From positions 830,217 to 894,216 of the forward strand of contig JBAXRQ010000001.1 in NCBI GenBank assembly GCA_037131105.1: a stretch of 64,000 bases of DNA, written 5' to 3'. This stretch comes from a bacterium. GTDB taxonomy: Bacteria; Patescibacteriota; UBA1384; CAILIB01. The notes beneath the pieces are model-generated. The model was not told the origin of the DNA. It worked only from the letters and a program-made list of their open reading frames with translations, and ran no database searches. This document shows positions 1 through 64,000 of this stretch, one piece after another (positions within the stretch are counted from its first letter, which is position 1; every line of letters begins with the position of its first letter). The position numbers and the translations under genes were made by a program.

Positions 1-76
1 CAAAACATCTTGGTCTCGGTGGAAAGCTCTACATGGACCTCAAGACCGATGACATACGTGAAGGGAAGAGAAGACA

Positions 77-577
77 TCAGGAAAGTACTCCAAGCTGATA
101 AAGCGCCTTGCGGAAGGTGGTCACCGTGACAGTGGCCTGCTGTGGGCTTACCTGGACGCCGACTTCGTGGGCCAGGGTGTTGCGCAGCTTGTGGGCATCC
201 CAGATCTCCTGGTAGAAGCTGTCGTTGAAGTGCCCCTTGAAGGCCCGTAGGCGGTCAGCCATGGTCTCGCCAGGAGCGCCCAGTACGCGCAGGGCGTTGT
301 CGAATATCTTGTCAGCCTCGGAGATGGCCTGGTGCTGACTGGCCGACTGCAGCACATGCAGCTCCACGTCCTGCCAAGCCTCAGCCAGACGGGCCAGCTC
401 GGCCTTACGAATGGAGTTACCGCCTTTAGATCCAGGCTTGCCAAAAAGACTACGGAAGATCCAGCCGATCACCTGGGCAAAGCCCACAATGAAGGCCTCC
501 ACGGCGGCCGTCTCGGCGGCCGGGCCGTTGTTTGAGTTTCGCTTGCGATTACGATGGTTGTAGGATGACTGAGCCAT
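77..577 (-). CDS. Hypothetical protein with HEPN-like Rx4H motif (AHKLRNTLAHE)
   Basis: 166-aa ORF. The C-terminal R-N-T-L-A-H-E stretch fits the HEPN Rx4-6H motif. No partner gene lies inside the window. Confidence 0.4.
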   Translation of the reverse strand: MAQSSYNHRNRKRNSNNGPAAETAAVEAFIVGFAQVIGWIFRSLFGKPGSKGGNSIRKAELARLAEAWQDVELHVLQSASQHQAISEADKIFDNALRVLGAPGETMADRLRAFKGHFNDSFYQEIWDAHKLRNTLAHEVGVQVSPQQATVTVTTFRKALYQLGVLS

Positions 578-1075
578 ATGGTCCTATGCTAGCAGGTTGT
601 AAGGAGAGGTTCCACTCTCTGTAGACGACTGTGCCGCCGCCCCAGGAGGGCAGCGGCACGAGAAACCACAATACATACACCGACTAAGGTGGGCTAACTA
701 CCAGAAAGGTGGCCAGTCCTGCCGCCATGGCCAACAGCAGCAGGATCTTAAAGGTTCGGCGATAGGTGGACCAGGACCCCCAGTTTACATAGGAGAAATA
801 CTCCCGAACACTGCGCACGACTACCTTCGGGAACGTCAGCAGGTTATACAAATAGTACCCAAGACTAATCATCTTACCCCTTTCAAAAGATCGTCACGTG
901 CTCTGGAAGGTAACTCGCACCCAGACAGCAAAGGCATACATCATTACGGCGATGCAACCTACGTCAACCCAAAATGCCCATGCTCTTTTCACAAAATGCC
1001 ACATCACCTATCTCTCCTTCCCTAATTGGAAACATGAGAGAAACTATAGCAGAGTTCTTCCTGACTGAAAAGGCC

Positions 1076-1747
1076 CTAAGGCTTGCTGATCTCGAAGCCA
1101 GTGATCTTAATCGGAGTAGTAGGCTTGTCATTCCCGTCGACCGGCACCGAGGCAAGGGCGGTCACTACCGCCATCGACTTGTCGTCGGCCACCTGGCCAA
1201 AGAGGGTGTACTTGTCAGGTGTAAGTGCGGACAACCCGCCGGCGGTCACGTCGTTGGTCACGATATAGAACTGACTGCCGTTCGTGCCGGGGCCGGCGTT
1301 GGCCATGCCGACGCTTCCCTTCTGATACTGGTGGGCGGTATTATTCTCATCCTTGAACTTAGCGCCATAGATGCTGGTGCCGCCGGTGCCGCTACCGGTA
1401 GGATCGCCGCCCTGGACCACAAAGTCCTTGATGACCCGGTGGAAGATAATGCCGTTGTAGTAGCCCCGCTTGCCTAGGGTGGCAAAGTTCATCACCGTCA
1501 TGGGGGTCTGGTCAGGGTACAGATCAATGGTGATAGCGCCCTTGTCGGTTTTCAGAATCACCTGGTGGGCCGAGACCGCGTCGCTCGGAGTGGCTCCCGG
1601 CGAGACGGCCGGGGTGGGCGTTGAGGTCGAAGAGGAGCCGGTGCTGCCGTAGTTGTCAGTTGAATCCGAGGAGCCTTTGTACATAAGAAGTGCGATTAGG
1701 GGTATGGCTAGAACTACGATGATGGCGATAAGCGTGGTGGGCTTCAT
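1076..1747 (-). CDS. ppiB: Peptidyl-prolyl cis-trans isomerase, cyclophilin type, membrane-anchored
   Basis: Cyclophilin signature HRVIKDFVVQGGDPTGSGTGG. N-terminal TM helix followed by a Ser/Thr/Pro-rich linker. Confidence 0.85.
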   Translation of the reverse strand: MKPTTLIAIIVVLAIPLIALLMYKGSSDSTDNYGSTGSSSTSTPTPAVSPGATPSDAVSAHQVILKTDKGAITIDLYPDQTPMTVMNFATLGKRGYYNGIIFHRVIKDFVVQGGDPTGSGTGGTSIYGAKFKDENNTAHQYQKGSVGMANAGPGTNGSQFYIVTNDVTAGGLSALTPDKYTLFGQVADDKSMAVVTALASVPVDGNDKPTTPIKITGFEISKP

Positions 1748-1756
1748 ACGGGTTAA

Positions 1757-3253
1757 TTACTGGTTAAGCAGGGGAGCCGGCTGTTTGTGCCACTCCGTCA
1801 CCTGCTGGTAAGCTGCCCCCACCTTTAGGATCTCCTCCTCACGAAACTTCCCGGCCATCAACTGCAGACCGACGGGCATACCGTCTACGAAGCCGCAGGG
1901 GACTGAGAGCCCGGAAATGACGCCGACGTTCACCGGGACCGTCAGCACGTCTTCCTTGTACATGGCGAGCGGATCACTGACCTTCTCCCCGATTTTGAAG
2001 GCAACGGCAGGGGAGACTGGTGCGGCCAAAACGTCCACCTTCTCAAAGGTCTCGGCAAACTCCTGGGCAATCACCGTTCGCACCCGTTCAGCCTCATTGT
2101 AATACTGGTCATAGTAGCCGGAAGACAATACGTGCGCGCCAAGGATGATACGCCGCTTCACCTCCGCCCCCAGGTACTCTCCCCTCGTCTTGGAGTAGAC
2201 GTCGTTGAGGCTAGTCCCCGCCTTTGGATCGTTCCTCTCGATGGACTGGCCGAAGTGGATGCCGTCGTACCGGGCCATATTTGAGGAGACCTCGGCAGGC
2301 ACTAGAATGTAATAGGCGGCAATGGCGTAGCGCAAATGCGGCAGGCTGACCTCGACGATCTCCGCGCCTTGGGCTTTCAAGACCTCGATCCCCTCTCGTA
2401 CTAGCTGCTCGCAGCGCGGATCCACCCCTTCACCGAAGAACTCTGCCGCCACTCCCACTCTCACACCCTTGAGAGGCTTTTCATTGTCCTTGAGAAGACT
2501 GAGATACGGCTTAACCGGCTCCGGAGAGGAGGTGGCATCCAGGGGATCGACGCCGGAAATGACCTCGAGCACCATGGCGGCATCGCGCACGGTCTTGGCA
2601 AGGACCCCGGTCTGGTCAAATGACGAGGCCATGGGCAGTTCACCGAAACGACTCACCCGCCCGTAGGTAGGACGAAGCCCGGTCACTCCGCAAAAGCCAG
2701 CGGGCTGGCGGATGGAGCCTCCCGTGTCAGTACCTATAGCAAACATACCGAAGTGGGCGGCCATGCTGGCAGCCGGTCCACCGCTGGAGCCTCCGGCGAC
2801 CCTTTCGAGGTTCCAGGGATTACGAGTAACGCCATAGTACGAGTTCTCGGTGGAGCCTCCCATGGTGAACTCATCAGTATTGGTCTTGCCAAGCAGTACG
2901 GCTCCGGCCTCGCAGAGCTTCCTGTAGACAGTAGCGTCGTAAGGAGCCTGCCAGTCCTCCAAGATGTGGGAGCTAGCTGTAGTAGGCGAGTCTTTAGTGG
3001 CATAGACGTCCTTGAGATTGTAGGGAATGCCGTCCAGAGGGCCTAGGGCTTTGCCTGCGGCGCGACGGGCGTCACTTTCGACCGCCTGGCGACGAGCAAG
3101 GTCTGCCTCCACCCTTACAAAGGCATTCACTTTTCCATCCAGCTTTTCAATCTGGGCCAGACAGGCTTTCGTTAACTCCACCGAAGTAAAGTGCCCAGCC
3201 ACAAGGCCGGCAGAGGCTTCCTCAACGGTAAGTAAATGAAGATTCTCAGACAT
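1757..3253 (-). CDS. gatA: Glu-tRNA(Gln)/Asp-tRNA(Asn) amidotransferase subunit A
   Basis: 498 aa with the amidase signature GGSSGG. Sits directly after gatC. Confidence 0.9.
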   Translation of the reverse strand: MSENLHLLTVEEASAGLVAGHFTSVELTKACLAQIEKLDGKVNAFVRVEADLARRQAVESDARRAAGKALGPLDGIPYNLKDVYATKDSPTTASSHILEDWQAPYDATVYRKLCEAGAVLLGKTNTDEFTMGGSTENSYYGVTRNPWNLERVAGGSSGGPAASMAAHFGMFAIGTDTGGSIRQPAGFCGVTGLRPTYGRVSRFGELPMASSFDQTGVLAKTVRDAAMVLEVISGVDPLDATSSPEPVKPYLSLLKDNEKPLKGVRVGVAAEFFGEGVDPRCEQLVREGIEVLKAQGAEIVEVSLPHLRYAIAAYYILVPAEVSSNMARYDGIHFGQSIERNDPKAGTSLNDVYSKTRGEYLGAEVKRRIILGAHVLSSGYYDQYYNEAERVRTVIAQEFAETFEKVDVLAAPVSPAVAFKIGEKVSDPLAMYKEDVLTVPVNVGVISGLSVPCGFVDGMPVGLQLMAGKFREEEILKVGAAYQQVTEWHKQPAPLLNQ

Positions 3254-3254
3254 A

Positions 3255-3578
3255 TCAGGCTCCAGTCACTTCCTCGCCGAGCACGGCACGCACTTCAATA
3301 AACGCCCCTTCACGGGCCGGGGCGCCGGCAAGTAGTGAGTCACGGGCCACCGTACGAGGATCGTCCTCACCCCGTACCACATCAGCTGCTAGCACATTGG
3401 TCATGCCGGTGACGCCCAGGGGCTGCTTCACCTTGGAAGTATCCACTTCGGAAAGCTGCTCGACATAGCCGACAATACCGGTCAGCTGACTAGCAAACCG
3501 CTCCTGCTCTTCACTGGAAAGTTCCAGCCGAGACAAGTGAGCTAAGTGCGAAATGTGATCTGAAGTAAGCTCTGACAT
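3255..3578 (-). CDS. gatC: Amidotransferase subunit C
   Basis: 107 aa. Typical GatC N-terminus and position immediately upstream of gatA. Confidence 0.8.
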   Translation of the reverse strand: MSELTSDHISHLAHLSRLELSSEEQERFASQLTGIVGYVEQLSEVDTSKVKQPLGVTGMTNVLAADVVRGEDDPRTVARDSLLAGAPAREGAFIEVRAVLGEEVTGA

Positions 3579-3656
3579 ATAGGTTTACTTTAGCAGGTCA
3601 GTGGATTGACTGCCAGCCATATACCGACTATTGTTGGTGGGTTCTAGGTTTTCCCG

Positions 3657-4166
3657 ATGGGAGAGGAGTTTTTTATGACACCATTAGCAGTGGCCGCCGC
3701 GGCGGCACCGGTAGCATTGATAGCAGGTTTTGTCCTTCGAAAGATAAGGACTCCGACCCAAGGACCTCACGTCTTCTCGGCGCACGCTCATCAGATCTAC
3801 GTCATCAATCTGTCGCAAAGCACGGCAGGAGGTACCGACATTCAGGTCAAACAGGTTAAGACGCTGCATACCATCCCCCGCACCCTCAAGGTGAGCCTTA
3901 GCGATCGGACGGCAGCATGCAGGATCACCGTCTCAACCCAAGACGCCATCAGGTACTGTCAGGGCCATCCCATGGGTGGCGACATGTCCGACGCGATAAT
4001 TGCCGGGATACGCCGACGGTTCAAAAGGTGTCCGTTTCTCCTGGATAAGAAATCTGACGGGTTCACAGAAGAGGGTTTTATGATCACCTACACCCTGGAA
4101 CCACTACCATCTGACCAAGCTAAGGCGGCTCTCACAATGCAGAGCCCACCGACTGGCCCCGCTTAA
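3657..4166 (+). CDS. Hypothetical protein with N-terminal TM helix
   Basis: 169-aa ORF divergent from gatC. No recognisable motif. Confidence 0.3.
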   Translation: MGEEFFMTPLAVAAAAAPVALIAGFVLRKIRTPTQGPHVFSAHAHQIYVINLSQSTAGGTDIQVKQVKTLHTIPRTLKVSLSDRTAACRITVSTQDAIRYCQGHPMGGDMSDAIIAGIRRRFKRCPFLLDKKSDGFTEEGFMITYTLEPLPSDQAKAALTMQSPPTGPA

Positions 4167-4218
4167 CAGAGATATCCCGAAAGAGGCGTCGTCGTCGAGA
4201 CGACGCCCTTTTCACGCC

Positions 4219-7031
<2,813 letters not shown>

Positions 7032-7136
7032 TCAGGATTCTATATAAATGTATCGACATTCTTGGCTCCACAATCTATAAAGACCTCAGCCACCGCGTAC
7101 ACATAGCGGAGGCGAATACAGATTCGGAGGTTTACC

Positions 7137-7910
7137 ATGGGTAAACAGACTAGGACAACGCTGTTGAAGAAGGGACCCTTTCTGGGGTCGGTCGCATGTG
7201 ATGACTGGACAGAATGGCAGTCGGCTTGGTCAACGACCAAGGATCTTACGTGCAAGGCCGCTCTGGTCAAACGGCTTGGCAGACAGATCAGCCAACCAGG
7301 CTTTGCAAAGTCCAGGAATGAAATCATCGAATGTCTTCTTGAGGTCGCCGAAAGGCTGTTCGAGGACCTCCAATTCGCTGACGGGATACTTTGGGAAAGC
7401 GACAAGCCGACCATAGTTGAGGCCCGCAATCTACTTGCCACAACCATTTTCACTACCGTCCAGTGCCTCGGATGGGACGACGATGACAATAAGCTCAGAG
7501 ACATCCACTTTGCTCAAGGAGAACGCATTAAGCGCATCCTGACGCTTCTCTCAAACGTTTCCTGCTTTTACAGAATGCCCGAATTGATCAAGAAGGATCA
7601 GTATCGCCGCCCCACGGAAGAGTTCCTTGGTCGTTTACTGGGAACACTCTGGGGAATGCATGAAGTACAGGTTTACGAGGCGGCTAGCCGCTGGCAACTA
7701 TGGCAGCTTCTCGACAAGTACCGCAACCGCGGCAGGACCACTCTCTACTCCTGCTTGCTTAAGCTCTTGGAAGAAACGGCCCCTTCGGAGGTCACCTCGC
7801 TCATGGAAGCATTCGGGAGCCAAAATAAGCCGACTGTAGAAATTGCTGCACAGCTCGTGCTATCTGCCGGCGCATCAGGGATAAAGGAGATACGTTTTCG
7901 CGAAAAATAG
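7137..7910 (+). CDS. Hypothetical protein
   Basis: 257-aa ORF on the opposite strand to the surrounding operons. No recognisable domain. Confidence 0.35.
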   Translation: MGKQTRTTLLKKGPFLGSVACDDWTEWQSAWSTTKDLTCKAALVKRLGRQISQPGFAKSRNEIIECLLEVAERLFEDLQFADGILWESDKPTIVEARNLLATTIFTTVQCLGWDDDDNKLRDIHFAQGERIKRILTLLSNVSCFYRMPELIKKDQYRRPTEEFLGRLLGTLWGMHEVQVYEAASRWQLWQLLDKYRNRGRTTLYSCLLKLLEETAPSEVTSLMEAFGSQNKPTVEIAAQLVLSAGASGIKEIRFREK

Positions 7911-7975
7911 CTCAAATCAGGCGATCATCAAAGAGCCGGACGGGAATTCCCGTCCGGCTCGACCTGTTTTTGTGC

Positions 7976-8875
7976 CTATAAATGCATCCCGCTGCCCTTT
8001 TGCAGCGCTTCGATCCGCTTCTCGATGGGCGGATGGGTATCGAACAGGCTGGCAAACCACATCCTGCCGTGCAGTGGATTGGCGAAGTACATATGGGCAC
8101 TCCCCTTGTTGGCCACTTCCAGCGGCTCCTCGTCCCCGCCTATCTTCTTCAGAGCTGAGATCAGCCCCTCAGGGTAGCGGGTAAGCAGCACTCCGTTGGC
8201 ATCAGCCATGAACTCCCGCTTACGGGAGATAGCCAGCTGGATCAGGGCGGCTGCTACCGGTGCCAGAATTGCCAGGGCTATGGCGATCACCATCAGAATG
8301 GCCCCGCCCTCACCGTTATTGTCCCGCCGTCTGCCGCCGCCAAACCACATGCTGCGCAGCATGATGTCGGAGATCAAAGCGATAAGCCCCGCCATCACCA
8401 TGACCAGACTCATCAGTCTGATGTCCTCATTTCCCACATGGGAGAGCTCGTGGGCCAGGACGCCGGCCAGCTCATTGTCATCCAGCTGCTGGATGGCCCC
8501 CAGGGTCACGGCGATAGACGAGTGCTTGGGATCCCTACCGGTGGCAAAGGCGTTCAGGGCCGTATCATTGATCAGGTAGAGCTTCGGCATGGGCAGGCCG
8601 GAAGTGATCGAGAGGTTCTCCACTATCTTATACACGTTGCCAAACTGGTTCTGGTCCAAAGGAATGGCCCGAGCCGTCAACAAGGCGATGGTATCTGAGT
8701 GAAAATAGGCCACCCAGCCCTGTATCACGCTCACCATCACCGCGAAGAGGAAGACAGCGCTGGAATCAAAGTAATAGGAAGCACCCCACCCTATGGCCCA
8801 GATCAGGGCTACATAGACAGAGAGGTAAACCCATGTCTTATTACGATTTGAGGATACTTGGGTGTAGAGGGTCAT
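7976..8875 (-). CDS. htpX: Zn-dependent protease HtpX (M48)
   Basis: HELSHV zinc motif and multiple TM segments. Confidence 0.85.
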   Translation of the reverse strand: MTLYTQVSSNRNKTWVYLSVYVALIWAIGWGASYYFDSSAVFLFAVMVSVIQGWVAYFHSDTIALLTARAIPLDQNQFGNVYKIVENLSITSGLPMPKLYLINDTALNAFATGRDPKHSSIAVTLGAIQQLDDNELAGVLAHELSHVGNEDIRLMSLVMVMAGLIALISDIMLRSMWFGGGRRRDNNGEGGAILMVIAIALAILAPVAAALIQLAISRKREFMADANGVLLTRYPEGLISALKKIGGDEEPLEVANKGSAHMYFANPLHGRMWFASLFDTHPPIEKRIEALQKGSGMHL

Positions 8876-8899
8876 ATGAGCGTCAGAACGCCCCCGAAA

Positions 8900-9460
8900 C
8901 TAGAACTCGACTTTGACCGGCTGCTTAGCGGCAGCCTCGTCAAGTACAAAGAGATCCTTCTTGGAAAAGCCGAGCATGCTGGCGAAGAGGCTGGTAGGCA
9001 GAGTCTGCAGCTTGGTATTGAAGTCACGCACGGTGGCGTTGTAGAAGCGACGGGCAGCCTCGATCTTGTTCTCTGTGTCGGTAAGCTCTGAAGACAGCTG
9101 CTGGAAGTTCGCCGTGGACTTCAGGTCGGGATAGTTCTCGGCGACGGCAAATACAGACCGCAGGGCGCCGGTCAGCATGTTCTCTGCCTTCTGCTGCTCA
9201 GCCAGTCCTTGTCCGCCGGCGGCGATGGCATTGGCACGGGCCTGGGTAACCTCTTCCAGAACACTCTTCTCCTGCTTCACATAGCCCTTTACCGACTCAA
9301 CCAGGTTAGGAATCAGGTCGTAGCGACGCTTCATCTGGACGTCGATGTCCGAAAGGGCCTCATCAGCCTGGTTGCGGGAAGCGATCAGACCATTGTAGCT
9401 GACAGCGACGAAGAGAAGTAGAAGAACAAGAACAGCGATGATGATATAGGTTGCGGTCAT
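8900..9460 (-). CDS. lemA: LemA family protein
   Basis: N-terminal TM plus the conserved LemA core (RRYDLIPNLVESVKGY). Confidence 0.85.
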   Translation of the reverse strand: MTATYIIIAVLVLLLLFVAVSYNGLIASRNQADEALSDIDVQMKRRYDLIPNLVESVKGYVKQEKSVLEEVTQARANAIAAGGQGLAEQQKAENMLTGALRSVFAVAENYPDLKSTANFQQLSSELTDTENKIEAARRFYNATVRDFNTKLQTLPTSLFASMLGFSKKDLFVLDEAAAKQPVKVEF

Positions 9461-9485
9461 ATGCTCCGATTATAGGTGGTAAATA

Positions 9486-11501
9486 TTAGAATCCGCTGTA
9501 AGGCTCAGAACTGTCAGTTGACGACGTATCCGTCGGACTATCGGTAGGCAGATCAGTAGGCTGGGCCGTAGGGGTAGGCGTTGGCGTGGGAGTAGCCTTT
9601 GCAGCCGGGACAGGCGTTGCCACCGCCACGGGAGCCGTTTGGTTGGTAACCTCGAAGTAGGCGAACGCCTTGCCCTTCTTGGCCTGGGCGTTGGTAGCGT
9701 CCTCCGCAAAGGCGTGCAGCGCATAGGCAGTACCATCCGAACTGTACTCATACCAGTAGGTATCTTTGAGGGGATCCACTGGCAGTTTTGACATGTACGT
9801 CGGCACCATGGCAGTAATCAGATCGGCACTAGCTCCGGTCTGAACCACGCCAGTTACCTTAGGATAAGCACCTGTCTTGGTTTTATACGCTTCCAGGGCT
9901 TTTTGCAAGTCATTCAGGTCGGCCTGACGCTGGGTATCTCGCTGGATGCCGGCGGTAGTGGCTGGAACCACTGGGAGCGGCGGTACCGCCGTAATGGCAC
10001 TTCCGGCCTTGGTTACTCCTTCGCCTGTAGGAACTATCACCACCGTACTTAGGTCATACGTACTGGGGATGTTGGTCAGGAGGATACCAAGCTGGGGAAT
10101 GAAGCCAGTGGCCTCCACCTGCTGTGGCACATTGACCGTGGAAGGTGTCAGCACGGCAGCCAGATTAGTGTCACTGGTTGCGGCTGGCAGAGCAGCATCC
10201 CATGACTTGTAATCATATGCCTCGGTCAGCTGGTAGCTACGCTGCTGGTAGCTGAACTTAATACTCAGGTCGGTATGCAAGGGCTGGGCGGTTTGCCATT
10301 GGTAATAGATGCCGAGAGTGGCAGTAGCGACGGTAGCTCCAGCAGGAAGAGAAACAGCCAACTTGCCACCATCCAGATTATAAGAATAATAAGCCACCTG
10401 CTGGCCCGCCATTTTCTGATAGGAAGTCTCCTTAGTAACTGCAGCGAGAAGCTGGGTCAGCGGCGCCGGCTGCAAGGCAGGGAAGAGTAGACTCTTAGGT
10501 ATACCGTCGGCCTTCACGCTCACCAGGGGATTGCCCGTGTTAGCCGGAAGATTAACCAGCCATTTGCCGTCAAATCCGGTCGCCTTCGTATTTAGATAGA
10601 TAGGCAGCTCAGCGGCAGTATCAATAGTAAGGCCAAGTTTGCCAGAGAGGCCGGCGGCCTTCAAGTCATAACGCAGCGGGTTGGCCGCAGTAATAGCAGT
10701 CTTAATAGTGCCAATGCTATTGCTGGCACTACCAGTATTTCCAGGCAGCGTACTTCCGCTGACCTCGCCTCCGACAATTGCAGTGGAGCCGTTCTCAAGA
10801 TAGGACTGTTTGCCGCCCACATAGGTAGCCGCCTTTCCAGCAACCGCCAAACCGTCGGGACTCAGGCCACTGGCCAGTGAATAGAAAATGGGTAATCGGC
10901 TCCCGCCCAGGGCCAGCACATAGCCCCCGCCCGAAAGCACCACCAGGGCAACGAACAAGCCAACACCGGCAATCAGGCCGATGGAAGGACGGTGGCGGGG
11001 TGGCACGGCTGCCGAAACGGGCGTAGTTGGAACGCCCCGAGGTACCGCCTGCGGTCTTAGTGCGCTTGTCGCTGGTACAATCCCCGGAGATACTGCAGGA
11101 TGCCCAGGCACGATAAGGGGAGGCCCGGCAGGGGCGGGTGCTGCCACCGGAGCAGTCACAGAAGCAGCGACAGGAGTAGTCACTGGGATAGCTGGTGGAG
11201 GCGAAGCAGGCGCCGAAGTACCCAGGCTACGTTTCTTCAGTACGTTCATCGGGCTTAGAGCAGCCAGCTCACGCTCATCGGCCTCCACGTCATCATCCAA
11301 AGGAGAAGATCCGGTAGATGCTGCCACAGGAGCAGTTACGGGGGGTGTTTCCGCAGGCATAGCTACGGGGACCGTCACAGGGACCGTCACCGGAATTGAG
11401 ATCGGTTGGCCAGGCACTACTGGAGTAGCTGGCACAGCCACTGGCACAGCAGGTGGAACGCTGCCGGGAGCCGCATCGGAAGACGATGGGAAAGGAGGCA
11501 T
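9486..11501 (-). CDS. Large Pro/Ala/Thr-rich membrane protein with embedded T2SS-GspG-like pseudopilin domain
   Basis: 671 aa. Low-complexity PVT repeats, one TM helix, and a C-proximal segment (DLQKALEAYKTKTGAYP...YWYEYSSDGTAYALHA) that resembles the GspG/type IV pilin globular domain. Confidence 0.55.
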   Translation of the reverse strand: MPPFPSSSDAAPGSVPPAVPVAVPATPVVPGQPISIPVTVPVTVPVAMPAETPPVTAPVAASTGSSPLDDDVEADERELAALSPMNVLKKRSLGTSAPASPPPAIPVTTPVAASVTAPVAAPAPAGPPLIVPGHPAVSPGIVPATSALRPQAVPRGVPTTPVSAAVPPRHRPSIGLIAGVGLFVALVVLSGGGYVLALGGSRLPIFYSLASGLSPDGLAVAGKAATYVGGKQSYLENGSTAIVGGEVSGSTLPGNTGSASNSIGTIKTAITAANPLRYDLKAAGLSGKLGLTIDTAAELPIYLNTKATGFDGKWLVNLPANTGNPLVSVKADGIPKSLLFPALQPAPLTQLLAAVTKETSYQKMAGQQVAYYSYNLDGGKLAVSLPAGATVATATLGIYYQWQTAQPLHTDLSIKFSYQQRSYQLTEAYDYKSWDAALPAATSDTNLAAVLTPSTVNVPQQVEATGFIPQLGILLTNIPSTYDLSTVVIVPTGEGVTKAGSAITAVPPLPVVPATTAGIQRDTQRQADLNDLQKALEAYKTKTGAYPKVTGVVQTGASADLITAMVPTYMSKLPVDPLKDTYWYEYSSDGTAYALHAFAEDATNAQAKKGKAFAYFEVTNQTAPVAVATPVPAAKATPTPTPTPTAQPTDLPTDSPTDTSSTDSSEPYSGF

Positions 11502-11503
11502 AC

Positions 11504-12802
11504 CTATTTGGTTAATATCTCTAGGGCCTTGCTGACCTGGGCATCAGTAGTACTGGTAGGGGTTCCGTCAGGCAGGGCTACGGTAACGTCGGGACTCAGC
11601 CCCTTGCCGTCGATGGTGACCCCGAGCGGTGTAAACCACTTGGCCACGGTTATTTTGACGCTACCCTTATTACTAAGCGGTACAACTTCCTGGGCACTGC
11701 CCTTGCCGAAGGTCTTGGTGCCAACCAGAGTAGCACGATGATAGTCACGCATAGCGCCGGCAAATATTTCCGAGGCAGAGGCACTGCCACCGTTTACCAG
11801 CACTACCATGGGTATCGTATCCAGTATAGGATCATCGCTGGCCGTATGCACGTCTTGGCTGCCATCTTTGAACTTCTCCACCACGGCCGTGCGCTCCTGT
11901 AAGCGAGAATCAGTTTCCGTCGGATGCCGAGGAATGACCCGTCCGATGGCCTCAACTGCCGAGTCCAGGTAGCCTCCAGGGTTGTCACGCAAGTCGATCA
12001 CTAGGCCCTTTTCATTCTTGGAAGCGGCGTCATGCAGGGCGGCGTCGAGTAGGCCGTTGGTATCACTACCGAACTGATTGACCTTGATATAGGCGAACTG
12101 CTTCTTGTCCCCCAGTGTACTGGAAGTGACGCTCTTAACCGTAATGGTATCGCGCACCAAAGAGACAAGTAGAGGCTTTTCAGCCCCGGCTCTGGCAATG
12201 GTCAACTTCACCGTACTGCCCTTCTCACCTCTGATAGCGTTAATAGCATCGTCGAAGCTCATGGCAGCCACTTTCTTATCCCCTATCTGCACAATGATAT
12301 CACCACCCTTCAGCCCCGCCTTCTGAGCAGGTGTACCATCAAGGGCCGACTCAATGGTAAGCAGGCCGTCCTTTACGTCAAGCTGGGCGCCAATACCTCC
12401 AAAATTACCCTGCAGATCAGACTGAAAGAGGGTATTTTGGCTCGGCGGAAAATAGACCGTGTACGGATCACCGAGGCCAGCCACCATACCTGAGATAGCC
12501 CCCTCCACCCGTTTATTGTCATTGGCGGTACCGTAATAGGTAGAGTCGATGGCATTCCAAGCCTGCCAAAACAGGCCAAGATCTGCCTGCTTGCTCTTGT
12601 CAGGATTCTTGCCATTCAGAATGTAGGCAGGGATGCCGGAGCTAGTGTAGCCCCGAGCCTTCAGGACCACTAGGCCGATGTAGATACCGGCGATCAGGCT
12701 GATCAGCACTAGGCCAAAAAGCAACCCCCCGCCCAGTAGGCGGCGGTGTAGACGATGGCGAGGAGCAGTAGGTATCGGGATCGGGGACGTGTCCTTGAGC
12801 AT
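11504..12802 (-). CDS. ctpA: Carboxyl-terminal processing protease (S41) with PDZ domain
   Basis: N-terminal TM, PDZ region (GGIGAQL) and S41 catalytic region. Confidence 0.85.
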   Translation of the reverse strand: MLKDTSPIPIPTAPRHRLHRRLLGGGLLFGLVLISLIAGIYIGLVVLKARGYTSSGIPAYILNGKNPDKSKQADLGLFWQAWNAIDSTYYGTANDNKRVEGAISGMVAGLGDPYTVYFPPSQNTLFQSDLQGNFGGIGAQLDVKDGLLTIESALDGTPAQKAGLKGGDIIVQIGDKKVAAMSFDDAINAIRGEKGSTVKLTIARAGAEKPLLVSLVRDTITVKSVTSSTLGDKKQFAYIKVNQFGSDTNGLLDAALHDAASKNEKGLVIDLRDNPGGYLDSAVEAIGRVIPRHPTETDSRLQERTAVVEKFKDGSQDVHTASDDPILDTIPMVVLVNGGSASASEIFAGAMRDYHRATLVGTKTFGKGSAQEVVPLSNKGSVKITVAKWFTPLGVTIDGKGLSPDVTVALPDGTPTSTTDAQVSKALEILTK

Positions 12803-12888
12803 ATGGGTTCATTATACGATGAAACTGGCTTCTGGCCAATGATTAATAAACCTAAGAAAAAGCTTTGGCCAGAATGAGGGGTTCTGTT

Positions 12889-13000
12889 TGTGAGCGCATT
12901 TCAAGGAAAAGACGAGCATCGAACCGAGGCGTACTCTTCTGTACGTCGAGGGAGAAGCGGAGGCTTTGACGCTGAAAGTCGCCGCAAGCAGAGGTCCTGG
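12889..13000 (+). repeat. Copy A of a ~115-nt conserved structured element (second copy at 54066..54182)
   Basis: Shares gcatttcaagg...accgaggcgtac-N6-gtacgt[ct]gaggga...gaaag.cgcc with copy B. The internal hairpin GGCGUAC/GUACGUC keeps pairing through a G·U wobble only on the plus strand. Confidence 0.5.
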
Positions 13001-14194
13001 TTATTTACCGGTGAGGTGACCGCAGAGGACGACCAGCCCATTATCCAGCTGCATAGCCCAGGCATTGCCATAACCGCCGTACCACGCATTCAGGATCACT
13101 CGTCCGTCCGCCGGCGCGTGCACCGCCTCACCGTATGGCCCCGCCAGGTCAATACCGGTATGCATGGACCCGCCATAGGCACCCGACTTCGCATAGCCGG
13201 TCCAGCCAAAGCCCTGGGTAATGATAAAGCTGCTGATCGGCCAGCTGAGTGTACCTTTGTTGACGTAGGGCTGCGGATTGACCGGCTGGTCATTCAGTCG
13301 GACCTCGAAGTGGACGTGAGGACCAGTTGAATTTCCGGTGCTTCCCTCATGTCCGATGATGTCGCCGCGGTGCACCCGGCCGCCCACTCCTGGACCGTTG
13401 ATAGCGCCTCCGATGCTGGCCTTCTTAATAGCGGCGCTCAAAGCAGCCGAGATCTGGTTCTCAATCTGCTGCTCCTGGATACGAGCAGCCTTAGCCTTAG
13501 CTTCCAACGCCGCTTCGGCCGCCGTGGCATTGTCCCGCAGCTGTGCCTGCTGGTCTTGGATATCAGCAAGGCTCACCTGCTGTTCCTGCTGGGCGTTCTG
13601 CTGGTCATTTAAGTCTTGGCTCTTCTTGACCAGCTGGTTGCGAACCCCCTCCACCTGCTTTTTGGAAGCAAGGTACTTGTCATTGACGCTGTCCAAAGAT
13701 TTCTTAAGCACCTGGAGCTCCTGCTGGTCCTGCTGCTTTTTGCTAATGGATTGGCTCGAGAAGAGGTTGAGATCGTCGGGATGGCCGACCCAATAGATAT
13801 AGAGGGCTCTTACCAGAGCGTTCTGCTGGTCTTTTACCGTCCGCATCTGTGCCTCCAAAGCGTCGACTTCTTGGTTCTTCTCATTAATCTGCGTCTGAGT
13901 GTCGCTCAGCTGCCCCCTAGTGGAGTCAATGCTCTCCTTTAGGACGCCGATCTGACCAGCCACCTGGGCAATCTTGTCAGTGGCCCTGTCCGCCAGGCTT
14001 TTCTTAGCATCTGCCTGCTGTTGGGCCTGCTGGGCCTGCTTCAAGAGGTCGAGCTGCTTCTGCTTCAGGGCGTCTACGGTACTAGCAGCGTGGGCAGTGG
14101 GCACAGAAGAGATATTCCGCACGGGAACCCCATAGGCCAGAGAGACCAGGGTCAGGACGGTGATGAGGGAGAGGGCACGGACTGGTACCTTCAT
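13001..14194 (-). CDS. Coiled-coil M23 (LytM) metallopeptidase, EnvC/RipC-like
   Basis: Signal peptide, a long Q/K-rich coiled coil, and a C-terminal HxxxD...HVHFEV LytM domain. Lies next to ftsEX. Confidence 0.85.
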   Translation of the reverse strand: MKVPVRALSLITVLTLVSLAYGVPVRNISSVPTAHAASTVDALKQKQLDLLKQAQQAQQQADAKKSLADRATDKIAQVAGQIGVLKESIDSTRGQLSDTQTQINEKNQEVDALEAQMRTVKDQQNALVRALYIYWVGHPDDLNLFSSQSISKKQQDQQELQVLKKSLDSVNDKYLASKKQVEGVRNQLVKKSQDLNDQQNAQQEQQVSLADIQDQQAQLRDNATAAEAALEAKAKAARIQEQQIENQISAALSAAIKKASIGGAINGPGVGGRVHRGDIIGHEGSTGNSTGPHVHFEVRLNDQPVNPQPYVNKGTLSWPISSFIITQGFGWTGYAKSGAYGGSMHTGIDLAGPYGEAVHAPADGRVILNAWYGGYGNAWAMQLDNGLVVLCGHLTGK

Positions 14195-14221
14195 ATGGTG
14201 AGATAGTATAGGTCGGAACTG

Positions 14222-15172
14222 CTACTCTTTCAGATAGCGGCGCACCGCCATTGAGCTGCAGAGTACGCCCAGCAGCAGCCCAACACCCAGCTGCAAGGCA
14301 AATAATTCCAAGAAAATGACATTCAGACCACCAGTATTGGTAATGCCCCCCAGGCTAGTGCCAAATAGATCGGTGACAAAATTTGAGGTCTGTGAGGAAA
14401 AGCTGGACTGCAGGAGGCTACGCAGCTGCAGCAGGAAGGCCCAGGAGAGCACACCCGATATCAGGGCTCCCAACACTCCGAAGAGCACACCTTCTATCAG
14501 GAAGGGACCTCGTATGAAGCCACGGGTGGCACCTACCAGACGCATTACCTCAATCTCCTCACGGCGGGCATAGATGGCCAGCCGGATAGTGTTGAGGATG
14601 ACTAGAATGGCAATCATTACGAAGAAACCTGTGAAGGAAAGGCCGAAGACCTTGAAGAAGTTGGTCAGCCTGACGTAGGTAGTAATCAGATCCTTGTTGT
14701 CCTGATAACTGGTTTTGTCCACCACCTGCTTGTAGCGGTCCTGACGGATAAAGCTATCAAACTGGTCGATCTGACCAGGATCCTTGAACCTGACATCAAT
14801 CTCACGGGGCAGCGGGTTGTTGTCGCTGGTGATGATACCCTTCAGACTCTCGATGTTTTTGAAGAAGGTGTCGAAACGGGCCCTCACGTCCTCCTTACTC
14901 AGATAGGTGCTCGCCGCCACTTCGGAGCGTGCCGTAACCTGGTCCCGCAACTGAGTAACGTCAGCATCACTGGCCGAATCCTTGATAAAGACATTATAGT
15001 CGATACGGTCGTTGAACTCCTGGTACTTCTTGTTGGCTACCACATCACCGACCGCGAAAATACTGATCGTAGTGATAGTCAGGGTCATCGTAATAATGGC
15101 GATGATCGAGAGCCAGATATTACGCCTGAACCCCTGGACCCCGTACAGCAGTATGCGGAAAATAGCATTCAT
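14222..15172 (-). CDS. ftsX: Cell division permease FtsX
   Basis: 316 aa, four TM segments and a large extracytoplasmic loop. Downstream of ftsE. Confidence 0.85.
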   Translation of the reverse strand: MNAIFRILLYGVQGFRRNIWLSIIAIITMTLTITTISIFAVGDVVANKKYQEFNDRIDYNVFIKDSASDADVTQLRDQVTARSEVAASTYLSKEDVRARFDTFFKNIESLKGIITSDNNPLPREIDVRFKDPGQIDQFDSFIRQDRYKQVVDKTSYQDNKDLITTYVRLTNFFKVFGLSFTGFFVMIAILVILNTIRLAIYARREEIEVMRLVGATRGFIRGPFLIEGVLFGVLGALISGVLSWAFLLQLRSLLQSSFSSQTSNFVTDLFGTSLGGITNTGGLNVIFLELFALQLGVGLLLGVLCSSMAVRRYLKE

Positions 15173-15333
15173 CGTTGGGTAGCGTTATTCTCAGAGACTT
15201 TGCATAGTCCTAAGGAATACTTTTGAGACGTATCCCGGAGGGATATGACTATATAGTTTTCCTTGAGTCGATCAGTATTCATTGGGACTATGTAAGGTCG
15301 ATTTTCATTGAGTCGAACAGCTATTTTTGGCAG

Positions 15334-16152
15334 TCATACTAAATATGTCCCTTTTTCCTGATCACTCACCACCTGACCCGCCCGCATCGTAATAACCCGC
15401 TTCTTCAGCGCGTCCACAATCTCGCGGTCATGAGTCGCCAACACCACCATGGTCCCCGACTTGTTGATCTTAAACAGCAGCTCGATGATTTCCCAGGTGT
15501 TCACAGGATCAAGGTTACCAGTCGGCTCGTCAGCGATCAGGATTTTCGGATCATGTACCAAGGCCCGGGCTATGGCCGCGCGCTGCTGCTCACCACCTGA
15601 CAGTTCGTTGGGGAAGCTGTCCGATTTGGAGGACATACCCACCGTCTCAAGCATGATACGCACCCGCTCGCGGATCTCACGGCGACTAACATTTGAGACT
15701 TCGAGGGCGAAGGCCACGTTCTCATAGACGGTCTTGGAAGGAAGCAGCTTGAAGTCCTGAAATACTATACCCACTTTGCGACGGTAATAGGGCAACTCGC
15801 GATCTCGCAATAGGGTAATATCTCTCCCTGCTACGATGATACGGCCTTCCTCGGGACGCTCCTGGAGAGTAATACATTTGATGAGGGTGGACTTGCCGGC
15901 ACCACTGGGTCCCACTACGCTCAAAAACTCTCCCTTATAAAACTTGAGGGAGACATGGTCGAGAACCAGATGATTCTCATAACTTTTGACAATGTCACGG
16001 AACTCAATGAGCACCGGACGAGAGGGGACTGTGTCGATGACTTTGGCACGCGGCTTAGCGCGACCCAAAACCCCTACCAGACGGCGATCTTTGGCGGCCG
16101 GCTTGGGAGTGGAAGCAGCAGGTTCTTTAACGGAAGCTTCTTCATCAGGCAT
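15334..16152 (-). CDS. ftsE: Cell division ATP-binding protein FtsE
   Basis: ABC ATPase with Walker [10 protein letters not shown] and signature LSGGEQQR. Confidence 0.9.
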
Positions 16153-16237
16153 GAACCCATACTAGCACGAGGAGGGGTAGACTTTCCAGTCTTGACGGAG
16201 CCAAAAAAGAAGCATTCTTGTTTACTGGAGCATAGTA

Positions 16238-16960
16238 CTACTCTCTTTCTAGGAAAGGTTGAACTAGTCCCCTCGCCTCATCAATATCCTTGACCCAAAT
16301 CAGGTCAGAATGCCGCCGCCACCAGGTGTACTGCCTCTTGATAAACTGATCAGTGGCTATGGCCGTTTTCTCGCGAGCTGCTTCCAAAGAAATCTCACCG
16401 ATCAAATAGGAGCTGAAGTATCGGTATTCAATACCACATGACCGCAGCCAGTCCGGACACACCCCCTCATCCAGCAATCCCTGCACCTCCTCGACTAGTC
16501 CTTGGTCAATCCGCTGATCTAACCTGACTCTGGCCCGGCGCTTCAGCTCGTCCCGGGGGATATCGATGGCCAGTTTCAATGACTGGTAGCGAGGCTTTTT
16601 TTCCTTGGTGCCGGGTCCTCCAAAGACATACCCTTCAAGTACCGATTCGGCATAGAGGCCGCTACCCCCGACGAGTATCGGCAACTTCTGCTCAACCAGC
16701 AGCCGATCGATCACTTCATAGGCCAACGCCTGGTAATCGCCCACCGTGATCTTTTCGCCTGGCTCCCGGATATCCAACAGGTGCTGGGGGACATCCAGGT
16801 CCTTCTCCTTGGCTGTGCCGATATCCATCCCTCTATATACCTGCTTGGCGTCGGCCGAGACGATCTCCCCACCGAATTCTTTTGCCAGAAAAGCGCCCAG
16901 GGCGGTCTTACCCGAGGCGGTAGGTCCAACGACAGCAATGATCTTAGGCAAGGTGGGCAT
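16238..16960 (-). CDS. miaA: tRNA dimethylallyltransferase
   Basis: P-loop GPTASGKT. The ORF track runs to 17131, but the conserved N-terminus starts at MPTLPKIIAV. Confidence 0.85.
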   Translation of the reverse strand: MPTLPKIIAVVGPTASGKTALGAFLAKEFGGEIVSADAKQVYRGMDIGTAKEKDLDVPQHLLDIREPGEKITVGDYQALAYEVIDRLLVEQKLPILVGGSGLYAESVLEGYVFGGPGTKEKKPRYQSLKLAIDIPRDELKRRARVRLDQRIDQGLVEEVQGLLDEGVCPDWLRSCGIEYRYFSSYLIGEISLEAAREKTAIATDQFIKRQYTWWRRHSDLIWVKDIDEARGLVQPFLERE

Positions 16961-17573
16961 GGTCGTTCCAGGAAACCAGTTTCCAGCCGGCCGTCGGGTC
17001 GTAACTAAACTCACTGATCCCGGTATTCCTGATTCCGGCATGCCAATATATAGAAGCATAGTCGGTAGGACCGTAACCGTCTCCGAGCAATACCTTCCCC
17101 AGCAGTACCTTGGTGAACAGCTCGTGACCAAAGGCCAGCACTGTCTCTTGTTGTAATGAAACCATAGAGGCCAGGCACTGCTCAGCCCGCTTATTCAGAT
17201 CGGCGAAATTCTCTTCGTCACTATGGTGCCATTCGAGATCGGCTACCCGCTCCCACATCTCGCTTACCACGGCAATGGCCTCAGGATCAGCATAAGCCTT
17301 CCCCACTAGAAGGCTGGGCTTGCCGCATTCGGCTAAGAGGTCAGTGGTAGTAACTGGCACATTCAAACGGGCGGCAGTAGGCTCAGCCGTCTGCATCGCT
17401 CGGACGAAGGGACTGGACAGAATAATAGTTGGTCGCAGATGTGCCAAAGCACCGACAAGTGTATCCGCCTGCTGAAATCCAAGCGCGGAGAGGGGAGTGT
17501 CCCACCGCTGATATACCTTGGCGGCTATGGAGTCAGTCTCCCCGTGCCTGACCATAATGACTCTCGTACTCAT
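16944..17573 (-). CDS. Histidine phosphatase family protein (phosphoglycerate-mutase-like)
   Basis: N-terminal RHG motif (VRHGET). Confidence 0.75.
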   Translation of the reverse strand: MSTRVIMVRHGETDSIAAKVYQRWDTPLSALGFQQADTLVGALAHLRPTIILSSPFVRAMQTAEPTAARLNVPVTTTDLLAECGKPSLLVGKAYADPEAIAVVSEMWERVADLEWHHSDEENFADLNKRAEQCLASMVSLQQETVLAFGHELFTKVLLGKVLLGDGYGPTDYASIYWHAGIRNTGISEFSYDPTAGWKLVSWNDHAHLA

Positions 17574-17672
17574 ATCCCTACCCTAGGCGAAATCCCGGTT
17601 CCACGCAAGAAACCACAGCAAGGAAACCGCCCTATGGCGGCTCCCTTATGTGTATCAGCATATTCCCCCTCT

Positions 17673-17816
17673 TTAGAGGTCCTCGTCGTAATAATCCTTG
17701 AAGTCGTCCAATGTCTCCACAGCCTTCCCCTCGGCTTCCTTAACCTTCTCCTTCACATCGTCTTTAGTTTCCTCATAGCGACGACGGGCCTTGTCAATTA
17801 CTTCATGTGTGGTCAT
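17673..17816 (-). CDS. Small acidic hypothetical protein (47 aa)
   Basis: ATG preceded by a perfect AAGGAGGAA Shine-Dalgarno. The longer 154-aa ORF in the track is an upstream extension with no RBS. Confidence 0.5.
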   Translation of the reverse strand: MTTHEVIDKARRRYEETKDDVKEKVKEAEGKAVETLDDFKDYYDEDL

Positions 17817-17883
17817 GAGATTCCTCCTTGGGTTAGCTTTGTAAAGTAGTGTTACTATACTGCGGCGGCAAAGGAGATGCCGT

Positions 17884-18168
17884 ATGCTGGCCCACGATCC
17901 GGGTACAGCTATTGACTTTTTCTCTGAAAAGAAGTTAACTAGTGTCATTTCGCAGGAGAGAGGAGCCATTTTGAAAAGCAAGCACCACGTCAAGCCCGAG
18001 CCCAGGAAAGGGTCCTTGGGCCATAGTTTGGCCATTATCTTGGCAGCAGTTTTCCTTGTCGGTATTTCCATCCTACTGATCATCCCCAAAGATCGGCTGG
18101 AACAATACCAGGAGTGGAGGCCGATAAGCCGGCTCATCCACCCCCCTTACTTCCACGACGGCCAATAG
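17884..18168 (+). CDS. Small membrane protein
   Basis: AAGGAG RBS, one TM helix, and an intrinsic terminator directly downstream. Confidence 0.5.
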   Translation: MLAHDPGTAIDFFSEKKLTSVISQERGAILKSKHHVKPEPRKGSLGHSLAIILAAVFLVGISILLIIPKDRLEQYQEWRPISRLIHPPYFHDGQ

Positions 18169-18187
18169 GCCATCGCACACCTTGGAC

Positions 18188-18220
18188 CGCCCGCAGATTG
18201 CTGCGGGCGTTTCTCGTTTA
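18188..18220 (+). terminator. Rho-independent terminator
   Basis: CGCCCGCAG-attg-CTGCGGGCG stem followed by a T-rich tract. Confidence 0.6.
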
Positions 18221-18318
18221 TTAGGGCCTGGTAGGAACGAAGGAGGATGGCTAACCGCATACATGTACCATAGTCAAACTGCATCCTTTCCGGTATAGTA
18301 AACTTCAGTCCGACCCCT

Positions 18319-18402
18319 GCCGGGGTGGTGGAATGGTAGACACGCTAGCCTTAGGAGCTAGTGCCGCAAGGCGTGAAGGTTCGAGTCCTTTCCCCGGTAC
18401 CA
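18319..18402 (+). tRNA. tRNA-Leu (anticodon TAG)
   Basis: Cloverleaf by eye. Acceptor GCCGGGG/CCCCGGU, anticodon loop CUUAGGA, long variable arm, T-loop GGTTCGAGTCC, encoded CCA. Confidence 0.85.
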
Positions 18403-18410
18403 AACAAAAG

Positions 18411-18436
18411 AGACCAACGTAGTTGGCCTTTTTTGT
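18411..18436. terminator. Weak bidirectional hairpin terminator
   Basis: GACCAAC-gta-GTTGGCC with T-runs on both strands. Sits between tRNA-Leu and the comEA stop. Confidence 0.35.
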
Positions 18437-18459
18437 TCCGCTTCATTAAAGTGACGCTA

Positions 18460-19134
18460 CTATACCGTCACCTTGTCCTTGAACTTGGCCAGGGTGGCCG
18501 GACCGATGCCTGATACATTTAGTAGATCGTCGGCCGACTTGTAAGGGCCGTTCTTTTCCCGGTAGGCCACTATGCGCTGGGCGTATGTGGGCCCGATGCC
18601 AGGCAAGGCGTCCAGCTGGACGGCCGTAGCAGTATTAATGTTGATCAGGCCGTTGTCTTGAGGAGTATCAGAGACTGGGCTACTAGTGATATCGATAGGG
18701 GAAGTATCTGCCGCATCCACACTCACGCCCGCCTGTCGCAAGGCTGCCAGCCACTCAGTCTGTCGCCTCTGTAAGAGCGCCCGGCCAGCCGCCACTTCGG
18801 AGGTGGCATTCTTCAGCTGGTCCTGAGCCGAGGCCACCGCGTCCTGCGAACGACTGATCTGCTGGCTCTGCCCGGCCACCTGCGCTTCAAGTCGGTTCAC
18901 CCGTTCTAGCAGCGTCTTCAGCGGATCGGCCGTCGGCGGGGGACTTGGCACGCTCTTTGCCACTTCTGGCAGTTGCTCCCCTAGCATCACATGTCGACCT
19001 TGAAAATAACCGTCTTCTGCCAACCCACGCAGCACCGGCACAAACCACACTGCCAGAGAGAGGAGGAGGGTAGCGCCCACCCCGGCTCCCCACCAGACAT
19101 ACTGCCGCTTCCTTAATACCGTAAGTACCCGCAT
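18460..19134 (-). CDS. comEA: ComEA-like DNA-binding competence protein (tandem HhH)
   Basis: TM anchor and C-terminal helix-hairpin-helix repeats (LPGIGPTYAQRIV...VSGIGPATLAKF). Confidence 0.75.
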   Translation of the reverse strand: MRVLTVLRKRQYVWWGAGVGATLLLSLAVWFVPVLRGLAEDGYFQGRHVMLGEQLPEVAKSVPSPPPTADPLKTLLERVNRLEAQVAGQSQQISRSQDAVASAQDQLKNATSEVAAGRALLQRRQTEWLAALRQAGVSVDAADTSPIDITSSPVSDTPQDNGLININTATAVQLDALPGIGPTYAQRIVAYREKNGPYKSADDLLNVSGIGPATLAKFKDKVTV

Positions 19135-19191
19135 ATACTGCCGTTACTGCTAGACCCTCCGACAATACGGCGGTCCAGCCCGGCCTTCAAC

Positions 19192-21234
19192 CTATTCCAA
19201 ACTGCCCCAGTCATTGGAATAGGCAGCTCCAGCGTACTCACGCAAAAACTCGGGATTCTTCATAATGTGTTCGTCCACCACTCCCTTCACCTTCCTCAGG
19301 AAATCGAGGTCAGTGAGTGAGGCCATACGGAAGTCGGGGAGTCCCGACTGCACATTTCCGGACAGCTCCCCCGGCCCGCGCAACGCAAGGTCCGCCTCCG
19401 CCACTTCGAATCCGCTCTGCGTTCGGGCCAAGGCCTGCATCCGCTGCTCGATCTTCTCCCCCCGCAGGGTAGGGCAGAGGAAGCAGTATGACTGGGCGGC
19501 ACCGCGGCCTACCCGGCCCCGGAACTGGTGCAGCTGGGCCAGGCCGAAATGCTCGGCTCCTTCTATAAGCATGACCGTGGCATTAGGCACGTCCACCCCC
19601 ACCTCAATGACAGAAGTAGCTACCAGAGTATTAATCTCCCCTCTAGCCATTCGCTCCATGATCTCCCGTTTCTGATTTCCTTTCAGCCGCCCGTGGATGG
19701 CTTCTATAGTACCAAGCTCAGGAAACTCCTTACGCAGCCGCTCCACCTCAGCCAGTACGGTCTTCTTCGACCGGGCTTCCTGTTCTTCTTCAGTCAATAT
19801 TACGAACTGGCCGTCCTCAGCCGCCGCCTTTCTGGGCTTCTCCTCGATTAGGGGACAGATGACGAATGCCTGGTGCCCAGCCTTGATCTCCTCAGCCACC
19901 ACCTTGTACATCTCGGCCCGCTGGTTGGGATGGATCACTTGCGTCTCAATAGGTAAGCGACCGGCGGGCTTTTCCGGCAGCACCGAAACCTCCAAGTCGC
20001 CATACAGGGCGAGAGCCAGCGTGCGAGGAATCGGCGTCGCCGTCATGGAAAGCAAATGCGGCGGCAGCTCCTGCTGGCCGCGCAATACTTGTCGCTGCTT
20101 CACTCCGAACCGGTGCTGCTCATCCACTACTACCAAAGCAAGACGGGGGAGACTCACCCCCTCCTGCAGCAAGGCATGGGTACCGACGATGATATCCGCC
20201 TCCTCTATGTCATCCTTCTGCGAGGCGGTGTACGTGGCCACCCTAGCCCCCGCCACCTTCAAAAGGCCCTGGATACTCTGGGAATGTTGCTTTGCCAGTA
20301 TCTCTGTAGGTGCTAATATTACGCTCTGGTAGCCTGATTTTGCCACCAAAGCAGCTACCAGGGCCGCAACGGCAGTCTTACCAGATCCCACATCGCCATT
20401 TACTAGGCGGGTCATGGGGTGGCCTTCGGCGAGATCCTTGGCCGCATCCCAAATGGCTCGCTTTTGGCCGTCAGTCAAAGAAAAGGGGAGAGACGCCACT
20501 ACTCGGCGTAGCCATTCGACATCAGTCTCAATGACGATGCCCTTTTCTACTTTCACCGAGGTGCGGGCGAGAGCCATGCGGGTAAAGAACCAGAATACTT
20601 CCTCAAATGCCAGCTGCGGTTTCAAGTTATCCACATCCTCTACTTTTTCTGGCTGATGAAGAGTCCTCAATAAATCCGACTGCTCACAAAGCCCGTGAGC
20701 GGCTCGAACGGCCTCGGGCAGGGCGCCAGTACCTAGGTCGGCGTTTTTCAAACACCAGTCAATGTACCCGCGCAGCATCCGCGAAGTGACTCCCTTGGTC
20801 TGCGCGTAAATTGCCAGGACGCGAGGGGAGTCTTCTATGATCGGCGACATCATCACCGTTTCGCCTTGGAAGCGTTCGGCGGTTCCGATCAGCAGCCACT
20901 GGCTCCCCGGCTGTAATTTTTCTTTTAAAAAACTTTGGTGAAACCAGCGGGCGAGTAGACGACCTCCTTCCCCGTCCTCAAAGACAACTTCCAGCATGGG
21001 AATATTTCTCGCCTTACTCCGTCTGGCGTTACTCGACACCACCGTCACCTCTGTTGCGGCAAGCCTACCATACGGCAAGCGCGAGACAGGTAACGGGTTA
21101 GAGGCATCCAAGTAATCGCGAGGAAACCACCTCAAAAGTTCGGTAATTGTTCGTATACCTAGACGATCGAGGTTTTCAGCGATTTTATCACCTACACCAG
21201 GTATTATTGTGACAGAGGCCTCTTGAGTAGTCAT
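19192..21234 (-). CDS. recG: ATP-dependent DNA helicase RecG
   Basis: 680 aa with wedge domain and SF2 helicase motifs (GDVGSGKT, DEQHRFG). Confidence 0.9.
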   Translation of the reverse strand: MTTQEASVTIIPGVGDKIAENLDRLGIRTITELLRWFPRDYLDASNPLPVSRLPYGRLAATEVTVVSSNARRSKARNIPMLEVVFEDGEGGRLLARWFHQSFLKEKLQPGSQWLLIGTAERFQGETVMMSPIIEDSPRVLAIYAQTKGVTSRMLRGYIDWCLKNADLGTGALPEAVRAAHGLCEQSDLLRTLHQPEKVEDVDNLKPQLAFEEVFWFFTRMALARTSVKVEKGIVIETDVEWLRRVVASLPFSLTDGQKRAIWDAAKDLAEGHPMTRLVNGDVGSGKTAVAALVAALVAKSGYQSVILAPTEILAKQHSQSIQGLLKVAGARVATYTASQKDDIEEADIIVGTHALLQEGVSLPRLALVVVDEQHRFGVKQRQVLRGQQELPPHLLSMTATPIPRTLALALYGDLEVSVLPEKPAGRLPIETQVIHPNQRAEMYKVVAEEIKAGHQAFVICPLIEEKPRKAAAEDGQFVILTEEEQEARSKKTVLAEVERLRKEFPELGTIEAIHGRLKGNQKREIMERMARGEINTLVATSVIEVGVDVPNATVMLIEGAEHFGLAQLHQFRGRVGRGAAQSYCFLCPTLRGEKIEQRMQALARTQSGFEVAEADLALRGPGELSGNVQSGLPDFRMASLTDLDFLRKVKGVVDEHIMKNPEFLREYAGAAYSNDWGSLE

Positions 21235-22364
21235 ATATCGATGGTCGTTACAATTCCTCCGCCCACCACTTTGTCACCATCGTAGAGTACTAGCGACTGA
21301 CCAGAGGCTACCGCCCACAGCGGCTCTGCTGTCTTCACTATCAAGCTCCCGTTGGACTCTACGACCTCCCCTACCCCCACCCGTCCCCTCTGCTGATAGC
21401 GAGACTGAGCAGTTAGGTTTGACTTATCAGAGCCATTATCAAACCACCAGCTTTCCAATCTGACACCACAGGTACTAAGCTGCGGATCCTGAGGATCCTC
21501 AGTCAGATACACTTTCTCAGCCTCCTTGTGCAGTACGTATACAGGAGGGACATCACGCCCGTTACGCAGAAACCGATAGGTGCCGTTGTCCATAAGCTCA
21601 CCGGCGCGCTCACCAATGGTGTGATACACAGTACCGGTATGCCGCCCGACCAAGCGCGCAGCAGCCAGTCGTTCCTTAAACGGCTGACCCTCAAACCGAT
21701 AGACCAGCTTCACCTCCCCTGCCCGGACCGGCAGGTGCTCGGCTAAGAACTTCTTTAAATCAATATGCCCGATGAAGCAGATGCCCTGGCTATCCTTCTT
21801 TTTGGCAGTTGGCAGTCCCAGCTCCTCAGCAAGCTTGCGCACCTCTGGTTTGGTCAGCTCCCCCACTGGAAACAGTGACTGCGAGATTTGCTCAGGAGTA
21901 AGGGTCCAGAGAAAATAACTCTGGTCTTTGTTCTCATCCAGGCCTCGCTGCAGATACCAGCGGCCATCCTCCTCCGTCCGGCGCACATAGTGTCCAGTGG
22001 CAATGAAGTCTGCCCCCTGTTTCTTAGCCTCATCCAGGAAGGCCTTGAACTTGATCTCCTTGTTGCACATGACATCAGGATTGGGAGTACGGCCGGCCTC
22101 GTATTCGCGCAGGAAATAGTCCACTACCACCTCCTTATACTCTCGTTCGAAGTTCACTGATCGGAACGGTATGCCCAGCTTCTCGCAGACGGCGGCGGCG
22201 TCAGCCTGATCCTCTTCCCAAGGGCAATCAGTCAGACCCTGGATACTGTCTGGCGACCAGTTCTTCATGAACATCCCCTCCACCTCAAAACCCTGCCGCT
22301 GCAAGAGTGCAGCCGCTACGGATGAGTCGACTCCGCCGGACATGGCCACAATGACCTTCGGCAT
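21231..22364 (-). CDS. mnmA: tRNA 2-thiouridylase
   Basis: PP-loop MSGGVDSS and 377 aa. Confidence 0.9.
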   Translation of the reverse strand: MPKVIVAMSGGVDSSVAAALLQRQGFEVEGMFMKNWSPDSIQGLTDCPWEEDQADAAAVCEKLGIPFRSVNFEREYKEVVVDYFLREYEAGRTPNPDVMCNKEIKFKAFLDEAKKQGADFIATGHYVRRTEEDGRWYLQRGLDENKDQSYFLWTLTPEQISQSLFPVGELTKPEVRKLAEELGLPTAKKKDSQGICFIGHIDLKKFLAEHLPVRAGEVKLVYRFEGQPFKERLAAARLVGRHTGTVYHTIGERAGELMDNGTYRFLRNGRDVPPVYVLHKEAEKVYLTEDPQDPQLSTCGVRLESWWFDNGSDKSNLTAQSRYQQRGRVGVGEVVESNGSLIVKTAEPLWAVASGQSLVLYDGDKVVGGGIVTTIDI

Positions 22365-22365
22365 A

Positions 22366-23154
22366 TTACAATTTAAAGAATCGTTCGGCGTTCTCAGTAG
22401 TGACCCGGTCCACTTCCTCTAGGGAAATCCCCTTCACGTCAGCCACACATTGTGCCACATTCCGTACGTACATAGGCTCGCAGCGAGTACCCCGGAACCC
22501 TTCTGGCGCCAGAAACGGCGAATCAGTCTCTAAGAGCATCTTCTCCAGCGGCACCATGTTCACTATCTCGCGCAAGGCCTCGTTCTTCTTATAGGTAATG
22601 ACCGCGGTAAAGGATATAAAGCAGCTTGCATCTAGCCAAGCCCGAGCCTCCTCCATCGTCCCTGTAAAGCAATGAATAACTGTAGGATGTCCTGGCGCCA
22701 GCTCACCGAGCATCCGGTGACAGTCCACAAAAGCCTCCCGACTGTGTATGATAAGCGGCAGTCCGTTCTTCACGGCAAGAGCTATCATGTCAGCAAACAC
22801 TTCCTGCTGTCTGAGCTTTCGCTGGGCGATCTCCTCGTCGGTCTTACAGTCTTCAAAATGATAATAATCCAGCCCGACCTCGCCCATCGCGACTACGCGT
22901 TTTTCGCCCTCCAACAGATCAGAAAAGACCTTTCTTTCAGCTTCCCCATAGGGGTCGATATGACAGGGGTGTAGGCCCACACAGCCGAAGATCCGCTCAT
23001 CACCAGCGGCCAAGTCCAGCGACGAGACGCTGTCCTCGAGGGTCGTCCCCGGCACCACAAAGCGCCCCACTCCGGCCTCTTCAGCCCGGGCCAGCACCCC
23101 TTCCAAATCCCCCAAGAGATCAGGGAAATTAAGATGGGTATGAGTGTCTATCAT
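22366..23154 (-). CDS. tatD: TatD family metal-dependent hydrolase
   Basis: N-terminal DTHTHL plus the conserved HxxE/D pattern. Confidence 0.85.
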   Translation of the reverse strand: MIDTHTHLNFPDLLGDLEGVLARAEEAGVGRFVVPGTTLEDSVSSLDLAAGDERIFGCVGLHPCHIDPYGEAERKVFSDLLEGEKRVVAMGEVGLDYYHFEDCKTDEEIAQRKLRQQEVFADMIALAVKNGLPLIIHSREAFVDCHRMLGELAPGHPTVIHCFTGTMEEARAWLDASCFISFTAVITYKKNEALREIVNMVPLEKMLLETDSPFLAPEGFRGTRCEPMYVRNVAQCVADVKGISLEEVDRVTTENAERFFKL

Positions 23155-24704
23155 GCAGGTTCGATACGTGGGAAGAGAATCACCGCTTCAGCGCCCAGAG
23201 CAGCGCCAGGCTGCAGCCGGCCCCACACCGACCCTACTTCCATACTCTTCCAGCCTTCATCACCTTCGGTAGCGTAGACCGACTTAGCGATCCGCTCAGC
23301 AGTCTCAGGCATAGCCGGGGCAATCATGACAACTACATTACGCAGGATCTCTAACAGCTCGTACAGCAGCTCCTCCAGGTCGGTCTTCTTGTCGGGATCC
23401 TTGGCCAGTACCCAGGGCTTCAGCTCGTCGATGCGCTTATTACAAAAGACAAGTAAATTATGGGCCTGCCGCAATGCCTGGTCGATCTTCAGCTCACCCA
23501 CCAGCCGGTGGTATTCACGCCAGGCTTCTTCTACAATCACCCGCTCCAGATTGTCCACCTGCTCGGGCGTCACGTTCGGCACCTTCCCCTCGGTATACTT
23601 CTGGCACATGGTCCAGACTCGACTGGCCAGATTACCCAGGTCATTGGCCAGGTCGGCGGTGTAGACCTCAAGCACGCGGCTGGAGGTATAGTCGGACTCG
23701 CCGGTAGTCGAAACCTCCTTCAGGAGATACCAGCGAACCGGGTCGGTACCAAACCGTTCCATCTCAGGGAACGGATCTACTACATTTCCGATGCTCTTGC
23801 TCATCTTCTGCCCCTGGGAGGTAAGAAAATCATGCACCAAGAGGCGCTTTGGTAGAGTCAGACCAGCCGACAGCAGCATTCCGGGCCACAGCAAGGCATG
23901 GAACCGTTGAATATCCTTGCCGACGCAGTGCAGGTCAGCCGGCCAAAACTCACCTAGCTGGATAGTGCCGTCCACCACCGTACCAGAGCCGGTCAGGTAA
24001 TTAGTAAGCGCATCGAACCAGACATACATGACCTGGGAATCATCATCAGGCACCGGCACACCCCAAGCCAGCTTACTCTTCTCTCGGGAGATTGAGACAT
24101 CCTGCAGACCCTTCTGCTCGACGAAGTTCAACATCTCCTTGAGCCGGTTCTGTGGCACCACCTCGTAGGCGCCGCTCTTCAGCAGCTCGACGATCTGACC
24201 CTGGTACTTGGAAAGGGCGAAGAAGTAGTTCTCCTCGTCGATCATCTCGATAAACTCAGGATTAACGCCTAGCGTCTTGGGGTCGGCCACCTCATCTACC
24301 ATACCTAGAAACTCCTCTTCCTTGACGTTGTACCAGGCCCGGTAGCTCTTCTTGTAAATGTCGCCGTTTGCCGCACAAGCCCGCCAGAGCGCCTGAGACA
24401 TGGCGATATGGTCCTCGTCTCCGGTAGAGATAAACCGGTCGTGACTGAGGCCCAGCGTTCCTGCCAACGTCTCAAAAATACCTGACTTTTCCGCCACAAA
24501 CGCCTCGACACTCTGCCCGGTCTTTTCAGCAGCCCGTTGGATCTTCAGTCCATGCACATCAACGCCGGTAAGAAACTTCACTGGGAATCCCATCTGGCGA
24601 TAATAGCGGGCCAGGAAATCAGCCTGCACCAGTTCTAGCGCATACCCTATATGAGGTGCAGCGTTCGGGTAGGCAATCGACGTGGTGATGTAGTACGGCT
24701 TCAT
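23151..24704 (-). CDS. metG: Methionyl-tRNA synthetase (short form)
   Basis: HIGH-region variant (APHIGYALE) and KMSKS. 517 aa. Confidence 0.9.
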   Translation of the reverse strand: MKPYYITTSIAYPNAAPHIGYALELVQADFLARYYRQMGFPVKFLTGVDVHGLKIQRAAEKTGQSVEAFVAEKSGIFETLAGTLGLSHDRFISTGDEDHIAMSQALWRACAANGDIYKKSYRAWYNVKEEEFLGMVDEVADPKTLGVNPEFIEMIDEENYFFALSKYQGQIVELLKSGAYEVVPQNRLKEMLNFVEQKGLQDVSISREKSKLAWGVPVPDDDSQVMYVWFDALTNYLTGSGTVVDGTIQLGEFWPADLHCVGKDIQRFHALLWPGMLLSAGLTLPKRLLVHDFLTSQGQKMSKSIGNVVDPFPEMERFGTDPVRWYLLKEVSTTGESDYTSSRVLEVYTADLANDLGNLASRVWTMCQKYTEGKVPNVTPEQVDNLERVIVEEAWREYHRLVGELKIDQALRQAHNLLVFCNKRIDELKPWVLAKDPDKKTDLEELLYELLEILRNVVVMIAPAMPETAERIAKSVYATEGDEGWKSMEVGSVWGRLQPGAALGAEAVILFPRIEPA

Positions 24705-25417
24705 GGCTGTTCGTAATAGATGGCTAGGGTGATCTCTCCTTTGATGGTAGCACGCTTGGACAAGTCTGACATGACCTCCTCAGGCGTGCCCCGCATGATC
24801 TCCTCGTAGAGCTTGGTGAGTTCGCGGCCGAGGCAGACCTGCAGCGGCATTTCCCACGTCATAAGCTCCCCCAGCAGCTTCACTATCCGCTCAGGCGACT
24901 CATAGAACACCACCGTGTCGCAAACCCCACTCTCCAGGGCTCCCTTCAGCTTCCCCATGAGCGTCTGGTGTCCTTTTTTCTTTGGCAAAAATCCTACGAA
25001 CAACGGCCGCATGGACGGGAATCCCGCCACACTCAAAATGGCCGGCAGGGCGCTGGCGCCGGGAATAGGAACTACCGAATATCCCAATGCAACGACCCTC
25101 GACACAAGATAGTTTCCGGGGTCAGAAACACCTGGAGAACCGGCATCGCTGACGTAAGCGACCGATTCGCCCTGCTTGAGCTTAAATAAAATGTCAGTAA
25201 TGATACGCTCCAAAAGACCCCTGTCAGCCGCCTCCCGGTAAGACGAAACCGAACGCTTGATGCCGTGCCTCTGCAGCATCCCCTGGGTCACCCGAGTGTC
25301 CTCGGCATAGAGGTGATTCACCTCTCCCAACACCTTCAAACCACGCAGGGTAAGGTCCTGCAGATTCCCTATCGGGGTGGCGACTACGTACAATGTAGAC
25401 CCTACTATTTCATTCAT
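24701..25417 (-). CDS. rsmI: 16S rRNA (cytidine1402-2'-O)-methyltransferase
   Basis: Tetrapyrrole-methylase fold motifs. 238 aa. Confidence 0.8.
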   Translation of the reverse strand: MNEIVGSTLYVVATPIGNLQDLTLRGLKVLGEVNHLYAEDTRVTQGMLQRHGIKRSVSSYREAADRGLLERIITDILFKLKQGESVAYVSDAGSPGVSDPGNYLVSRVVALGYSVVPIPGASALPAILSVAGFPSMRPLFVGFLPKKKGHQTLMGKLKGALESGVCDTVVFYESPERIVKLLGELMTWEMPLQVCLGRELTKLYEEIMRGTPEEVMSDLSKRATIKGEITLAIYYEQP

Positions 25418-26367
25418 TTGAATGGGTTGTTATACAACGTAATCCAGTCTTCGACGGTCAGTTCCTGGGCCCGCACCATGTCTTTGAATCCCAGCGTCTT
25501 GAAATATACAGATACCTCGACAGTCGTAATTCCGAGGATTCCAGCCACAACATTCTTCAATTGTTTACGCGGCTGGATGAAGTAACGGTGCACGAACTTG
25601 AGGAAGTCAGCCTCCTCCGCCGCCGGCAGAGCCCGCTCAGTACGCAGGGCCAGGTGAATCACAGCAGAATTCACTGCGGGAGGCGGTACGAAGCAGCTTG
25701 GGGCCACATCCCGCACAAACCGCACCTCGGCATAATACTGGGCCAGAACCGAGAGATACCCCCGGCCCGGCTTGGCAGCCCCGGCCGCCAACCTTTCGCC
25801 GATTTCCTTCTGCACCAAGAGTGTAAGGGAAGACGGCAGCACCCCCACTCCTCCTTCGAGAAACAGCCTCAGCAAGGGGGTCGTAATGTTGTACGGGATA
25901 TTCGCTACTACCTTGTAGGTTTCCAGGCCTTCTAGGGCCTTGTGAGCAGTCCTCAAAACGTCTCCGCCGACCACCTCTAGCTCGGGTAGGTCATTAGCTA
26001 AAATAGCCTGCATGTGGGGATCGTATTCGAAGGCTATCACCCGCTTGGCAACGGGCAGCAGCCGGCGGCTTAGCACGCCCAAGCCAGGCCCCACCTCCAC
26101 CACGATATCGGTAGGCGTAAGCTCGGCCGCTTCCACCACCGAGTCCAATACTGATGCGTCCACCAAAAAATGCTGACCCAACTTTTTGTTGGACCAGGCC
26201 CCAGCGGCCTTGAGTCGGGCGCGTACGGATTCGGGGGTAAGCATCTCCATGCCACCCACCATACACGAAAGTACCCTGGTTGGACAGATTGGCATTGACT
26301 CTCCTGCCTCACTTTGGTACTCTTCCGAACAAGCTGTAGAACAGCCGGCCCTATAGAACGGGGTCAT
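25414..26367 (-). CDS. rsmA: 16S rRNA adenine dimethyltransferase
   Basis: KsgA motifs LGQHFL and VVEVGPG. The true start is probably an internal Met, since the track ORF carries an N-terminal extension. Confidence 0.85.
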   Translation of the reverse strand: MTPFYRAGCSTACSEEYQSEAGESMPICPTRVLSCMVGGMEMLTPESVRARLKAAGAWSNKKLGQHFLVDASVLDSVVEAAELTPTDIVVEVGPGLGVLSRRLLPVAKRVIAFEYDPHMQAILANDLPELEVVGGDVLRTAHKALEGLETYKVVANIPYNITTPLLRLFLEGGVGVLPSSLTLLVQKEIGERLAAGAAKPGRGYLSVLAQYYAEVRFVRDVAPSCFVPPPAVNSAVIHLALRTERALPAAEEADFLKFVHRYFIQPRKQLKNVVAGILGITTVEVSVYFKTLGFKDMVRAQELTVEDWITLYNNPFK

Positions 26368-26400
26368 TCCTCCCTATAGAACGGGGAACAGGAGTTTGAC

Positions 26401-27255
26401 ATGTCGGATAAGAAACAGAATGAGGCCATATATTTTGGCCTCGGAGATCGGATTTACAGGTGGGAGCACGGACAGTTTTCACAGCCAACTAGGGTGACCG
26501 AGAGACCTGATACCGTCACGGGATTACTACTGCTAGAGAACGGCGATATCCTCGACTCCTGCAGAGACGGATCAGTGCGCTCTACCCTGAACGAAACGAC
26601 GCGAATAGAGTATGGGGGCCACGTAACCGGTATCCACCTCATACCCCGCAGACTTCAGCACCTGAAAGAAAGCGCTTCCCTGCCTATTCTGACAGTGCTC
26701 AATGCAAGCGGCGCAATCTACATACTCACCGATCATATGGTTATTAGTGAGAACAAAGGCTGCCGCAGCGGACTCTCGCAAAGCCTTGCCACCAACGACC
26801 AGATCATTTGGACCGAGGGCGGCGACGTGTACTGGGGACCTGATAAGAAAACGCCGATGTATTCGCGGAAGCAGAACGGGAGCACCGACTTTGCCAAGAT
26901 CATTCTCTCACCTGACGGAGAGCTTTTCTTTCGCCTAGTGCCCTCCGGTAGTGGGGGTGCCGAAAAGAAACAGCTCCTCATCAATAAGGATGGTCGGACC
27001 CTCTGGGAGCATGACTACCACGAACAAGGTAAAATCGTCCTAGCCGGGTTTTATCAGTGGGATGGAGAGCCCCACTTCTTTTTCGCCACGGGCAAGACGC
27101 GCGGACCAGCAAGCTGGAATCTCTACACCATTCCCAGCTATAGGTTCGGGCGCCAAGATCCCACCCTGATTACCGACGTCATCGGCCCCAAGCCGACGCA
27201 GTACGGAATGCCAAACCCATTCGTGGCAGTACCCCTTCCCAGGCGCGACGACTGA
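26401..27255 (+). CDS. Hypothetical protein, possible beta-propeller-like repeats
   Basis: 284 aa, Gly/Trp/Asp-rich repeats, no signal peptide. Confidence 0.35.
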   Translation: MSDKKQNEAIYFGLGDRIYRWEHGQFSQPTRVTERPDTVTGLLLLENGDILDSCRDGSVRSTLNETTRIEYGGHVTGIHLIPRRLQHLKESASLPILTVLNASGAIYILTDHMVISENKGCRSGLSQSLATNDQIIWTEGGDVYWGPDKKTPMYSRKQNGSTDFAKIILSPDGELFFRLVPSGSGGAEKKQLLINKDGRTLWEHDYHEQGKIVLAGFYQWDGEPHFFFATGKTRGPASWNLYTIPSYRFGRQDPTLITDVIGPKPTQYGMPNPFVAVPLPRRDD

Positions 27256-27328
27256 AACAGGCGCGCTAAGTAGTAACAAAGTGCCCCGCCAGCAAGCTGG
27301 CGGGGCACTTCTGCTTATTGCTATGGAA

Positions 27329-27664
27329 TTAGGCCCCGCTCCCTAGCGCGTAGAGCTCCTTCAGATCACCGATCATCTCCTGTACCGCCGCGAAATGCTT
27401 GTCAGCCTCAAGCTTCTGCTGCTCCACATACGAGTACAGCTCCTGCGGCTCGGTGGCCCGGAACAATGGTCGCTTGCCCTGCTCTACCAGATCAAACAGC
27501 CCCTTACTTCCCAACGTCTGAGCTACGTGATACGCAGTACCCCGGTCAATCCCAGCCTTACGAGCCAGCACCTGCATACTAGCAGGGCCGATGCGCAGAC
27601 TAGTTAGATAGAACTTGGACTCCTTCTCGGTAAGTCCCAGCGTCTCCAGGGTATTGACGAACAT
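27329..27664 (-). CDS. TrmB-like winged-HTH DNA-binding protein (N-domain only)
   Basis: Aligns with the N-terminal HTH of the two TrmB paralogs at 45730 and 47128 (LGLTEKESKFYLTSL...IDRGTAYHV). Confidence 0.55.
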   Translation of the reverse strand: MFVNTLETLGLTEKESKFYLTSLRIGPASMQVLARKAGIDRGTAYHVAQTLGSKGLFDLVEQGKRPLFRATEPQELYSYVEQQKLEADKHFAAVQEMIGDLKELYALGSGA

Positions 27665-27675
27665 AGGGACCGCTC

Positions 27676-27963
27676 TTACTGGCTTTGTGTCCCTTTATTA
27701 TGGGCCGGCTGTTTGGCCTTGTCAACAGAGAAAGATCGGCTCTTTTTAGGCCAGCGCAGCCACTTCCCCCAGCTCCTAGGCAATACCCCAGGGAAGAAGC
27801 GAAATGTCACCCATAGCCCCACATAGACGATGAGTAGGGCAATTATCAGGGAGATACCCAGGTTTTCCAGGCGAGCAAGTAGGGTCATATATACCCATTG
27901 CACCACAGATCCGACACTCAGACAACCCACAAAGAACGATGCCCCACCGTAAAGGCAGGGCAT
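27676..27963 (-). CDS. Small two-TM membrane protein
   Basis: 95-aa hydrophobic ORF abutting its neighbours in an operon-like arrangement. Confidence 0.3.
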   Translation of the reverse strand: MPCLYGGASFFVGCLSVGSVVQWVYMTLLARLENLGISLIIALLIVYVGLWVTFRFFPGVLPRSWGKWLRWPKKSRSFSVDKAKQPAHNKGTQSQ

Positions 27964-28401
27964 CTACTCGATAGGCTCGACATGGGGTACCTGGATGATA
28001 ACGGTTATCAGCCAGTCACCGGCAATCAGCATCTCGATCCCTGCGCTCTGCCAGCGTCTGCTGTATGAGATGCAGTGCATGACTCCTGGCGGGATCTTTT
28101 TCAGCTTCAGGGGAAGCTTATGTCCTTCGACTTCTGGCACTCCCACCATAGAGAGCCTCTTGGGCGGAAAGGGCACCAGTGGGCGCTCCTTCCAGATGTC
28201 CCAGGCCTGTTTCAACCAGTGACCCCTCCATTTTCTAGTCACGTAACAGAGCGAACCTGGCAATACCTGCTCCCTATCCACCGTCAGCTTGGTACCCCCC
28301 TTTCCCTTCATATCGGTCCAGCAGAGTCTCTCTACCCATTTCACCACGTCCTCCTGCGTGAGCAACTGGTCTGACAGGCTTAGCTCTAGTGTGTCCATCA
28401 A
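27964..28401 (-). CDS. Hypothetical protein
   Basis: 145-aa ORF, start-to-stop contiguous with the 27676 ORF. Confidence 0.3.
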   Translation of the reverse strand: MMDTLELSLSDQLLTQEDVVKWVERLCWTDMKGKGGTKLTVDREQVLPGSLCYVTRKWRGHWLKQAWDIWKERPLVPFPPKRLSMVGVPEVEGHKLPLKLKKIPPGVMHCISYSRRWQSAGIEMLIAGDWLITVIIQVPHVEPIE

Positions 28402-28517
28402 GCCATCACCTCCTTATGCGCTTAGGATACACCTGCCCCGCCGAAGGGACAACGCATTGACATCTTCCAGGTTATATGGTATAAATCTGACGAGATTTAG
28501 TTTCAGGAGGAACAGAA

Positions 28518-29036
28518 ATGTGCCAAAAAGGTTTGACACTGCGAAGCAGTACCCATGCCGGCGGCAACGTCTTCGAAAGGGGCTGCTGGCTTACCACGAG
28601 CACCCAGTCCCTGAGGGACATGCTCAGCAGACTCACCGGCATGCCGGACAGCGGGGAGACGGTAAGACAGCTCCAGGAAGCCATCGAGAGGCGTCAGCCC
28701 TGGCAGGAAGAGGCGAGAACCCTGCTGGGACGGGTATTCATGGATAGACAGCGTCCTGGCGACTATTATGACGCAGAGAGTGGCGAACAACCGATACCGT
28801 TGCTTTTTTTGCTTCGGATCGAGTGCTCCCAGTCTGGCCTCAGTGACCTACTCGAGGATTTGATAAAGGAACGGACTGACGAAATCACTGGAGAGGTCCA
28901 GGCGGTGATCCAGAAAGGAAAGGAGACCGACCTCGATCTTCTGCTTGCTGACTGCGATTACTTCGGGCTATTTGCCGATGACGAAGAGCTCCGCGCCTTC
29001 ATCGCCACACAAGTACATCACGAGCACATGGAGTAA
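28518..29036 (+). CDS. Hypothetical acidic protein
   Basis: 172-aa ORF preceded by GGAGGAAC. Confidence 0.35.
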   Translation: MCQKGLTLRSSTHAGGNVFERGCWLTTSTQSLRDMLSRLTGMPDSGETVRQLQEAIERRQPWQEEARTLLGRVFMDRQRPGDYYDAESGEQPIPLLFLLRIECSQSGLSDLLEDLIKERTDEITGEVQAVIQKGKETDLDLLLADCDYFGLFADDEELRAFIATQVHHEHME

Positions 29037-29087
29037 TCTTGCGCTCAAACCAAGGAAAAGGCCGGCCCTGCGCCGAGCCTTTTTTCG

Positions 29088-30068
29088 TTAGTCCGCCTTT
29101 TCAATCTTCACCTTCACCACGCCCGAACCGATAGAAGCGATCTGGGCGAAGGCGTCCTTTGAAAGGTCAATAACGCGTCCGCCCACATACGGTCCCCGGT
29201 CTGCGATGGTCACTACTACGCTTTTGCCATTGGCCAGGTTGGTCACCAGTACCCTTGTCCCCTTAGGCAGGGTCAGATGGGCGGCGGTCATAGCCGGGAC
29301 TCCCCCGTACCAACTGGCGCCGCCAGTGCCGTACAGTACCACGTGAGTGCCACGGCGGACGATCTTGGCCACCGGATCCTTGGTAATCGAATTATCCAGC
29401 AGCTTACGCGACACCTCAACGCCGTTCTCCCGTCGCACCAGATAGGTCTTGGCCCGGGTGCCGTTCACACCAGCCTGCTCCACCACCTGGGTGCCCTTGT
29501 CCATGGTCGCGTCGTCCTTGTACTGAGTCTCGTAGTCCACCGAGCTCTTTACCACCAGCTGGGTCTCAGCCACCCTGGTAATAGTAACGACAACAGGAGA
29601 GTCCCCCACGGCAATCTTGGCATCCTGGCTTGGGTCAACCTGGTCCTTCTCGCCGATATCGACATTCTGCTCCTTCAGGACATCACCGACAGTGGCACCC
29701 CAGCTGCGCACCAGGGTCTGGCTATTCCCGTCATTGATCATTACCGGTTGGGCCCGGTAGACCTCAATATGGCTGCCCAGACCGAGTCCCGGCTCAGGGA
29801 AGGCATAGACCTTGTCCTCGGGATAGATCTTCACGCCGAGAGCGCTCAGCATGTCAGCCGATGACGTGTACAAAAAGCTCCCCTGATATTCTTCAGGAGA
29901 GCGGTCGGTGGGCTGCCCGGCAAAAGTGAGATCGGTACTTGAAGCGGCCTCGGCAACGTCAGCGGATACGAAATACCCCTTGGTCACCAGGCGATAGCCG
30001 GCGGCAAGCGTCACGACGAGGATGAGCAGGGCACCCAGGATAGCCGTTCGTCGATTGGTCATATGCAC
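29088..30068 (-). CDS. DUF348/G5/RlpA-like (DPBB) domain cell-wall protein (YabE/Rpf-like)
   Basis: TM anchor and a C-terminal double-psi beta-barrel segment (GGASWYG...[11 protein letters not shown]). Confidence 0.65.
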
Positions 30069-30178
30069 TATTGTACGACGGGAAGGGCGCCCGTGTCCAC
30101 CGCCCCCCTATACGCAGAAGGAGCCGGGAACAAGTCCCGGCTCCAGCAATCTTCGCCTAAGCATAGTCGCACTTCCCA

Positions 30179-30406
30179 CTATGTCGACTGAATGGCTCGG
30201 CGATTGAGCAAACGGCGGCGCCTAGCCAACATTGCCTTGCGAGCCTTGAGATCGCAGTACGGGCAGGGCATATAGCCGGGTTCCCCGCCTGGAATCCTGT
30301 ACTCCTTAAGTCCGTGGCAAGTCTTGCACGGCGCCTTCTTCCTAGCTTTTCTCATTACATTCCTCCTCAAACCAAACTTCGTCCTACTCAGCCCTTCAGT
30401 TGACAC
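30179..30406 (-). CDS. Small basic zinc-ribbon protein
   Basis: CxxC...CxxC pair (CKTCHG...CPYC). The true start may be the internal MRKARKK. Confidence 0.35.
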   Translation of the reverse strand: MSTEGLSRTKFGLRRNVMRKARKKAPCKTCHGLKEYRIPGGEPGYMPCPYCDLKARKAMLARRRRLLNRRAIQST

Positions 30407-30454
30407 CGAATTGGGGCAACTATAGCAGTAGCCTGGAATCTGTCAATCAGTAAT

Positions 30455-32407
30455 TCAGATTTTTTCCCTCAGCTCCTCCGGTATCTCTTCAATGAACCGG
30501 GAGACGCTGTTACTCTGCATCAGCCCATACAGCCGCCGCTCGAAGGCGTATAGTAAGTACAGGCGGTCCTTGGCCCGGGTCATCGCCACGTAGGCCAGCC
30601 GCCGCTCCTCTTCCATCTCCTGCTTCTCCATCAGGCTACGGCTATGCGGGAAGATACCCTCCTCCATACCGGCCACAAACACCACCGGAAATTCCAGCCC
30701 CTTGGCGGCGTGCATAGTCATCAGGGTAATAGCCCCTTCGTGGCTCTCGTCGGCCAGCTTCTCCTGGCGCGACTCCACCTCCTGCACCAGGGCAACATTT
30801 TCCAGGAATTCTTCCAGGCTCTCAGCCCGTTCGGCCGCCGTCCGCAGTTCCCTGACGTTTTCCCAACGGCTCTCACCCTCAATGCTGCCGTCCAGCAGGT
30901 ACTCCTTGTAGCCCACCTTCTCGACCACGCAGTCGATCATGTCAGCCACTCCCTTGCCCTCGCAGCGCGCCTTGATCCCATCCAGCAAGTCGATAAATCC
31001 TGACACTTTCGGCGGCAATCCTCCCTTGTCGTTAAGGTCCAGGCCGCGCAGGCCTGACACCGTCTTGGCACCGATGCCCCGGGTGGGCACATTTACCACC
31101 CGCTCAAAGCTTACCCAGTCGTCCAGGTTATGCAGTAGTCGGAGATAGGCCAGCACGTCCTTGATCTCCTTCCGCTCATAGAACCGCACCCCGCCGACAA
31201 TCCGGTACGGGATATCGAAGCGCAGCATGGTCTCCTCAAGGCCGCGAGACTGGGCATTTGTCCGATATAAAATGACACAGTCGTCGTACGAGTGCACCCC
31301 CTTGGCGAATCCTCCCTTTACGAGCCCCTTTACTTCGCGAGCTATAAATTCGGATTCGTCCTTTTCGTTTAGACATTCTACAACGGTAATTGGCACGCCC
31401 ACCGGCCCCTCGGTCCAGAGCTTCTTGTCGCTCCTCTGCTCGTTCTTGGCAATGACCGCCTGGGCCGCATCAAGAATAGTTTGAGTAGAGCGATAGTTCT
31501 GCTCCAGCTTGATCACCGCCGCGTCAGGATAATCCCTCTCAAAGTCTAAAATATTTCGGAAATCAGCTCCTCTCCATGAATACACCGACTGCCAGTCATC
31601 CCCGATGACAAAGATATTGCCATGGCCTGCCGCCAATTGGCGGACCAACAGATACTGAGCCCGGTTGGTGTCCTGATACTCATCCACCATCACGTACTGG
31701 TAGCGCCCCTGGTACTGGGCCAGTATCTCAGGGTTCTGCTCGAACAGGTGCAGGGTCTTCAGCAGAATGTCGTCGAAGTCCATGGCATTGGCCTTGGTAA
31801 GCAGCGACTGGTACTTCTGGTAGACCAGGTGCACAGTCTGCTGCCAGGGCCCCATGGCAAACTGGCCGTATTGGCTAGGGGTCAGCATCTCGGTCTTAGC
31901 CCCGGAGATCTGAGAACGAATGGCGTGGGGGTTGTACTGCTTGGTATCCACCTTAAGCTCATCCATGGCCCGCTTCACCGCGGTCAGGGCATCACTCTCA
32001 TCAAAGATGACGAATGAGGAGGTCAGACCCAGCGCCACCTTGTTCAGCTCCCGCCGCAAGATACGGACGCAGACCGAATGGAACGTCCCCAACCACGGAA
32101 GGTTCAGATGAGCCGGATCGTCCACCCCCAATAACCTCCCAATCCTCTCCCGCATCTCACCGGCCGCCTTGTTGGTAAAGGTGACGCAGAGGATATTGAA
32201 GGGACTTACCTTCTTCTCACGCAACAGGTAGGCGAACCTGTGGGTCAATGCCTTGGTCTTGCCGCTGCCGGCTCCCGCCAAAATGAGGACCGGACCCTCG
32301 GTGGTGAGAACGGCCAGCTGCTGCTCGGCATTCAGGTTAGTGAGAAGCTCAGAAGTAGGTATAGGCATAGCCTTCCCACCATACAAGAAAGACCCCAAAA
32401 GGGGCAA
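30455..32407 (-). CDS. pcrA: UvrD/PcrA family ATP-dependent DNA helicase
   Basis: Walker A AGAGSGKT and SF1 motifs. 650 aa, with a short C-terminus. Confidence 0.85.
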   Translation of the reverse strand: MPLLGSFLYGGKAMPIPTSELLTNLNAEQQLAVLTTEGPVLILAGAGSGKTKALTHRFAYLLREKKVSPFNILCVTFTNKAAGEMRERIGRLLGVDDPAHLNLPWLGTFHSVCVRILRRELNKVALGLTSSFVIFDESDALTAVKRAMDELKVDTKQYNPHAIRSQISGAKTEMLTPSQYGQFAMGPWQQTVHLVYQKYQSLLTKANAMDFDDILLKTLHLFEQNPEILAQYQGRYQYVMVDEYQDTNRAQYLLVRQLAAGHGNIFVIGDDWQSVYSWRGADFRNILDFERDYPDAAVIKLEQNYRSTQTILDAAQAVIAKNEQRSDKKLWTEGPVGVPITVVECLNEKDESEFIAREVKGLVKGGFAKGVHSYDDCVILYRTNAQSRGLEETMLRFDIPYRIVGGVRFYERKEIKDVLAYLRLLHNLDDWVSFERVVNVPTRGIGAKTVSGLRGLDLNDKGGLPPKVSGFIDLLDGIKARCEGKGVADMIDCVVEKVGYKEYLLDGSIEGESRWENVRELRTAAERAESLEEFLENVALVQEVESRQEKLADESHEGAITLMTMHAAKGLEFPVVFVAGMEEGIFPHSRSLMEKQEMEEERRLAYVAMTRAKDRLYLLYAFERRLYGLMQSNSVSRFIEEIPEELREKI

Positions 32408-32412
32408 CCGAA

Positions 32413-32805
32413 CTACGGCTGTAGCCGAGTAACCCCCTTAAGCTTATCGAAGTCCTTGTCCCAGGAGTAAACAGGAATTTTTTCGTGAAGTGATAGTGCC
32501 GCTAGATACGCATCTACATAATCTATCGAACGACTACCAAAAAGCTCAAGAGCTGCATCGAGTAGCCTTAGATTCCCTTTCAGGGAAGGCGTCTCCAGAA
32601 GCAGTCGCAGTTGCCGCGCGAGGATCTTGCGCTCAACCTTGTAGTGGGACGAGAGCGTCCACACCACTTCGGCTAATACCGTATCAGGCAGCACAAGCTG
32701 AACGTCAGTCCTACTGAAAAGCTTCCATGCCGCCTCACTCTGAACCCTATTGTTCACGACCAGAAACCTGATCACCACATTAGAATCGAGCAGGGCAGCC
32801 GTCAT
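32413..32805 (-). CDS. vapC: PIN-domain toxin VapC
   Basis: 130 aa with N-terminal LLDSNVVI and conserved acidic residues. Overlaps the upstream antitoxin ORF. Confidence 0.75.
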   Translation of the reverse strand: MTAALLDSNVVIRFLVVNNRVQSEAAWKLFSRTDVQLVLPDTVLAEVVWTLSSHYKVERKILARQLRLLLETPSLKGNLRLLDAALELFGSRSIDYVDAYLAALSLHEKIPVYSWDKDFDKLKGVTRLQP

Positions 32806-33152
32806 TGCTTTCGACGTTTCTTTTCACGATCACTGACATGTGCAGCCAATGAAGCTTGGATATCCTCTTTCTTATCAGAGACCACGACAGCGAAAGGCGT
32901 TAGAGAGCCAAAGAGCTCATCCACCCTATCTTGCACAGGACGAATAAAAGCATGGCCATTTTCCCAGCCAATTTCAACCTGTTGGCCAGGCAATACCCCG
33001 AGATGGTTCCGCACCGACTTCGGTATGGTAACCTGGCCCTTGCTTGTGATAGAAGTAATACCTGATTTCATAGTATTACCGTATATCATATTCCTTACTT
33101 TTTCAAGTTTTTTTTCAGACAAACCGCTGTTTGCCCGGCCGAGAGCACCCAT
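32802..33152 (-). CDS. vapB: AbrB/SpoVT-type antitoxin VapB
   Basis: SpoVT/AbrB swapped-hairpin motif (ITSKGQVTIPKSVR). Overlaps vapC by 4 nt. The start is probably an internal Met. Confidence 0.65.
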   Translation of the reverse strand: MGALGRANSGLSEKKLEKVRNMIYGNTMKSGITSITSKGQVTIPKSVRNHLGVLPGQQVEIGWENGHAFIRPVQDRVDELFGSLTPFAVVVSDKKEDIQASLAAHVSDREKKRRKQ

Positions 33153-33185
33153 GGTACAGTCAGTCCATACTAGTCAGAACACCAG

Positions 33186-34319
33186 ATGGAACCAGAGACC
33201 CCTCCCAGCCCCACTCCCCAAACCGCTCCCAGTACAGGTTCAGGCCAATGGACAGTTTGGGTCTTTTTTCTCACCGTCGCAGGCTTTATCGTCCTACTCA
33301 TAGCCGTCCCCAGCGACTGGTGGATTACCCTGGGCTTCAGCTTCTTCATTCTGGTCCACCTGGCCGGCATACTCTACGTACCCACCCATGTCCTGCGTAC
33401 CGTCCACCGTATCAACCAAAAGCTCACTGACACGGTAATCCCAGTTATCTCCTACGATTCTCCTCAGAGCCTGGAGCCAGAGCTGTTACAAGCAGTACTC
33501 GAAGAGGATGCCAGTGAAGCCCAGACGGTCTGGAGCATTATCTGCGGACTCTTCTTTAAGGGCGCTCTCTTTTACACCAATGACGGCAGACTGCTCGCCA
33601 CTCCTGTCCAGCCCACCCTGCTACCAGCTGAAAAGACAGTCATGAGAGGACTGGCCGGACCCCACCCCAAGACCCCTTCGGAAGCCGCCCTTAATCTCTC
33701 CTACTTCACCAAGGGGATTGCCCTGGCAGTACGCCAGTCTCTGGACACCGGCAATTATTACGACCCTGAGGCCATCAGGATCCACCGGAGCTTCCACAGT
33801 ATCGCCCTATTCTTTTTCTCCTGGCCGTTGATAGTCCTGTTCTGTGCATTCGGCGGTGGCAGCTATACCAGTAGTATCGACAACCTCATCCCGCTCATGC
33901 TCTACGCCCTGGCCTTTACTCCTATTGCCTGGTTCTGCGGCGCCTTCTACTGGTACGGATTCAAACGCGAGCGCTTCCGTTCCCACCAGGGAGCTGTCTT
34001 GGACGATTTCTGCGTCGGCTTCAAAAAATACCTCACCGAAGTGGAGATAGCCACCTGCCAGGTTCGACCGGACCACGTTCCCTACATCATGGCCACCGAC
34101 CTCCTCCTTCTCGAGTGGAACGAAGTAGCCCGTAAACGAGACAATGACGGAAGCCTGGGAGTCTATACGGTACCCTGGTACCAGTCGGACCCACCCCTGG
34201 CCTACTCCCAGTTCACCACGTCACTGTTCAACCTTAGGAATGACCTACTCTCGGGTCTGGACACGGCCATCAACGAACGAGATCACCCAAAACCCCAGTA
34301 CAGCTCACACCTGGGATAG
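33186..34319 (+). CDS. Hypothetical polytopic membrane protein
   Basis: 377 aa with several hydrophobic helices. Confidence 0.4.
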   Translation: MEPETPPSPTPQTAPSTGSGQWTVWVFFLTVAGFIVLLIAVPSDWWITLGFSFFILVHLAGILYVPTHVLRTVHRINQKLTDTVIPVISYDSPQSLEPELLQAVLEEDASEAQTVWSIICGLFFKGALFYTNDGRLLATPVQPTLLPAEKTVMRGLAGPHPKTPSEAALNLSYFTKGIALAVRQSLDTGNYYDPEAIRIHRSFHSIALFFFSWPLIVLFCAFGGGSYTSSIDNLIPLMLYALAFTPIAWFCGAFYWYGFKRERFRSHQGAVLDDFCVGFKKYLTEVEIATCQVRPDHVPYIMATDLLLLEWNEVARKRDNDGSLGVYTVPWYQSDPPLAYSQFTTSLFNLRNDLLSGLDTAINERDHPKPQYSSHLG

Positions 34320-34322
34320 GCT

Positions 34323-34898
34323 CTATCTGTCCGGAAGGTATTTCTTGATGCTGCTAGCCTCCCGGTGCAGCCACCAGGCCGCCGCCACACCTATCACGGC
34401 CCCTGCCAGCACATCCGACGGATAATGCACCCCTGAGAATATCCTGCCCAGCCCCACCAGCACCGCCAGAATTACCGCACACCAGCCGCTCTTCTTGTAC
34501 CCTGAAAATACCAGGCTGAAAGCCAGGGCAAATGCCAGCATAGTATGCCCAGACGGGAAGCTGGCGGCATCCACCTTGAAGGTCATTGCCACCAGATCAG
34601 TGTGGGTAATAAACGGGCGAGGACGGGCCCAGACCACATTGATTACGCTCTTGAGAGCCGTCCCCAAGAGGGCCGACATAACCGCCAGCATCACCGCCTT
34701 CTTGGTGCCGTGCTTGCTCCCCTTGGCCTCAGGCAGCTCCCAGAGAATAATAAGCAGCACCGGCAATACGAAGATAAGTAGCTGGGCACAGAAGTAGACA
34801 AAGTCGTGCAGCCAGCCGTACTGGTTGGTAAGATTCACCGCATGTGAAAGCAGGCGGTAATCTATCCCCTGCAGAGAGGAAACCAGGTCATTGATCAT
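34323..34898 (-). CDS. PAP2 family phosphatase
   Basis: PAP2 motifs KxxxxxxRP...PSGH...SRxxxxxHxxxD (SFPSGHTM; SGVHYPSD). Confidence 0.8.
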   Translation of the reverse strand: MINDLVSSLQGIDYRLLSHAVNLTNQYGWLHDFVYFCAQLLIFVLPVLLIILWELPEAKGSKHGTKKAVMLAVMSALLGTALKSVINVVWARPRPFITHTDLVAMTFKVDAASFPSGHTMLAFALAFSLVFSGYKKSGWCAVILAVLVGLGRIFSGVHYPSDVLAGAVIGVAAAWWLHREASSIKKYLPDR

Positions 34899-34912
34899 GC
34901 CGTTATGGTATC

Positions 34913-35890
34913 ATGAAGGCCATGAAGATCTCCACCGCCACCAGCGACTATCTCGAGTATCTGCAGGTAGAACGCAACCGGTCCCCCAAGACCATCGTCG
35001 CCTACCGGCATTACCTGGAGCGCCTGATGGGCTGGCTGGGCAAGGACATTGAGATCGAGCAGCTTTCAGCTCAACAGGTTAGGAAATACCGGCTTTACCT
35101 TGCCCAGTTCGAGGACGAGTACGGCGAGCCCCTGACCCTGCGCACCCAGACCTACCACGTCATCGCCCTGCGCTCCTTGCTGCGCTACTGCATCAAGCGC
35201 GACCTCGCATGCCTCTCCCCTGACAAGATCGAACTGCCCAAACCCGAGGACCACGCCATCCAATACCTTTCGGCCGAAGACCTGGAGCGGTTACTTACCA
35301 TACCTGATACTTCCACTATGGGCGGCCTACGCGACCGGGCCCTGATGGAACTCCTCTTCTCTACTGGTTTGCGCGTGGCTGAGCTGACCGGACTGGACCG
35401 CCGTATGCTTTCTACTGAGACTGGAGAGATGCGAGTAATAGGCAAGGGACGCAAGGAGCGCATAGTCTTTATCTCTGATCGGGCCAAGGAGTGGATGCGG
35501 GCTTATCTCGACCGAAGGTCAGACACCTCTGAAGCGGCTTTCGTCGGCTACCGGGGCAAGGGCACCAGCGTCGACCCCTCTCCACAGGTTGAGGCTCAGG
35601 CCACCCGACTGACACCGCGCTCGGTGGATCGCCTGATTCAGAAGCATGCCTTGGAGGCTGGCATTGTAAAAAACGTTACTCCCCACTCCCTGCGCCACTC
35701 CTTCGCCACAGATCTGCTCTTAAACGGGGCAGACATCAGAAGCGTCCAGACTCTGCTCGGCCATGCCTCCATCACCACTACCCAGGTATATACCCACATA
35801 ACAAATCAGCGGCTGCGCGAGGTGCACAACCGCTTTCATGGCAAGGGGCTCGATAAGGACTCCCCAGAACAAGAAAAGCCCAAACCTTAG
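34913..35890 (+). CDS. xerC: Tyrosine recombinase XerC/XerD-like
   Basis: R...HxxR...Y catalytic pattern (HSLRHSFAT...LGHASITTTQVYTH) and an N-terminal SAM-like core-binding domain. Confidence 0.85.
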   Translation: MKAMKISTATSDYLEYLQVERNRSPKTIVAYRHYLERLMGWLGKDIEIEQLSAQQVRKYRLYLAQFEDEYGEPLTLRTQTYHVIALRSLLRYCIKRDLACLSPDKIELPKPEDHAIQYLSAEDLERLLTIPDTSTMGGLRDRALMELLFSTGLRVAELTGLDRRMLSTETGEMRVIGKGRKERIVFISDRAKEWMRAYLDRRSDTSEAAFVGYRGKGTSVDPSPQVEAQATRLTPRSVDRLIQKHALEAGIVKNVTPHSLRHSFATDLLLNGADIRSVQTLLGHASITTTQVYTHITNQRLREVHNRFHGKGLDKDSPEQEKPKP

Positions 35891-36135
35891 GAGGCCGGGC
35901 TTTCCAGCTGTTCAAATAATGGGACCGGGTTCGACAGGTTGTCGTTCTCGGTACTCACCTGGCCCTTGATCTTCTCGATCAGGTTCAGATGCTGGTCATG
36001 CTCCTGCATGAGCCGCTTGTTGCTGTATACGTTTATGGTGACGGTAGTAGCCATATTCTTTTCTTTTTGTGATGCTTTTGTTTTTGTAATTTCGACCGGT
36101 ATTTCCCGAATCGAAATTATATTAGTATAGGCCAA
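35887..36135 (-). CDS. Small hypothetical protein
   Basis: 82-aa ORF. Probably a shorter product starting at MATTVTIN. Confidence 0.25.
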   Translation of the reverse strand: MAYTNIISIREIPVEITKTKASQKEKNMATTVTINVYSNKRLMQEHDQHLNLIEKIKGQVSTENDNLSNPVPLFEQLESPAS

Positions 36136-36237
36136 TCGGACCGAAAAGTCAAGTCCCTAGTCTCTTCAAACGAGAAACGCAGCCGCCGGGTGGCGACTGC
36201 GCTCGTACGAATCCTTCACACGTTCCGTTCCTCGCTC

Positions 36238-36858
36238 CTAGCGGGGTAACAGAGCACCAACCTGATAGCGGTGCCCCCTCAGCATTTTACTGAGAGTGGG
36301 CATGGCATTGTGCTGCAGCCAGACGACCTGTTTTACATTCAGCATAAAGCCCTGCTCTGTCACACTCACCGCTGGAGTACCCAGGCGTAGCTTAGCTACA
36401 GTGGCCAATGCCTCAGGATTAACGAAATCCGGATCCATGTAGCCGCGAAAGCCCGGCTTGCTTACCTCCAGGTTTGGGTTGCAACAAAGATAGTAGGCTG
36501 CAGTTGCCACCTCATCCACCGTAAACGTAAACCACTTGGTCGACGGCTTGTTCTTCCTGCAAAAGCGGACTGCATAGACATGCCGCTTATCATGGTTACC
36601 GATGACCTCGATAGTCGGTTTGCCCCACTTGTACATCTCGGCAACACTCGACTGCGTGACGTCCGCATAGGCATCGGCATGAGAGCCTTTGTAGCCTGGA
36701 AGCCGCTTGGCGAACAGAGTGTGCAGCTCCCTCCCCAGGTCATCAGGTACCACGAACCCCTGATTAAGCAGATCTTTGCAGACCTTGCCAACGACAGTTG
36801 CATCGTACGCCGCGTAGAGCTTTGGGCTCACCGGCGCCTTAACTAACGCTTTGGTCAT
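36238..36858 (-). CDS. Hypothetical protein
   Basis: 206-aa ORF containing VIGNHD. I could not assign a family. Confidence 0.35.
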   Translation of the reverse strand: MTKALVKAPVSPKLYAAYDATVVGKVCKDLLNQGFVVPDDLGRELHTLFAKRLPGYKGSHADAYADVTQSSVAEMYKWGKPTIEVIGNHDKRHVYAVRFCRKNKPSTKWFTFTVDEVATAAYYLCCNPNLEVSKPGFRGYMDPDFVNPEALATVAKLRLGTPAVSVTEQGFMLNVKQVVWLQHNAMPTLSKMLRGHRYQVGALLPR

Positions 36859-37028
36859 GATTCATCCTCTCCCGTATAGACTGAGACGGTTATACCAGGT
36901 GATTCTTAACCTGTCAATCTGTAAATAAATGTGCGGCTTGACTAACAAATAATAAAAAGTTACTCTCCGAGCATGTTGCAGAGGACTTGACCACCTAGGC
37001 GACATAAGAACAAGGAAGGGAAGAGATA

Positions 37029-37571
37029 ATGACCACCGTTGACAACACCACACCAGGAGCAGTCGCACCAGCAGGACGAGTAGCAGACAACGTACCGCTC
37101 TGCTTCCTCCATGAGGATGATCCCGCTGCCTATTTTGGCGCATGCGAGGGAAAATTGACCACTCTCCCACCGCATCCGAAGACAGGACAGGTTATAACCT
37201 GTTGCACCGCCCACCGGACTAACGCCGACACCAAGCTCTCCAACACGGCTGAATATCTGGCCGAACGAAGCCTGCACATGGAGGCAATTCCCCAGGACGC
37301 CCCTACCCAACCCTGCAAGCTGACCACCTGCGGAGCTGACGCGTCCTACGTCATCGGAAACCCCAAAAGCAGGACTGACCACCCCTGCTGCAGCAACCAC
37401 ATTAAGCAAGTCGCCGATTTGCACGGGATGGTTGCACATACCCGCATCGCACCTTGCGACTACGGAACTGAGCTGATCCAGCTCCCCCCTTCAGAAGAAG
37501 TCTTGAGAAGTGGGATTCCCCTCGTCGACCCCCATACGGAGGCTCAAAACGCCAACTGGCTTTACAGCTGA
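37029..37571 (+). CDS. Cys-rich hypothetical protein
   Basis: 180-aa ORF with about 10 Cys, including CC pairs. Confidence 0.3.
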   Translation: MTTVDNTTPGAVAPAGRVADNVPLCFLHEDDPAAYFGACEGKLTTLPPHPKTGQVITCCTAHRTNADTKLSNTAEYLAERSLHMEAIPQDAPTQPCKLTTCGADASYVIGNPKSRTDHPCCSNHIKQVADLHGMVAHTRIAPCDYGTELIQLPPSEEVLRSGIPLVDPHTEAQNANWLYS

Positions 37572-37821
37572 TCAGTTGCCAGCACTCAAACCCATCCACC
37601 CGGAGCAAGGACCCCACGTCCTTGCTCCGTTTGGCGTCTTGAGGGCTACAACCTGGAGATTGCGCTCCCCCCTCTCTTCTGATATAGTAACGAGGCCATT
37701 GGTGACAGTATCTGTGACTCCGTCCTAAGCCAAGGACCCTGTCACCCTATCGAATCAAAGCCAACTACGAGGCCCCGTTTATCTGCCGGGAGTCTCACCC
37801 CACTAGTATTTTTGTATACTC

Positions 37822-38379
37822 ATGAAAGTAGGCGCTACCAAACAGTACGAATTGACCTTTATCCTCGGTGAGAAGACCACTCCCGAGTCCGGCATCAAGA
37901 AGACCGAGGCAGTAAAGAAGCTGGTCACCGACCAGAAGGGCGTTGTCACCAAAGAAGAGCTCTGGGGACGTCGCGAGCTTGCCTACCAGATCGGTAGCAA
38001 CCGCAGCGGTTTCTACGTTACCCTCTGGCTGGACATTGACGGCGAAGGCCTCAAGAACCTGCAGAAGGAAATGAGCTTCGATGCTGACATCATCAGATTC
38101 CTGGCCACCATCGCCTACACCACCGCCCAGCCTGGTACCCTGTACCCCGTTGTGGAAGGTGACGAGAAGAGCGAGAAGCCAGCCGGTGAGACCCCCCGCA
38201 AGGAGAAGGAGTCCACCTCAGTTTCCGCTGAAGAGATGCTCCGCAGCCACTCCGCTCCTGCCAAGACCGAAAAGCCTTCCAAGAAGGCCAAGGACACCAG
38301 CGAGGACCTTCCAGAGGAAGAGCGCCTGGAGAAGCTGGACACGGTACTGGAAGAGATGCTCAAGGACGAGCTGGAGTAA
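37822..38379 (+). CDS. rpsF: 30S ribosomal protein S6 with acidic C-terminal extension
   Basis: YELTFIL motif at the N-terminus. First gene of an rpsF-ssb-rpsR operon. Confidence 0.9.
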   Translation: MKVGATKQYELTFILGEKTTPESGIKKTEAVKKLVTDQKGVVTKEELWGRRELAYQIGSNRSGFYVTLWLDIDGEGLKNLQKEMSFDADIIRFLATIAYTTAQPGTLYPVVEGDEKSEKPAGETPRKEKESTSVSAEEMLRSHSAPAKTEKPSKKAKDTSEDLPEEERLEKLDTVLEEMLKDELE

Positions 38380-38409
38380 GACCCACCTTATCGGTTTAAG
38401 CCCCGACCC

Positions 38410-38934
38410 ATGCTAAACCTGAATCACATCGAGGTTATCGGCAATCTGACCAAGGATCCCGAGCTCCGCTATACCCCGAACAACCAGGCAGTCTGCTCCA
38501 TCAGCGTCGCGACCAACCGTCGTTACCGGGACCAGAACAACAACTGGGTGGACTCCCCGCCGGAGTACCACGATATCGTGATTTGGGGCCAGCTGGGAGA
38601 GCGCTGCAACCAGGTATTGCACAAGGGCGAGCGTATCTTCGTCAGCGGCCGCCTGCAGACCCGCTCCTGGGAAGCCCAGGACGGCAGCAAGCGCTACAAG
38701 ACCGAGATCGTGGCAGACAGCATCATCGGGCCAGACCAGGTCAACAAGAACCTGGGCAATGCAGGCGACAGCCTAGGCAATACCGGCTTTTCCTCTTCAG
38801 CTGCCGCCGGAGCCCCTGACTTCGCCGCCGAACCGGTAGCCGGAGGCGCCAAGCCCACCCCTGCCAAGGCAGCCCCCAAGAAGGCAGCCGGACCCTCAGA
38901 CGAGGAAATCAACATCGACGACATCCCATTCTAA
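38410..38934 (+). CDS. ssb: Single-stranded DNA-binding protein
   Basis: OB fold (HIEVIGNLTKDPELRYT), Gly-rich tail and an acidic DDIPF C-terminus. Confidence 0.9.
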   Translation: MLNLNHIEVIGNLTKDPELRYTPNNQAVCSISVATNRRYRDQNNNWVDSPPEYHDIVIWGQLGERCNQVLHKGERIFVSGRLQTRSWEAQDGSKRYKTEIVADSIIGPDQVNKNLGNAGDSLGNTGFSSSAAAGAPDFAAEPVAGGAKPTPAKAAPKKAAGPSDEEINIDDIPF

Positions 38935-38946
38935 CCAAGACGTTTC

Positions 38947-39198
38947 ATGGCAATGCAACCAAACAAGAAGGTATCCAAGGGCGGCTATCCCACTAACCGG
39001 AAGCGCCGCGCTCAGATCACCCGCAAGGTGACCGAGATCGACCACAAGAACCTGGCCCTGATCAAGCGCTACACCAGCGAGTTCGGCCAGATCGAGAGCC
39101 GCAAGCGGACCGGCAACGCCCCCGCTACCCAGCGCATGCTGGCCACCGCCATCAAGCGGGCCCGCATCCTCGCTTTGCTTCCCTTCGTTAAGAGATAG
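38947..39198 (+). CDS. rpsR: 30S ribosomal protein S18
   Basis: 83 aa with the conserved S18 core. Confidence 0.9.
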   Translation: MAMQPNKKVSKGGYPTNRKRRAQITRKVTEIDHKNLALIKRYTSEFGQIESRKRTGNAPATQRMLATAIKRARILALLPFVKR

Positions 39199-39289
39199 CT
39201 TCCATCTTACAACACCTTAAACGAGGTATCGTTCACAATAGGGCCATCCGGACCTGCCGAAGTCTCATAGAGGGAGGACCAGGGACCAA

Positions 39290-39871
39290 TTGGGAACGAT
39301 ACGAGTGCCCATGATAGGTATTACTGATCTCAAAACTGGTGTAGCTATTGACCTGGAGGGCGATCCTTATGTGGTCATGAACTACCAGCACAGCAAGATG
39401 GGCCGCGGCGGAGCCGTTATGCGCACCAAGCTGCGCAACCTGCGTACCGGCGCCCTGGTGGACATCACCTTCAAAGGTAGCGACAAGTTCGAAGAGGCCG
39501 ACCTTGACCGCCGGGCCTCATCCTTCCTGTACAGCGAAGGCACCGACTCTGTTTTCATGGACTCTACCTCCTTTGAACAGTACTCACTGTCTGCCGAGGT
39601 AGTAGGCGACAAGTCTCGGTTCCTCCGTGAGGGCAGCGAGGTGCTAATCCTGTTCTACCAGGACCAGCCCGTCAGTATCGACCTCCCCATTAAGATGGAG
39701 TTCGAGATCACCCACACCGAGCCAGGCGTCAAAGGTGACACCGCCCAGGGAGGCTCAAAGCCTGCTACTCTGGATACCGGCGCCACTATCACCGTCCCCC
39801 TCTTCGTAAAAACCGGCGACATGATCCGGGTAAATACCGTCGAAGGCACCTACGTCGAACGCGTTCGGTAG
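39290..39871 (+). CDS. efp: Elongation factor P
   Basis: KOW and OB domains. The start is probably the internal Met at 39311 (MIGITDLKTG). Confidence 0.9.
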   Translation: MGTIRVPMIGITDLKTGVAIDLEGDPYVVMNYQHSKMGRGGAVMRTKLRNLRTGALVDITFKGSDKFEEADLDRRASSFLYSEGTDSVFMDSTSFEQYSLSAEVVGDKSRFLREGSEVLILFYQDQPVSIDLPIKMEFEITHTEPGVKGDTAQGGSKPATLDTGATITVPLFVKTGDMIRVNTVEGTYVERVR

Positions 39872-39983
39872 CTAGCTCCAGTCGCTTTGTTTGAGCAAAG
39901 GCAGTCCGATACCATCGGGCTGCTTTTGTTTTTCGACAAATCAGTGATGTATACTAAATGAGACTATATGTAGCAAGGAGGAC

Positions 39984-40895
39984 ATGATTGGACTAGGAAG
40001 CTTATTTGGCAAGGGAGCGCCCGATCCGGCCGCCGTCCCCGCTCCGCCACCACCACCAGCTCCCGCCGCACCCGTGGCAGACGTTTCCGCGACGGACTCC
40101 AGTCCACGTGTTCTTGATATCTCCGGTGCCGCTCCCATGGCCCCCGCGCCTTCGGCCCCTACCGAAGATACCGCGTCCATTCCCGCTCCCGAACCTGTCG
40201 TAGCGGCCCCCGTAGTTGAGGAGGCTCCCGCTCCCGAGCCAGCTTCAGACCTTCCAGATATGAGCACTCCCCTGGTAGAAGCCGCCCCTGAGCCCATCGT
40301 GGAAGCACCCGCTACTGATGCGAGTCCGGCACCCAGTAGTATCTCCAACTTCATGGAGAGCATGGACCTCTCTGACAAAACAACCTCAGTCGAAACTCCT
40401 GGCGCTTCAATGAGCGCTGACGACACCGAGCCTCTTTCAGTTGGACCTATCGGGGAACTTTCCTTTGATGCACCAGCCGCCAGTACTTCGGCCGACTCAG
40501 ATACGACTACCTCAGACGACCAGAAGCCAGTTGACGAGTACAAGGAAGAGACCGACGAGACCCCAGTTACCGGTAGCGAGGAGAGCAGCCAGTCCTCAGC
40601 TTTGCCAGCAGACGATGCCCAGGGTTCGTTCCCCCAGACAGTTACTCAGCAGGTTGAATCCATCCTGCGTCAGAACGTAGATAACGAGCAGCAGGCTATC
40701 GGTGATGAAGAGAAGGCACTGAGCCAGCACCGCGAGGCCCTTGAGAAGCAGAAGGCAGACCTAGAAGAGAAGAAGAAGCAGATTGCTGACGAAGAAGAAG
40801 GTGTAAAGAAGCAAGAAGACGACCTCGGCCAGCGCCACCAGCGTTTGGACGCCAGAAAGGATAGGATTCAGAAGATTTTGCAGGACCTTCAGTAG
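39984..40895 (+). CDS. Pro/Ala-rich low-complexity protein with C-terminal coiled coil
   Basis: 303 aa with PAPAP repeats and a charged heptad-like C-terminus. Confidence 0.35.
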   Translation: MIGLGSLFGKGAPDPAAVPAPPPPPAPAAPVADVSATDSSPRVLDISGAAPMAPAPSAPTEDTASIPAPEPVVAAPVVEEAPAPEPASDLPDMSTPLVEAAPEPIVEAPATDASPAPSSISNFMESMDLSDKTTSVETPGASMSADDTEPLSVGPIGELSFDAPAASTSADSDTTTSDDQKPVDEYKEETDETPVTGSEESSQSSALPADDAQGSFPQTVTQQVESILRQNVDNEQQAIGDEEKALSQHREALEKQKADLEEKKKQIADEEEGVKKQEDDLGQRHQRLDARKDRIQKILQDLQ

Positions 40896-40993
40896 CAATG
40901 AACTGAGATGGAAGCGGACCACGAGGTCCGCTTCTTTAGTATTGACAGCTCTTGCTATAATCAAGGCACCCCGGTAGTGGAAGGAGGAAGCTA

Positions 40994-41518
40994 ATGAATC
41001 ACCGTTATTTCGCTGAAGCAGCCGACAGTGTCGGCACATGCACCCTGACAGGAGCAGACAACGGGAGGGCCGGCCATCTGAGCATGCCCTGTATGGCAGA
41101 CTTCTATGTCGGCCAGACCCATGCACTGGAAGCCCTCATAGATCGCTTCTGGATCTTGGCTCACCCACATTCAGAGGAGACATGCGAAGCGGACCACACC
41201 CGCGTCGTGTTGCCCACCCTTTACGAATGCATGGTCCAGGCTATTATGCCTGTCGCCACCGTCCTTCTCAGCGGCGCTGCCTGTCCGCCCAAGGGACTGG
41301 CCCAAGAACACCTGCAGCAGATGGCCATTACCCTTCTGCGGCTCGCCGACGTAAAGCGCCACTTGCTGTGGGCCATGGACCTTGAGGAAGGAGCTAGCCT
41401 CGAAACCCTCGAAGGAACCAAGTCCAAACCCAACTGCTTTGACAGACTACCCGACCAACTGGTCAATCATCTCAACCCAGCCTTCCTTGCCCAGGCAATG
41501 GATAAGACCCCTATCTAG
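40994..41518 (+). CDS. Hypothetical protein
   Basis: 174-aa ORF preceded by GGAAGGAGGAAG. Confidence 0.35.
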   Translation: MNHRYFAEAADSVGTCTLTGADNGRAGHLSMPCMADFYVGQTHALEALIDRFWILAHPHSEETCEADHTRVVLPTLYECMVQAIMPVATVLLSGAACPPKGLAQEHLQQMAITLLRLADVKRHLLWAMDLEEGASLETLEGTKSKPNCFDRLPDQLVNHLNPAFLAQAMDKTPI

Positions 41519-41594
41519 GTGGCTCGCCATCCAGACTACACAAAAGAACCCGACCCCCAGAGGGGTCGGGTTCAATCGTTCTCTCAGAAAAAAC

Positions 41595-43244
<1,650 letters not shown>

Positions 43245-43250
43245 TTAGGG

Positions 43251-43550
43251 CTACTTCTTCTTTTCTACCACGCCGAGAATGTCGCCGGAGTCCAATATAT
43301 AGAGCTCCTCGCCGTCGATCTTTACCTCGGTAGGACCGTACTTGGTAAACATCACTACCTGCCCTTCCTTGATGCCTAGGTCGGCAAAGGATACCAGGGT
43401 GCCGTCGATATATTTGCCGGTGCCTACGGCCAGTACAGTGCCTTCCTGGGGCTTCTCCTGGGCGGAATCAGGCAGAACGATGCCGGACTTGGTTACCTCC
43501 TCCTTATTCAGAGGCTTGACCAGAATGTGGTCGCCAATGGGACGTAGCAT
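43251..43550 (-). CDS. groS: Co-chaperonin GroES
   Basis: Start at MLRPIGD with AAGGAG 6 nt upstream. The track ORF carries a 13-aa extension. Confidence 0.9.
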   Translation of the reverse strand: MLRPIGDHILVKPLNKEEVTKSGIVLPDSAQEKPQEGTVLAVGTGKYIDGTLVSFADLGIKEGQVVMFTKYGPTEVKIDGEELYILDSGDILGVVEKKK

Positions 43551-43594
43551 ACGCGCTCCTTCATTACGGATGAATATAAGGTTATACAATGAAA

Positions 43595-43623
43595 AGTGTA
43601 AAGACTTGTTTACACCCCGTCAA
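43595..43623 (-). promoter_or_regulatory. Putative sigma70-type promoter of groES-groEL overlapped by palindrome GTGTAAA-N6-TTTACAC
   Basis: Minus-strand TTGACG, 17-nt spacer, TACACT. The perfect 7-bp inverted repeat at 43596..43615 lies across the spacer and -10, as an operator would. It is not CIRCE-like. Confidence 0.45.
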
Positions 43624-43783
43624 GTCCATATGAATACAACAAGGAACTGACGGGGTGTCCTAAGAACATCCAGCGGCTATATTCCGAAGTTCGAAGGAAC
43701 ATCTTGTCAATCTTCCTTTTCTGTAGCTTATTTTCGATAAGTCTCCTTGCAGTCTATACAATGTCAACTTTATTTTCCATTTT

Positions 43784-43816
43784 AAAAACCGCCGTACCCG
43801 AAGGTCGTGCGGTTTT
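43784..43816 (-). terminator. Hairpin terminator (copy 1 of a duplicated 33-nt hairpin)
   Basis: AAAACCGC...CCCGAAGG...GCGGTTTT located 3' of the 43874 gene. A near-identical copy sits at 46504..46536. Confidence 0.55.
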
Positions 43817-43873
43817 AAGATTCCTGTCTTTCCAGAATGTCAGAGGTTGACGCACCTCCTTGCGCCGGAAAAA

Positions 43874-44368
43874 CTAGTTTCTCCATATGACTACGTCGTA
43901 CAGCACGCAGCCGTTGGGCAGGCTGATAGCGTTGCGCCGCTGATCAACCGTTAGCAAGGCCTCTATGCAGGCCTGCACCCTTTCGGGTTCGCCGGAAAGG
44001 TGGAACAGGAGGCCGCTACCCCCGCTGTCGACATGCTCACTTCGCACGTACCGAGGAGTCTCGGTCCAGCAGCGGAACTGGACGCCTTGACGTGCCAGCG
44101 TGAAGCTGAGTCTTGGAATGAACTTGACTTCGAATCCCAAGACCTTGCTCATGAGCTCGCAAGCCCGTAGTCTTTCTTCGTCCGAAGAATTCTGGCACTG
44201 CTCGCCAAGACCGATGAGCTCCTTGAGGACCTCCACCTGCTTGTCCTCCGAAAAGGTGCGCAGGGCCTTGTTGAAGGCCTGGTTCTTTCCATTGCCAACC
44301 TCCACATACTGCTGCTTCTTGGGCAAATTGGCAGCTGCAAAAACGGCTTCAATGTGCGGTGTGTTCAT
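43874..44368 (-). CDS. Hypothetical protein
   Basis: I chose the start at MNTPHIEA, which has an AAGGAA RBS. The track ORF is 20 codons longer. Confidence 0.35.
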   Translation of the reverse strand: MNTPHIEAVFAAANLPKKQQYVEVGNGKNQAFNKALRTFSEDKQVEVLKELIGLGEQCQNSSDEERLRACELMSKVLGFEVKFIPRLSFTLARQGVQFRCWTETPRYVRSEHVDSGGSGLLFHLSGEPERVQACIEALLTVDQRRNAISLPNGCVLYDVVIWRN

Positions 44369-44511
44369 GTCATTCCTTTTCTTCTCTCTGTTACTGTCCT
44401 CGCGGTACAGTGCCCTAGAAGATTTCAAAAGTACGAACCTTTGAGCGTTATCGGCTCAGGGTGGGTGGAGTGGGCTTATGCAGCCCACCCACACCTGAAA
44501 CGACACCTGCC

Positions 44512-44850
44512 TTACATTTCCTTCCCATCCTTCGGTTCGTAACGCCACTCAACCCCCGGAGTCCGAGGCACGTACTGGCAGGGATCATCCAAGCGCGAAA
44601 CCCAAGGCCACGAGCGATCCCTCCAGCGACCTCCTGGCTTCTCCTCCATAAATGGCTGAGAAGTGCTGACAATAACCAGCTTCAGGTCGTGGTCTTTGGC
44701 AAAATCCTGCACTTCGCGGAGCTTACTGCCGTCACGTGAGCTTAGAGCGCAATAGGGACAGACGACGCGCAGAACCAGCTCCCCAGATCTCGTGATCTCT
44801 GCCGGAATTGCCATCCATCCTTTCGCGCTCTCTTTCAAAAATAGTTCCAT
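44512..44850 (-). CDS. Hypothetical protein
   Basis: 112-aa ORF in the same operon as the REC-only gene. Confidence 0.3.
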   Translation of the reverse strand: MELFLKESAKGWMAIPAEITRSGELVLRVVCPYCALSSRDGSKLREVQDFAKDHDLKLVIVSTSQPFMEEKPGGRWRDRSWPWVSRLDDPCQYVPRTPGVEWRYEPKDGKEM

Positions 44851-45016
44851 GATGTCTCTCCTACTTCCTCTCGCCTCCCGTTTCCGGTGGGGCTTAAGTG
44901 AAGCTCACTCCAAATGTCTAAACCTGTCGAGCCAAATCGGCTCAGGGCAGGTGAGGTAAGTCCTAAGACTCAACCGCACCTGAGACGATGACCGTTCTCG
45001 GTCAGCGAGCCAGACA

Positions 45017-45469
45017 TTACAGGCTCATCTTCCTCTGGGCCTCTTCTAATATCTCGACCCAGTTCCTCGCTTCCTTTTGTCCATCATCAGAGATGAAAAC
45101 AACAGGCGGATTGGGCATATCCATTCCTAATCTGACCCATCCCATGAGCGCCGGAATTTCCGTCCTATGGTGGTCGAGATTACTACAGACCGCCACCGGA
45201 ATCCCCAAGCAGCATGCCTTCAGCGCGATGACGAGCCCAAGGGGCTGCTCAATCGTGCGGCGCTCCGGAGTCGTCCTGTTGGCATCCATCATTTCGCCAG
45301 GCGGCATCATCATATCGGTCATGATCAGGTCTGCCTTCTTACCAGTGGCCAGAAAATTGAGAAGACCACTTCCCGGTCCATCGAATATCACCACCTCATG
45401 GCCGCAGCCGCGAAGCAGTTCAGCGCTCTGCTGGTTTTCAACTTTGTCGTCTATCACTAAGATCTTCAT
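45017..45469 (-). CDS. Stand-alone receiver (REC) domain protein, atypical
   Basis: MKILVIDD N-terminus and a DLIMTDMMMP phospho-acceptor region. No output domain. Confidence 0.55.
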   Translation of the reverse strand: MKILVIDDKVENQQSAELLRGCGHEVVIFDGPGSGLLNFLATGKKADLIMTDMMMPPGEMMDANRTTPERRTIEQPLGLVIALKACCLGIPVAVCSNLDHHRTEIPALMGWVRLGMDMPNPPVVFISDDGQKEARNWVEILEEAQRKMSL

Positions 45470-45729
45470 GTTGATTCCCCTGTCTTCCTCTGTAATCCTC
45501 TCTTGCGAGTCGGTGTCTGGAAGATTTTCTAAAAGTTCATGTCCCGATGAGCGGCCTGGATTTCTCCTCCCCTCTCATCGTGACGGCAGCATTGTAGCAC
45601 TGAAAACCTATTTCGTCAAGTACTTAGTCGATAAATACGAATTATCTAAAAATCATTAACAGATCGCGATATGGATACTTTCAGGTATATATGCTATAGT
45701 TCTACTATATCGACGAAATTTTAAACGAT

Positions 45730-46491
45730 ATGCAACAAGCAGACATTCTCATCAAAAACCTGGGTCTGACCGACAAGGAAGCGGCGGTCTACATGGCCAT
45801 TCTTGAGCTCGGCACCAGCACCATCCAGCCTATCGCCACCCAGTCGGGCATCAAGCGCACCTCCATCTACTACTTCATTGACCACCTGGTGGAGCTGGGC
45901 CTGGTCGAGCAGGCCAAGATCAGAAACCGCAAGCATTATTCAGCCCTCCCCCCTGAGAATATGGTTAGCCTGCAGAAGCAGCGTCTGAGCGAGCTCGAGG
46001 AAATGCTCCCGGAGTTCAAGAGCTTCTATAATGTCTCGGCCAGCAAGCCCCGCATCAGCTATTACGAAGGCACCACCCAGCTGCAGAATATTCTTCTGGA
46101 GGAGCTGAAGTGCAAGGAGGTCTGGTACATATGGCCCACCAAGCTTGCCGTAGACATGGTAGGAGGCCCGGAATTCATGCAGAAGCTGTTCCGCCAGCTG
46201 GTGGACAAAAAGATCAAGGTAAAGGTCATTAGGTTCCATGACCAGGAGGTACATTTCCCAGGTTCGATAGGCGGCGGCGTCGAGAAGATACGCGAGATAC
46301 GCTATGCCAAGCCTGGGATGACCTTCCCCCTGGCTATCGGCATATATGACAGCGGCAAGGTGGGCTTCCTCAGCTCGAAGAAGGAAGGGTTCGGCATTAT
46401 GATCGAAAGCCGTGAGCTCTATGACGCTATGTGCCTGCTGTTCAATATCTTCTGGGAGCAGACGGACGTAGTAGAGGGCGCCGAGGGCTAA
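45730..46491 (+). CDS. TrmB-family transcriptional regulator (paralog 1)
   Basis: N-terminal wHTH plus a TrmB-type C-terminal domain. AT-rich promoter region upstream. Confidence 0.65.
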   Translation: MQQADILIKNLGLTDKEAAVYMAILELGTSTIQPIATQSGIKRTSIYYFIDHLVELGLVEQAKIRNRKHYSALPPENMVSLQKQRLSELEEMLPEFKSFYNVSASKPRISYYEGTTQLQNILLEELKCKEVWYIWPTKLAVDMVGGPEFMQKLFRQLVDKKIKVKVIRFHDQEVHFPGSIGGGVEKIREIRYAKPGMTFPLAIGIYDSGKVGFLSSKKEGFGIMIESRELYDAMCLLFNIFWEQTDVVEGAEG

Positions 46492-46503
46492 CAATGCTAA
46501 AGC

Positions 46504-46536
46504 AAAAACCGCACTACCCGAAGGTCGTGCGGTTTT
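46504..46536. terminator. Bidirectional hairpin terminator (copy 2)
   Basis: Same 33-nt hairpin as 43784..43816, placed between convergent genes. Confidence 0.55.
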
Positions 46537-46578
46537 GGACTCCTGCCACTCTAGAACACTTCTCACCAACCTATAGCC

Positions 46579-46977
46579 CTAAAGGTTGACCCCATACCAC
46601 GGCCTGGCCTTAAAGAACTCACGCACCTCCTCGCTAACTTTTTCACCAACCTGATCTATCAGGCTCTTTGCCACCTTTCCGGCCTCTTCGCGTAGGTCCT
46701 CTGGGACTGATTTACCCAAGGAAGATGAAAAGCCTGAAATAACACCCTTCATATTAACTGTCCCCCCGCCTTTTCTCTTTACCTTCAAACCCTTTTTGCC
46801 ATGTGCAGCAGCAAATTCAAGTGCATAACTCAGTATCTCTGTGTGCACATATTTGGAGGAACCAATACCCACCACCAGCTCACCGTCAGAAAGCTCTGCC
46901 ACAACAACCTTTGCGCCATCGCCAAAGGCCATTTCCGTCCACAAGGACTTTTTATTCAACAGACTGAAACCAATCAT
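46579..46977 (-). CDS. Hypothetical protein
   Basis: 132-aa ORF between the two TrmB paralogs. Confidence 0.35.
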   Translation of the reverse strand: MIGFSLLNKKSLWTEMAFGDGAKVVVAELSDGELVVGIGSSKYVHTEILSYALEFAAAHGKKGLKVKRKGGGTVNMKGVISGFSSSLGKSVPEDLREEAGKVAKSLIDQVGEKVSEEVREFFKARPWYGVNL

Positions 46978-47127
46978 GCTAGCACCCGCTTTTCAAAGGA
47001 TCACCTCAGGTCTCCCCTCAGTGTCGGGAGCATCCTAGCACAATTATTCATAATTGTCAATAACTAAGACTTTTTATATAAGATATATATTGAATATTAT
47101 TATAATATCGTCTATTATATAGACTAT

Positions 47128-47889
47128 ATGGATAAAGAATCCCTCCTCTCCGAGATCGGCCTCAGTGACAAAGAGACCAAGACCTACCTGGCCATTCTTG
47201 AGCTGGGCAGCAGCACCATCAAGCCCATCGCCCTGCGCTCAGGCATCAAGCGCACCTCCATCTATAACTTCATTGACCGCCTGGTTGAGCTGGGCCTCAT
47301 CACCCAGACCGTAGTACGAGGCCGCACCCATTACCAAGCCCTTCCTCCTTCGCACCTGGCCGACCTGCAGAGAGAGCGCCTACACCGGGTAGAATCAATA
47401 CTGCCGGAGCTTACCAGCCTGTTTAACCTGAACTCCTCCAAGCCCCGCATGCACTACTATGAGGGCCCCGAGCAGATGAAGAATATCGTCCGAGAAGAGC
47501 TCTCCTGCACCAAGGAAGCCCTCTACATCTGGCCCAGCGCCGAAAGCACCGAGATGATCGGCGGGAAGCGGTTCATGACCGACATCGACAAGCAGCGCAT
47601 AGAGCGCGGAGTACGCATTCGTACCATTCGCATGCACGACCAGACCGAGCATCTCTTTGAGACGTCAGCCCACGGCACCGCCTTACTTCGGGAAGTACGG
47701 TTCGCACCTGAGAATGAGAACTATAAGATGGGAATGGGAATCTACGACACTGGCAATGTCAGCTTCTTCAGCTCAAAGGAGGAGGGCTTCGGCATCCTTA
47801 TCGAGAGTAAGGAGCTCAGCGCCATGCTGCGAAGCCTGTTCGAACTGCTTTGGCAGGTGTCCACCCCCGCCAAGCCAGGACAGGGGTAG
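47128..47889 (+). CDS. TrmB-family transcriptional regulator (paralog 2)
   Basis: 253 aa, the same length and architecture as 45730..46491. About 55-60% identical to it by eye. Confidence 0.65.
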   Translation: MDKESLLSEIGLSDKETKTYLAILELGSSTIKPIALRSGIKRTSIYNFIDRLVELGLITQTVVRGRTHYQALPPSHLADLQRERLHRVESILPELTSLFNLNSSKPRMHYYEGPEQMKNIVREELSCTKEALYIWPSAESTEMIGGKRFMTDIDKQRIERGVRIRTIRMHDQTEHLFETSAHGTALLREVRFAPENENYKMGMGIYDTGNVSFFSSKEEGFGILIESKELSAMLRSLFELLWQVSTPAKPGQG

Positions 47890-47948
47890 GCTAAAACCCT
47901 TACTTTTTTAAGCTGGTTATTGTATAGTGATTCCACAAAAGCACTCCC

Positions 47949-48242
47949 ATGAACAAAGCCCTTTCCCTCACCTTCAGCCTCCCCCTTTCCATCTTCAAGG
48001 AAGACGGCGTGTTCGTTGCGCATACGCCGGCACTAGACATCTCAACCTGCGGTGACAGCGTAGAAGAGGCAAAGAAAAGCTTTGAGGAGCTAGTGGTACT
48101 GTTCATTCAAGAACTGGAAAGAAAAGGCACCACCGACGAAGTCCTCACCTCTATGGGCTGGGTCAAGGCCAACAAGGTCTGGGCACCGCCCGTTGAAGTG
48201 CACCACGAGATGCAGACTTTCAGCGTCCCTGTGCCGGCGTAA
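47949..48242 (+). CDS. hicB: HicB-like antitoxin (UPF0150)
   Basis: FVAHTPALDISTCGDSVEEAKKSFEELV matches the HicB N-domain consensus. Confidence 0.65.
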   Translation: MNKALSLTFSLPLSIFKEDGVFVAHTPALDISTCGDSVEEAKKSFEELVVLFIQELERKGTTDEVLTSMGWVKANKVWAPPVEVHHEMQTFSVPVPA

Positions 48243-48481
48243 TGTCCTCACGGCTCACCCCGATAAACGTTCTCAGGTTTGAGAAGTTCCTTGCTTCAGT
48301 TGGCTGCACCTTCGTAAGACAGGCCGGCAGCCACCGAGTCTTTGAGAAGGCAGGGCTTGCCAGGCCGGTTATCGTTCCCCGCCACTGCGCAGAGCTCCCT
48401 CCTTTTATCATTCGAAATAACCTCAGGACGCTAGGAATCAGCCTCGAGGAATATCAGAAGGCCATCAGGAAACTAAAATAG
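48242..48481 (+). CDS. hicA: HicA-like mRNA-interferase toxin
   Basis: 79 aa with the YcfA/HicA motif (GSHRVF). Shares 1 nt with the hicB stop. Confidence 0.65.
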   Translation: MSSRLTPINVLRFEKFLASVGCTFVRQAGSHRVFEKAGLARPVIVPRHCAELPPFIIRNNLRTLGISLEEYQKAIRKLK

Positions 48482-48506
48482 CCCGCTGCATGCGGGCTAT
48501 TTTAGT
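48479..48506 (+). terminator. Rho-independent terminator after hicA
   Basis: TAGCCCGC-tgca-GCGGGCTA followed by TTTTAG. Confidence 0.6.
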
Positions 48507-48980
48507 AATTAAAAAGAGCGGTTCACATTTCTACACGTGGATCAAATGTTTTTTAAATCCTGTGTGTGATACCGCTCTTTTTCAGCACAGACACGTTCCC
48601 GATGTTTCCAAGCGAGACATTACGTCTGACTTAGAATGGTTGCCATCTGGCTGTTGTGTCTTGCTCACCTGCTCTATAAAGGTACAAAATGTCTTGACTC
48701 TCTTTCTGTATTTCTCAGCAGGTCTCACAAGCACTTCACGCCGTTTCTCTTCTCTATCTCTTCCTACTCATCTCGTGTCGAGGAACCTTGTAATATCATC
48801 CCTCAACAAAGCTATTATACGTTTTGTAGGGCTTCCCGTCAATGACCTGGGGCCCCTTTCTAACCTGTAGATGCCCTAAAAACACTGCTGTAGCCGCTTT
48901 TTCAAATATTTCCTGGCTCCGCTGTAATATGCCCTACTTTTTCTACCAGAGTAGCTTTATTAGAGCCCTCGAGGGTGCTG

Positions 48981-51665
48981 CTATTCATTACTGGGGAAGG
49001 CCTGGTTAGCCAATGTCTCAAAGCGTCCAAACTGTAACCGGGCCAGCAACTTGGCATCCCCAGTCGGGCCGTTACGGTGCTTCCTCACCATCACTTCCAT
49101 GAGGTTGTTCTGCTCGTCCTTGTTATAGTAGTCGTCGCGATACAGGAACATCACCACGTCAGCGTCCTGCTCAATCGAATTGTGGACGACGATGTCATTG
49201 GCAACAAAGTTATGAGTTCCGGGAACTGTTGCGTCAAACACTTCTTCTACTGCCAGCGGAGTAATACTAGTAATTTCATCCCAATACAGATCGGAGTCAG
49301 CCAAGACCCCAAGATAACGACTACCGACTATCTGTGCAATTCGTCCTAGCCGCTCCCTGCTCACTCCGCTCTTAAACAAGGCTGATCCGGCGTAGGACAT
49401 TCCCATACTTGCCTGTACGGCTCTCCAGCTCAGCCCTGACGCCACTTTGGCCGGGATGATCAGCTGTTCCCAGATTGAAAGGTCGAGGGTATCGGTATTA
49501 GGATTGCCTTTTAAGCCAGCAAGCAACTCCTTGCACTGGCTAACGTTCTCTCCCCTGCGGCCATGACAGCCAACAGCGGCGAGAAATATTTCCTGGTTTG
49601 CCTTGCCTTGCACTTCTACATGATAACTTGGACGAAACGTCTTAGCTCCCTTGACCTGGGGAACCTGACGAAGGGTAGCCTGCATTCCCACCCGTAATAA
49701 TAGATGCTGCACCTGTTCCGCTAGAATCGGGCTAGTAGTAGCATAGTATATCGAGACCTTGTCCCTGGCTACGGACAGACATCCGTCAGTTGCCCACAAG
49801 TGATGCAGGAAGAGGGCTACCTGGGAATTTGAACAGCTGAAGAGACTGGCCGGCAGCTTTTTCTCATAGGAACGCGCCAATCCCAACCCCTCAGATTCCA
49901 ACCACTTTAGAAACGGATGCTTCTTACCTCTGGCATTACGATACGGACTAGGAAGATACAGATGATACCAGCTCTTCTGAGCAACCTGACGAGGCTTAAT
50001 CCCGTAAAGTATTGCAGTGGCATAGGCTACCGCTTCGATATTAGCTGGGTCATTACTCGTGTAATGCACCGGCTGGTGAGATACGTAGCACCCATCCCCC
50101 ACCATATGGGCCAGGAATGTCAGCTGTTCATCGCTATAAGAGGTGTTATCGGCAAGATTGCTAGGGAACTGACGTGGCAGGGCTAGTTTCTCGCCAATCT
50201 TAAGATTATCGAGGGATTGCCATTCAGTATACGTCTTGAACTTATGGTTAGCAGAGGCTTTGATCGTCCTACCGGAGCGGAACTTCAGCTCATATGTCTG
50301 CTTATAACCACTGGAGAATACTTTGGAAGCCGTCTTACGAACAATCTTATACTCCTCATCCATGCTCCACACCGGCACGTTAGTCTGACCTACCAGATCT
50401 TTGATCATTACGCGCTCACCAGTATCAGCTCTCTGGATAAGGGTATCGCCGGTCAAACAGCCACTTTCTCTTAGGTCCGACAGCAGCGGCCGCTTGTCCG
50501 GGCGCGACTCCACCGCACGGGAGAGCTGCGACAGGGCGATCACCGGACAGTTGATCTCTCGGGCCAGGGCCTTTAACGAGCGGGAGATTTCCGAGACTTC
50601 CTGTACACGGTTGTCGCTATTGCCTTTCGCGGTTCCCTCCATGAGCTGCAGGTAGTCCAATACTATGAGGTCAAGACCGTACTCAGCCTGCAGACGTCGA
50701 GCCTTGGCGCGAACCTCCATGATATTGGCCGAAGGGGTATCGTCGATGAACAGGTTGGCTTCGGCAAGTATTCCGTAGGCCTCGTTCAGGTTACGGAAGT
50801 CCTCGTCATTCAGCTTGCCGTTACGCAGCTTCCAGCTGTCGATCTGGCCAATAGAGGAAATGAGACGATCCACCAGCTGCTCCTTGGACATTTCCAGGGA
50901 GAAGATGCCCACCGACTTCTTCTGTTGCACGGCCACGTTCTGGGCGATCTGCAGGGCGAAGGCCGTTTTTCCCATCGAAGGACGGGCGGCCAGGATGATC
51001 AGGTCAGACTGCTGCAGGCCACCCAGGATATTGTCTATGTGCTTGTAGCCGGTCGAAAGGCCGCGCATAGTCCCATCCTGCTTGGACAAGGCATCCAGCC
51101 GCTCGAAGCTGTCGGCCAGGATGCTGCGGACCGGGATGAAGTTCTGCTTGAGGAAGCGCTGGGTGACGGCAAACAAGGCCTGCTCGGCCTGGTCCAGAAT
51201 GACGCTTGACGGCTCGTCCTCACGGAAGCCCAGCTCGCTGATCGAGCCGGCCGCGGAGATAAGGCGGCGCAGCATGGCCTTCTCCCGGACGATCTGGGCG
51301 TAATGCTGGACATTGGTGGCAGAGGCCACTGAGCTCACCAGGCTGGAAAGCTTGGCCGGGCCCCCTATCTGGTCCAGCTTCTTCACCCGGGCCAGCTCGT
51401 CGGCCACCGTCACCAGGTCGATGGGCACCCGCTTCTCTGAGAGAACCACCATGGCCTCGTAGATCGCCGCGTGGTCAGGGCGGTAGAAGTCGACGGCAGA
51501 CAGTATGTCGATGACCTTCAACATCGCCTCCACATCGAGAAGCAAGGCCCCGATAGTGGAGACCTCGGCGTCGATGTTCTGCGGGGGCATCCGGCCGGCC
51601 ACCTGGTGAGGGGTCAGCGACGGGGCCTCCTGCTGGTAGTTCTGACGAGAACCAGTGCGGGCCAT
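48981..51665 (-). CDS. dnaB: Replicative DNA helicase DnaB interrupted by an intein
   Basis: 894 aa. Exteins carry the DnaB motifs (ARPSMGKT; DLRESG|SIEQDAD). The insert lies at the canonical DnaB intein site. Confidence 0.9.
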   Translation of the reverse strand: MARTGSRQNYQQEAPSLTPHQVAGRMPPQNIDAEVSTIGALLLDVEAMLKVIDILSAVDFYRPDHAAIYEAMVVLSEKRVPIDLVTVADELARVKKLDQIGGPAKLSSLVSSVASATNVQHYAQIVREKAMLRRLISAAGSISELGFREDEPSSVILDQAEQALFAVTQRFLKQNFIPVRSILADSFERLDALSKQDGTMRGLSTGYKHIDNILGGLQQSDLIILAARPSMGKTAFALQIAQNVAVQQKKSVGIFSLEMSKEQLVDRLISSIGQIDSWKLRNGKLNDEDFRNLNEAYGILAEANLFIDDTPSANIMEVRAKARRLQAEYGLDLIVLDYLQLMEGTAKGNSDNRVQEVSEISRSLKALAREINCPVIALSQLSRAVESRPDKRPLLSDLRESGCLTGDTLIQRADTGERVMIKDLVGQTNVPVWSMDEEYKIVRKTASKVFSSGYKQTYELKFRSGRTIKASANHKFKTYTEWQSLDNLKIGEKLALPRQFPSNLADNTSYSDEQLTFLAHMVGDGCYVSHQPVHYTSNDPANIEAVAYATAILYGIKPRQVAQKSWYHLYLPSPYRNARGKKHPFLKWLESEGLGLARSYEKKLPASLFSCSNSQVALFLHHLWATDGCLSVARDKVSIYYATTSPILAEQVQHLLLRVGMQATLRQVPQVKGAKTFRPSYHVEVQGKANQEIFLAAVGCHGRRGENVSQCKELLAGLKGNPNTDTLDLSIWEQLIIPAKVASGLSWRAVQASMGMSYAGSALFKSGVSRERLGRIAQIVGSRYLGVLADSDLYWDEITSITPLAVEEVFDATVPGTHNFVANDIVVHNSIEQDADVVMFLYRDDYYNKDEQNNLMEVMVRKHRNGPTGDAKLLARLQFGRFETLANQAFPSNE
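49179..50459 (-). mobile_element. DnaB intein (427 aa) with LAGLIDADG homing-endonuclease domain
   Basis: Begins with Cys (CLTGDTLI) and ends ...VVHN before the +1 Ser. Two LAGLIDADG-like blocks (LAHMVGDGCY, LHHLWATDGC). Coordinates come from the ORF track and are ±2 nt. Confidence 0.8.
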
Positions 51666-51681
51666 GGGGATTCGATTGAGA

Positions 51682-52647
51682 TTAGATCAGACCGACGGCG
51701 CTTTTGACTCGCTCCAGGGTAGCGTTAGCAATCTGGTTCGCCTTGGCATTCCCCTCTTTGATCACATCCTCTAGGTAATCAGGCTTAGCGTCAAGCTCGG
51801 CCTTGCGGGCTCGGATAGGCTCCAGGAAGCTGTTGATGTTGGCGGCCAGGATATCCTTTGATTCTTTATAGGTGATAGTACCGGCCCGGTAGCGTGATTC
51901 GAGCTCCCCTAGCTGATCGGGACTGAACTGGCGATGGAAGGCAAAGAGTAGGTCCTTTTCGGGATCCTTAGGGTCGGTAGGACCGGCCGAATCAGTGGTG
52001 ATCTTCATGACCTTCTTCGTCACCTCCTCGGCCGAGTCAAACAGGCCGATGGTATTGCCATAGCTCTTACTCATCTTCCTACCGTCTAGGCCCGGCAGCA
52101 GACCAGCCTCGGTAGCGATCATCCCCTCAGCTATCTTGAAAGTATTCCCGAAGAGATGGTTGAAGCTTCCGGCGAGGTCGGACATGATCTCAATATGCTG
52201 CTGTTGATCCTTTCCAACAGGCACAAAATCAGGTTCATACAGCAGGATGTCAGCCGCCATGAGGATGGGGTAGGTGAAGAGCCCGACGTTGGGATTCTTG
52301 CCGTTAGCCAAGGCGTCCTTGTAGGCATGCGACCGCTCCAGAAGACCGAAGGGGGCGATGGACCCAAGGATCTGGGCCAGCTCCGAGTGGGCAGCTACGG
52401 CCGACTGCTGCCACAGGGTCACCTTTGAGGGGTCAAGGCCGACCGCCAGCCAGGCAGAACTAATAGTACGGATCCCCGCCCTGAGGGTCTCGGCGTCATG
52501 GATCTGGTTAAGCGCATGCAGGTCTGCCACGAAGACGAAGAGATCGTACTCGTGCTGCAGGTCGACGAACGGTTTCATGGCCCCCAGGTAGTTACCCAGG
52601 TGGATGTTGCCAGTCGGTACGATGCCGGTAAGAAGTCGCTTGCTCAT
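51682..52647 (-). CDS. trpS: Tryptophanyl-tRNA synthetase
   Basis: HIGH-like (TGNIHLGNY) and KMSKS motifs. 321 aa. Confidence 0.9.
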   Translation of the reverse strand: MSKRLLTGIVPTGNIHLGNYLGAMKPFVDLQHEYDLFVFVADLHALNQIHDAETLRAGIRTISSAWLAVGLDPSKVTLWQQSAVAAHSELAQILGSIAPFGLLERSHAYKDALANGKNPNVGLFTYPILMAADILLYEPDFVPVGKDQQQHIEIMSDLAGSFNHLFGNTFKIAEGMIATEAGLLPGLDGRKMSKSYGNTIGLFDSAEEVTKKVMKITTDSAGPTDPKDPEKDLLFAFHRQFSPDQLGELESRYRAGTITYKESKDILAANINSFLEPIRARKAELDAKPDYLEDVIKEGNAKANQIANATLERVKSAVGLI

Positions 52648-52727
52648 AGTGTCTCTATGCTAGCAGAAGGTATTCGACCCCACCAGTGGCCCCGGCCAGA
52701 TGATGGTCAGGGCACTTGCTCGACGAG

Positions 52728-54041
52728 TTAGGGGGTCAGCCGGTTCACACCGCGGTGCAGGTAGGTCACTTCCCTGATATTCTCAGTGTTGAACATCTTC
52801 ATCATCATGCGGACCGGTCCGATTCCGGCGCCACCGTGAGGTGGGCAGCCGTACTTGAAGAAGTCGAGATAGGTGCCAATGGACGCCTCTGTCAGCCCCT
52901 TGTCCAGAGCCTGCTTCTTAAGAACCTCGTAGCGATGCTCACGCTGGGCACCGGTAGTGATCTCTACCCCGTTCCACATCAAGTCAAAGCCTCTAGTGAT
53001 GCCGGGCCGGTCCTCGTACCGCATGTGGTAGAAAGCGCGACTCTCGATAGGATACTCCGTAACGAATACGAACTCGTGGCCATGTTTCTCCATGATGACC
53101 TCGGAAAGCTTCTTCTCTTCCTCAGGGTTGAGGTCGCCGACTTTGTCGCTCTTGATGTCAAACGGCTTGAGCAGCTCCTTGGCCTCGGCCAGGGTTACCC
53201 GGGGAAACGGCAGCGTAGGCACCACCAGCTCGCGACCGAACAGCTCCTTGATCTTCTCCCCGTGCCGCTCCTTGATCGTAGTGAGCACAGAGGCGATCAT
53301 TCCTTCAAGGTTGGCAGCGATGTCCTCATGAGAGTCAATGAACGACATCTCGAAGTCATAGCCGGTGAACTCGGTGGCATGCCGGGTGGTGAATGAGGGC
53401 TCAGCCCGGAACACCGGCCCGACCTCAAATACCTTCTCAAAGCCGGAGGCCATAGCCATCTGCTTGTAGAACTGGGGAGACTGGGCCAGATAGGCCTTGC
53501 CGCCGAAGTAGTCGACGGTGAAGAGCTCAGCTCCGGACTCGCTCGGAGCGCTCATGAACTTGGGCGAGTGGATTTCCAAGAAGCCCTTTTCCAGGAAGTA
53601 CTTCATGAACGCCTCCTCAAAGGTGGTCCAGACCTGGAAGATTAGTAGGTTTTTGGGCTTCCTCAGGTCCAGCCAGCGGTAGTCCAGGCGCAGCGACTGG
53701 TCGGTCTCCCCTTCACCCTTCTCAACTACGGGAATAGGCAGCTCAGGGGCGGCGGCAGAGAGCACCTCGACGCTTTCAACCTGGATCTCAGCCCCGCCGG
53801 GAGCCTGGGGAGCGGCCACTGCCACACCCTCGACGACGATCACCGATTCCAAGGAGATATCCTCAGCAGCGGCAAAGACGGCCTCATGCTCCTTGCTGAC
53901 CACGCACTGGATGGTGCCAGTGACGTCGCGCAGGATAAGGAACTGGATCTTGCTCTGGCGGCGGGCGGTCTGCAAAAAGCCCATCAGGCGGACTTTCTCT
54001 CCAGGCTTGGAGCCGGCCTGGGCGGTATAGGTTCGTTCCAT
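52728..54041 (-). CDS. aspS: Aspartyl-tRNA synthetase, archaeal/eukaryal type (likely non-discriminating)
   Basis: 437-aa class II aaRS with an N-terminal OB and motif 3 (GGAGIGPVRMMM). Co-occurs with gatCAB. Confidence 0.75.
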   Translation of the reverse strand: MERTYTAQAGSKPGEKVRLMGFLQTARRQSKIQFLILRDVTGTIQCVVSKEHEAVFAAAEDISLESVIVVEGVAVAAPQAPGGAEIQVESVEVLSAAAPELPIPVVEKGEGETDQSLRLDYRWLDLRKPKNLLIFQVWTTFEEAFMKYFLEKGFLEIHSPKFMSAPSESGAELFTVDYFGGKAYLAQSPQFYKQMAMASGFEKVFEVGPVFRAEPSFTTRHATEFTGYDFEMSFIDSHEDIAANLEGMIASVLTTIKERHGEKIKELFGRELVVPTLPFPRVTLAEAKELLKPFDIKSDKVGDLNPEEEKKLSEVIMEKHGHEFVFVTEYPIESRAFYHMRYEDRPGITRGFDLMWNGVEITTGAQREHRYEVLKKQALDKGLTEASIGTYLDFFKYGCPPHGGAGIGPVRMMMKMFNTENIREVTYLHRGVNRLTP

Positions 54042-54065
54042 AAAGGTGGGATTAGCGAGACTAGC

Positions 54066-54182
54066 GCGTTTGGATGCATTTCAAGGAAGGATTGAGTATT
54101 TGACCGAGGCGTACTCGCTGGTACGTTGAGGGAAAAACGGAAATCCTGACGAAGAAAGGCGCCAAACGCGTAGGACCGGGGA
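54066..54182 (+). repeat. Copy B of the conserved structured element
   Basis: Aligns with 12889..13000 at roughly 70% identity with conserved blocks. The hairpin GGCGUAC/GUACGUU needs two G·U wobbles on the plus strand. Confidence 0.5.
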
Positions 54183-54554
54183 AATAAAAATGCCCTCGCA
54201 CAATTACTCGAAAGTAATCATGTAAGGGCGACGTTAATCGCGGTGCCACCTTACTTCACTCCTGGCGGAGCCTTGTTTACGCTGTAACGGGCGCTCCCGA
54301 GGGGGTCTAGTATCCGCAGGAGCGGAGTTCTTCCCCTGGCTCAGCGGTGTCAGCCGCCTCAATGCCTATGCAAAGAGTATGGCAGAACCTGGAAAGGAGG
54401 GCAAGTGAGCTGGATTACAAACGTTTACAGCCCTGCCAAAGACCGCTATACTCATCCCAATGACCTCATACTCCTCTTTTAGCTTTTGCTGGCAGTCCCA
54501 CCTCCTTCTTCAGAAGCGAGCCCTGTTTTAGTACCAGTCTAAACCAGAAGACAG

Positions 54555-54585
54555 CGCCCGCTCCTGAAGCGGGTGTTTTGTTTTC
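54555..54585 (+). terminator. Rho-independent terminator closing an ORF-free ~500-nt interval
   Basis: CGCCCGC-tcctgaa-GCGGGTG stem followed by TTTTGTTTT. Confidence 0.55.
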
Positions 54586-54612
54586 GGCAAGGCACATCTT
54601 GGAATTTGAAAG

Positions 54613-55410
54613 GTGGATCGCATGAAACGCGCATTCGCGCCTAGCCTTCGAGGCTTACTAGATACGACAAGTAGTAAAATGCTGGCAGAGACGGCACCAT
54701 GGGTCCGACACGGACTAGAGCGCAGGCTGGACAGCGGCATTTTGAGGCTAGTCTCGGTATTCTCACCGGACTATTCCCGAGCAGCCGATCGGATTACCTG
54801 CAGTACACGAGTGAATGACGGACTCCCCTATGGCGCCCAGACACATCTAAATCTGGTAGCAGAAATGAGGGAGACCCTCGCCCAGTACGGGATTGACCTG
54901 GAATACAGCATTACCCTGACTGACGGAGACGTAGAATTTCCCAGGGTAATGCACCAGGTGGCCGACGGTGACGGTGAGCAGTTCCTGGATAACTGCCAGC
55001 AGAGCTGCCATGCCTTGGGCGAGGAAGCAGAGAGACTGGGTCTGAGGGTAACGATCTGTGGACGCCACAGCGTCATATTTCCTACCTGGTACAAGGTCTA
55101 CGACAAGTTGGTGTCGGAGCTTGGCAGACAGGTGGAGGCCGACCCCAGCCTCTCGGCCCGACTTGGCTGCTTCGCAAGCCGCAGGCTAAGTCTCTATAGG
55201 GACATGGGGGCCTGGGACCTCAGCGTAGGATGCTCGCAGGAAATGCTGATTAGGCAATGGGCCCAGTGCATGACCTGGGGCGAATGCTCAAGTCGGGACA
55301 TCGGGGCTGACATAGTGACGCTTGGCCACGCCACCCCTGTGCTGGACATGCTGAATCATCCCCTGGTCCGCAAGGGAAGGGAACGCATCCCTTTGCTAAG
55401 GATCAGATAA
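54613..55410 (+). CDS. Hypothetical protein
   Basis: 265-aa ORF preceded by GAAAGGTGGA. No recognisable family. Confidence 0.35.
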   Translation: MDRMKRAFAPSLRGLLDTTSSKMLAETAPWVRHGLERRLDSGILRLVSVFSPDYSRAADRITCSTRVNDGLPYGAQTHLNLVAEMRETLAQYGIDLEYSITLTDGDVEFPRVMHQVADGDGEQFLDNCQQSCHALGEEAERLGLRVTICGRHSVIFPTWYKVYDKLVSELGRQVEADPSLSARLGCFASRRLSLYRDMGAWDLSVGCSQEMLIRQWAQCMTWGECSSRDIGADIVTLGHATPVLDMLNHPLVRKGRERIPLLRIR

Positions 55411-55521
55411 CGAATCGTGTATGTGCACCATCCCCGCCCCGCCATTTCCAAGGAAGTGGCGGGGATGTTTTTTGGCTTACGAGAAGGGGAAAATGTGGTA
55501 CGTTGGTATAAATTCTCTATC

Positions 55522-56301
55522 ATGTCCACCTCTAAAGAACATACTCCCGGTGAAAAAATACGCGAGCTCCGTAAGGAGAGAGCTCTTTCTATTGAGGCAC
55601 TGGCCAATGAAGCGGGCATAACAGCGGTGGCACTAAGTAATATCGAGACAAAACAAGCACATCCACAGCGCAACACCCTTCTAAAGCTGATAAGGTGCTT
55701 GGAAAATGTACTGTCACTTTTACCAAGTATCAGAAGAAGCCTGGTGTACTCCTATGGTTATACCGACGTCTACGACGCCCCAACCCCTCCTGAAATAACC
55801 ACGGCGATAACTGCCTGGGAACTCCAGTTCAAGAACACCTCCTTCCCCGCCTATGTCATCGATATGACGATGAAAATTCACACGGCAAACCGTGCCATGC
55901 TAGGTCTCATGGACGAATCTGGCCAAGCTCGCACAGACCTCTGGGTATACGACCTAATTTTCTCCCCACCCCTTAAAAAGGGGCTACGGTTAGAAGGCAC
56001 CTATCAACTAACCTATAACTTGGTGGCATACATCTGGTTTGATCATCAGCCCTATTTTCGAGAATCCTGGTGGCAGGAAAGCCTTCTTAAAGGCCGTAAG
56101 AAGTACCCTCTTTTCGGAGAACTAATCGATGGCTTCTCCAGTGGTACACTCCCATTGCCGGAACTTGAGACCATGGAACCAGTCACCTTCACACTTGCTG
56201 ACGGAAGCAAGCTCACTTATGGCATACTCTCGGCAAATGTAGTTGAAGATCCACGGTTTAGAAGTATCCAATTCATCCCTATGGGCCACGAAAAGATATA
56301 G
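55522..56301 (+). CDS. MmyB-like transcriptional regulator (XRE HTH + MmyB-like C-domain), paralog 1
   Basis: HTH_XRE (GEKIRELRKERALSIEALANEAGITAVALSNIE) and a C-domain with KYPLFGEL. The track ORF starts at 55417; I prefer the internal Met. Confidence 0.6.
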   Translation: MSTSKEHTPGEKIRELRKERALSIEALANEAGITAVALSNIETKQAHPQRNTLLKLIRCLENVLSLLPSIRRSLVYSYGYTDVYDAPTPPEITTAITAWELQFKNTSFPAYVIDMTMKIHTANRAMLGLMDESGQARTDLWVYDLIFSPPLKKGLRLEGTYQLTYNLVAYIWFDHQPYFRESWWQESLLKGRKKYPLFGELIDGFSSGTLPLPELETMEPVTFTLADGSKLTYGILSANVVEDPRFRSIQFIPMGHEKI

Positions 56302-56377
56302 TGGACTTTATGGACGCTATCGTTAGCTGATGGGAGGATTGTTGTAAGGCTCATGCAACATTAGAAATCTTCTCGCC

Positions 56378-56764
56378 ATGATGAGAGACCACCTCACCAC
56401 CATCCAAGACCTTAAGGACCTTACCCAGAGGTTTAAAAAGGAGCGAAACTGGGGCGCCAACCACACCCCAAAGAATCTGGCCGTTTCCATCGCCATCGAA
56501 GGAGCCGAGCTAATGGAGCACTTCCAATGGGAGGATGTGATCAGACCTGACTCAAGACTCGAAATAAAACAGGAACTAGCCGATGTGGTGATTTACTGTC
56601 TATTTTTTGCACAGGCAAGCAGGATTGATTTAGCAAAAGCGATTGAAGAAAAGATGGCTCATAACGCTCGTAAGTATCCTGTTGAGCTTTTTAAGGGAGA
56701 GGGTGGAACAAATGAGGATTATTACAGAATAAAACGCGGATATCGCCAGAAACAACATGTGTAG
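56378..56764 (+). CDS. MazG-like nucleotide pyrophosphohydrolase
   Basis: EExxE-type helical NTP-PPase core (IEGAELMEHF...ELADVVIY). Confidence 0.65.
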   Translation: MMRDHLTTIQDLKDLTQRFKKERNWGANHTPKNLAVSIAIEGAELMEHFQWEDVIRPDSRLEIKQELADVVIYCLFFAQASRIDLAKAIEEKMAHNARKYPVELFKGEGGTNEDYYRIKRGYRQKQHV

Positions 56765-56796
56765 CTTCCTGGCTCGACTACTGCCAATGTGGTACG

Positions 56797-57621
56797 TTGG
56801 AAAAAACTTACCCAGATATGGCAGTAGCCCTGTTCCTCACATCAGGAGAAAAGATACGCGAGCTCCGTAAGGAACGCGGCCTTTCTATTGAGGCACTGGC
56901 CAATGAAGCGGGCATAACAGCGGTGGCACTAAGTAATATCGAGCTGAAGTCAGCCGCTCCGCAGCGCTCAACCATACTCAAGCTTCTTGACTGCCTCGAC
57001 TCAACACTTCCCATACCCGTGGAGAAACGTCGCGAGATTACCGATGCCTTTGGCTACATAGATATACCTGGCGTCCCCAACCAGCACGATATCGACAAAG
57101 CAGTACAGGCATGGCAAAAGCCATTCAAAAACACACCCTATCCAGCCTATATTCTTGACCGCGTTCAGCGCATCCATGACTGGAACGATCAAATGCTGGC
57201 CTTCATCGGTGAGGACATACAAGACCTGAAGGGCAGGACCATATTCGACCTGCTATTCGACGGGCGTTCCCGCGGCGTGGTGAATCTGGTCAATGAAGAG
57301 GAAGTAGTCACAAAGATGGTCAGGCACATGCGCAAGGAGTACAGGCCCTATATGGATGAGGAATGGTGCAAGCAATGCCTGGCAGATGCCCGGGCAAAGT
57401 ACCCTCTCTTTGGCGAGCTGTTTGACACTCTCCCCGACGAAGGCTCTCCCGCCCTTGACCTAAGGGCTACCGGCCCGATCATTCTCCGGGACAAGGAAGG
57501 CCACACCCTTCATTTTCAAATAGTAGGTATCGACCTCATAAGCGACCCCCGCTTCGGCGTGGTGCAGTACATCCCCCTGGATAAGGAGACTGCCCAGATC
57601 CTCACCAACCTCTTCAGCTAA
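56797..57621 (+). CDS. MmyB-like transcriptional regulator, paralog 2
   Basis: Same architecture as 55522..56301. Shares an identical ~64-nt HTH-coding tract with it. Confidence 0.6.
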   Translation: MEKTYPDMAVALFLTSGEKIRELRKERGLSIEALANEAGITAVALSNIELKSAAPQRSTILKLLDCLDSTLPIPVEKRREITDAFGYIDIPGVPNQHDIDKAVQAWQKPFKNTPYPAYILDRVQRIHDWNDQMLAFIGEDIQDLKGRTIFDLLFDGRSRGVVNLVNEEEVVTKMVRHMRKEYRPYMDEEWCKQCLADARAKYPLFGELFDTLPDEGSPALDLRATGPIILRDKEGHTLHFQIVGIDLISDPRFGVVQYIPLDKETAQILTNLFS

Positions 57622-57754
57622 ACGCGGAACGATTCCTAACGGCTATATTGACATTTCCCAGGTTACGTGCTACTATGCATCCGCCCATTAAACCTGAGTG
57701 AAGTAGATCGCAGGCGCCACCATGGCGCCAGATCAGATTTGAAAGGACAGAAAA

Positions 57755-58726
57755 GTGAGACTTGCAACTTGCAGTCTAATGCTCGCGCTGTTTCTGATGG
57801 CGAATGTCGCCCAGTCACAGCAGATCGACCCGTCGTTCCCCCTTTTGGGAAAGACGTACGGACCGGCCGGGATCTATATTCCGGACGCAGTGGGGATTTC
57901 AAACACCTCTCTGAACCCAGCCCGGCAGATGTCAATCACCGACATCTCTGCGAATAACCAGGTTGTTGAAGGCGATTTTGGTCGACTCAGCCTGGCCAAC
58001 AGCAACGCCGACTGGGAAATCGGCAATTACAGCTTCGTCAGCAAAGACCGTCGGGCAGTGGGACGCATTTCCTGGAACCACTTCACGGTGGGCCACGGGA
58101 TAATACCCGCGACAGATCCGGCCGAGATCGCCATGCGCGGAGACGCCTGGGAGCTGATAGGCGCATACCGCGTCAATAAGCACCTCGACGTTGGCGGCGC
58201 GATAGTTCCCGAGGACGCCACCCACTCCAGTCTGCAGCTCCAGGGTCAGACCCTGGCTTCAGGAGGCAGCAGGTCGCAGCGTCAGGGCCGAGTAGGCGCC
58301 TACTACCATGCTGGCAAGCTGGGTCTGGGTTACGAAGCAGGCTGGGAACGAGGTGTCGTTAGTAGCAGCATTCTTGGCAACGCACCGGTCAGCTCCGGAT
58401 ATAACCAGGATCACACCACCTACGGTGCCTCCTGGAGCCCGAAGCTGGGAACGACGGCGTTCTATAACCGCCAACGTTTCAACCTCAAGAATGAAGCGCT
58501 GGGCCTCGTGACCAAGACGGACTATTGGGGCGTCCAGCAGGCGCTCAGCCGCAAGGTAATCGCCCAGATTGCCCGCTCGGACAAGGCCACCGCACTTTCA
58601 GCAACCTGGTTGCCGGACGACCGCTATGGCCTGAACGTTTCATATACCAACAGGGCGTTCAGCACCTCGGAAGCAGCTTATGGCAAGGGCAACCTTACAT
58701 TCGTGAGCCTGTGGAAGAGCTTCTGA
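57755..58726 (+). CDS. Secreted Gly/Ser/Tyr-rich beta-barrel-like (porin-like) protein ending in Phe
   Basis: Signal peptide (ANVAQS|QQ). Amphipathic beta-strand-like composition. C-terminal ...TFVSLWKSF. Confidence 0.4.
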   Translation: MRLATCSLMLALFLMANVAQSQQIDPSFPLLGKTYGPAGIYIPDAVGISNTSLNPARQMSITDISANNQVVEGDFGRLSLANSNADWEIGNYSFVSKDRRAVGRISWNHFTVGHGIIPATDPAEIAMRGDAWELIGAYRVNKHLDVGGAIVPEDATHSSLQLQGQTLASGGSRSQRQGRVGAYYHAGKLGLGYEAGWERGVVSSSILGNAPVSSGYNQDHTTYGASWSPKLGTTAFYNRQRFNLKNEALGLVTKTDYWGVQQALSRKVIAQIARSDKATALSATWLPDDRYGLNVSYTNRAFSTSEAAYGKGNLTFVSLWKSF

Positions 58727-58870
58727 ACACACCAACCAAAGACAGAACGGATAAGGAGGGTCCGGAAGGGACGAGGCATCTGCCCCGTCCCTTTGACGTT
58801 TTAGCCTTAAAAACAACGTCCTCGGATAACCGATAATTTTAATAATTTCGTAATTATTATTACAACAATT

Positions 58871-58907
58871 TAACCTGATTGACAGGTTAAATAAACTATG
58901 CTACTAT
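58871..58907 (+). promoter_or_regulatory. Consensus sigma70 promoter (TTGACA-17-TACTAT) overlapped by palindrome TAACCTG-N5-CAGGTTA
   Basis: -35 at 58879..58884 and -10 at 58902..58907. The inverted repeat at 58871..58889 covers the -35. AAGGAGG RBS, then the GTG start at 58938. Confidence 0.55.
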
Positions 58908-58937
58908 CTACGCAACTTTGACAAGGAGGCACATCCC

Positions 58938-59564
58938 GTGAAGACGTTACTGGAAACAGACAACGGGATGTGCGTGGTTCAAGCCACCACAGCTCCCGAA
59001 GTCGAAGAACTGATCAGGCTTTTCGAAAAGATCGCCGAAGAGCAACACTGGCAGCCAGGGGACCAGCTACGCGCCTACCCCGAGTCCTCTATTCACTTCG
59101 GACTTATGGCCGGCACAAGTTTTATCGGCGGCCTACAGCTCGTTCTGGGAGGAAACAGTAAGGAAGGTATGCCCTGCCTCACCGTATGGCCAGAACTTGA
59201 CCTGAGATACCAAACCGATGTTGCTGACATTGCCTTGCTTGCTCTCGATGAAAAACATCGCGGGCAAAACGAGCTCTTCTGGCCACTCTGCATAGAAATG
59301 TGGAGATACTGTGAACGGGCAGGAATCACTCGGCTGATGGTTGAGGCAACACGTGAGAAGCAAGTGCTGTACAGGCGGTTCGGATGGCCCCTCAAGGCTG
59401 CCGGCGAAGTCCGACTCCATTGGGGAGAACCCTGCCAGCCCTGTTGGATGACCACAGCAGAAATCAATACAGAAATGGCGACAAAAAGTTCGCGAGGGAG
59501 CCTAAAATATGCCACCATCTTTTCCCTGATGCACCGCATCAGGGACTCTGACGAACGACCCTAG
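58938..59564 (+). CDS. GNAT-fold acyltransferase, autoinducer-synthase/N-acyl-amino-acid-synthase-like
   Basis: 208 aa with a LuxI/FeeM-like sequence pattern (IRLFEKIAEEQHW ... RLMVEATREKQVLYRRFGW). Family assignment is tentative. Confidence 0.45.
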   Translation: MKTLLETDNGMCVVQATTAPEVEELIRLFEKIAEEQHWQPGDQLRAYPESSIHFGLMAGTSFIGGLQLVLGGNSKEGMPCLTVWPELDLRYQTDVADIALLALDEKHRGQNELFWPLCIEMWRYCERAGITRLMVEATREKQVLYRRFGWPLKAAGEVRLHWGEPCQPCWMTTAEINTEMATKSSRGSLKYATIFSLMHRIRDSDERP

Positions 59565-59582
59565 CAAGTCGTTCGTTTTTGG
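59551..59582 (+). terminator. Rho-independent terminator
   Basis: ACGAACGAC-cctagcaa-GTCGTTCGT followed by TTTTGGTTT. Overlaps the stop codon. Confidence 0.6.
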
Positions 59583-59635
59583 TTTACGATAATAGTGCCT
59601 AGTTTACTCCCCCTAATCCGAAACGAGGTATCCCT

Positions 59636-60481
59636 ATGGCAAAGAATGTCTCCAGAATCCTGAGTACCGCTGTAAGTCCGTACGACGAGTACTGCACGGG
59701 TTTTGGCATGCTTCCAGAAAGCACGTACATCACCACTCCTCTTATCGCAACCGGCGTCGCAGACATTGAATGCGCCCACGGCGGCTCAGACATACTAGAC
59801 AAGATTGTTTCCTTCGACCGTGCCGAAGGTGAATACGCCAATATCACTCAGACCAACATGGTCACCGTATCCTCATTCAACGGCATAAACGGCGCCATTC
59901 TTGGCTACGATTTTCTCAAGCAGAACATTCGCCCCTATCATCTTGTCGATCCTGAGAAGTATCCAAATGTCTATGACGCTGAGCCCCTCTTTAAGGCAAC
60001 CCAGGCGCTCTATGGCACCATAAAGGAAAAGCACTTCCCCATTGCCCCAGGCCAGCATATCCTTTGCGCCTATAAGAGCCTCTACAAGAACGGCCCCTGC
60101 ATGATGTACGGCGCCCTTGCCATTGCTATCGCCAAGGACCGTGAGCACAACGCCGATCTTTACATGGAGGATCACGGAACAGTCCTCGCAACCCATAGCC
60201 GAGAGGCAAATCTGGAGCAGCAAACCACCATTATCGAAAGCCTGCTGCTTTCAGTAAAGCGTATTTCTGAAAACCTGAACGTGGAGTATGAAAAAATCTT
60301 CATTGGCTTCAAGTGTAAGAACGTTCAGTCTGGCCAGGTTGGCTGTGTGATTACGGCCGCCCCCTATATTCATCTTGCCAAGAATGCAATCCCTAAAGGG
60401 GATATTCCAGCGCTTGAACATATGAGTCTTTCTGACTGGCAAAGCCAGGTCAGTGGCTCATATATGAACCAACCCGCCTGA
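59636..60481 (+). CDS. hdcA: Pyruvoyl-dependent histidine decarboxylase proenzyme homolog (HdcA family)
   Basis: Block-wise match to Lactobacillus 30a HdcA as I recall it (IVSFDRAE, NMVTVSSFNG serinolysis site at Ser79-Ser80, ILGYDFL, ITAAPYIHL). Confidence 0.75.
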   Translation: MAKNVSRILSTAVSPYDEYCTGFGMLPESTYITTPLIATGVADIECAHGGSDILDKIVSFDRAEGEYANITQTNMVTVSSFNGINGAILGYDFLKQNIRPYHLVDPEKYPNVYDAEPLFKATQALYGTIKEKHFPIAPGQHILCAYKSLYKNGPCMMYGALAIAIAKDREHNADLYMEDHGTVLATHSREANLEQQTTIIESLLLSVKRISENLNVEYEKIFIGFKCKNVQSGQVGCVITAAPYIHLAKNAIPKGDIPALEHMSLSDWQSQVSGSYMNQPA

Positions 60482-60492
60482 CACACTAAGGT

Positions 60493-62700
60493 ATGGCCTA
60501 TCTCATCACAGGCCTCTATTGCTTCTGCCTAGCCTTTCTAGTGGCTTCAGCGCTATTTATCTATTTCAAAAACTCGAAGTCTTGGCTGAACCGCTATTTC
60601 CTGCTCTTAAGTGTCTCAATATTCGCATGGCTACTCACCCTCTACTTTTTTGATCGGCAGGCAGATTCATCCCTATTAACTCTCCTGGGCCGCGCCAACT
60701 TTACTTCAGCCGCCTTCATCGTCCTCTTTAATTATCTTTTCACTCCCCAGGTAGTAGGAGAACGCTCAAAGTGGACATGGCTGCTTGTGGCAGAGACCGT
60801 CATCCTTGCGGGCCTTACACAGTTTACAGGACTTATTGACCATAGTGAGCACCTAAAGGATGGCCAGCACATCACCCAGTTTGGTCCTCTTTTTCCATTC
60901 TATATCGTCCATATCGTCGTATACGTCCTCGTGGCGCTCTACCTTACCTTTTTCGCCTACAGGAAGGTCAAGGCAGCCGTTCGTAGCCAGCTCAACATCA
61001 TCGGATTCGGTGTGTTTCTCATGGCAGGCATAGCCATCTTCACCAATATCATTCTCCCCTACGGATATAACTTTTTTGACTTTCAAGAGGTAGGAGCACT
61101 TTCAACCACCTTCTTCCTCCTTGCAATAGCGTACGCCATTAGCGCCCATCACCTGTTTGATATCAGAGTAATCATCAAGAGAACGGTAATCTACACCGGT
61201 CTCCTGATCTTTGCCCTGCTGACATACAGCATGGTCATCTTCTTCTTTACCAACCTGTTCGGCGGCAATGGAAGCGCCTTTGACACCCGCAACTTCCTGG
61301 TAAACCTCCTCGCCGCCGGCCTCATCGCCGTAGGCTACGACCCACTGCGCCGCACCCTGGAGGACAAGACCGACTCCTTCCTCTTCAAGAAGGAATACGA
61401 GGAGCAGGCCGTACTGAACGAACTGGGCCGCAAGCTAAACGACGTAGTCGCCCTGGACGAGGCGCTTGACCTGATGATGCAGACCATTGTGAAGGTCTTC
61501 CACCTTCACCACGCTGTCACCTTTGTCTTCCAGCCGGCTGAAAACAGCGAGGTGGCCATCAAGCGGATCAAGCAGATCGGCTACACCAGCATGAACCACG
61601 TCTACCTGAACGACGACGACTTCACCATCAGCTACTTTAGTAGCCATCCTGGCGTCACCCGCCTCGACGTGCTGAACCAAGAGACTGAGGAGGAAAAGCG
61701 CCGTTTCAGCAATCTAAGCAATGGCAATACCAAGAGCCTTCCCAAAGAGACCAGTCACCTGATCCGCCAGCATGCTATCAAAGTAGCCGTCGCCAAGAAG
61801 CTTACTGATCTAAGCGCCGCCCTGGCTATTCCTCTTCACCTGAACCAGCAGCCCATCGGCCTTATCCTGCTTTCGGACAAACTCTCTGGCGACACCTTTT
61901 CCCCTGAGGACGTGACCCTTCTAGATACCATGGCTACCCAGGCCATCTCCTCCATCCAGAAGGCTAAGCTCTACGAAGGTGATCAGATGAAGAGCGAATT
62001 CGTCTCTATCGCCTCTCACGAGCTATTAACCCCGGTCTCTGCCATGGAAGGCTACCTCTCCATGATCTTGGATGAGAACATGGGTAAGGTGGACGCCCAG
62101 GCTCGCAACTATCTGGATAAGGTCTATATCTCTTCCAAGCGCCTCTCCGCCCTGGTTAAGGACCTGCTCTCCGTCTCACGTATCGAAGCTGGCCGCATGA
62201 AGATGGAACCCCAGTCACTAGACATGAATAAGCTTATCCATGACACCATGGACCAGTTGAAATTCCTGGCTGAGAACAAGAAGCTCAAGATGACCTACAA
62301 GGCTGCCGACAAGGCCCTACCCCCTGTCTGGGCTGACTCTGACCGTACCATGCAGGTATTGGTCAACCTGGTAAGCAATGCCATCAAGTACACTCCAAAG
62401 GGTGACATCGTCATTACCGCTAGCCACAGCCTGCAGCCCACCCCTCATGTCCAGGTTTCAGTCACTGATACCGGCCTCGGTATCAGCAAAGCTGCTCAAG
62501 CCCACCTCTTCGAGAAGTTCTACCGCGTCGCCACCCCGCAGACCACCGGTATCGTCGGCACCGGCCTAGGTCTCTATATCACCAAGTCGATCATTGAGAT
62601 GATGGGCGGGGTCATGACCCTGAAGAGTACCGAGGGCAAGGGCAGCACCTTCAGCTTTACCCTGCCCACCTTTAAGGTGGAGAAGTCCAGGCCAGAGTAA
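60493..62700 (+). CDS. 7TM-GAF sensor histidine kinase
   Basis: N-terminal 7 TM helices, a central GAF-like region, HisKA (SIASHELLTPVS) and HATPase_c (GTGLGLYITKSIIEMMGG). Confidence 0.85.
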   Translation: MAYLITGLYCFCLAFLVASALFIYFKNSKSWLNRYFLLLSVSIFAWLLTLYFFDRQADSSLLTLLGRANFTSAAFIVLFNYLFTPQVVGERSKWTWLLVAETVILAGLTQFTGLIDHSEHLKDGQHITQFGPLFPFYIVHIVVYVLVALYLTFFAYRKVKAAVRSQLNIIGFGVFLMAGIAIFTNIILPYGYNFFDFQEVGALSTTFFLLAIAYAISAHHLFDIRVIIKRTVIYTGLLIFALLTYSMVIFFFTNLFGGNGSAFDTRNFLVNLLAAGLIAVGYDPLRRTLEDKTDSFLFKKEYEEQAVLNELGRKLNDVVALDEALDLMMQTIVKVFHLHHAVTFVFQPAENSEVAIKRIKQIGYTSMNHVYLNDDDFTISYFSSHPGVTRLDVLNQETEEEKRRFSNLSNGNTKSLPKETSHLIRQHAIKVAVAKKLTDLSAALAIPLHLNQQPIGLILLSDKLSGDTFSPEDVTLLDTMATQAISSIQKAKLYEGDQMKSEFVSIASHELLTPVSAMEGYLSMILDENMGKVDAQARNYLDKVYISSKRLSALVKDLLSVSRIEAGRMKMEPQSLDMNKLIHDTMDQLKFLAENKKLKMTYKAADKALPPVWADSDRTMQVLVNLVSNAIKYTPKGDIVITASHSLQPTPHVQVSVTDTGLGISKAAQAHLFEKFYRVATPQTTGIVGTGLGLYITKSIIEMMGGVMTLKSTEGKGSTFSFTLPTFKVEKSRPE

Positions 62701-63266
62701 TTACGCCCCTACGGGGATATCCCGGGAACGCAGAAACTCGGCCGCTTCCTTACGGGTCACCGACTTATTGGCAGTCAGCCTGATAATAAAGGGCTCGACA
62801 CCGTCTATCGTGGCTAGTCGAAGGGCGTACAGTCCAGAGATCATTTCATTGGCCTACACCTCTTCCAGCCTGTCGGCAAGATCCTCTACTCTAGAGTATT
62901 GTTTGAAGGCCAGACCTGAATCAAAATCAAGATCACGGTCTTCGTTAATCTCAAGACTGAAGAGTTTCATAGCGCTGAAAGTGACCTGGTTTTCATAAGA
63001 GTGCCAACCCCAAGCGAATCAGTGGCCCATTCAAGGACCTCCCCTTCCGAAATCAGCTTGGGCAAATATACTACGAAGACGGTGTCCACATTGTCCATAG
63101 TGCCAATTTCAATTACCCCCTCAGATAGAGCCAGACTAGTCCGAGCCATACGCAAGGCCTCGAAAAGATCACCCTCGTAAGGCTTTTCAAGATAGAAGAT
63201 CGCACGCTTTTCTGTCTGAAAAAAGGTAGGCATGGTAAAAGTTACTTGAATAATAGCATAAGCCAA
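62701..63266 (-). pseudogene. Fragmented gene (three consecutive reading-frame pieces)
   Basis: A 99-aa ORF followed, across one frameshift and one stop, by 38-aa and 50-aa coding-like pieces. Confidence 0.3.
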
Positions 63267-63346
63267 GGATAGATAACAAGTAAGCTTTCCAGTTGCGAAA
63301 ATTTTTCCAAGAGCCTACTATGATCCTAGATTACTAACCTGCCCCT

Positions 63347-63739
63347 ATGCCTGCAGAAGGAACCACCATATTGCTAGCTGAAGACGACATCATCCTGGCC
63401 GAGCTCTACACTGAGCGCCTTAAGCAGGAGGGATTCAACGTATTGCACGCCGCTGACGGCGAGGCCGCCCTGAAGTTCGTCAAGGAGGACCATCCTGCCC
63501 TGGTTATCCTGGACATCATGATGCCGAAAATGAACGGACTCGATGTACTAAAGCAGATGAAAGAGGACCCTGCTACTAAGAACATCCCGATAATCGTGGT
63601 CACCGCCCTGGTTCAGGAGATCGAGAAGATCAGCAAGATGATGACCCAGGCCGACGCCTACATCGTGAAGTCCGAAGTACTACCCGGAGAGATCATTGAG
63701 CAGGTCAAGAAGCGCTTGGAGGCAGTCCAGGCCGCCTGA
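63347..63739 (+). CDS. Stand-alone response-regulator receiver (CheY-like)
   Basis: EDD...ILDIMMPKMNGLDV...K pattern with no output domain. Confidence 0.8.
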   Translation: MPAEGTTILLAEDDIILAELYTERLKQEGFNVLHAADGEAALKFVKEDHPALVILDIMMPKMNGLDVLKQMKEDPATKNIPIIVVTALVQEIEKISKMMTQADAYIVKSEVLPGEIIEQVKKRLEAVQAA

Positions 63740-63923
63740 GAGAGAACCTTAGGATCTCCATTCCAAACTGACTCGCCCTATTCCTGTCTGCAGATCATTC
63801 AGGGATCGTCCCCGTATCACACGATACACCTCCTCACCCTTCATGCTCTTCGACAAGGACTAAGGCGAGTCCGTTGGTAAAAGAGATCCCTAAGATCCTC
63901 TCCTACTCCCCAACGCGAAAGAG

Positions 63924-63955
63924 GGGCCTTCAGACACTTTCTGGAGGCCCTTTTT
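63924..63955 (+). terminator. Rho-independent terminator
   Basis: GGGCCTTCAGA-cactt-TCTGGAGGCCC followed by TTTTT. Confidence 0.5.
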
Positions 63956-64000
63956 GTGTGGCGCCGCGGGCGCATTTTAGGTATGATGCGGATATGACCT

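What the first reader, a model, noticed from the sequence alone, without database searches (positions are those of the whole stretch)
12889..13000. Repeated ~115-nt structured element, copy A (partner at 54066..54182)
Two intergenic copies share ordered conserved blocks and a central hairpin. In both copies that hairpin stays paired only if it is read as plus-strand RNA, through G·U wobbles. The conservation is not in codon phase; one copy carries an in-frame stop, so this is not a peptide. It matches none of the riboswitch, T-box or repeat families I know.
Basis: seen in the sequence. Interest (0 to 1): 0.6.

Follow-up and report, generated by a model that had tools for sequence, protein, structure and literature searches.

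The report
Mobile strand-specific hairpin element, function unknown
The two copies are real members of a rare, previously undescribed family of about 110-base hairpin elements that has inserted itself between genes in ultra-small (CPR) bacteria and at least one unrelated bacterium, always backwards relative to the neighbouring gene, and whose way of moving and purpose are unknown.

Summary
Copies A (12884-12991) and B (54064-54171) align without gaps at 83% identity. Each folds on the + strand into one long rod hairpin, not only a central hairpin.

A covariance model built from A and B alone found homologues in a Saccharibacteria genome and in two metagenome contigs. Across five sequences, 18 of 34 pairs show compensatory changes. 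There are 13 G·U pairs and no A·C pairs, so the folded strand is the + strand. Rfam has no match, and the element is not coding.

The "plus-strand RNA gene" reading is only partly supported:
- Every copy lies antisense to its flanking genes, with its 3' end 5-10 nt from a convergent stop codon or terminator.
- No promoter precedes any copy.
- B starts 22 nt from the aspS start codon.
- Close relatives with identical synteny have empty sites in two independent lineages.
- One orthologous copy looks to be decaying.

I read it as a small, non-autonomous, horizontally mobile hairpin element whose active form is a folded single strand, RNA or ssDNA. Its transposition machinery is unknown. A free-standing sRNA remains the main rival.

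The parts
12884..12991 (+). Copy A, complete rod hairpin (P1 12884-12892 / 12983-12991)
   Evidence: CM R1 136 bits. MFE -41.8 to -43.6 kcal/mol on +, against -24 on -. All 34 consensus pairs intact, 3 of them G·U.
12992..13000 (+). Copy A 3' tail (AGGTCCTGG) reaching the stop codon of the convergent M23-peptidase gene (13001-13003)
   Evidence: The tail motif AGGWCC/AAGTCC is shared with B and L029. In L011 the equivalent tail belongs to the inserted segment.
12900..12908 (+). Invariant block TTCAAGGAA. It includes the 5' side of a tandem G·A internal loop that pairs with TGACG at 12967-12971.
   Evidence: Invariant in all five aligned members.
12924..12953 (+). Apical domain: CCGAGGCG, a 7-pair stem (12928-12934 / 12941-12947), a variable loop (12935-12940), then GAGGGA. 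CC/GG pairs flank a tandem G·A. Position 48:65 is G·U or G·G.
54064..54171 (+). Copy B, complete rod hairpin (P1 54064-54072 / 54163-54171)
   Evidence: CM 135 bits. MFE -48.4 kcal/mol, z -5.6 on +, against -31.3 on -. All 34 pairs intact, 4 of them G·U. Ten pairs differ from A on both sides.
54172..54181 (+). Copy B 3' tail (AGGACCGGGG) reaching the U-tract of the minus-strand T-box terminator
54080..54088 (+). Copy B invariant block TTCAAGGAA (partner TGACG at 54147-54151)
54104..54133 (+). Copy B apical domain (CCGAGGCG, stem 54108-54114 / 54121-54127, GAGGGA)
13001..14194 (-). Context of A: M23 (EnvC-like) peptidase gene, last gene of ftsE-ftsX-M23. Its stop codon lies 9 nt from the element.
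   Evidence: The M23 assignment is read from the translation and from the M23 Pfam hit on the homologue in L023. The window gene itself was not scanned against Pfam.
12811..12839 (-). Context of A: promoter-like site TTGGCC-17-TATAAT for the S41 protease gene. The ATG at 12802 lies about 7 nt after the -10 box, so the mRNA is probably leaderless. On host mRNA the element therefore sits in the 3' UTR of the upstream operon.
54182..54371 (-). Context of B: T-box leader (54221-54371) and its intrinsic terminator (stem 54192-54229, U-tract 54182-54191). The element lies between this terminator and the aspS ATG at 54041.
   Evidence: Rfam T-box, E 4.8e-9, below the gathering score.

Best explanation
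Copies A and B belong to a rare family of small (about 110-117 nt), protein-less, horizontally mobile hairpin elements.

Shown. Each copy is one long imperfect hairpin. Its helices vary freely but stay complementary. Its purine-rich internal loops are nearly invariant, even between phyla: UUCAAGGAA opposite UGACG, and CCGAGG opposite GAGGGA, each built round a tandem G·A. The fold is selected on one strand only, the + strand in this window.

Inferred. The element spends a stage of its life as a folded single strand, RNA or ssDNA; sequence alone cannot say which. In that stage the conserved loops are read by a factor supplied in trans, which promotes copying or insertion. Copies land, or survive, only in the few neutral bases between a stop codon or terminator and the next gene's signals. 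They survive only in the orientation that puts the weaker complementary hairpin, free of Shine-Dalgarno-like motifs, into the host mRNA.

Consequences here. A is then a passenger in the 3' UTR of the ftsE-ftsX-M23 operon. B is a passenger in the aspS leader, downstream of its T-box terminator. I see no evidence of a dedicated host function. Once inserted, a copy can decay.
For: Structure:
- 94.7% of pair cells are standard pairs and 18 of 34 pairs show double changes. None of 500 shuffles reaches this. Slid controls give 41-47% paired.

Strand:
- 13 G·U and 0 A·C.
- The sense fold is 4-19 kcal/mol more stable than the reverse complement in all six members.
- Local compositional skew (C>G on +) and the generally stabler minus-strand folds across the window run the other way, so this asymmetry is not a background effect.

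Mobility:
- The element sits at non-orthologous sites in every genome: after M23; in the aspS leader; after a 144-aa gene; after a 392-aa gene; after livF.
- Saccharibacteria relatives at 76-77% and 59% identity of the neighbouring protein keep identical synteny but have an empty site (TAG gta|CTTGACA). L011 and its 94% relative carry a roughly 166-nt insert.
- A relative with 97% LysR identity lacks the L026 copy.
- AspRS relatives have no copy within +-10 kb.

Decay:
- The 94% orthologue has 7 substitutions. At least 5 hit invariant loop bases or break pairs (CCGAGG to CCAAGG, GAG to GGG). The score falls from 91 to 80 bits and the MFE from -44.8 to -36.8 kcal/mol.

Placement:
- In all five independent loci the element is antisense to the gene it abuts. 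Its 3' end lies 5-10 nt from a convergent stop codon (four loci) or terminator (B).

No sign of its own expression:
- No promoter-like site on the folded strand.
- B lies 22 nt from the aspS ATG.

Breadth and rarity:
- Found in two CPR lineages plus a contig with non-CPR gene content at 44% GC.
- Only 3 true hits in pattern scans of 185,579 species genomes and 241 million metagenome records.
Against: - No transposase, reverse transcriptase, HUH enzyme or TnpB lies in the 64-kb window or the fetched flanks. The only recombinase is XerC/D-like.
- There is no target-site duplication and there are no conserved termini.
- The hairpin base (P1) is the most variable part. That is the reverse of MITEs and REPINs, whose ends are conserved.
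- Copy number is very low, whereas typical repeat families have tens to hundreds of copies.
- A, B, L011 and L029 are structurally intact, which could equally mean in-place purifying selection for a host function.
- In the L011/L071 pair all polarisable changes fall on L071. That hints that L011 is under constraint.
- Both empty-site comparisons also involve extra co-inserted or replaced flanking sequence (56 nt with a terminator in L011; the whole spacer in L026). Allelic replacement by recombination, rather than transposition, could therefore explain those two events.
- The sample is only five independent insertions.
Confidence: 0.5

Rival explanations
1. A free-standing structured small RNA gene. 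The + strand is transcribed into a roughly 115-nt rod-shaped RNA. Its purine-rich, GGA/GAGG-containing loops bind a protein, or act as a sponge or antisense regulator. The gene spreads by horizontal transfer.
For: - Strong covariation with invariant loops is the classic signature of a functional RNA.
- G·U pairs occur on the + strand only.
- Tandem G·A loops are common protein-binding RNA motifs.
- Four copies are structurally perfect.
- In L011 a TATATT box lies 10 nt upstream of the hairpin, inside the inserted segment.
- In L026 and L029 an upstream gene is co-oriented and could supply transcription.
Against: - No -35/-10 promoter lies on the + strand at A or B, and the 5' flanks share no motif.
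- B starts 22 nt from the aspS ATG, so its promoter would have to be inside aspS.
- No terminator follows the hairpin, so the RNA would run antisense into the neighbouring gene.
- The element is absent from orthologous sites in close relatives.
- The L071 orthologue carries disruptive changes in invariant bases.
Confidence: 0.22
2. A host-selected, orientation-specific insulator. The strong hairpin on the antisense strand stops RNA polymerase that enters a gene backwards from its 3' end. The weakened complementary hairpin lets sense transcription read through to the next cistron.
For: - The placement is always at a gene's 3' boundary and antisense.
- The sense-mRNA hairpin is much weaker.
- A sequence-unrelated long hairpin in the ftsE/ftsX spacer (15196-15299) shows the same asymmetry and is followed by a U-rich run on the + strand.
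- U-rich sequence follows the hairpin in L011 and L026.
Against: - A terminator needs no invariant internal loops conserved across phyla.
- B and L029 have no U-tract after the hairpin.
- The terminator scan reports nothing at A or B on the + strand.
- Close relatives manage without the element.
Confidence: 0.1
3. A cis-acting element of the host mRNAs, read on the minus strand: a 3'-UTR stabiliser, processing site or 3'-UTR-derived sRNA with CU-rich anti-Shine-Dalgarno loops. This would resemble REP or ERIC elements.
For: - The reverse complement is certainly co-transcribed in every locus. It is a 3' UTR in four loci and the aspS leader in B.
- In L011 and L029 it is followed by an intrinsic terminator, like an sRNA cassette.
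- The complementary loops read UCCCUC, CCUCGG and UUCCUU.
Against: - On that strand the 13 wobble positions become A·C mismatches and there are no G·U pairs.
- Copy A's minus-strand fold is no better than shuffled sequence, z +0.96 and +0.09.
Confidence: 0.06
4. A single-stranded DNA product or recombination site. One version is an attC-like site. Another is the hairpin of a reverse-transcribed cDNA, msDNA-like, made from the host transcript. Either would explain a fold on the strand antisense to transcription.
For: - Integron attC sites also lie directly after a stop codon and fold on the strand antisense to the upstream ORF.
- The size fits attC (57-141 nt) and msDNA (about 50-160 nt), from my own knowledge of those systems.
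- ssDNA and RNA motifs cannot be told apart by sequence (PMC5737381).
Against: - The hairpin base reads 5'-..GTTTGG...CCAAAC..-3'. That is the reverse of the attC R boxes, 5'-RYYYAAC...GTTRRRY-3'.
- There are no cassette arrays, and the neighbours are housekeeping genes.
- The only recombinase scores as XerC/D (250-252 bits), not as an integron integrase (117 bits, cut-off 265).
- No reverse transcriptase or msr-like partner lies nearby.
Confidence: 0.08

Closest known systems
Rickettsia palindromic elements (RPE) and enterobacterial ERIC/IRU elements: 100-150-nt hairpin-forming interspersed repeats with no known transposase
   Same: - Similar size.
- The whole element folds as one imperfect hairpin.
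- Copies diverge but keep pairing.
- They occur in transcribed spacers, with no target-site duplication and no encoded protein.
- They show a patchy presence/absence pattern.
- RPEs, like this element, live in reduced genomes.
(These comparisons rest on my knowledge of the families.)
   Different: - Copy number here is tiny: 2 per 64 kb, and 1 per 20 kb in relatives.
- The internal loops are invariant across phyla while the helices are free.
- Orientation is uniformly antisense to the host gene.
- RPEs also insert in frame inside genes, which was not seen here.
- No sequence similarity was tested or expected.
REPINs / REP elements mobilised by RAYT (IS200/IS605-like Y1) transposases
   Same: They form a hairpin of about 100 nt, lie extragenic near gene 3' ends, have a single-stranded DNA stage with a defined active strand, and make no target-site duplication.
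   Different: - REPINs conserve the hairpin base (the REP 25-mers, with a GTAG or CGTC tag; PMC3733652 was listed but not read).
- Here the base is the variable part and no such tag is present.
- No RAYT or TnpA gene was found in the window.
- Orientation follows transcription rather than replication.
Integron attC recombination sites
   Same: They lie immediately downstream of a stop codon, the functional fold is on the strand antisense to the upstream ORF, they measure 57-141 nt, the structure is conserved more than the helix sequence, and they are mobile.
   Different: - The R-box polarity is reversed.
- The internal loops are strongly sequence-conserved, whereas attC conserves only the R/L boxes and extrahelical bases.
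- There are no arrays and no IntI.
- The flanking genes are essential housekeeping genes, not cassettes.
Orphan structured ncRNA motifs found by comparative genomics (Weinberg et al. 2017, PMC5737381, and successors)
   Same: It is defined only by covariation plus conserved loops, it is rare, and its biochemical role is unknown.
   Different: - It is not in Rfam 15.
- It is antisense to all neighbours.
- There is evidence of recent insertion.

Membership tests
Any Rfam 15 family | Covariance-model match at or near the gathering score | tested here: not met
   At gathering thresholds the window yields only a tRNA. With E <= 10 on both regions, nothing overlaps either element on the + strand except noise (HIV-1_SD 17 bits, lncRNA fragments).
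Riboswitch / cis-regulatory leader (including T-box) | Lies in the 5' UTR of, and in the same orientation as, the gene it controls | tested here: not met
   The folded strand is antisense to both flanking genes at A and B. The real T-box of aspS is a separate minus-strand element at 54221-54371.
Small protein / peptide gene | Open frame conserved among copies, with substitutions in codon phase | tested here: not met
   B has an in-frame TGA, and TGA is a stop here. L011 has a 2-nt indel in the apical loop with both halves conserved. The substitutions are compensatory in helices.
Integron attC site | 5'-RYYYAAC ... GTTRRRY-3' boxes forming the base of the hairpin | tested here: not met
   The base reads 5'-GTTTGG...CCAAAC-3' (B, L029) or GTTTGTG...GCAAGC (A), which is the opposite polarity.
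Integron attC site | Occurs in cassette arrays and/or next to an integron integrase | tested here: not met
   These are single sites between housekeeping genes. The only tyrosine recombinase (34913-35890) scores XerD 252 bits and XerC 250 bits, against 117 bits for integron integrase (cut-off 265).
Integron attC site | Directly follows a stop codon; the folded strand is antisense to the upstream ORF | tested here: met
   Four of five independent loci. This is a resemblance only; see the rows above.
MITE (DNA-transposon derivative) | Conserved terminal inverted repeats and a target-site duplication | tested here: not met
   The termini (P1) are the least conserved part. No flanking direct repeat of 8 nt or more was found, except a 9-nt match in L026 (13 of 14 identical when extended by eye). 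The empty/occupied comparison shows no duplication.
REPIN / REP (RAYT-mobilised) | Conserved REP sequence with a GTAG/CGTC tag at the hairpin foot; a RAYT gene in the genome | tested here: inconclusive
   No conserved foot and no tag in the alignment. No Y1/HUH gene in the 64-kb window. The other roughly 885 kb of the genome could not be examined.
IS200/IS605-type PATE or TnpB omega-RNA scaffold | Separate left-end and right-end subterminal hairpins, a conserved target motif 5' of the left end, and tnpA/tnpB in the genome | tested here: inconclusive
   This is one continuous hairpin, not two end hairpins. The 5' flanks share no motif. No TnpB or TnpA lies in the window. The rest of the genome was not available.
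Retron msd / msDNA | Adjacent msr with a1/a2 repeats, and a reverse transcriptase gene immediately downstream | tested here: not met
   The downstream genes are the S41 protease, aspS and HTH-HSP20. No RT appears in the window or the fetched flanks.
Kink-turn (L7Ae-type) motif | Three-nucleotide bulge followed by tandem G·A pairs between a canonical and a non-canonical helix | tested here: not met
   Both tandem G·A sites were read by hand on the alignment. The apical one is symmetric, with no bulge. The basal one has extra bases on both strands. This was checked by inspection, not by a 3D tool.
Intrinsic terminator | GC-rich hairpin immediately followed by a U-tract on the transcribed strand | tested here: not met
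   The scan reports no + strand terminator at A or B. It does list one terminator-like minus-strand site inside copy B (54166-54145), within the number expected from shuffles. The tails are AGGUCCUGG and AGGACCGGGG.
RPE/ERIC-like palindromic interspersed elements (a descriptive class, not a homology family) | Whole element is one imperfect hairpin of 100-150 nt, interspersed, protein-less, with presence/absence variation between relatives | tested here: met
   High copy number, which is usual for the class, is not met.

The most novel reading that the evidence does not exclude
This is a new kind of protein-less mobile element that crosses phylum boundaries (CPR to a non-CPR bacterium). It moves as a folded single strand that is recognised through invariant purine-rich tandem-G·A loops rather than through its termini. 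It is copied from, or inserted into, the template strand of transcribed DNA, so its orientation is set by transcription rather than by replication. On this reading, several sequence-unrelated long hairpins in the same genome (15196-15299, 63752-63889) would be sister families that use the same route.
Probability: 0.15. Interest if true: 0.8.

Novelty: new variant of a known kind. Interest (0 to 1): 0.55.

Why it matters
CPR/Patescibacteria genomes are among the most compact known and are thought to carry little repetitive or selfish DNA. Almost nothing is known about their non-coding RNAs.

This element is a well-supported structured element: 18 covarying pairs from only five sequences. It is absent from Rfam and shared between CPR lineages and an unrelated bacterium. 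It has inserted into essential operons (ftsEX-envC, and the T-box leader of aspS).

- If it is mobile, it points to an unknown mobilisation route that needs no element-encoded protein and reads internal loops instead of termini.
- If it is instead an RNA gene, it is one of the first CPR-associated orphan RNAs with a clear structure.

Either way, the strict antisense placement at gene ends is a concrete, testable regularity.

Tried and rejected
1. Rfam at gathering and at E <= 10: no family.
2. More copies in the window. blastn-short found only the two. An nhmmer run in the same script printed no output and was not repeated. The CM with default filters found only the two. With filters off it added only a weak 25-bit hairpin at 63764-63872.
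3. IMG/VR viral contigs with three different patterns: 0 hits. blastn against PLSDB plasmids and INPHARED phages: no match.
4. Orthologous aspS loci in the nearest relatives (62-66% AspRS identity): no element within +-10 kb and no T-box in L023. The aspS association is therefore not conserved.
5. Coding potential: rejected.
6. CsrA partner, because UCAAGGAAG resembles a CsrA site: no CsrA-like ORF in the window by motif scan. This is uninformative for the rest of the genome.
7. Replication-strand explanation. GC skew in the other loci is near zero and uninformative. In the window, A, B and H3 lie on one DNA strand and H4 on the other while the skew stays negative. H4's asymmetry also matches the background tendency of the minus strand to fold better, so I do not count it as independent evidence.
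8. Target-site duplications: none.
9. A window-wide sliding fold scan to generalise the antisense-hairpin rule used too lenient a threshold and was inconclusive.
10. My first genome-wide pattern required TTTCAAGGAA.

Full report
**1. The observation**

Window 12882-12998 and 54062-54178 align without any gap at 83% identity. The ordered invariant blocks are GCATTTCAAGGAA, ACCGAGGCGTACTC, GTACGT.GAGGGA, TGACG..GAAAG and CGCC.

On the + strand each copy folds not just into a central hairpin but into a single rod of about 108 nt. A gives -41.8 kcal/mol (z -2.0) and B gives -48.4 kcal/mol (z -5.6). The minus strands are much weaker: A -24.0 (z +0.96) and B -31.3.

RNAalifold on the two copies gives 34 pairs. 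Ten of them differ on both sides between A and B yet stay paired. Four more are kept through G·U.

The frame the two copies share is closed by a TGA in B. TGA is a genuine stop in this genome, ending 5 of 17 long ORFs.

Rfam 15 finds nothing at these positions, either at gathering score or at E <= 10.

**2. Relatives and covariation**

A covariance model built from A and B alone (R1) was used to sift exact-pattern scans.

- Of 17 pattern hits in 185,579 species genomes, one was real: L011, a Candidatus Saccharibacteria MAG, 91 bits, E 1.7e-24.
- Of 47 hits in the metagenome collection, two were real: L029 at 103 bits, and L026 at 34 bits, rising to 88 bits with the six-sequence model R2.

On the five-sequence alignment:
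- 94.7% of the 170 pair cells are standard pairs.
- 18 of 34 pairs carry changes on both sides.
- None of 500 column shuffles reaches any of the five measures.
- Sliding the 3' partners by 1-3 columns drops pairing to 41-47%.

The alignment was fitted to the model, which favours the structure somewhat. The margin is nevertheless very large.

The invariant positions are almost all unpaired or flank tandem G·A mismatches: A.UUCAAGGAA, CCGAGGCG, CG..GAGGGA, UGACG..GAAA. The helices, including the basal one, vary.

**3. Which strand**

In the 170 cells there are 148 Watson-Crick pairs, 13 G·U pairs at nine different pair positions, no A·C, and 9 other mismatches. Four of those nine fall at two recurrent non-canonical positions (18:98 and 48:65).

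The sense fold is 4-19 kcal/mol more stable than its reverse complement in all six members.

This is not a compositional by-product. The + strand of the window is C-rich overall (GC skew about -0.07). Most 120-nt windows fold better on the minus strand. The elements are therefore local exceptions.

The folded strand is the + strand. Whether the folded molecule is RNA or DNA cannot be read from sequence. G·T and tandem G·A are tolerated in both, a point also made by Weinberg et al. (PMC5737381).

**4. Context**

The source is a CPR/Patescibacteria MAG. Its AspRS is identical to an NCBI "MAG: bacterium" protein on a 949-kb contig. The next best hit is 66% identical, and named hits at about 60% are Ryanbacteria, Microgenomates and Parcubacteria.

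Copy A:
- It lies between the stop codon of an M23-type peptidase (13001-13003, last gene of ftsE-ftsX-M23) and the S41 protease gene (start 12802), both on the minus strand.
- The protease has its own promoter-like site, TTGGCC-17-TATAAT, at 12839-12811. It appears leaderless.
- On host mRNA, A therefore lies in a 3' UTR.

Copy B:
- It lies between the intrinsic terminator of a minus-strand T-box leader (Rfam T-box E 4.8e-9, 54221-54371; terminator stem 54192-54229) and the aspS start codon (54041).
- Only 22 nt separate the hairpin from the ATG.

Neither region has a sigma-70-like promoter or a terminator on the + strand. The 5' flanks of the five loci share nothing.

In every independent locus the element is antisense to the gene it touches. 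Its 3' end lies 5-10 nt from that gene's stop codon (A, L011, L029, L026) or from a terminator (B).

**5. Mobility**

The 144-aa gene next to the L011 copy has a graded series of orthologues.
- The 94%-identical relative (L071-L073) has the element.
- Relatives at 76-77% (L074-L078) and 59% (L079/L080) have the same gene order (PBP, 144-aa gene, HTH-HSP20, and so on) but no element.
- Their spacer is TAG-gta-CTTGACA, that is, a stop codon, three bases, then the -35 box of the next gene.
- L011 carries about 166 nt at exactly that point. The insert comprises the element, 25 nt, and an intrinsic terminator hairpin. There is no target-site duplication.
- Parsimony makes this an insertion.

Independently, contigs whose LysR is 97% identical to that of L026 have a 56-nt spacer with an ordinary terminator hairpin and no element.

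Four fetched loci from the nearest AspRS relatives of the window organism (62-66% identity), each with up to 10 kb of flank, contain no copy.

The L071 orthologue differs from L011 at 7 positions. At least five hit family-invariant bases or break pairs. Its fold weakens from -44.8 to -36.8 kcal/mol, which suggests weak or absent constraint after insertion in that lineage.

The window encodes no reverse transcriptase, HUH/Y1 transposase or TnpB. Its one tyrosine recombinase is XerC/D-like.

**6. Interpretation**

The combination points to a small non-autonomous mobile element:
- non-orthologous positions in every genome;
- empty sites in close relatives in two lineages;
- cross-phylum but very sparse distribution;
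- no promoter;
- insertion into the only neutral bases of compact spacers;
- decay of one orthologue.

The one-strand covariation with invariant loops says that what is selected is a folded single strand recognised in a sequence-specific way. I infer a trans-acting partner and a single-stranded intermediate, but I cannot name either.

The uniform antisense orientation may be mechanistic. It may also reflect selection against putting a -45 kcal/mol hairpin full of Shine-Dalgarno-like motifs (AAGGAA, GAGG, GAGGGAG) into an mRNA. That is inference.

Weak points:
- the very low copy number;
- the variable termini, which are the opposite of MITEs and REPINs;
- no identified enzyme;
- the structural perfection of A, B, L011 and L029, which would also fit a host-maintained RNA;
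- extra flanking sequence changed together with the element in both polymorphic sites, so allelic replacement by recombination is possible.

I put the mobile-element reading at about 0.5, a free-standing + strand sRNA at about 0.2, and the other readings lower.

**7. Comparison with known kinds**

- It works most like the RPE/ERIC type of palindromic interspersed element. It shares the "after the stop codon, folds on the antisense strand" geometry with integron attC sites.
- It fails the defining attC features: R-box polarity, arrays and IntI.
- It fails the defining MITE features: conserved TIRs and a target-site duplication.
- It fails the defining retron feature, an adjacent RT.
- It is not a canonical kink-turn, a riboswitch or a terminator.
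- REPIN/RAYT and IS200/IS605-PATE membership could not be settled, because only 64 kb of the genome was available.

**8. Limits**

- Both large collection scans were capped at one exact-pattern search each.
- The first pattern was too strict.
- No expression data exist here.
- Only five independent insertions are known.
- The E-values of the home-built models are rough.

Noticed in passing
window 15196-15299 (+): H3 is another long hairpin, unrelated in sequence. It fills the ftsE/ftsX spacer of the minus-strand operon, 23 nt from the ftsX ATG and 34 nt from the ftsE stop. The + strand folds at -46.1 kcal/mol (z -6.6) with 5 G·U pairs. The minus strand folds at -30.1 with none. This is the same antisense-stable asymmetry as A and B, and a U-rich run follows on the + strand.
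   Followed up: partly
window 63752-63889 (-): H4 is the longest inverted repeat in the window (53-nt arms). It lies 12 nt after the stop of the plus-strand response-regulator gene. It is more stable on the minus strand (-69.4 against -56.3 kcal/mol, with 4 G·U against 0). Model R2 scores it 25 bits (E about 1e-4), and its apical part (GAGG-UGUAUC..GAUACG-GGGA) resembles the family, so it may be a distant relative. Its asymmetry also matches the background skew, so it is weak evidence.
   Followed up: partly
window 54221-54405 (-): This is a T-box leader for aspS-trpS in a CPR bacterium, scoring 46 bits against a gathering score of 93 because Stem I is reduced to a short hairpin. The apical loop CUGACA carries a GAC (Asp) triplet where a specifier would sit. 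The T-box bulge reads UGGC, which would match a G73 discriminator. A promoter-like TTGCCC-17-CATACT lies upstream. It resembles the ultrashort-Stem-I T-boxes known from Actinobacteria. The specifier and the promoter were assigned by eye.
   Followed up: partly
window 12811-12874 (-): The S41 protease gene appears leaderless: TATAAT lies about 7 nt before the ATG at 12802. A 10-bp inverted repeat, TTCTGGCCAA/TTGGCCAGAA (12830-12874), overlaps its -35 box and may be an operator.
   Followed up: no
window 48981-51665 (-): The DnaB helicase gene (894 aa) is interrupted by an intein with a LAGLIDADG homing-endonuclease domain, according to the precomputed Pfam hits listed for the identical gene in L001.
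   Followed up: no
L026 4300-4317 and 4444-4460: A direct repeat, GTCCGAAGAAATTC / GTCCTAAGAAATTC (13 of 14 identical; 9-nt exact core). One copy lies just after the LysR stop codon and the other forms the 3' arm of that element's basal helix. It could be a remnant of a second copy or a trace of how the insertion arose. No equivalent exists at the other loci.
   Followed up: partly
L011 660-712 / L071 10552-10610: The segment inserted in the Saccharibacteria lineage carries the hairpin and also a bidirectional intrinsic terminator (AAAAACCCGGCTCAGGAGCCGGGTTTT) that relatives with the empty site lack. L029 likewise has a strong terminator about 50 nt 5' of its copy.
   Followed up: partly
window 8969-9088: Inside the LemA coding region there is a single unbranched hairpin that is far more stable on the antisense (+) strand (-46.0 kcal/mol) than on the coding strand (-24.0 kcal/mol).
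   Followed up: no
window 18319-18399 (+): A tRNA with a long variable arm (anticodon loop CUUAGGA, probably tRNA-Leu-UAG). It lies on the + strand, opposite to almost all surrounding genes, and is the only Rfam gathering-level hit in the window.
   Followed up: no
window 45730-46491 and 47128-47889 (+); 32413-32805 (-): Two paralogous 253-aa TrmB-family regulators lie in a lower-GC stretch (44-50 kb, GC about 0.51-0.52). A PIN-domain toxin gene lies upstream of uvrD/pcrA.
   Followed up: no

What the first reader, a model, noticed from the sequence alone, without database searches (positions are those of the whole stretch)
54066..54588. ORF-free ~520-nt interval bounded by element B and an intrinsic terminator: candidate ncRNA
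No ORF of 60 aa or more lies between aspS (minus strand) and the 54613 gene. The interval starts with the conserved element and ends with a strong plus-strand terminator about 25 nt before the next gene's RBS. That layout fits a stand-alone ncRNA or a long regulatory leader. I did not recognise RNase P, SRP or tmRNA signatures in it.
Basis: seen in the sequence. Interest (0 to 1): 0.5.

Follow-up and report, generated by a model that had tools for sequence, protein, structure and literature searches.

The report
Asp T-box leader plus hairpin repeat
The gene-free stretch is not one long RNA gene: on the opposite strand it carries a tRNA-sensing T-box switch for the neighbouring aspartyl-tRNA synthetase gene, and it also holds one copy of a widespread hairpin repeat of unknown function and a short terminator-bearing leader for the next gene.

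Summary
The interval is real. At 571 nt it is the largest ORF-free gap in the window, where the median gap is 71 nt. It is a composite, not one plus-strand ncRNA.

1. Minus strand, 54371->54182: a T-box leader for aspS (Rfam RF00230, 46.4 bits, E=4.8e-7 window-wide, below the gathering score of 93). It has a K-turn and an ultrashort Stem I. The terminal loop CUGACA carries the Asp codon GAC followed by A. Stem II, the IIA/B element with F-box CCGUUA, Stem III, the T-box sequence with a UGGC bulge, and an intrinsic terminator are all present. An ultrashort Stem I combined with a terminator is unusual.

2. Plus strand, 54066-54171: "element B", a 106-nt hairpin (-44.7 kcal/mol, z=-6.3). It belongs to a family with more than 120 hits each in genome and metagenome collections across many phyla. 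The family shows strong covariation and has no Rfam match. Its function is unknown, and its folded strand is mostly antisense to neighbouring genes.

3. Plus strand, 54424-54587: a promoter-like site followed by a ~128-nt leader. A long hairpin in the leader competes with the strong terminator upstream of an ORFan gene whose ATG is at 54622.

The parts
54221..54371 (-). T-box leader core upstream of aspS: Stem I, Stem II, IIA/B, Stem III and the antiterminator.
   Evidence: cmscan RF00230 gives 46.4 bits, E=6.4e-9 in the local search and 4.8e-7 for the whole window against all families. The full model 1-219 is matched, with 74 Stem I positions replaced by 4 nt.
54338..54366 (-). Ultrashort Stem I. 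K-turn: GGC, bulge AUU, GA on one strand and GA, GCC on the other. Above it a 5-bp helix GGCGG/CCGCU closed by the 6-nt terminal loop CUGACA.
   Evidence: The MFE fold gives exactly this hairpin. The K-turn columns align to the Rfam consensus UGA...GAG.
54349..54351 (-). Specifier codon GAC (Asp), followed by the conserved purine A at 54348.
   Evidence: Read from the sequence. It matches the regulated gene. TBDB reports that two-codon families prefer the specifier ending in C (PMC7778990).
54222..54254 (-). Antiterminator: helix GUAAGG/CCUUAC, a 7-nt bulge UGGCACC (UGGC at 54248-54245), and helix GCGAU-UAAC-GUCGC. It lies inside the T-box sequence AAGUAAGGUGGCACCGCG.
   Evidence: Fold gives -10.8 kcal/mol. 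It aligns to the T-box consensus with high posterior probability.
54182..54229 (-). Intrinsic terminator of the T-box: stem 54229->54192 followed by AUUUUUAUUU. Its 5' arm reuses the 3' strand of the antiterminator.
   Evidence: -20.4 kcal/mol, z=-4.4, 0 of 200 shuffles fold as well.
54376..54404 (-). Possible promoter of the T-box leader: TTGCCC, 17 nt, CATACT. It would start transcription near 54369-54371, where the T-box match begins.
   Evidence: Read by eye. It falls below the scanner's threshold. Inferred, weak.
54066..54171 (+). Element B, copy 2: a 106-nt irregular hairpin with conserved internal loops (CAAGGA / UGACGAAG; GAG / CGG; GA-CC-GA / GA-GG-GA) and the apical helix GGCGUAC/GUACGUU.
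   Evidence: -44.7 kcal/mol with z=-6.3 on the plus strand, against -28.1 on the minus strand. CM R1 scores 73.1 bits at 54082-54154. Family covariation is shown.
12877..13000 (+). Element B, copy 1. It lies between the stop codon of an M23 peptidase gene and the start of ctpA, both on the minus strand.
   Evidence: -54.4 kcal/mol (z=-4.6) on the plus strand, against -29.5 (z=-0.3) on the minus strand. CM R1 scores 68.3 bits. The stems differ from copy 2 by compensatory changes.
54424..54452 (+). Promoter-like site TTTACA, 17 nt, TATACT, divergent from the T-box promoter.
   Evidence: 10 of 12 consensus matches and the only such site in 53500-55000, but 0.5 are expected by chance. Inferred.
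54505..54572 (+). Long hairpin whose 3' arm contains the 5' arm and loop of the terminator, making it a possible antiterminator.
   Evidence: -22.4 kcal/mol, z=-3.5. It is chosen in the MFE of the whole leader.
54553..54587 (+). Intrinsic terminator with its U tract, about 22 nt before the Shine-Dalgarno sequence of the next gene.
54610..54624 (+). Shine-Dalgarno AAGGTGGA and start codon ATG (54622) of a 262-aa ORFan.
   Evidence: Sequence and gene calls. No Pfam or NCBIfam family. Only self hits in 5.8 billion proteins.
54042..54065 (-). The last 24 nt of the aspS 5' UTR. No Shine-Dalgarno sequence is visible (..CUAAUCCCACCUUUAUG).
   Evidence: Sequence.

Best explanation
The interval is a divergent regulatory region built from three independent modules.

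(1) A T-box riboswitch on the minus strand. It is transcribed from about 54370 towards aspS. Shown: the sequence and structure match the family, the loop holds an Asp codon, and a terminator competes with the antiterminator. Inferred mechanism: uncharged tRNA-Asp pairs its GUC anticodon with GAC in the terminal loop of a very short Stem I, helped by Stem II and the IIA/B pseudoknot. Its free 3' end (G73-C-C-A) pairs with the UGGC bulge. This stabilises the weak antiterminator (-10.8 kcal/mol) against the stronger terminator (-20.4 kcal/mol), so RNA polymerase reads on into aspS, and probably into trpS and dnaB downstream. Charged tRNA-Asp cannot do this, and transcription stops at 54182.

(2) One copy of a widespread, often multi-copy hairpin repeat ("element B"). 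It lies between the T-box terminator and the aspS start codon, with its well-folding strand antisense to aspS. My best guess is that it is an insertion-type intergenic hairpin repeat (MITE/REP-like), tolerated here in the orientation that puts only the weaker complementary hairpin into the aspS mRNA. Its own function is not known.

(3) A plus-strand promoter-like site with a ~128-nt leader. A long hairpin and an intrinsic terminator in the leader are mutually exclusive. This is a possible attenuator, or a small RNA, in front of an ORFan gene.
For: T-box:
- RF00230 is the only significant non-tRNA Rfam match in the window: 46.4 bits, E=4.8e-7 for 64 kb, both strands, 4227 families.
- It is on the strand of aspS and directly upstream of it.
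- Family hallmarks are present: K-turn; Stem II with GAA/ACUA aligned to the S-turn columns; F-box CCGUUA; Stem III; AAGGUGGCACCGCG with a UGGC bulge.
- The loop reads GAC followed by A. GAC is the specifier TBDB reports as preferred for Asp.
- The terminator folds at -20.4 kcal/mol with z=-4.4, is followed by AUUUUUAUUU, and overlaps the antiterminator at -10.8 kcal/mol.

Element B:
- Two copies in the window.
- More than 120 exact core matches in genome contigs, in Nitrospirota, Desulfobacterota-like, Myxococcota and Actinomycetota MAGs and Patescibacteria. More than 120 in metagenomes. None in viral contigs.
- Covariation in 88 distinct sequences: 81.9% of cells paired against 64.5% in shuffles (0/500). 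Covariation score 0.358 against 0.116. Slid controls give at most 0.086. The MAFFT-only alignment gives 0.26 against 0.11.
- G.U pairs fix the strand.
- No Rfam match in 37 loci or in the window.

Plus-strand leader.
Against: T-box:
- The score is below Rfam's gathering threshold (46.4 against 93).
- Stem I lacks the distal platform that transcriptional T-boxes are said to require (review PMC7583486).
- No tRNA-Asp gene is in the window to test pairing.
- None of the six nearest AspRS loci examined (about 61-66% identity) has a T-box, so there is no comparative support.
- The promoter is weak, and there is no Shine-Dalgarno sequence before aspS.

Element B: no promoter, terminator or associated gene was found, and no insertion polymorphism was shown, so "mobile repeat" is an inference.

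Plus-strand leader: the whole-leader fold is not better than shuffles (z=-0.7). One promoter-like site is near chance expectation. The downstream gene has no homologues, so nothing could be compared.
Confidence: 0.75

Rival explanations
1. One long (~520 nt) plus-strand non-coding RNA that begins with element B and ends at the terminator.
For: Element B folds best on the plus strand. The only strong U-tract terminator at the right-hand end is on the plus strand.
Against: No promoter-like site lies upstream of 54066. The central 190 nt match a T-box on the minus strand, next to the gene a T-box should control. Element B also occurs elsewhere without this context. No Rfam family matches the plus strand apart from a terminator-driven Trp_leader hit at E=0.27.
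Confidence: 0.04
2. The T-box match is a decayed relic or a chance resemblance, and aspS is expressed constitutively.
For: The score is below the gathering threshold. Stem I is truncated. The six related aspS loci examined lack a T-box. A repeat element sits in the leader.
Against: E=4.8e-7 window-wide. All discriminator-domain hallmarks are intact. The loop codon matches the gene, and UGGC matches G73 of tRNA-Asp (established identity element). The terminator and antiterminator overlap as required. A relic would not be expected to keep all of these.
Confidence: 0.1
3. Element B is an independently expressed small RNA gene on the plus strand. Here it would act as a cis-antisense RNA against the aspS 5' UTR.
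For: The structure, the G.U pairs and the purine-rich conserved loops are on the plus strand. The family is mostly antisense to flanking genes. In one Paceibacterota MAG the element is followed on its own strand by a hairpin with a U tract (L004 and L012).
Against: No promoter-like site precedes either window copy, and no U-tract terminator follows them. Copy 1 lies upstream of the predicted ctpA promoter, so it would not overlap that mRNA. In other phyla the element is high-copy with long terminal stems and sits at contig ends, like a repeat.
Confidence: 0.2
4. Element B (as its complement) is a working part of the aspS leader, for instance a second structure controlling translation or mRNA stability after T-box readthrough.
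For: It lies 24 nt before the start codon, aspS has no Shine-Dalgarno sequence, and the complement still folds (-28.1 kcal/mol, z=-3.6).
Against: The same element occurs next to unrelated genes and in both orientations. The covariation and G.U pattern point to the other strand.
Confidence: 0.1
5. The plus-strand segment 54459-54587 is a stand-alone small RNA rather than an attenuator of the ORFan gene.
For: A promoter-like site followed by a strong terminator gives a ~128-nt unit. It contains CCCACCUCCUUC, an anti-Shine-Dalgarno-like stretch.
Against: The terminator lies only about 22 nt before the gene's ribosome-binding site, and no other promoter is seen for that gene. A competing hairpin overlaps the terminator, which is the layout of an attenuator.
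Confidence: 0.3

Closest known systems
Transcriptional (class I) T-box riboswitch, Rfam RF00230 (e.g. Bacillus subtilis tyrS and glyQS leaders)
   Same: Position upstream of an aminoacyl-tRNA synthetase gene. K-turn at the base of Stem I, specifier codon followed by a purine, Stem II with IIA/B and the F-box, Stem III. T-box sequence with a UGGN bulge. Mutually exclusive antiterminator and intrinsic terminator.
   Different: Stem I is only a K-turn plus a 5-bp helix, and the specifier sits in a terminal loop. [quoted passage not shown] The host appears to be a Patescibacteria-like MAG rather than a Firmicute.
Translational (class II) ileS T-boxes of Actinobacteria with an ultrashort Stem I (Mycobacterium and Nocardia ileS)
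   Same: Truncated Stem I lacking the elbow-binding platform. Stem II and the IIA/B pseudoknot are retained and presumably compensate in tRNA binding.
   Different: Those control ribosome access to the Shine-Dalgarno sequence. This one ends in a hairpin followed by AUUUUUAUUU about 140 nt before a start codon that has no Shine-Dalgarno sequence. The amino acid is Asp, not Ile.
Small dispersed hairpin repeats of bacteria (Correia/NEMIS, ERIC, REP/REPIN, other MITEs)
   Same: Element B is 100-200 nt, intergenic, a nearly palindromic long hairpin, and present in several to many copies per genome. In Nitrospira and Deferrimicrobium MAGs it has long terminal inverted stems and sits at contig ends.
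   Different: In known MITEs the ends are conserved and the middle is free. Here the apical 30 nt and two internal loops are conserved across phyla, while the stems covary. No transposase partner and no target duplication were demonstrated.
Terminator/antiterminator attenuators (e.g. trp leader RF00513, matched only weakly)
   Same: The plus-strand leader has a hairpin that excludes the terminator.
   Different: There is no leader peptide with regulatory codons and no known aptamer. The Rfam hit (19.9 bits, E=0.27) rests on the terminator alone.

Membership tests
T-box riboswitch (RF00230) | Significant match to the family covariance model | tested here: inconclusive
   46.4 bits. E=4.8e-7 for the whole window against all families, but below the curated gathering score of 93. 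The shortfall comes from 74 Stem I model positions replaced by 4 nt.
T-box riboswitch (RF00230) | Located in the 5' leader, on the same strand, of an aminoacyl-tRNA synthetase or amino-acid gene | tested here: met
   The match is on the minus strand at 54371->54221. aspS is on the minus strand and starts at 54041.
T-box riboswitch (RF00230) | T-box sequence forming an antiterminator with a 7-nt bulge carrying 5'-UGGN-3' | tested here: met
   AAGUAAGGUGGCACCGCG. The fold gives GUAAGG/CCUUAC, the bulge UGGCACC and GCGAU/GUCGC.
T-box riboswitch (RF00230) | Specifier codon matching the regulated gene's amino acid, followed by a purine | tested here: met
   The loop CUGACA contains GAC (Asp) followed by A, and the gene is AspRS. 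The register was assigned by eye, not by the model.
T-box riboswitch (RF00230) | The N of UGGN is complementary to the discriminator base of the cognate tRNA | not testable with these tools
   N is C, which fits G73 of bacterial tRNA-Asp (established knowledge). No tRNA-Asp gene is in the window; only tRNA-Leu is present.
T-box riboswitch (RF00230) | K-turn (GA motif) at the base of Stem I | tested here: met
   GGC-AUU-GA...GA-GCC aligned to the consensus columns and found in the fold.
T-box riboswitch (RF00230), transcriptional class | Long Stem I with a distal platform for the tRNA elbow | tested here: not met
   Stem I ends in a 6-nt loop after 5 bp. The review states that this platform is generally required in transcriptional T-boxes.
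T-box riboswitch (RF00230), transcriptional class | Intrinsic terminator that competes with the antiterminator | tested here: met
   Stem 54229->54192 at -20.4 kcal/mol, z=-4.4, followed by AUUUUUAUUU. It shares CCCUUAC with the antiterminator.
T-box riboswitch, translational class II (ultrashort Stem I) | A sequestrator helix that masks the Shine-Dalgarno sequence of the regulated gene | tested here: not met
   The alternative helix is about 140 nt from the start codon, and no Shine-Dalgarno sequence precedes aspS.
T-box riboswitch | tRNA-dependent readthrough | not testable with these tools
   Needs in vitro transcription or in vivo reporters.
MITE / REP-like dispersed repeat (element B) | Several copies per genome in intergenic DNA | tested here: met
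   Two copies in this window. Up to three within 8 kb (L060). Several contigs per MAG, and many copies at contig ends.
MITE / REP-like dispersed repeat (element B) | Terminal inverted repeats with a target-site duplication, and an autonomous partner element | tested here: inconclusive
   Long terminal stems are present. TA/TAG/TAA flank some copies when read by eye. No partner gene recurs near the copies, and no empty site was found.
Any Rfam 15 family (element B) | Match to a curated covariance model | tested here: not met
   No hit at E<=10 over the window copy. None at gathering score in 22 loci. None at E<=1 in 15 further loci.

The most novel reading that the evidence does not exclude
Element B would represent an undescribed, phylum-spanning class of structured nucleic acid. 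It is a rod-like hairpin with an invariant apical module: 5'-CC-GA-GGCGUAC...GUACGYY-GA-GG-3', that is, tandem G.A next to tandem G.U pairs. A second conserved internal loop (CAAGG / RACGMMG) would bind a conserved protein or ion. The family's marked antisense orientation within operon spacers would reflect a real function, for example strand-specific control of antisense transcription, or a single-stranded DNA role, rather than selfish spread.
Probability: 0.3. Interest if true: 0.7.

Novelty: new variant of a known kind. Interest (0 to 1): 0.45.

Why it matters
For the T-box. The review read here says transcriptional T-boxes need the long Stem I platform to catch tRNA fast enough, and that ultrashort Stem I goes with translational control in Actinobacteria. 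A natural Asp T-box that joins an ultrashort Stem I to an intrinsic terminator would test that kinetic argument. Its host is a small genome related to Patescibacteria, a group whose gene regulation is almost unknown. It would also show that at least one such organism senses tRNA charging directly.

For element B. A motif conserved almost base for base from Nitrospira to Saccharibacteria, with strong covariation and no Rfam entry, is a candidate new RNA or DNA element that could be studied in many organisms.

For annotation. The case shows that ORF-free gaps must be scanned on both strands and below gathering thresholds.

Tried and rejected
- **Rfam at gathering score over the window:** only tRNA-Leu. 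The T-box appears only in E-value mode.
- **Other weak Rfam hits in the interval** (Trp_leader, mir-1294, P9, HOTTIP): all are explained by the terminator or the long hairpin. Rejected.
- **Coding explanation for element B:** the two copies keep no common reading frame on either strand. Rejected.
- **Comparative support for the T-box:** six AspRS loci from the closest relatives (about 61-66% identity) have short upstream gaps or no T-box at E<=0.1, and no element B.
- **Homologues of the downstream 262-aa protein:** none beyond itself, and no Pfam or NCBIfam family. The plus-strand leader therefore could not be compared.
- **Identity of element B:**
  - The literature search by sequence strings returned only unrelated primer matches.
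  - Keyword searches on Nitrospira/MITE and on CPR/RNA motifs gave nothing.
  - No matches in viral contigs, and only one 31-nt chance-level match (E=0.9) in plasmids.
- **A recurrent neighbouring gene (transposase, reverse transcriptase):** clustering ORFs within 1.5 kb of 120 copies gave only spurious high-GC ORFs. The real ORF in that region of L090, the only example checked, is an Nnr gene. No group II intron RNA was found.
- **By memory I compared the motif with** K-turn, sarcin-ricin loop, loop E, SRP, 6S, Y RNA, CsrA sites, attC, REP/REPIN, IS110 bridge RNA and the small self-cleaving ribozymes. None fits, and none was tested beyond Rfam.

Full report
**The observation.** aspS occupies 52728..54041 on the minus strand. 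It is a 437-aa class II AspRS (Pfam tRNA-synt_2 at 1.7e-78 plus the OB anticodon-binding domain), and sources name it a non-discriminating Asp-tRNA(Asn) ligase. The next long ORF starts at 54613 on the plus strand. The 571-nt gap between them is the largest ORF-free gap among 66 long ORFs in the window, where the median gap is 71 nt, so the interval stands out. The statement "no ORF of 60 aa" is not literally true. A 62-aa GTG ORF (54061..54249, minus) and part of a 70-aa ORF lie in the interval. They sit on RNA structures, and the two copies of the repeat share no reading frame.

**The organism.** The same AspRS is found on metagenomic contigs of up to 949 kb labelled only "bacterium". Its nearest relatives are only 61-66% identical. 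Those that carry names come from the Patescibacteria/CPR groups: Ryanbacteria, Microgenomates and Parcubacteria. No close relatives are available, so intergenic DNA cannot be compared directly.

**Module 1: a T-box on the minus strand.** At its gathering thresholds Rfam reports only a tRNA in the window. In E-value mode the T-box family RF00230 matches 54371->54221 on the minus strand with 46.4 bits. The E-value is 6.4e-9 locally and 4.8e-7 for the whole window, both strands, against 4227 families. The match lies on the strand of aspS and directly upstream of it.

The alignment and the folds show the family's parts in order:
- A K-turn (GGC, bulge AUU, GA opposite GA, GCC).
- A Stem I of only five pairs (GGCGG/CCGCU) closed by the loop CUGACA.
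- Stem II (GGGG...CCCC), with GAA/ACUA aligned to the S-turn columns.
- The IIA/B element, containing the F-box CCGUUA.
- Stem III (GCUCC/GGAGU).
- The T-box sequence AAGUAAGGUGGCACCGCG.

The T-box sequence folds into the antiterminator GUAAGG/CCUUAC with the 7-nt bulge UGGCACC and the upper helix GCGAU/GUCGC, at -10.8 kcal/mol.

The loop holds GAC, the Asp codon, followed by the usual purine. TBDB reports that two-codon families strongly prefer the C-ending specifier (PMC7778990). The bulge reads UGGC. From established knowledge of tRNA identity, its last base would pair with G73 of tRNA-Asp. The tRNA gene is not in the window, so this pairing is inferred.

Immediately downstream, 54229->54192 forms a 16-pair hairpin (-20.4 kcal/mol, z=-4.4) followed by AUUUUUAUUU. 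Its 5' arm reuses the 3' strand of the antiterminator. This is the classical transcriptional T-box switch.

The bit score falls below Rfam's threshold of 93 mainly because 74 model positions of Stem I are replaced by four nucleotides. The review I read (PMC7583486) says that transcriptional T-boxes generally need the long Stem I with its elbow-binding platform. It adds that ultrashort Stem I is typical of translational T-boxes, a class it describes as mostly identified in Actinobacteria; the examples it names are ileS leaders. There Stem II becomes essential. The T-box here combines an ultrashort Stem I with an intact Stem II/IIAB and a terminator, so I call it a variant.

Weak points:
- The promoter (TTGCCC, 17 nt, CATACT, 54404-54376) was seen only by eye.
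- aspS has no Shine-Dalgarno sequence.
- None of six related aspS loci has a T-box.

**Module 2: element B.** The repeat at 54076-54180 and 12896-13000 (70% identity) is a long irregular hairpin on the plus strand. Copy 2 (54066-54171) folds at -44.7 kcal/mol (z=-6.3), against -28.1 for its complement. Copy 1 (12877-13000) folds at -54.4 (z=-4.6), against -29.5 (z=-0.3). The two copies keep the same unpaired motifs and differ in the stems by compensatory changes, for example AGGAUU/AAUCCU against AAAGAC/GGCUUU.

Matches came from:
- Nitrospira and other Nitrospirota.
- Deferrimicrobium and other "Deltaproteobacteria" MAGs.
- Myxococcales, Geobacteraceae, Krumholzibacteriia and Actinomycetota MAGs.
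- Saccharibacteria, Paceibacterota and Peribacteria.

A few matches, such as those in Microbacterium, look like coding-sequence chance hits. A second pattern hit the same limit in metagenomes. Viral contigs gave nothing, and plasmids gave only one 31-nt chance-level match (E=0.9).

Covariation is strong:
- A 21-sequence MAFFT alignment supports the hairpin: covariation score 0.26 against 0.11 in shuffles (0/500), with slid controls at 0.05-0.14.
- A covariance model built from that alignment finds exactly the two window copies and 102 copies in 100 loci.
- In the 88 distinct sequences, 81.9% of cells pair against 64.5% in shuffles, and the score is 0.358 against 0.116. That alignment is fitted to the model, which favours the structure.
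- A separate test without any alignment gives the same answer. The 4-nt 5' strand of helix P2 is fully complementary to its own partner in 28 of 59 sequences, but to other sequences' partners in only 9%.

Two base pairs at the foot of the apical helix are G.U in 53 and 68 of the 88 sequences and G-C in most of the rest. On the other strand they would be A.C mismatches, so the folded strand is the window's plus strand. Outer stems also fold better on that strand in 30 of 40 representatives (Wilcoxon p=0.003).

No Rfam family matches the element in the window or in 37 loci that carry it.

In Nitrospira and Deferrimicrobium MAGs the element is 145-200 nt long with long terminal inverted stems. 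It occurs up to three times in 8 kb and often lies at contig ends, like a MITE. Unlike known MITEs, the middle is conserved and the stems vary.

I found no recurrent neighbouring gene and no promoter or terminator around the window copies.

One observation remains unexplained. Where ORFs can be trusted (GC below 0.55), the folded strand is mostly antisense to the flanking genes: both neighbours antisense in 15 cases against 4, and about 23 against 7 after removing duplicates. Both window copies follow this rule. My working reading is a selfish or neutral hairpin repeat whose orientation is filtered by selection, because the strong hairpin is harmful inside an mRNA while its weaker complement is tolerated. 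A real function is not excluded.

**Module 3: the plus-strand end.** The only promoter-like site in 53500-55000 is TTTACA, 17 nt, TATACT at 54424-54452, and 0.5 such sites are expected by chance. From there a ~128-nt RNA would run to the terminator (stem 54553-57, -16.8 kcal/mol). A longer hairpin, 54505-54572 (-22.4 kcal/mol, z=-3.5), contains the terminator's 5' arm and loop, so the two exclude each other. This is the layout of an attenuator.

The gene behind it (ATG 54622, preceded by AAGGTGG) encodes a 262-aa protein. It has no family and no homologue other than itself, so no comparison was possible. The whole leader does not fold better than shuffles (z=-0.7). I leave it as a possible attenuator or small RNA.

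**Verdict.** But the main feature is a T-box leader on the opposite strand, and the interval is three modules rather than one transcript. The T-box is a known kind in an unusual form and host. Element B is the part that may be new.

Noticed in passing
family-wide: window 12877-13000 and 54066-54171; L020, L041, L043, L103, L126, L140, L166, L177, L191, L201, L203, L226: The folded (G.U-containing) strand of the element B family is mostly antisense to both flanking genes. It typically fills a 150-250-nt spacer between co-directional genes: about 23 antisense against 7 sense cases in low-GC loci.
   Followed up: partly
L151 2675-2747 and 2907-2979; L114 25-97 and 226-299; L121 468-542 and 597-672; L060 2415-5401: Element B copies occur in tandem on the same strand, or several times within a few kb, in some genomes.
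   Followed up: no
L027 194-266 (5S rRNA at 301-417); L051 4162-4234 (16S rRNA from 4476): Two element B copies lie next to rRNA genes. One is about 35 nt upstream of 5S rRNA on the same strand. The other is about 240 nt upstream of 16S rRNA on the opposite strand.
   Followed up: no
window 12811-12839 (minus strand): TTGGCC, 17 nt, TATAAT ends 8 nt before the ctpA ATG (12802). This suggests a leaderless or nearly leaderless mRNA. aspS also lacks a Shine-Dalgarno sequence.
   Followed up: no
window 48981-51665 (minus strand): The DnaB helicase gene carries an intein with a LAGLIDADG homing endonuclease domain. It follows aspS and trpS on the same strand, so all three may lie downstream of the T-box.
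   Followed up: no
window 55417-56301 and 56797-57621 (plus strand); repeat 55549-55688 / 56845-56984: Two paralogous XRE-type HTH regulators share an 84% identical 140-nt stretch. The homologue on L001 also has a MmyB-like ligand-binding domain. They flank a MazG-like gene, just downstream of the ORFan.
   Followed up: no
window 43784-43816 and 46504-46536: Two 94% identical 33-nt hairpins, AAAAACCGC...GCGGTTTT, which look like bidirectional terminators.
   Followed up: no
window 17132-17672 and 578-1075: Two other large ORF-free gaps (541 and 498 nt) with no Rfam match at E<=0.1.
   Followed up: no
window 11696-11805 (plus strand): Weak Rfam hit to Rickettsia sRNA47 (30.6 bits, E=4.6e-4, gathering score 60), antisense inside the ctpA coding region. 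Probably chance.
   Followed up: no
L010, L097, L109, L120 (Deferrimicrobium-type copies); L126, L155, L227: Some element B copies have their 3' half replaced by another conserved sequence, suggesting that a second element inserted into the hairpin.
   Followed up: no

What the first reader, a model, noticed from the sequence alone, without database searches (positions are those of the whole stretch)
54613..63739. Candidate amine-derived small-molecule signalling island
This 9 kb block on the plus strand holds a pyruvoyl-dependent histidine-decarboxylase homolog directly followed by a 7TM-GAF sensor kinase. It also holds a GNAT/LuxI-like acyltransferase under its own consensus promoter with an operator-like palindrome, two MmyB-like XRE regulators, a MazG-like gene, a porin-like secreted protein and a stand-alone receiver. 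HdcA is normally paired with a histidine/histamine antiporter for acid resistance, and none is present here. Decarboxylase plus N-acyltransferase plus MmyB-type regulators plus a 7TM kinase reads as a producer/sensor module for an N-acylated biogenic amine. I am not aware of this combination being described as a system.
Basis: partly seen in the sequence, partly recalled or inferred. Interest (0 to 1): 0.8.

Follow-up and report, generated by a model that had tools for sequence, protein, structure and literature searches.

The report
Acyltransferase–histidine decarboxylase–7TM kinase signalling module
Three adjacent genes (a FeeM/LuxI-fold N-acyltransferase, a pyruvoyl histidine-decarboxylase homolog and a seven-transmembrane sensor kinase) form a module kept together in many uncultivated bacterial phyla and not found described in the papers searched; it most likely makes and senses an N-acylated histamine-type signal, while the other genes of the 9 kb block are local neighbours.

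Summary
The 58938 ORF folds (pLDDT 94.9) most like FeeM, then LuxI-type AHL synthases. The decarboxylase keeps the Ser-Ser self-cleavage site and all catalytic residues, including the Asp that binds the imidazole ring. The FeeM-like gene has its own promoter, overlapped by a perfect 9+5+9 palindrome.

Comparative data redraw the unit. I compared 76 non-redundant loci encoding relatives of the decarboxylase. Of the 45 with enough flank, 39 carry a GNAT-superfamily gene next to it, 37 a HisKA_7TM kinase and 36 both. The acyltransferase is FeeM-like in the Armatimonadota-like clade. In Patescibacteria, Actinomycetota and other MAGs an unrelated-looking GNAT family ('C2') takes its place. No antiporter recurs.

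The MmyB-like regulators, the MazG-like gene and the 265-aa ORF are not conserved. The secreted 323-aa protein recurs once. The receiver recurs mainly in the syntenic relative. About two-thirds of FeeM-clade loci instead carry a short divergent XRE regulator, often in mobile-element contexts.

Best reading (inferred, untested): histidine is decarboxylated to histamine, N-acylated, and the amide is sensed by the 7TM kinase. This resembles LuxM/LuxN or CqsA/CqsS. I found no description of it in the literature searched.

The parts
58869..58891 (.). Perfect inverted repeat TTTAACCTG-ATTGA-CAGGTTAAA (9-bp arms, 5-nt spacer) over the -35 element. Candidate operator for a dimeric HTH regulator.
   Evidence: Sequence read. 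Palindrome scan. It is the only exact match in the window; the relaxed pattern is expected 0.18 times by chance.
58879..58907 (+). Sigma-70-type promoter of the FeeM-like gene: TTGACA, 17 nt, TG-n-TACTAT.
   Evidence: The -35 ATTGAC and the extended -10 TGCTA align with the regions upstream of the FeeM-like genes of L002, L004, L034 and L036.
58938..59564 (+). FeeM-like GNAT-superfamily N-acyltransferase (208 aa). Proposed N-acylating enzyme of the module.
   Evidence: PF21926 at 26.2 bits. The family profile hits only FeeM 2g0b in the PDB, E 0.003. The AF2 model has pLDDT 94.9, and its best fold matches are FeeM, then LuxI-type synthases. It lies next to the decarboxylase in all FeeM-clade loci with flank.
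59550..59577 (+). Terminator-like hairpin (10-bp stem, 8-nt loop, then a T-run) spanning the stop codon of the FeeM-like gene. Possible attenuator between the acyltransferase gene and the decarboxylase-kinase genes.
   Evidence: RNA fold -14.1 kcal/mol, z = -2.8. Function not tested. In several relatives the two genes overlap instead.
59636..60481 (+). Pyruvoyl-dependent histidine-decarboxylase-family enzyme (281 aa). Proposed histamine-forming step.
   Evidence: PF02329 at 165 bits. Aligns with 1hq6/1pya chains A and B. The Ser79-Ser80 cleavage site and D61, E64, K147 and E178 are invariant in the family. TIGR00541 scores 157 bits, below its equivalog cutoff of 346.65.
60493..62700 (+). Sensor histidine kinase: HisKA_7TM membrane domain, GAF, HisKA, HATPase_c (735 aa). 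Proposed receptor.
   Evidence: A homologous kinase lies next to the decarboxylase gene in 37 of 45 loci with adequate flanks.
63347..63739 (+). Stand-alone receiver (CheY-like; alternative start at 63371). Probable phosphoacceptor of the kinase.
   Evidence: PF00072 at 83 bits, no output domain. Its ortholog sits directly after the kinase in syntenic L002 (E 1e-63). Single-domain receivers follow the kinase in L011, L012 and L015. It is absent from the mobile-element sub-clade.
56797..57621 (+). MmyB-like regulator (XRE HTH + MLTR_LBD; alternative start at 56818). Window-specific candidate regulator, not a conserved part of the module.
   Evidence: MLTR_LBD at 40.5 bits. No counterpart in related loci apart from a weak XRE match in L009/L055.
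55417..56301 (+). Second MmyB-like regulator (probable start at 55465), paralog of 56797-57621. Window-specific.
   Evidence: 42% identity over 250 residues to the other copy. HTH_3 and HTH_19 hits. Not conserved.
57755..58726 (+). Secreted 323-aa protein with a signal-peptide-like N-terminus and a C-terminal Phe. It has the same promoter type as the FeeM-like gene (57648-57676). Possible accessory part; weak evidence.
   Evidence: No family match. One homolog, directly downstream of the decarboxylase gene in L004, E 3e-50. Promoter.

Best explanation
The functional unit is a three-gene module, 58938-62700, plus a receiver at 63347-63739. It is not the whole 9 kb block.

Proposed mechanism:
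1. The pyruvoyl enzyme cleaves itself at Ser79-Ser80 and decarboxylates L-histidine to histamine.
2. The FeeM-like GNAT transfers an acyl group from acyl-ACP or acyl-CoA onto the free amine, giving an N-acyl-histamine-type amide. Decarboxylation must come first, because pyruvoyl enzymes need the free alpha-amino group to form the Schiff base.
3. The amide partitions into or across the membrane. It is detected by the seven-helix membrane domain, or by the GAF domain, of the co-encoded kinase.
4. The kinase phosphorylates a single-domain receiver.
5. Transcription of the acyltransferase gene starts at its own promoter. A dimeric HTH regulator probably gates it at the palindrome over the -35 element. 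In this genome that would be one of the two MmyB-like proteins; in most relatives it would be a short divergent XRE protein.

Shown: gene content, folds, conserved catalytic residues, promoter and palindrome, and conservation of the trio across phyla.

Inferred: substrate, product, order of steps, ligand of the kinase, and output.
For: - Domains and fold.
- Catalytic residues and the imidazole-binding Asp are invariant in about 88 homologs.
- Co-conservation: of 45 non-redundant loci with adequate flanks, 39 have a GNAT-type gene, 37 the kinase and 36 both. They span Armatimonadota, several Patescibacteria lineages, Actinomycetota and other MAGs.
- The acyltransferase slot is filled by two different GNAT families. 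One is FeeM-like. The other is 'C2': its consensus hits PF00583 at E 1.3e-3 over the full domain, and all top-50 fold hits are GNATs, including arylalkylamine and polyamine N-acetyltransferases. So the activity is conserved, not one particular gene.
- Gene overlaps or short gaps indicate co-transcription in relatives.
- The kinase sensor has about 7 helices and no sizeable extracytoplasmic domain. That is the layout of the receptors for lipophilic autoinducers (LuxN, CqsS; my own knowledge).
- No antiporter in the window, and none recurs in 76 loci.
- The promoter is conserved upstream of the acyltransferase gene. A divergent XRE gene is present in about two-thirds of FeeM-clade loci.
Against: - There are no biochemical or expression data.
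- The decarboxylase scores far below the TIGR00541 equivalog cutoff (157 against 346.65 bits), so histidine specificity is inferred from conserved residues only.
- Characterised FeeM-type enzymes acylate amino acids, not amines (established knowledge).
- The window protein is 0.8 bit under the Pfam cutoff.
- The GNAT assignment of C2 rests on a sub-threshold Pfam hit and a low-confidence model of pLDDT 54.6.
- A kinase in an operon can just as well regulate its neighbours in response to an unrelated cue.
- The receiver has no output domain, and none is encoded in the mobile-element sub-clade. No autoinduction loop is visible.
- A terminator-like hairpin separates the acyltransferase gene from the other two in this window.
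- 5 of 45 loci carry the decarboxylase without either partner.
Confidence: 0.45

Rival explanations
1. Histamine itself is the sensed molecule. The decarboxylase alone is the signal synthase, the 7TM/GAF kinase binds the free amine, and the GNAT N-acetylates or acylates histamine to end, detoxify or export the signal.
For: The decarboxylase-kinase adjacency is the most constant link. L005, L022 and L062 show it, although their upstream flank is cut. The best fold matches of C2 are amine N-acetyltransferases that inactivate biogenic amines.
Against: The acyltransferase is nearly as constant as the kinase (39 against 37 of 45 loci). It usually comes first in the operon, with its own promoter. 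The window enzyme resembles long-chain acyl-ACP users (FeeM, LuxI) more than acetyltransferases. L035 holds a second FeeM-type gene next to a HisKA_7TM gene with no decarboxylase.
Confidence: 0.2
2. A regulated amino-acid decarboxylation module for pH or histidine homeostasis. The kinase senses external histidine, pH or membrane stress and controls the pathway. The GNAT neutralises the amine, replacing the usual histidine/histamine antiporter.
For: Canonical pyruvoyl HdcA works in acid resistance (established knowledge). Catalytic residues are conserved. Kinases are often encoded with the genes they control.
Against: No antiporter or other transporter recurs, so no proton-motive or pH benefit is apparent. 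The associated receivers mostly lack DNA-binding domains. The module occurs on mobile-element-like contigs with its own XRE regulator and in tiny Patescibacteria genomes.
Confidence: 0.15
3. Biosynthesis of an N-acyl amide that acts as a membrane lipid, surfactant or antagonistic metabolite, as with the long-chain N-acyl tyrosines of the fee cluster or ornithine-lipid-type aminolipids. The 7TM kinase monitors envelope state or provides producer self-sensing.
For: FeeM-family products were first found as antibacterial long-chain N-acyl amino acids (established knowledge; family link). In this window and in L004 a secreted 323-aa protein lies next to the genes.
Against: The tight, phylum-spanning link to one particular sensor-kinase family is not expected for a structural lipid pathway. 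No further tailoring, transport or resistance genes recur.
Confidence: 0.12
4. One reading: the entire 54613-63739 block is one dedicated island. It would include both MmyB-like regulators, the MazG-like gene, the 265-aa ORF, the secreted protein and the receiver.
For: All genes are co-oriented and closely spaced. The 323-aa gene and the FeeM-like gene share the same promoter type. MmyB-like regulators typically bind lipophilic ligands (established knowledge). G+C is slightly lower here than in most of the window.
Against: None of the 265-aa ORF, MazG or the MmyB-like pair recurs in 76 related loci; only one weak XRE match was found. The secreted protein recurs once. Syntenic L002 has the trio plus receiver without them. 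The palindrome motif is not found upstream of the other genes.
Confidence: 0.08

Closest known systems
LuxM/LuxN and CqsA/CqsS (LqsA/LqsS) quorum-sensing pairs: an autoinducer synthase gene next to a polytopic membrane histidine kinase that binds the lipophilic signal
   Same: Synthase gene(s) directly linked to a sensor kinase whose sensing part is a bundle of membrane helices with no large periplasmic domain. The inferred product is a small lipophilic acylated molecule. Phosphorelay output goes through a receiver.
   Different: Different enzymes: a pyruvoyl decarboxylase plus a FeeM-like or C2 GNAT, instead of LuxM or the PLP-dependent CqsA. Different sensor family: HisKA_7TM + GAF. No sequence match to LuxQ/LuxN-type models beyond the kinase core. 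The signalling role is untested here.
FeeM / N-acyl amino acid synthases (PF21926; PDB 2g0b), and the structurally related LuxI-type AHL synthases
   Same: Best fold match (TM 0.69-0.78). FeeM is the only PDB sequence hit by the family profile. Most homologs carry a precomputed PF21926 hit.
   Different: About 15% identity to FeeM. The window protein is just below the Pfam cutoff. There is no hit to the LuxI Pfam family or to the exosortase-associated acyltransferase models. Its genomic partner is a decarboxylase, implying an amine rather than an amino-acid acceptor (inferred).
HdcA, the pyruvoyl-dependent histidine decarboxylase of Lactobacillus 30a and other Firmicutes (PF02329, TIGR00541; PDB 1pya, 1hq6)
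   Same: Same family. The Ser-Ser self-cleavage site is present, and the residues equivalent to I59, D63, E66, F83, K155 and E197 are conserved.
   Different: A divergent subfamily: 157 bits against the equivalog cutoff of 346.65. No hdcP antiporter, hdcB or hisRS partner. Instead there is a constant GNAT plus 7TM kinase neighbourhood. Found in uncultivated phyla, not in lactic acid bacteria.
MmyB-like transcription regulators (XRE HTH + PF17765 ligand-binding domain)
   Same: Both window regulators have this architecture. Family members control small-molecule biosynthetic genes (established knowledge).
   Different: They are not a conserved part of the module. Relatives use a short XRE protein without the ligand-binding domain, divergently transcribed.

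Membership tests
Pyruvoyl-dependent histidine decarboxylase (HdcA; PF02329 / TIGR00541) | Match to the PF02329 family model above the gathering score | tested here: met
   165.4 bits against a cutoff of 25, covering 7-272 of 281 residues.
Pyruvoyl-dependent histidine decarboxylase (HdcA; PF02329 / TIGR00541) | Ser-Ser self-cleavage site that generates the pyruvoyl group, plus the catalytic Glu197, Lys155 and imidazole-binding Asp63 (Lactobacillus 30a numbering) | tested here: met
   VS79|S80F aligns with TAS81|S82F. D61, E64, K147 and E178 are present and invariant or nearly so in about 88 homologs. The roles of these residues are taken from my knowledge of the 1PYA literature.
Pyruvoyl-dependent histidine decarboxylase (HdcA; PF02329 / TIGR00541) | Equivalog-level score to TIGR00541 (same function as the characterised enzymes) | tested here: not met
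   157.3 bits against a cutoff of 346.65. This is a divergent subfamily.
Pyruvoyl-dependent histidine decarboxylase (HdcA; PF02329 / TIGR00541) | Operon partners: histidine/histamine antiporter HdcP (and HdcB, HisRS) | tested here: not met
   No polytopic transporter in the 64 kb window. Only 1 of 76 related loci has a non-kinase polytopic protein adjacent. The rest of the genome could not be checked.
Pyruvoyl-dependent histidine decarboxylase (HdcA; PF02329 / TIGR00541) | Histidine to histamine activity | not testable with these tools
   Needs an enzyme assay.
FeeM-type N-acyl amino acid synthase (PF21926) | Match to PF21926 above the gathering score | tested here: inconclusive
   The window protein scores 26.2 bits against a cutoff of 27. 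33 of its 41 homologs carry a precomputed PF21926 hit. The family profile hits FeeM 2g0b at E 0.003.
FeeM-type N-acyl amino acid synthase (PF21926) | GNAT-derived fold closest to FeeM and the AHL synthases | tested here: met
   The model has pLDDT 94.9. Foldseek ranks 1-6 are FeeM chains (TMt 0.75-0.78), followed by LasI, BjaI and TofI.
FeeM-type N-acyl amino acid synthase (PF21926) | Acyl-ACP-dependent N-acylation of an amino acid | not testable with these tools
   Donor and acceptor are unknown. An amine acceptor is inferred from the decarboxylase partner.
LuxI-type acyl-homoserine-lactone synthase (PF00765) | Match to the Autoind_synth family model | tested here: not met
   No hit at E <= 0.1 in Pfam or NCBIfam. 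There is second-tier structural similarity only.
HisKA_7TM sensor histidine kinases (PF16927) | N-terminal seven-helix membrane domain followed by HisKA and HATPase_c | tested here: met
   PF16927 at 41.7 bits against 28.6; HisKA 59.3; HATPase_c 95.4. About 8 hydrophobic segments in residues 1-250. The sources found name no ligand for this domain.
MmyB-like transcription regulators (PF17765) | XRE-type HTH plus the MLTR ligand-binding domain | tested here: met
   56797-57621: HTH_3 at 39.5 bits and MLTR_LBD at 40.5 bits against a cutoff of 26.3. 55417-56301: HTH hits, and 42% identity to the former over 250 residues including the C-terminal domain.
Autoinducer synthase / membrane-kinase receptor quorum-sensing systems (LuxM-LuxN, CqsA-CqsS type) | Genes for signal synthesis and for a polytopic sensor kinase genetically linked and inherited together | tested here: met
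   36 of 45 loci keep acyltransferase, decarboxylase and kinase together, across phyla.
Autoinducer synthase / membrane-kinase receptor quorum-sensing systems (LuxM-LuxN, CqsA-CqsS type) | Extracellular accumulation of the product, and a specific response of the kinase to it | not testable with these tools
   Needs LC-MS of culture supernatants and kinase assays.

The most novel reading that the evidence does not exclude
A previously unrecognised cell-to-cell signalling chemistry spread across uncultivated bacteria. N-acyl-histamine-type autoinducers would be made by a pyruvoyl histidine decarboxylase plus a GNAT acyltransferase (FeeM-like or 'C2') and read by HisKA_7TM kinases. The system would occur in Armatimonadota, Patescibacteria/CPR and Actinomycetota, sometimes on mobile elements with their own XRE switch. 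This would give the HisKA_7TM sensor domain its first ligand class.
Probability: 0.3. Interest if true: 0.85.

Novelty: new variant of a known kind. Interest (0 to 1): 0.72.

Why it matters
If the reading is right, this would be a new biosynthetic route to a bacterial signal: amino-acid decarboxylation followed by N-acylation, hard-wired to its own receptor kinase.

It would assign a ligand class to the orphan HisKA_7TM sensor domain. It would also point to chemical communication in lineages where almost nothing is known about signalling, namely Armatimonadota and the episymbiotic Patescibacteria, and on mobile elements.

It also links to microbiome metabolomics. N-acyl histamines have been detected there (10.1101/2024.10.31.621412, found; I read only its listing, so I did not check whether it names biosynthetic genes).

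The module is only three small genes, so it can be tested directly by heterologous expression.

Tried and rejected
- Whole-island hypothesis: rejected. The 265-aa ORF, MazG and the MmyB-like pair have no counterparts in 76 related loci.
- Anti-phage defence system: no PADLOC model matches beyond generic HTH, receiver and ATPase domains.
- Phage-borne module: no relative of the decarboxylase on viral contigs.
- Exosortase/PEP-CTERM-type acyltransferase plus PrsK-type kinase: no NCBIfam hit for the acyltransferase. The sensor half of the kinase hits only a LIC10906-family membrane model, weakly.
- LuxI membership: no Pfam hit.
- C2 as a FeeM homolog: hhalign aligns only the motif-A region, at 9% probability, and Pfam does not recognise individual members. 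The GNAT assignment rests on the consensus hit and on fold matches of a low-confidence model.
- A homolog search with the C2 profile returned only 4 proteins, so the model alignment stayed shallow.
- Operator motif shared between loci: the palindromes upstream of the FeeM-like genes differ between loci, and the window motif is not repeated elsewhere in the window.
- Rfam and tRNA scans found nothing in the region.
- Taxonomy of the window: unresolved. NCBI names it only 'bacterium', and the nearest module relatives are Armatimonadota MAGs.
- Literature searches for the gene combination, HisKA_7TM ligands and bacterial N-acyl or N-acetyl histamine synthesis found no description.


Full report
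**1. What is in the window**

The + strand between 54613 and 63739 carries nine co-oriented genes. Pfam and NCBIfam scans give the following.

- 54613-55410: no family match.
- 55417-56301: XRE-type HTH.
- 56378-56764: MazG-like, PF12643 at 49.9 bits.
- 56797-57621: XRE HTH plus the MmyB-like ligand-binding domain, PF17765 at 40.5 bits.
- 57755-58726: no family match. It has a signal-peptide-like N-terminus and a C-terminal Phe.
- 58938-59564: FeeM, PF21926 at 26.2 bits against a cutoff of 27.
- 59636-60481: pyruvoyl histidine decarboxylase, PF02329 at 165 bits.
- 60493-62700: HisKA_7TM, GAF, HisKA and HATPase_c.
- 63347-63739: a receiver with no output domain.

The two XRE genes are full-length paralogs at 42% identity, so both are MmyB-like. 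The kinase is the only ORF in the whole 64 kb with eight or more hydrophobic segments. No histidine/histamine antiporter is therefore encoded nearby.

**2. The enzymes look active**

The decarboxylase aligns with both chains of the Lactobacillus 30a enzyme (1hq6/1pya).

- The self-cleavage site is present: VS79|S80F against TAS81|S82F.
- So are the equivalents of Ile59, Asp63, Glu66, Lys155 and Glu197.
- In 24 close homologs, and in about 88 homologs from all fetched loci, Asp63, Glu66, Ser82 and Phe83 are invariant; Ser81 (one Thr) and Glu197 (three Gln) nearly so. Lys155 is almost invariant.
- From my knowledge of the 1PYA literature, Asp63 contacts the imidazole ring. Histidine is therefore the most likely substrate.
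- The protein is still a divergent subfamily member: TIGR00541 gives 157 bits against an equivalog cutoff of 346.65.

For the 58938 ORF, an AlphaFold2 model built on 35 homologs has mean pLDDT 94.9.

- Foldseek against the PDB ranks six chains of FeeM (2g0b) first, with TM 0.75-0.78 normalised to the target. LasI, BjaI and TofI follow, among generic GNATs.
- The family profile hits FeeM as the only significant PDB sequence.
- There is no hit to the LuxI Pfam family.
- 'GNAT/LuxI-like' is thus right at the fold level. The closest family is FeeM.

**3. Regulatory signals**

- A TTGACA-17-TG-n-TACTAT promoter lies at 58879-58907.
- It is overlapped by a perfect palindrome, TTTAACCTG-ATTGA-CAGGTTAAA, at 58869-58891. 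This is the only exact match in the window.
- The same -35 and extended -10 elements align upstream of the FeeM-like genes of L002, L004, L034 and L036, and upstream of the 323-aa gene of the window. The acyltransferase gene therefore has its own conserved promoter.
- A hairpin followed by a T-run spans the acyltransferase stop codon at 59550-59577 (-14.1 kcal/mol, z = -2.8). It could attenuate read-through into the decarboxylase and kinase genes.
- In several relatives the acyltransferase and decarboxylase genes overlap instead.

**4. Gene neighbourhood in relatives**

The decarboxylase has only 53 close cluster representatives in the 5.8-billion-protein collection, all from metagenomes or MAGs. 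The whole superfamily has 348 representatives among 1.84 billion.

I fetched contexts in three ways:
- by exact protein look-up;
- from one genome per species (28 loci);
- from metagenome contigs (54 loci).

- After removing near-identical copies, 76 loci remain.
- Of the 45 with at least 0.9 kb upstream and 1.5 kb downstream, 39 have a GNAT-type gene beside the decarboxylase, 37 a homolog of the 7TM kinase, 36 both, and 5 neither.
- The exceptions sit in other contexts, for example next to a TPP enzyme and an aldehyde dehydrogenase.
- Record titles place the loci in Armatimonadota (Abditibacteriia, Fimbriimonas, Chthonomonadales). These are the closest, at 40-58% identity.
- More distant loci come from several Patescibacteria lineages (CPR3, Shapiro-, Sacchari-, Parcu-, Nealson- and Levyibacteria), from Actinomycetota/Geothermincolales, and from MAGs labelled Gammaproteobacteria. 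A Methanophagales locus has the decarboxylase without its partners.
- Only one of the 76 loci has a non-kinase polytopic membrane protein next to the decarboxylase.

**5. Two acyltransferase families fill the same slot**

- In the clade that contains the window, the gene beside the decarboxylase is FeeM-like. It is usually upstream, and downstream in L006, L050 and L052.
- In the more distant loci the upstream gene belongs to a family I call C2 (alignment A3). The 'Gammaproteobacteria' loci carry it too.
- Pfam does not recognise individual C2 proteins.
- The C2 consensus matches PF00583 (GNAT) over the full domain at E 1.3e-3, 19.5 bits against a cutoff of 20.7.
- A model of one member is of low confidence, pLDDT 54.6 from 3 sequences. 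Its secondary-structure order is GNAT-like, and all 50 best PDB matches are GNATs. They include arylalkylamine and polyamine N-acetyltransferases.
- I take C2 as a probable GNAT, with moderate confidence.
- What is conserved, then, is the combination of N-acyltransferase, pyruvoyl decarboxylase and 7TM kinase, not one particular gene lineage. That argues for a shared pathway.

**6. What is not conserved**

- The 265-aa ORF, the MazG-like gene and the MmyB-like pair have no counterparts in the related loci. The only exception is a weak XRE match in the CPR3 locus.
- The 323-aa secreted protein recurs once, next to the decarboxylase in L004.
- L002 is syntenic with the window (DnaB, TrpRS ... 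dnaX). It holds acyltransferase, decarboxylase, kinase and receiver in a row without those genes.
- The receiver is orthologous in L002 (E 1e-63). Single-domain receivers follow the kinase in L011, L012 and L015.
- About two-thirds of FeeM-clade loci have a short XRE HTH gene transcribed divergently from the acyltransferase promoter.
- Many of these loci lie among serine recombinase, Mrr, PD-(D/E)XK, DUF932 or transposase genes. They also carry a conserved ~100-aa gene after the kinase.
- The module therefore looks mobile. It usually brings its own HTH regulator. In the window, the MmyB-like XRE proteins are the only candidates for that role.

**7. Mechanism**

Pyruvoyl decarboxylases form a Schiff base with the free alpha-amino group (established mechanism). 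An N-acylated amino acid therefore cannot be their substrate. If the two enzymes share a pathway, the order is:

1. Histidine is decarboxylated to histamine.
2. Histamine is N-acylated.

The kinase has a seven-helix membrane domain and a cytoplasmic GAF domain, but no sizeable extracytoplasmic domain. This is the layout of LuxN and CqsS, which bind lipophilic autoinducers (my knowledge).

I therefore favour a producer-plus-sensor module for an N-acyl-histamine-type amide, with output through a CheY-like receiver. My confidence is 0.45 for the signalling reading. It is about 0.9 for the narrower claim that the three genes form one conserved functional unit.

The rivals are:
- histamine itself as the sensed molecule, with the GNAT as a quencher;
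- a pH or histidine homeostasis module;
- a lipid, surfactant or antibiotic pathway with envelope sensing.

None is excluded. The evidence for and against each is given in the rival-explanations section.

**8. Comparison with what is known, and novelty**

- Full-text searches found no paper that links a pyruvoyl histidine decarboxylase to a FeeM/GNAT gene and a 7TM kinase.
- HisKA_7TM is mentioned only as a sensor domain, with no ligand named.
- N-acyl histamines are mentioned in a microbiome N-acyl-lipid preprint (10.1101/2024.10.31.621412). I saw only its search listing.
- The library does not cover most subscription journals, so absence there is not proof.
- The module works like known synthase/receptor-kinase pairs, but it uses different enzymes, a different sensor family and a different inferred chemistry. 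I rate it a new variant of a known kind.

**9. Verdict**

- Observation: confirmed.
- Interpretation: partly supported. The core trio is real and conserved. The wider 'island' is not.
- Product and signalling role: inferred, and directly testable.
- Interest: 0.72.

Noticed in passing
window 48981-51665 (-): The replicative helicase DnaB is interrupted by an intein with a LAGLIDADG homing-endonuclease domain (894 aa; Pfam DnaB, Intein_splicing, LAGLIDADG_3). The syntenic relative L002 has an intein-free 467-aa DnaB.
   Followed up: partly
window 55549-55688 and 56845-56984: The two MmyB-like genes share a 140-nt stretch at 84% DNA identity, in the HTH-coding part. This is much higher than the 42% protein identity overall, and suggests recent duplication or gene conversion of that segment.
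   Followed up: partly
L005, L034-L036, L038, L039, L041, L042, L045 and L047, directly after the kinase gene (e.g. L034 11115-11411): A conserved protein of about 100 aa with no Pfam match follows the kinase in the mobile-element-associated sub-clade. In some loci a second small conserved ORF follows it. Both are absent from the window.
   Followed up: partly
L035 1-1410: A second FeeM/Acetyltransf_5-type gene lies convergent to a HisKA_7TM gene on the same contig, with no decarboxylase. This hints that acyltransferase and 7TM-sensor pairs also exist on their own.
   Followed up: no
L034-L037 flanks: The module sits among serine recombinase, Mrr-type endonuclease, PD-(D/E)XK/Cas4-like, DUF932 and transposase genes. 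It appears to travel on integrative mobile elements in that sub-clade. No relative was found on viral contigs.
   Followed up: partly
L056 565-4429 and L061 1057-2856: Here the decarboxylase homolog lies next to a TPP-dependent enzyme and an aldehyde dehydrogenase (L056), or a TPP enzyme and a methyltransferase (L061), with no GNAT or 7TM kinase. This is a different, probably metabolic, use of the same enzyme family.
   Followed up: partly
L009 7029-7970, L012 6946-7935, L015 6853-7863: Some C2-family GNAT proteins carry a Cys-rich, zinc-ribbon-like insertion (CxxC...CxxC). L009 has two tandem C2 paralogs preceded by an XRE gene.
   Followed up: no
L067 5195-6967: In this locus the kinase next to the decarboxylase homolog has a MASE6 membrane sensor instead of HisKA_7TM.
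   Followed up: no
window 63752-63889: An imperfect inverted repeat with 53-nt arms (72% complementary, 32 nt apart) lies just downstream of the receiver gene. Its meaning is unknown.
   Followed up: no
window 54000-64000 and 44000-50000: G+C is 0.50-0.54 in these stretches, against 0.55-0.58 in most of the window. This fits, but does not prove, foreign origin of the block inserted between AspRS and the module.
   Followed up: no
L033 16298-16938 (about 2.2 kb beyond the window's end): A PhdYeFM-antitoxin/Fic pair and an MscL channel gene lie downstream of dnaX on the window's own contig.
   Followed up: no
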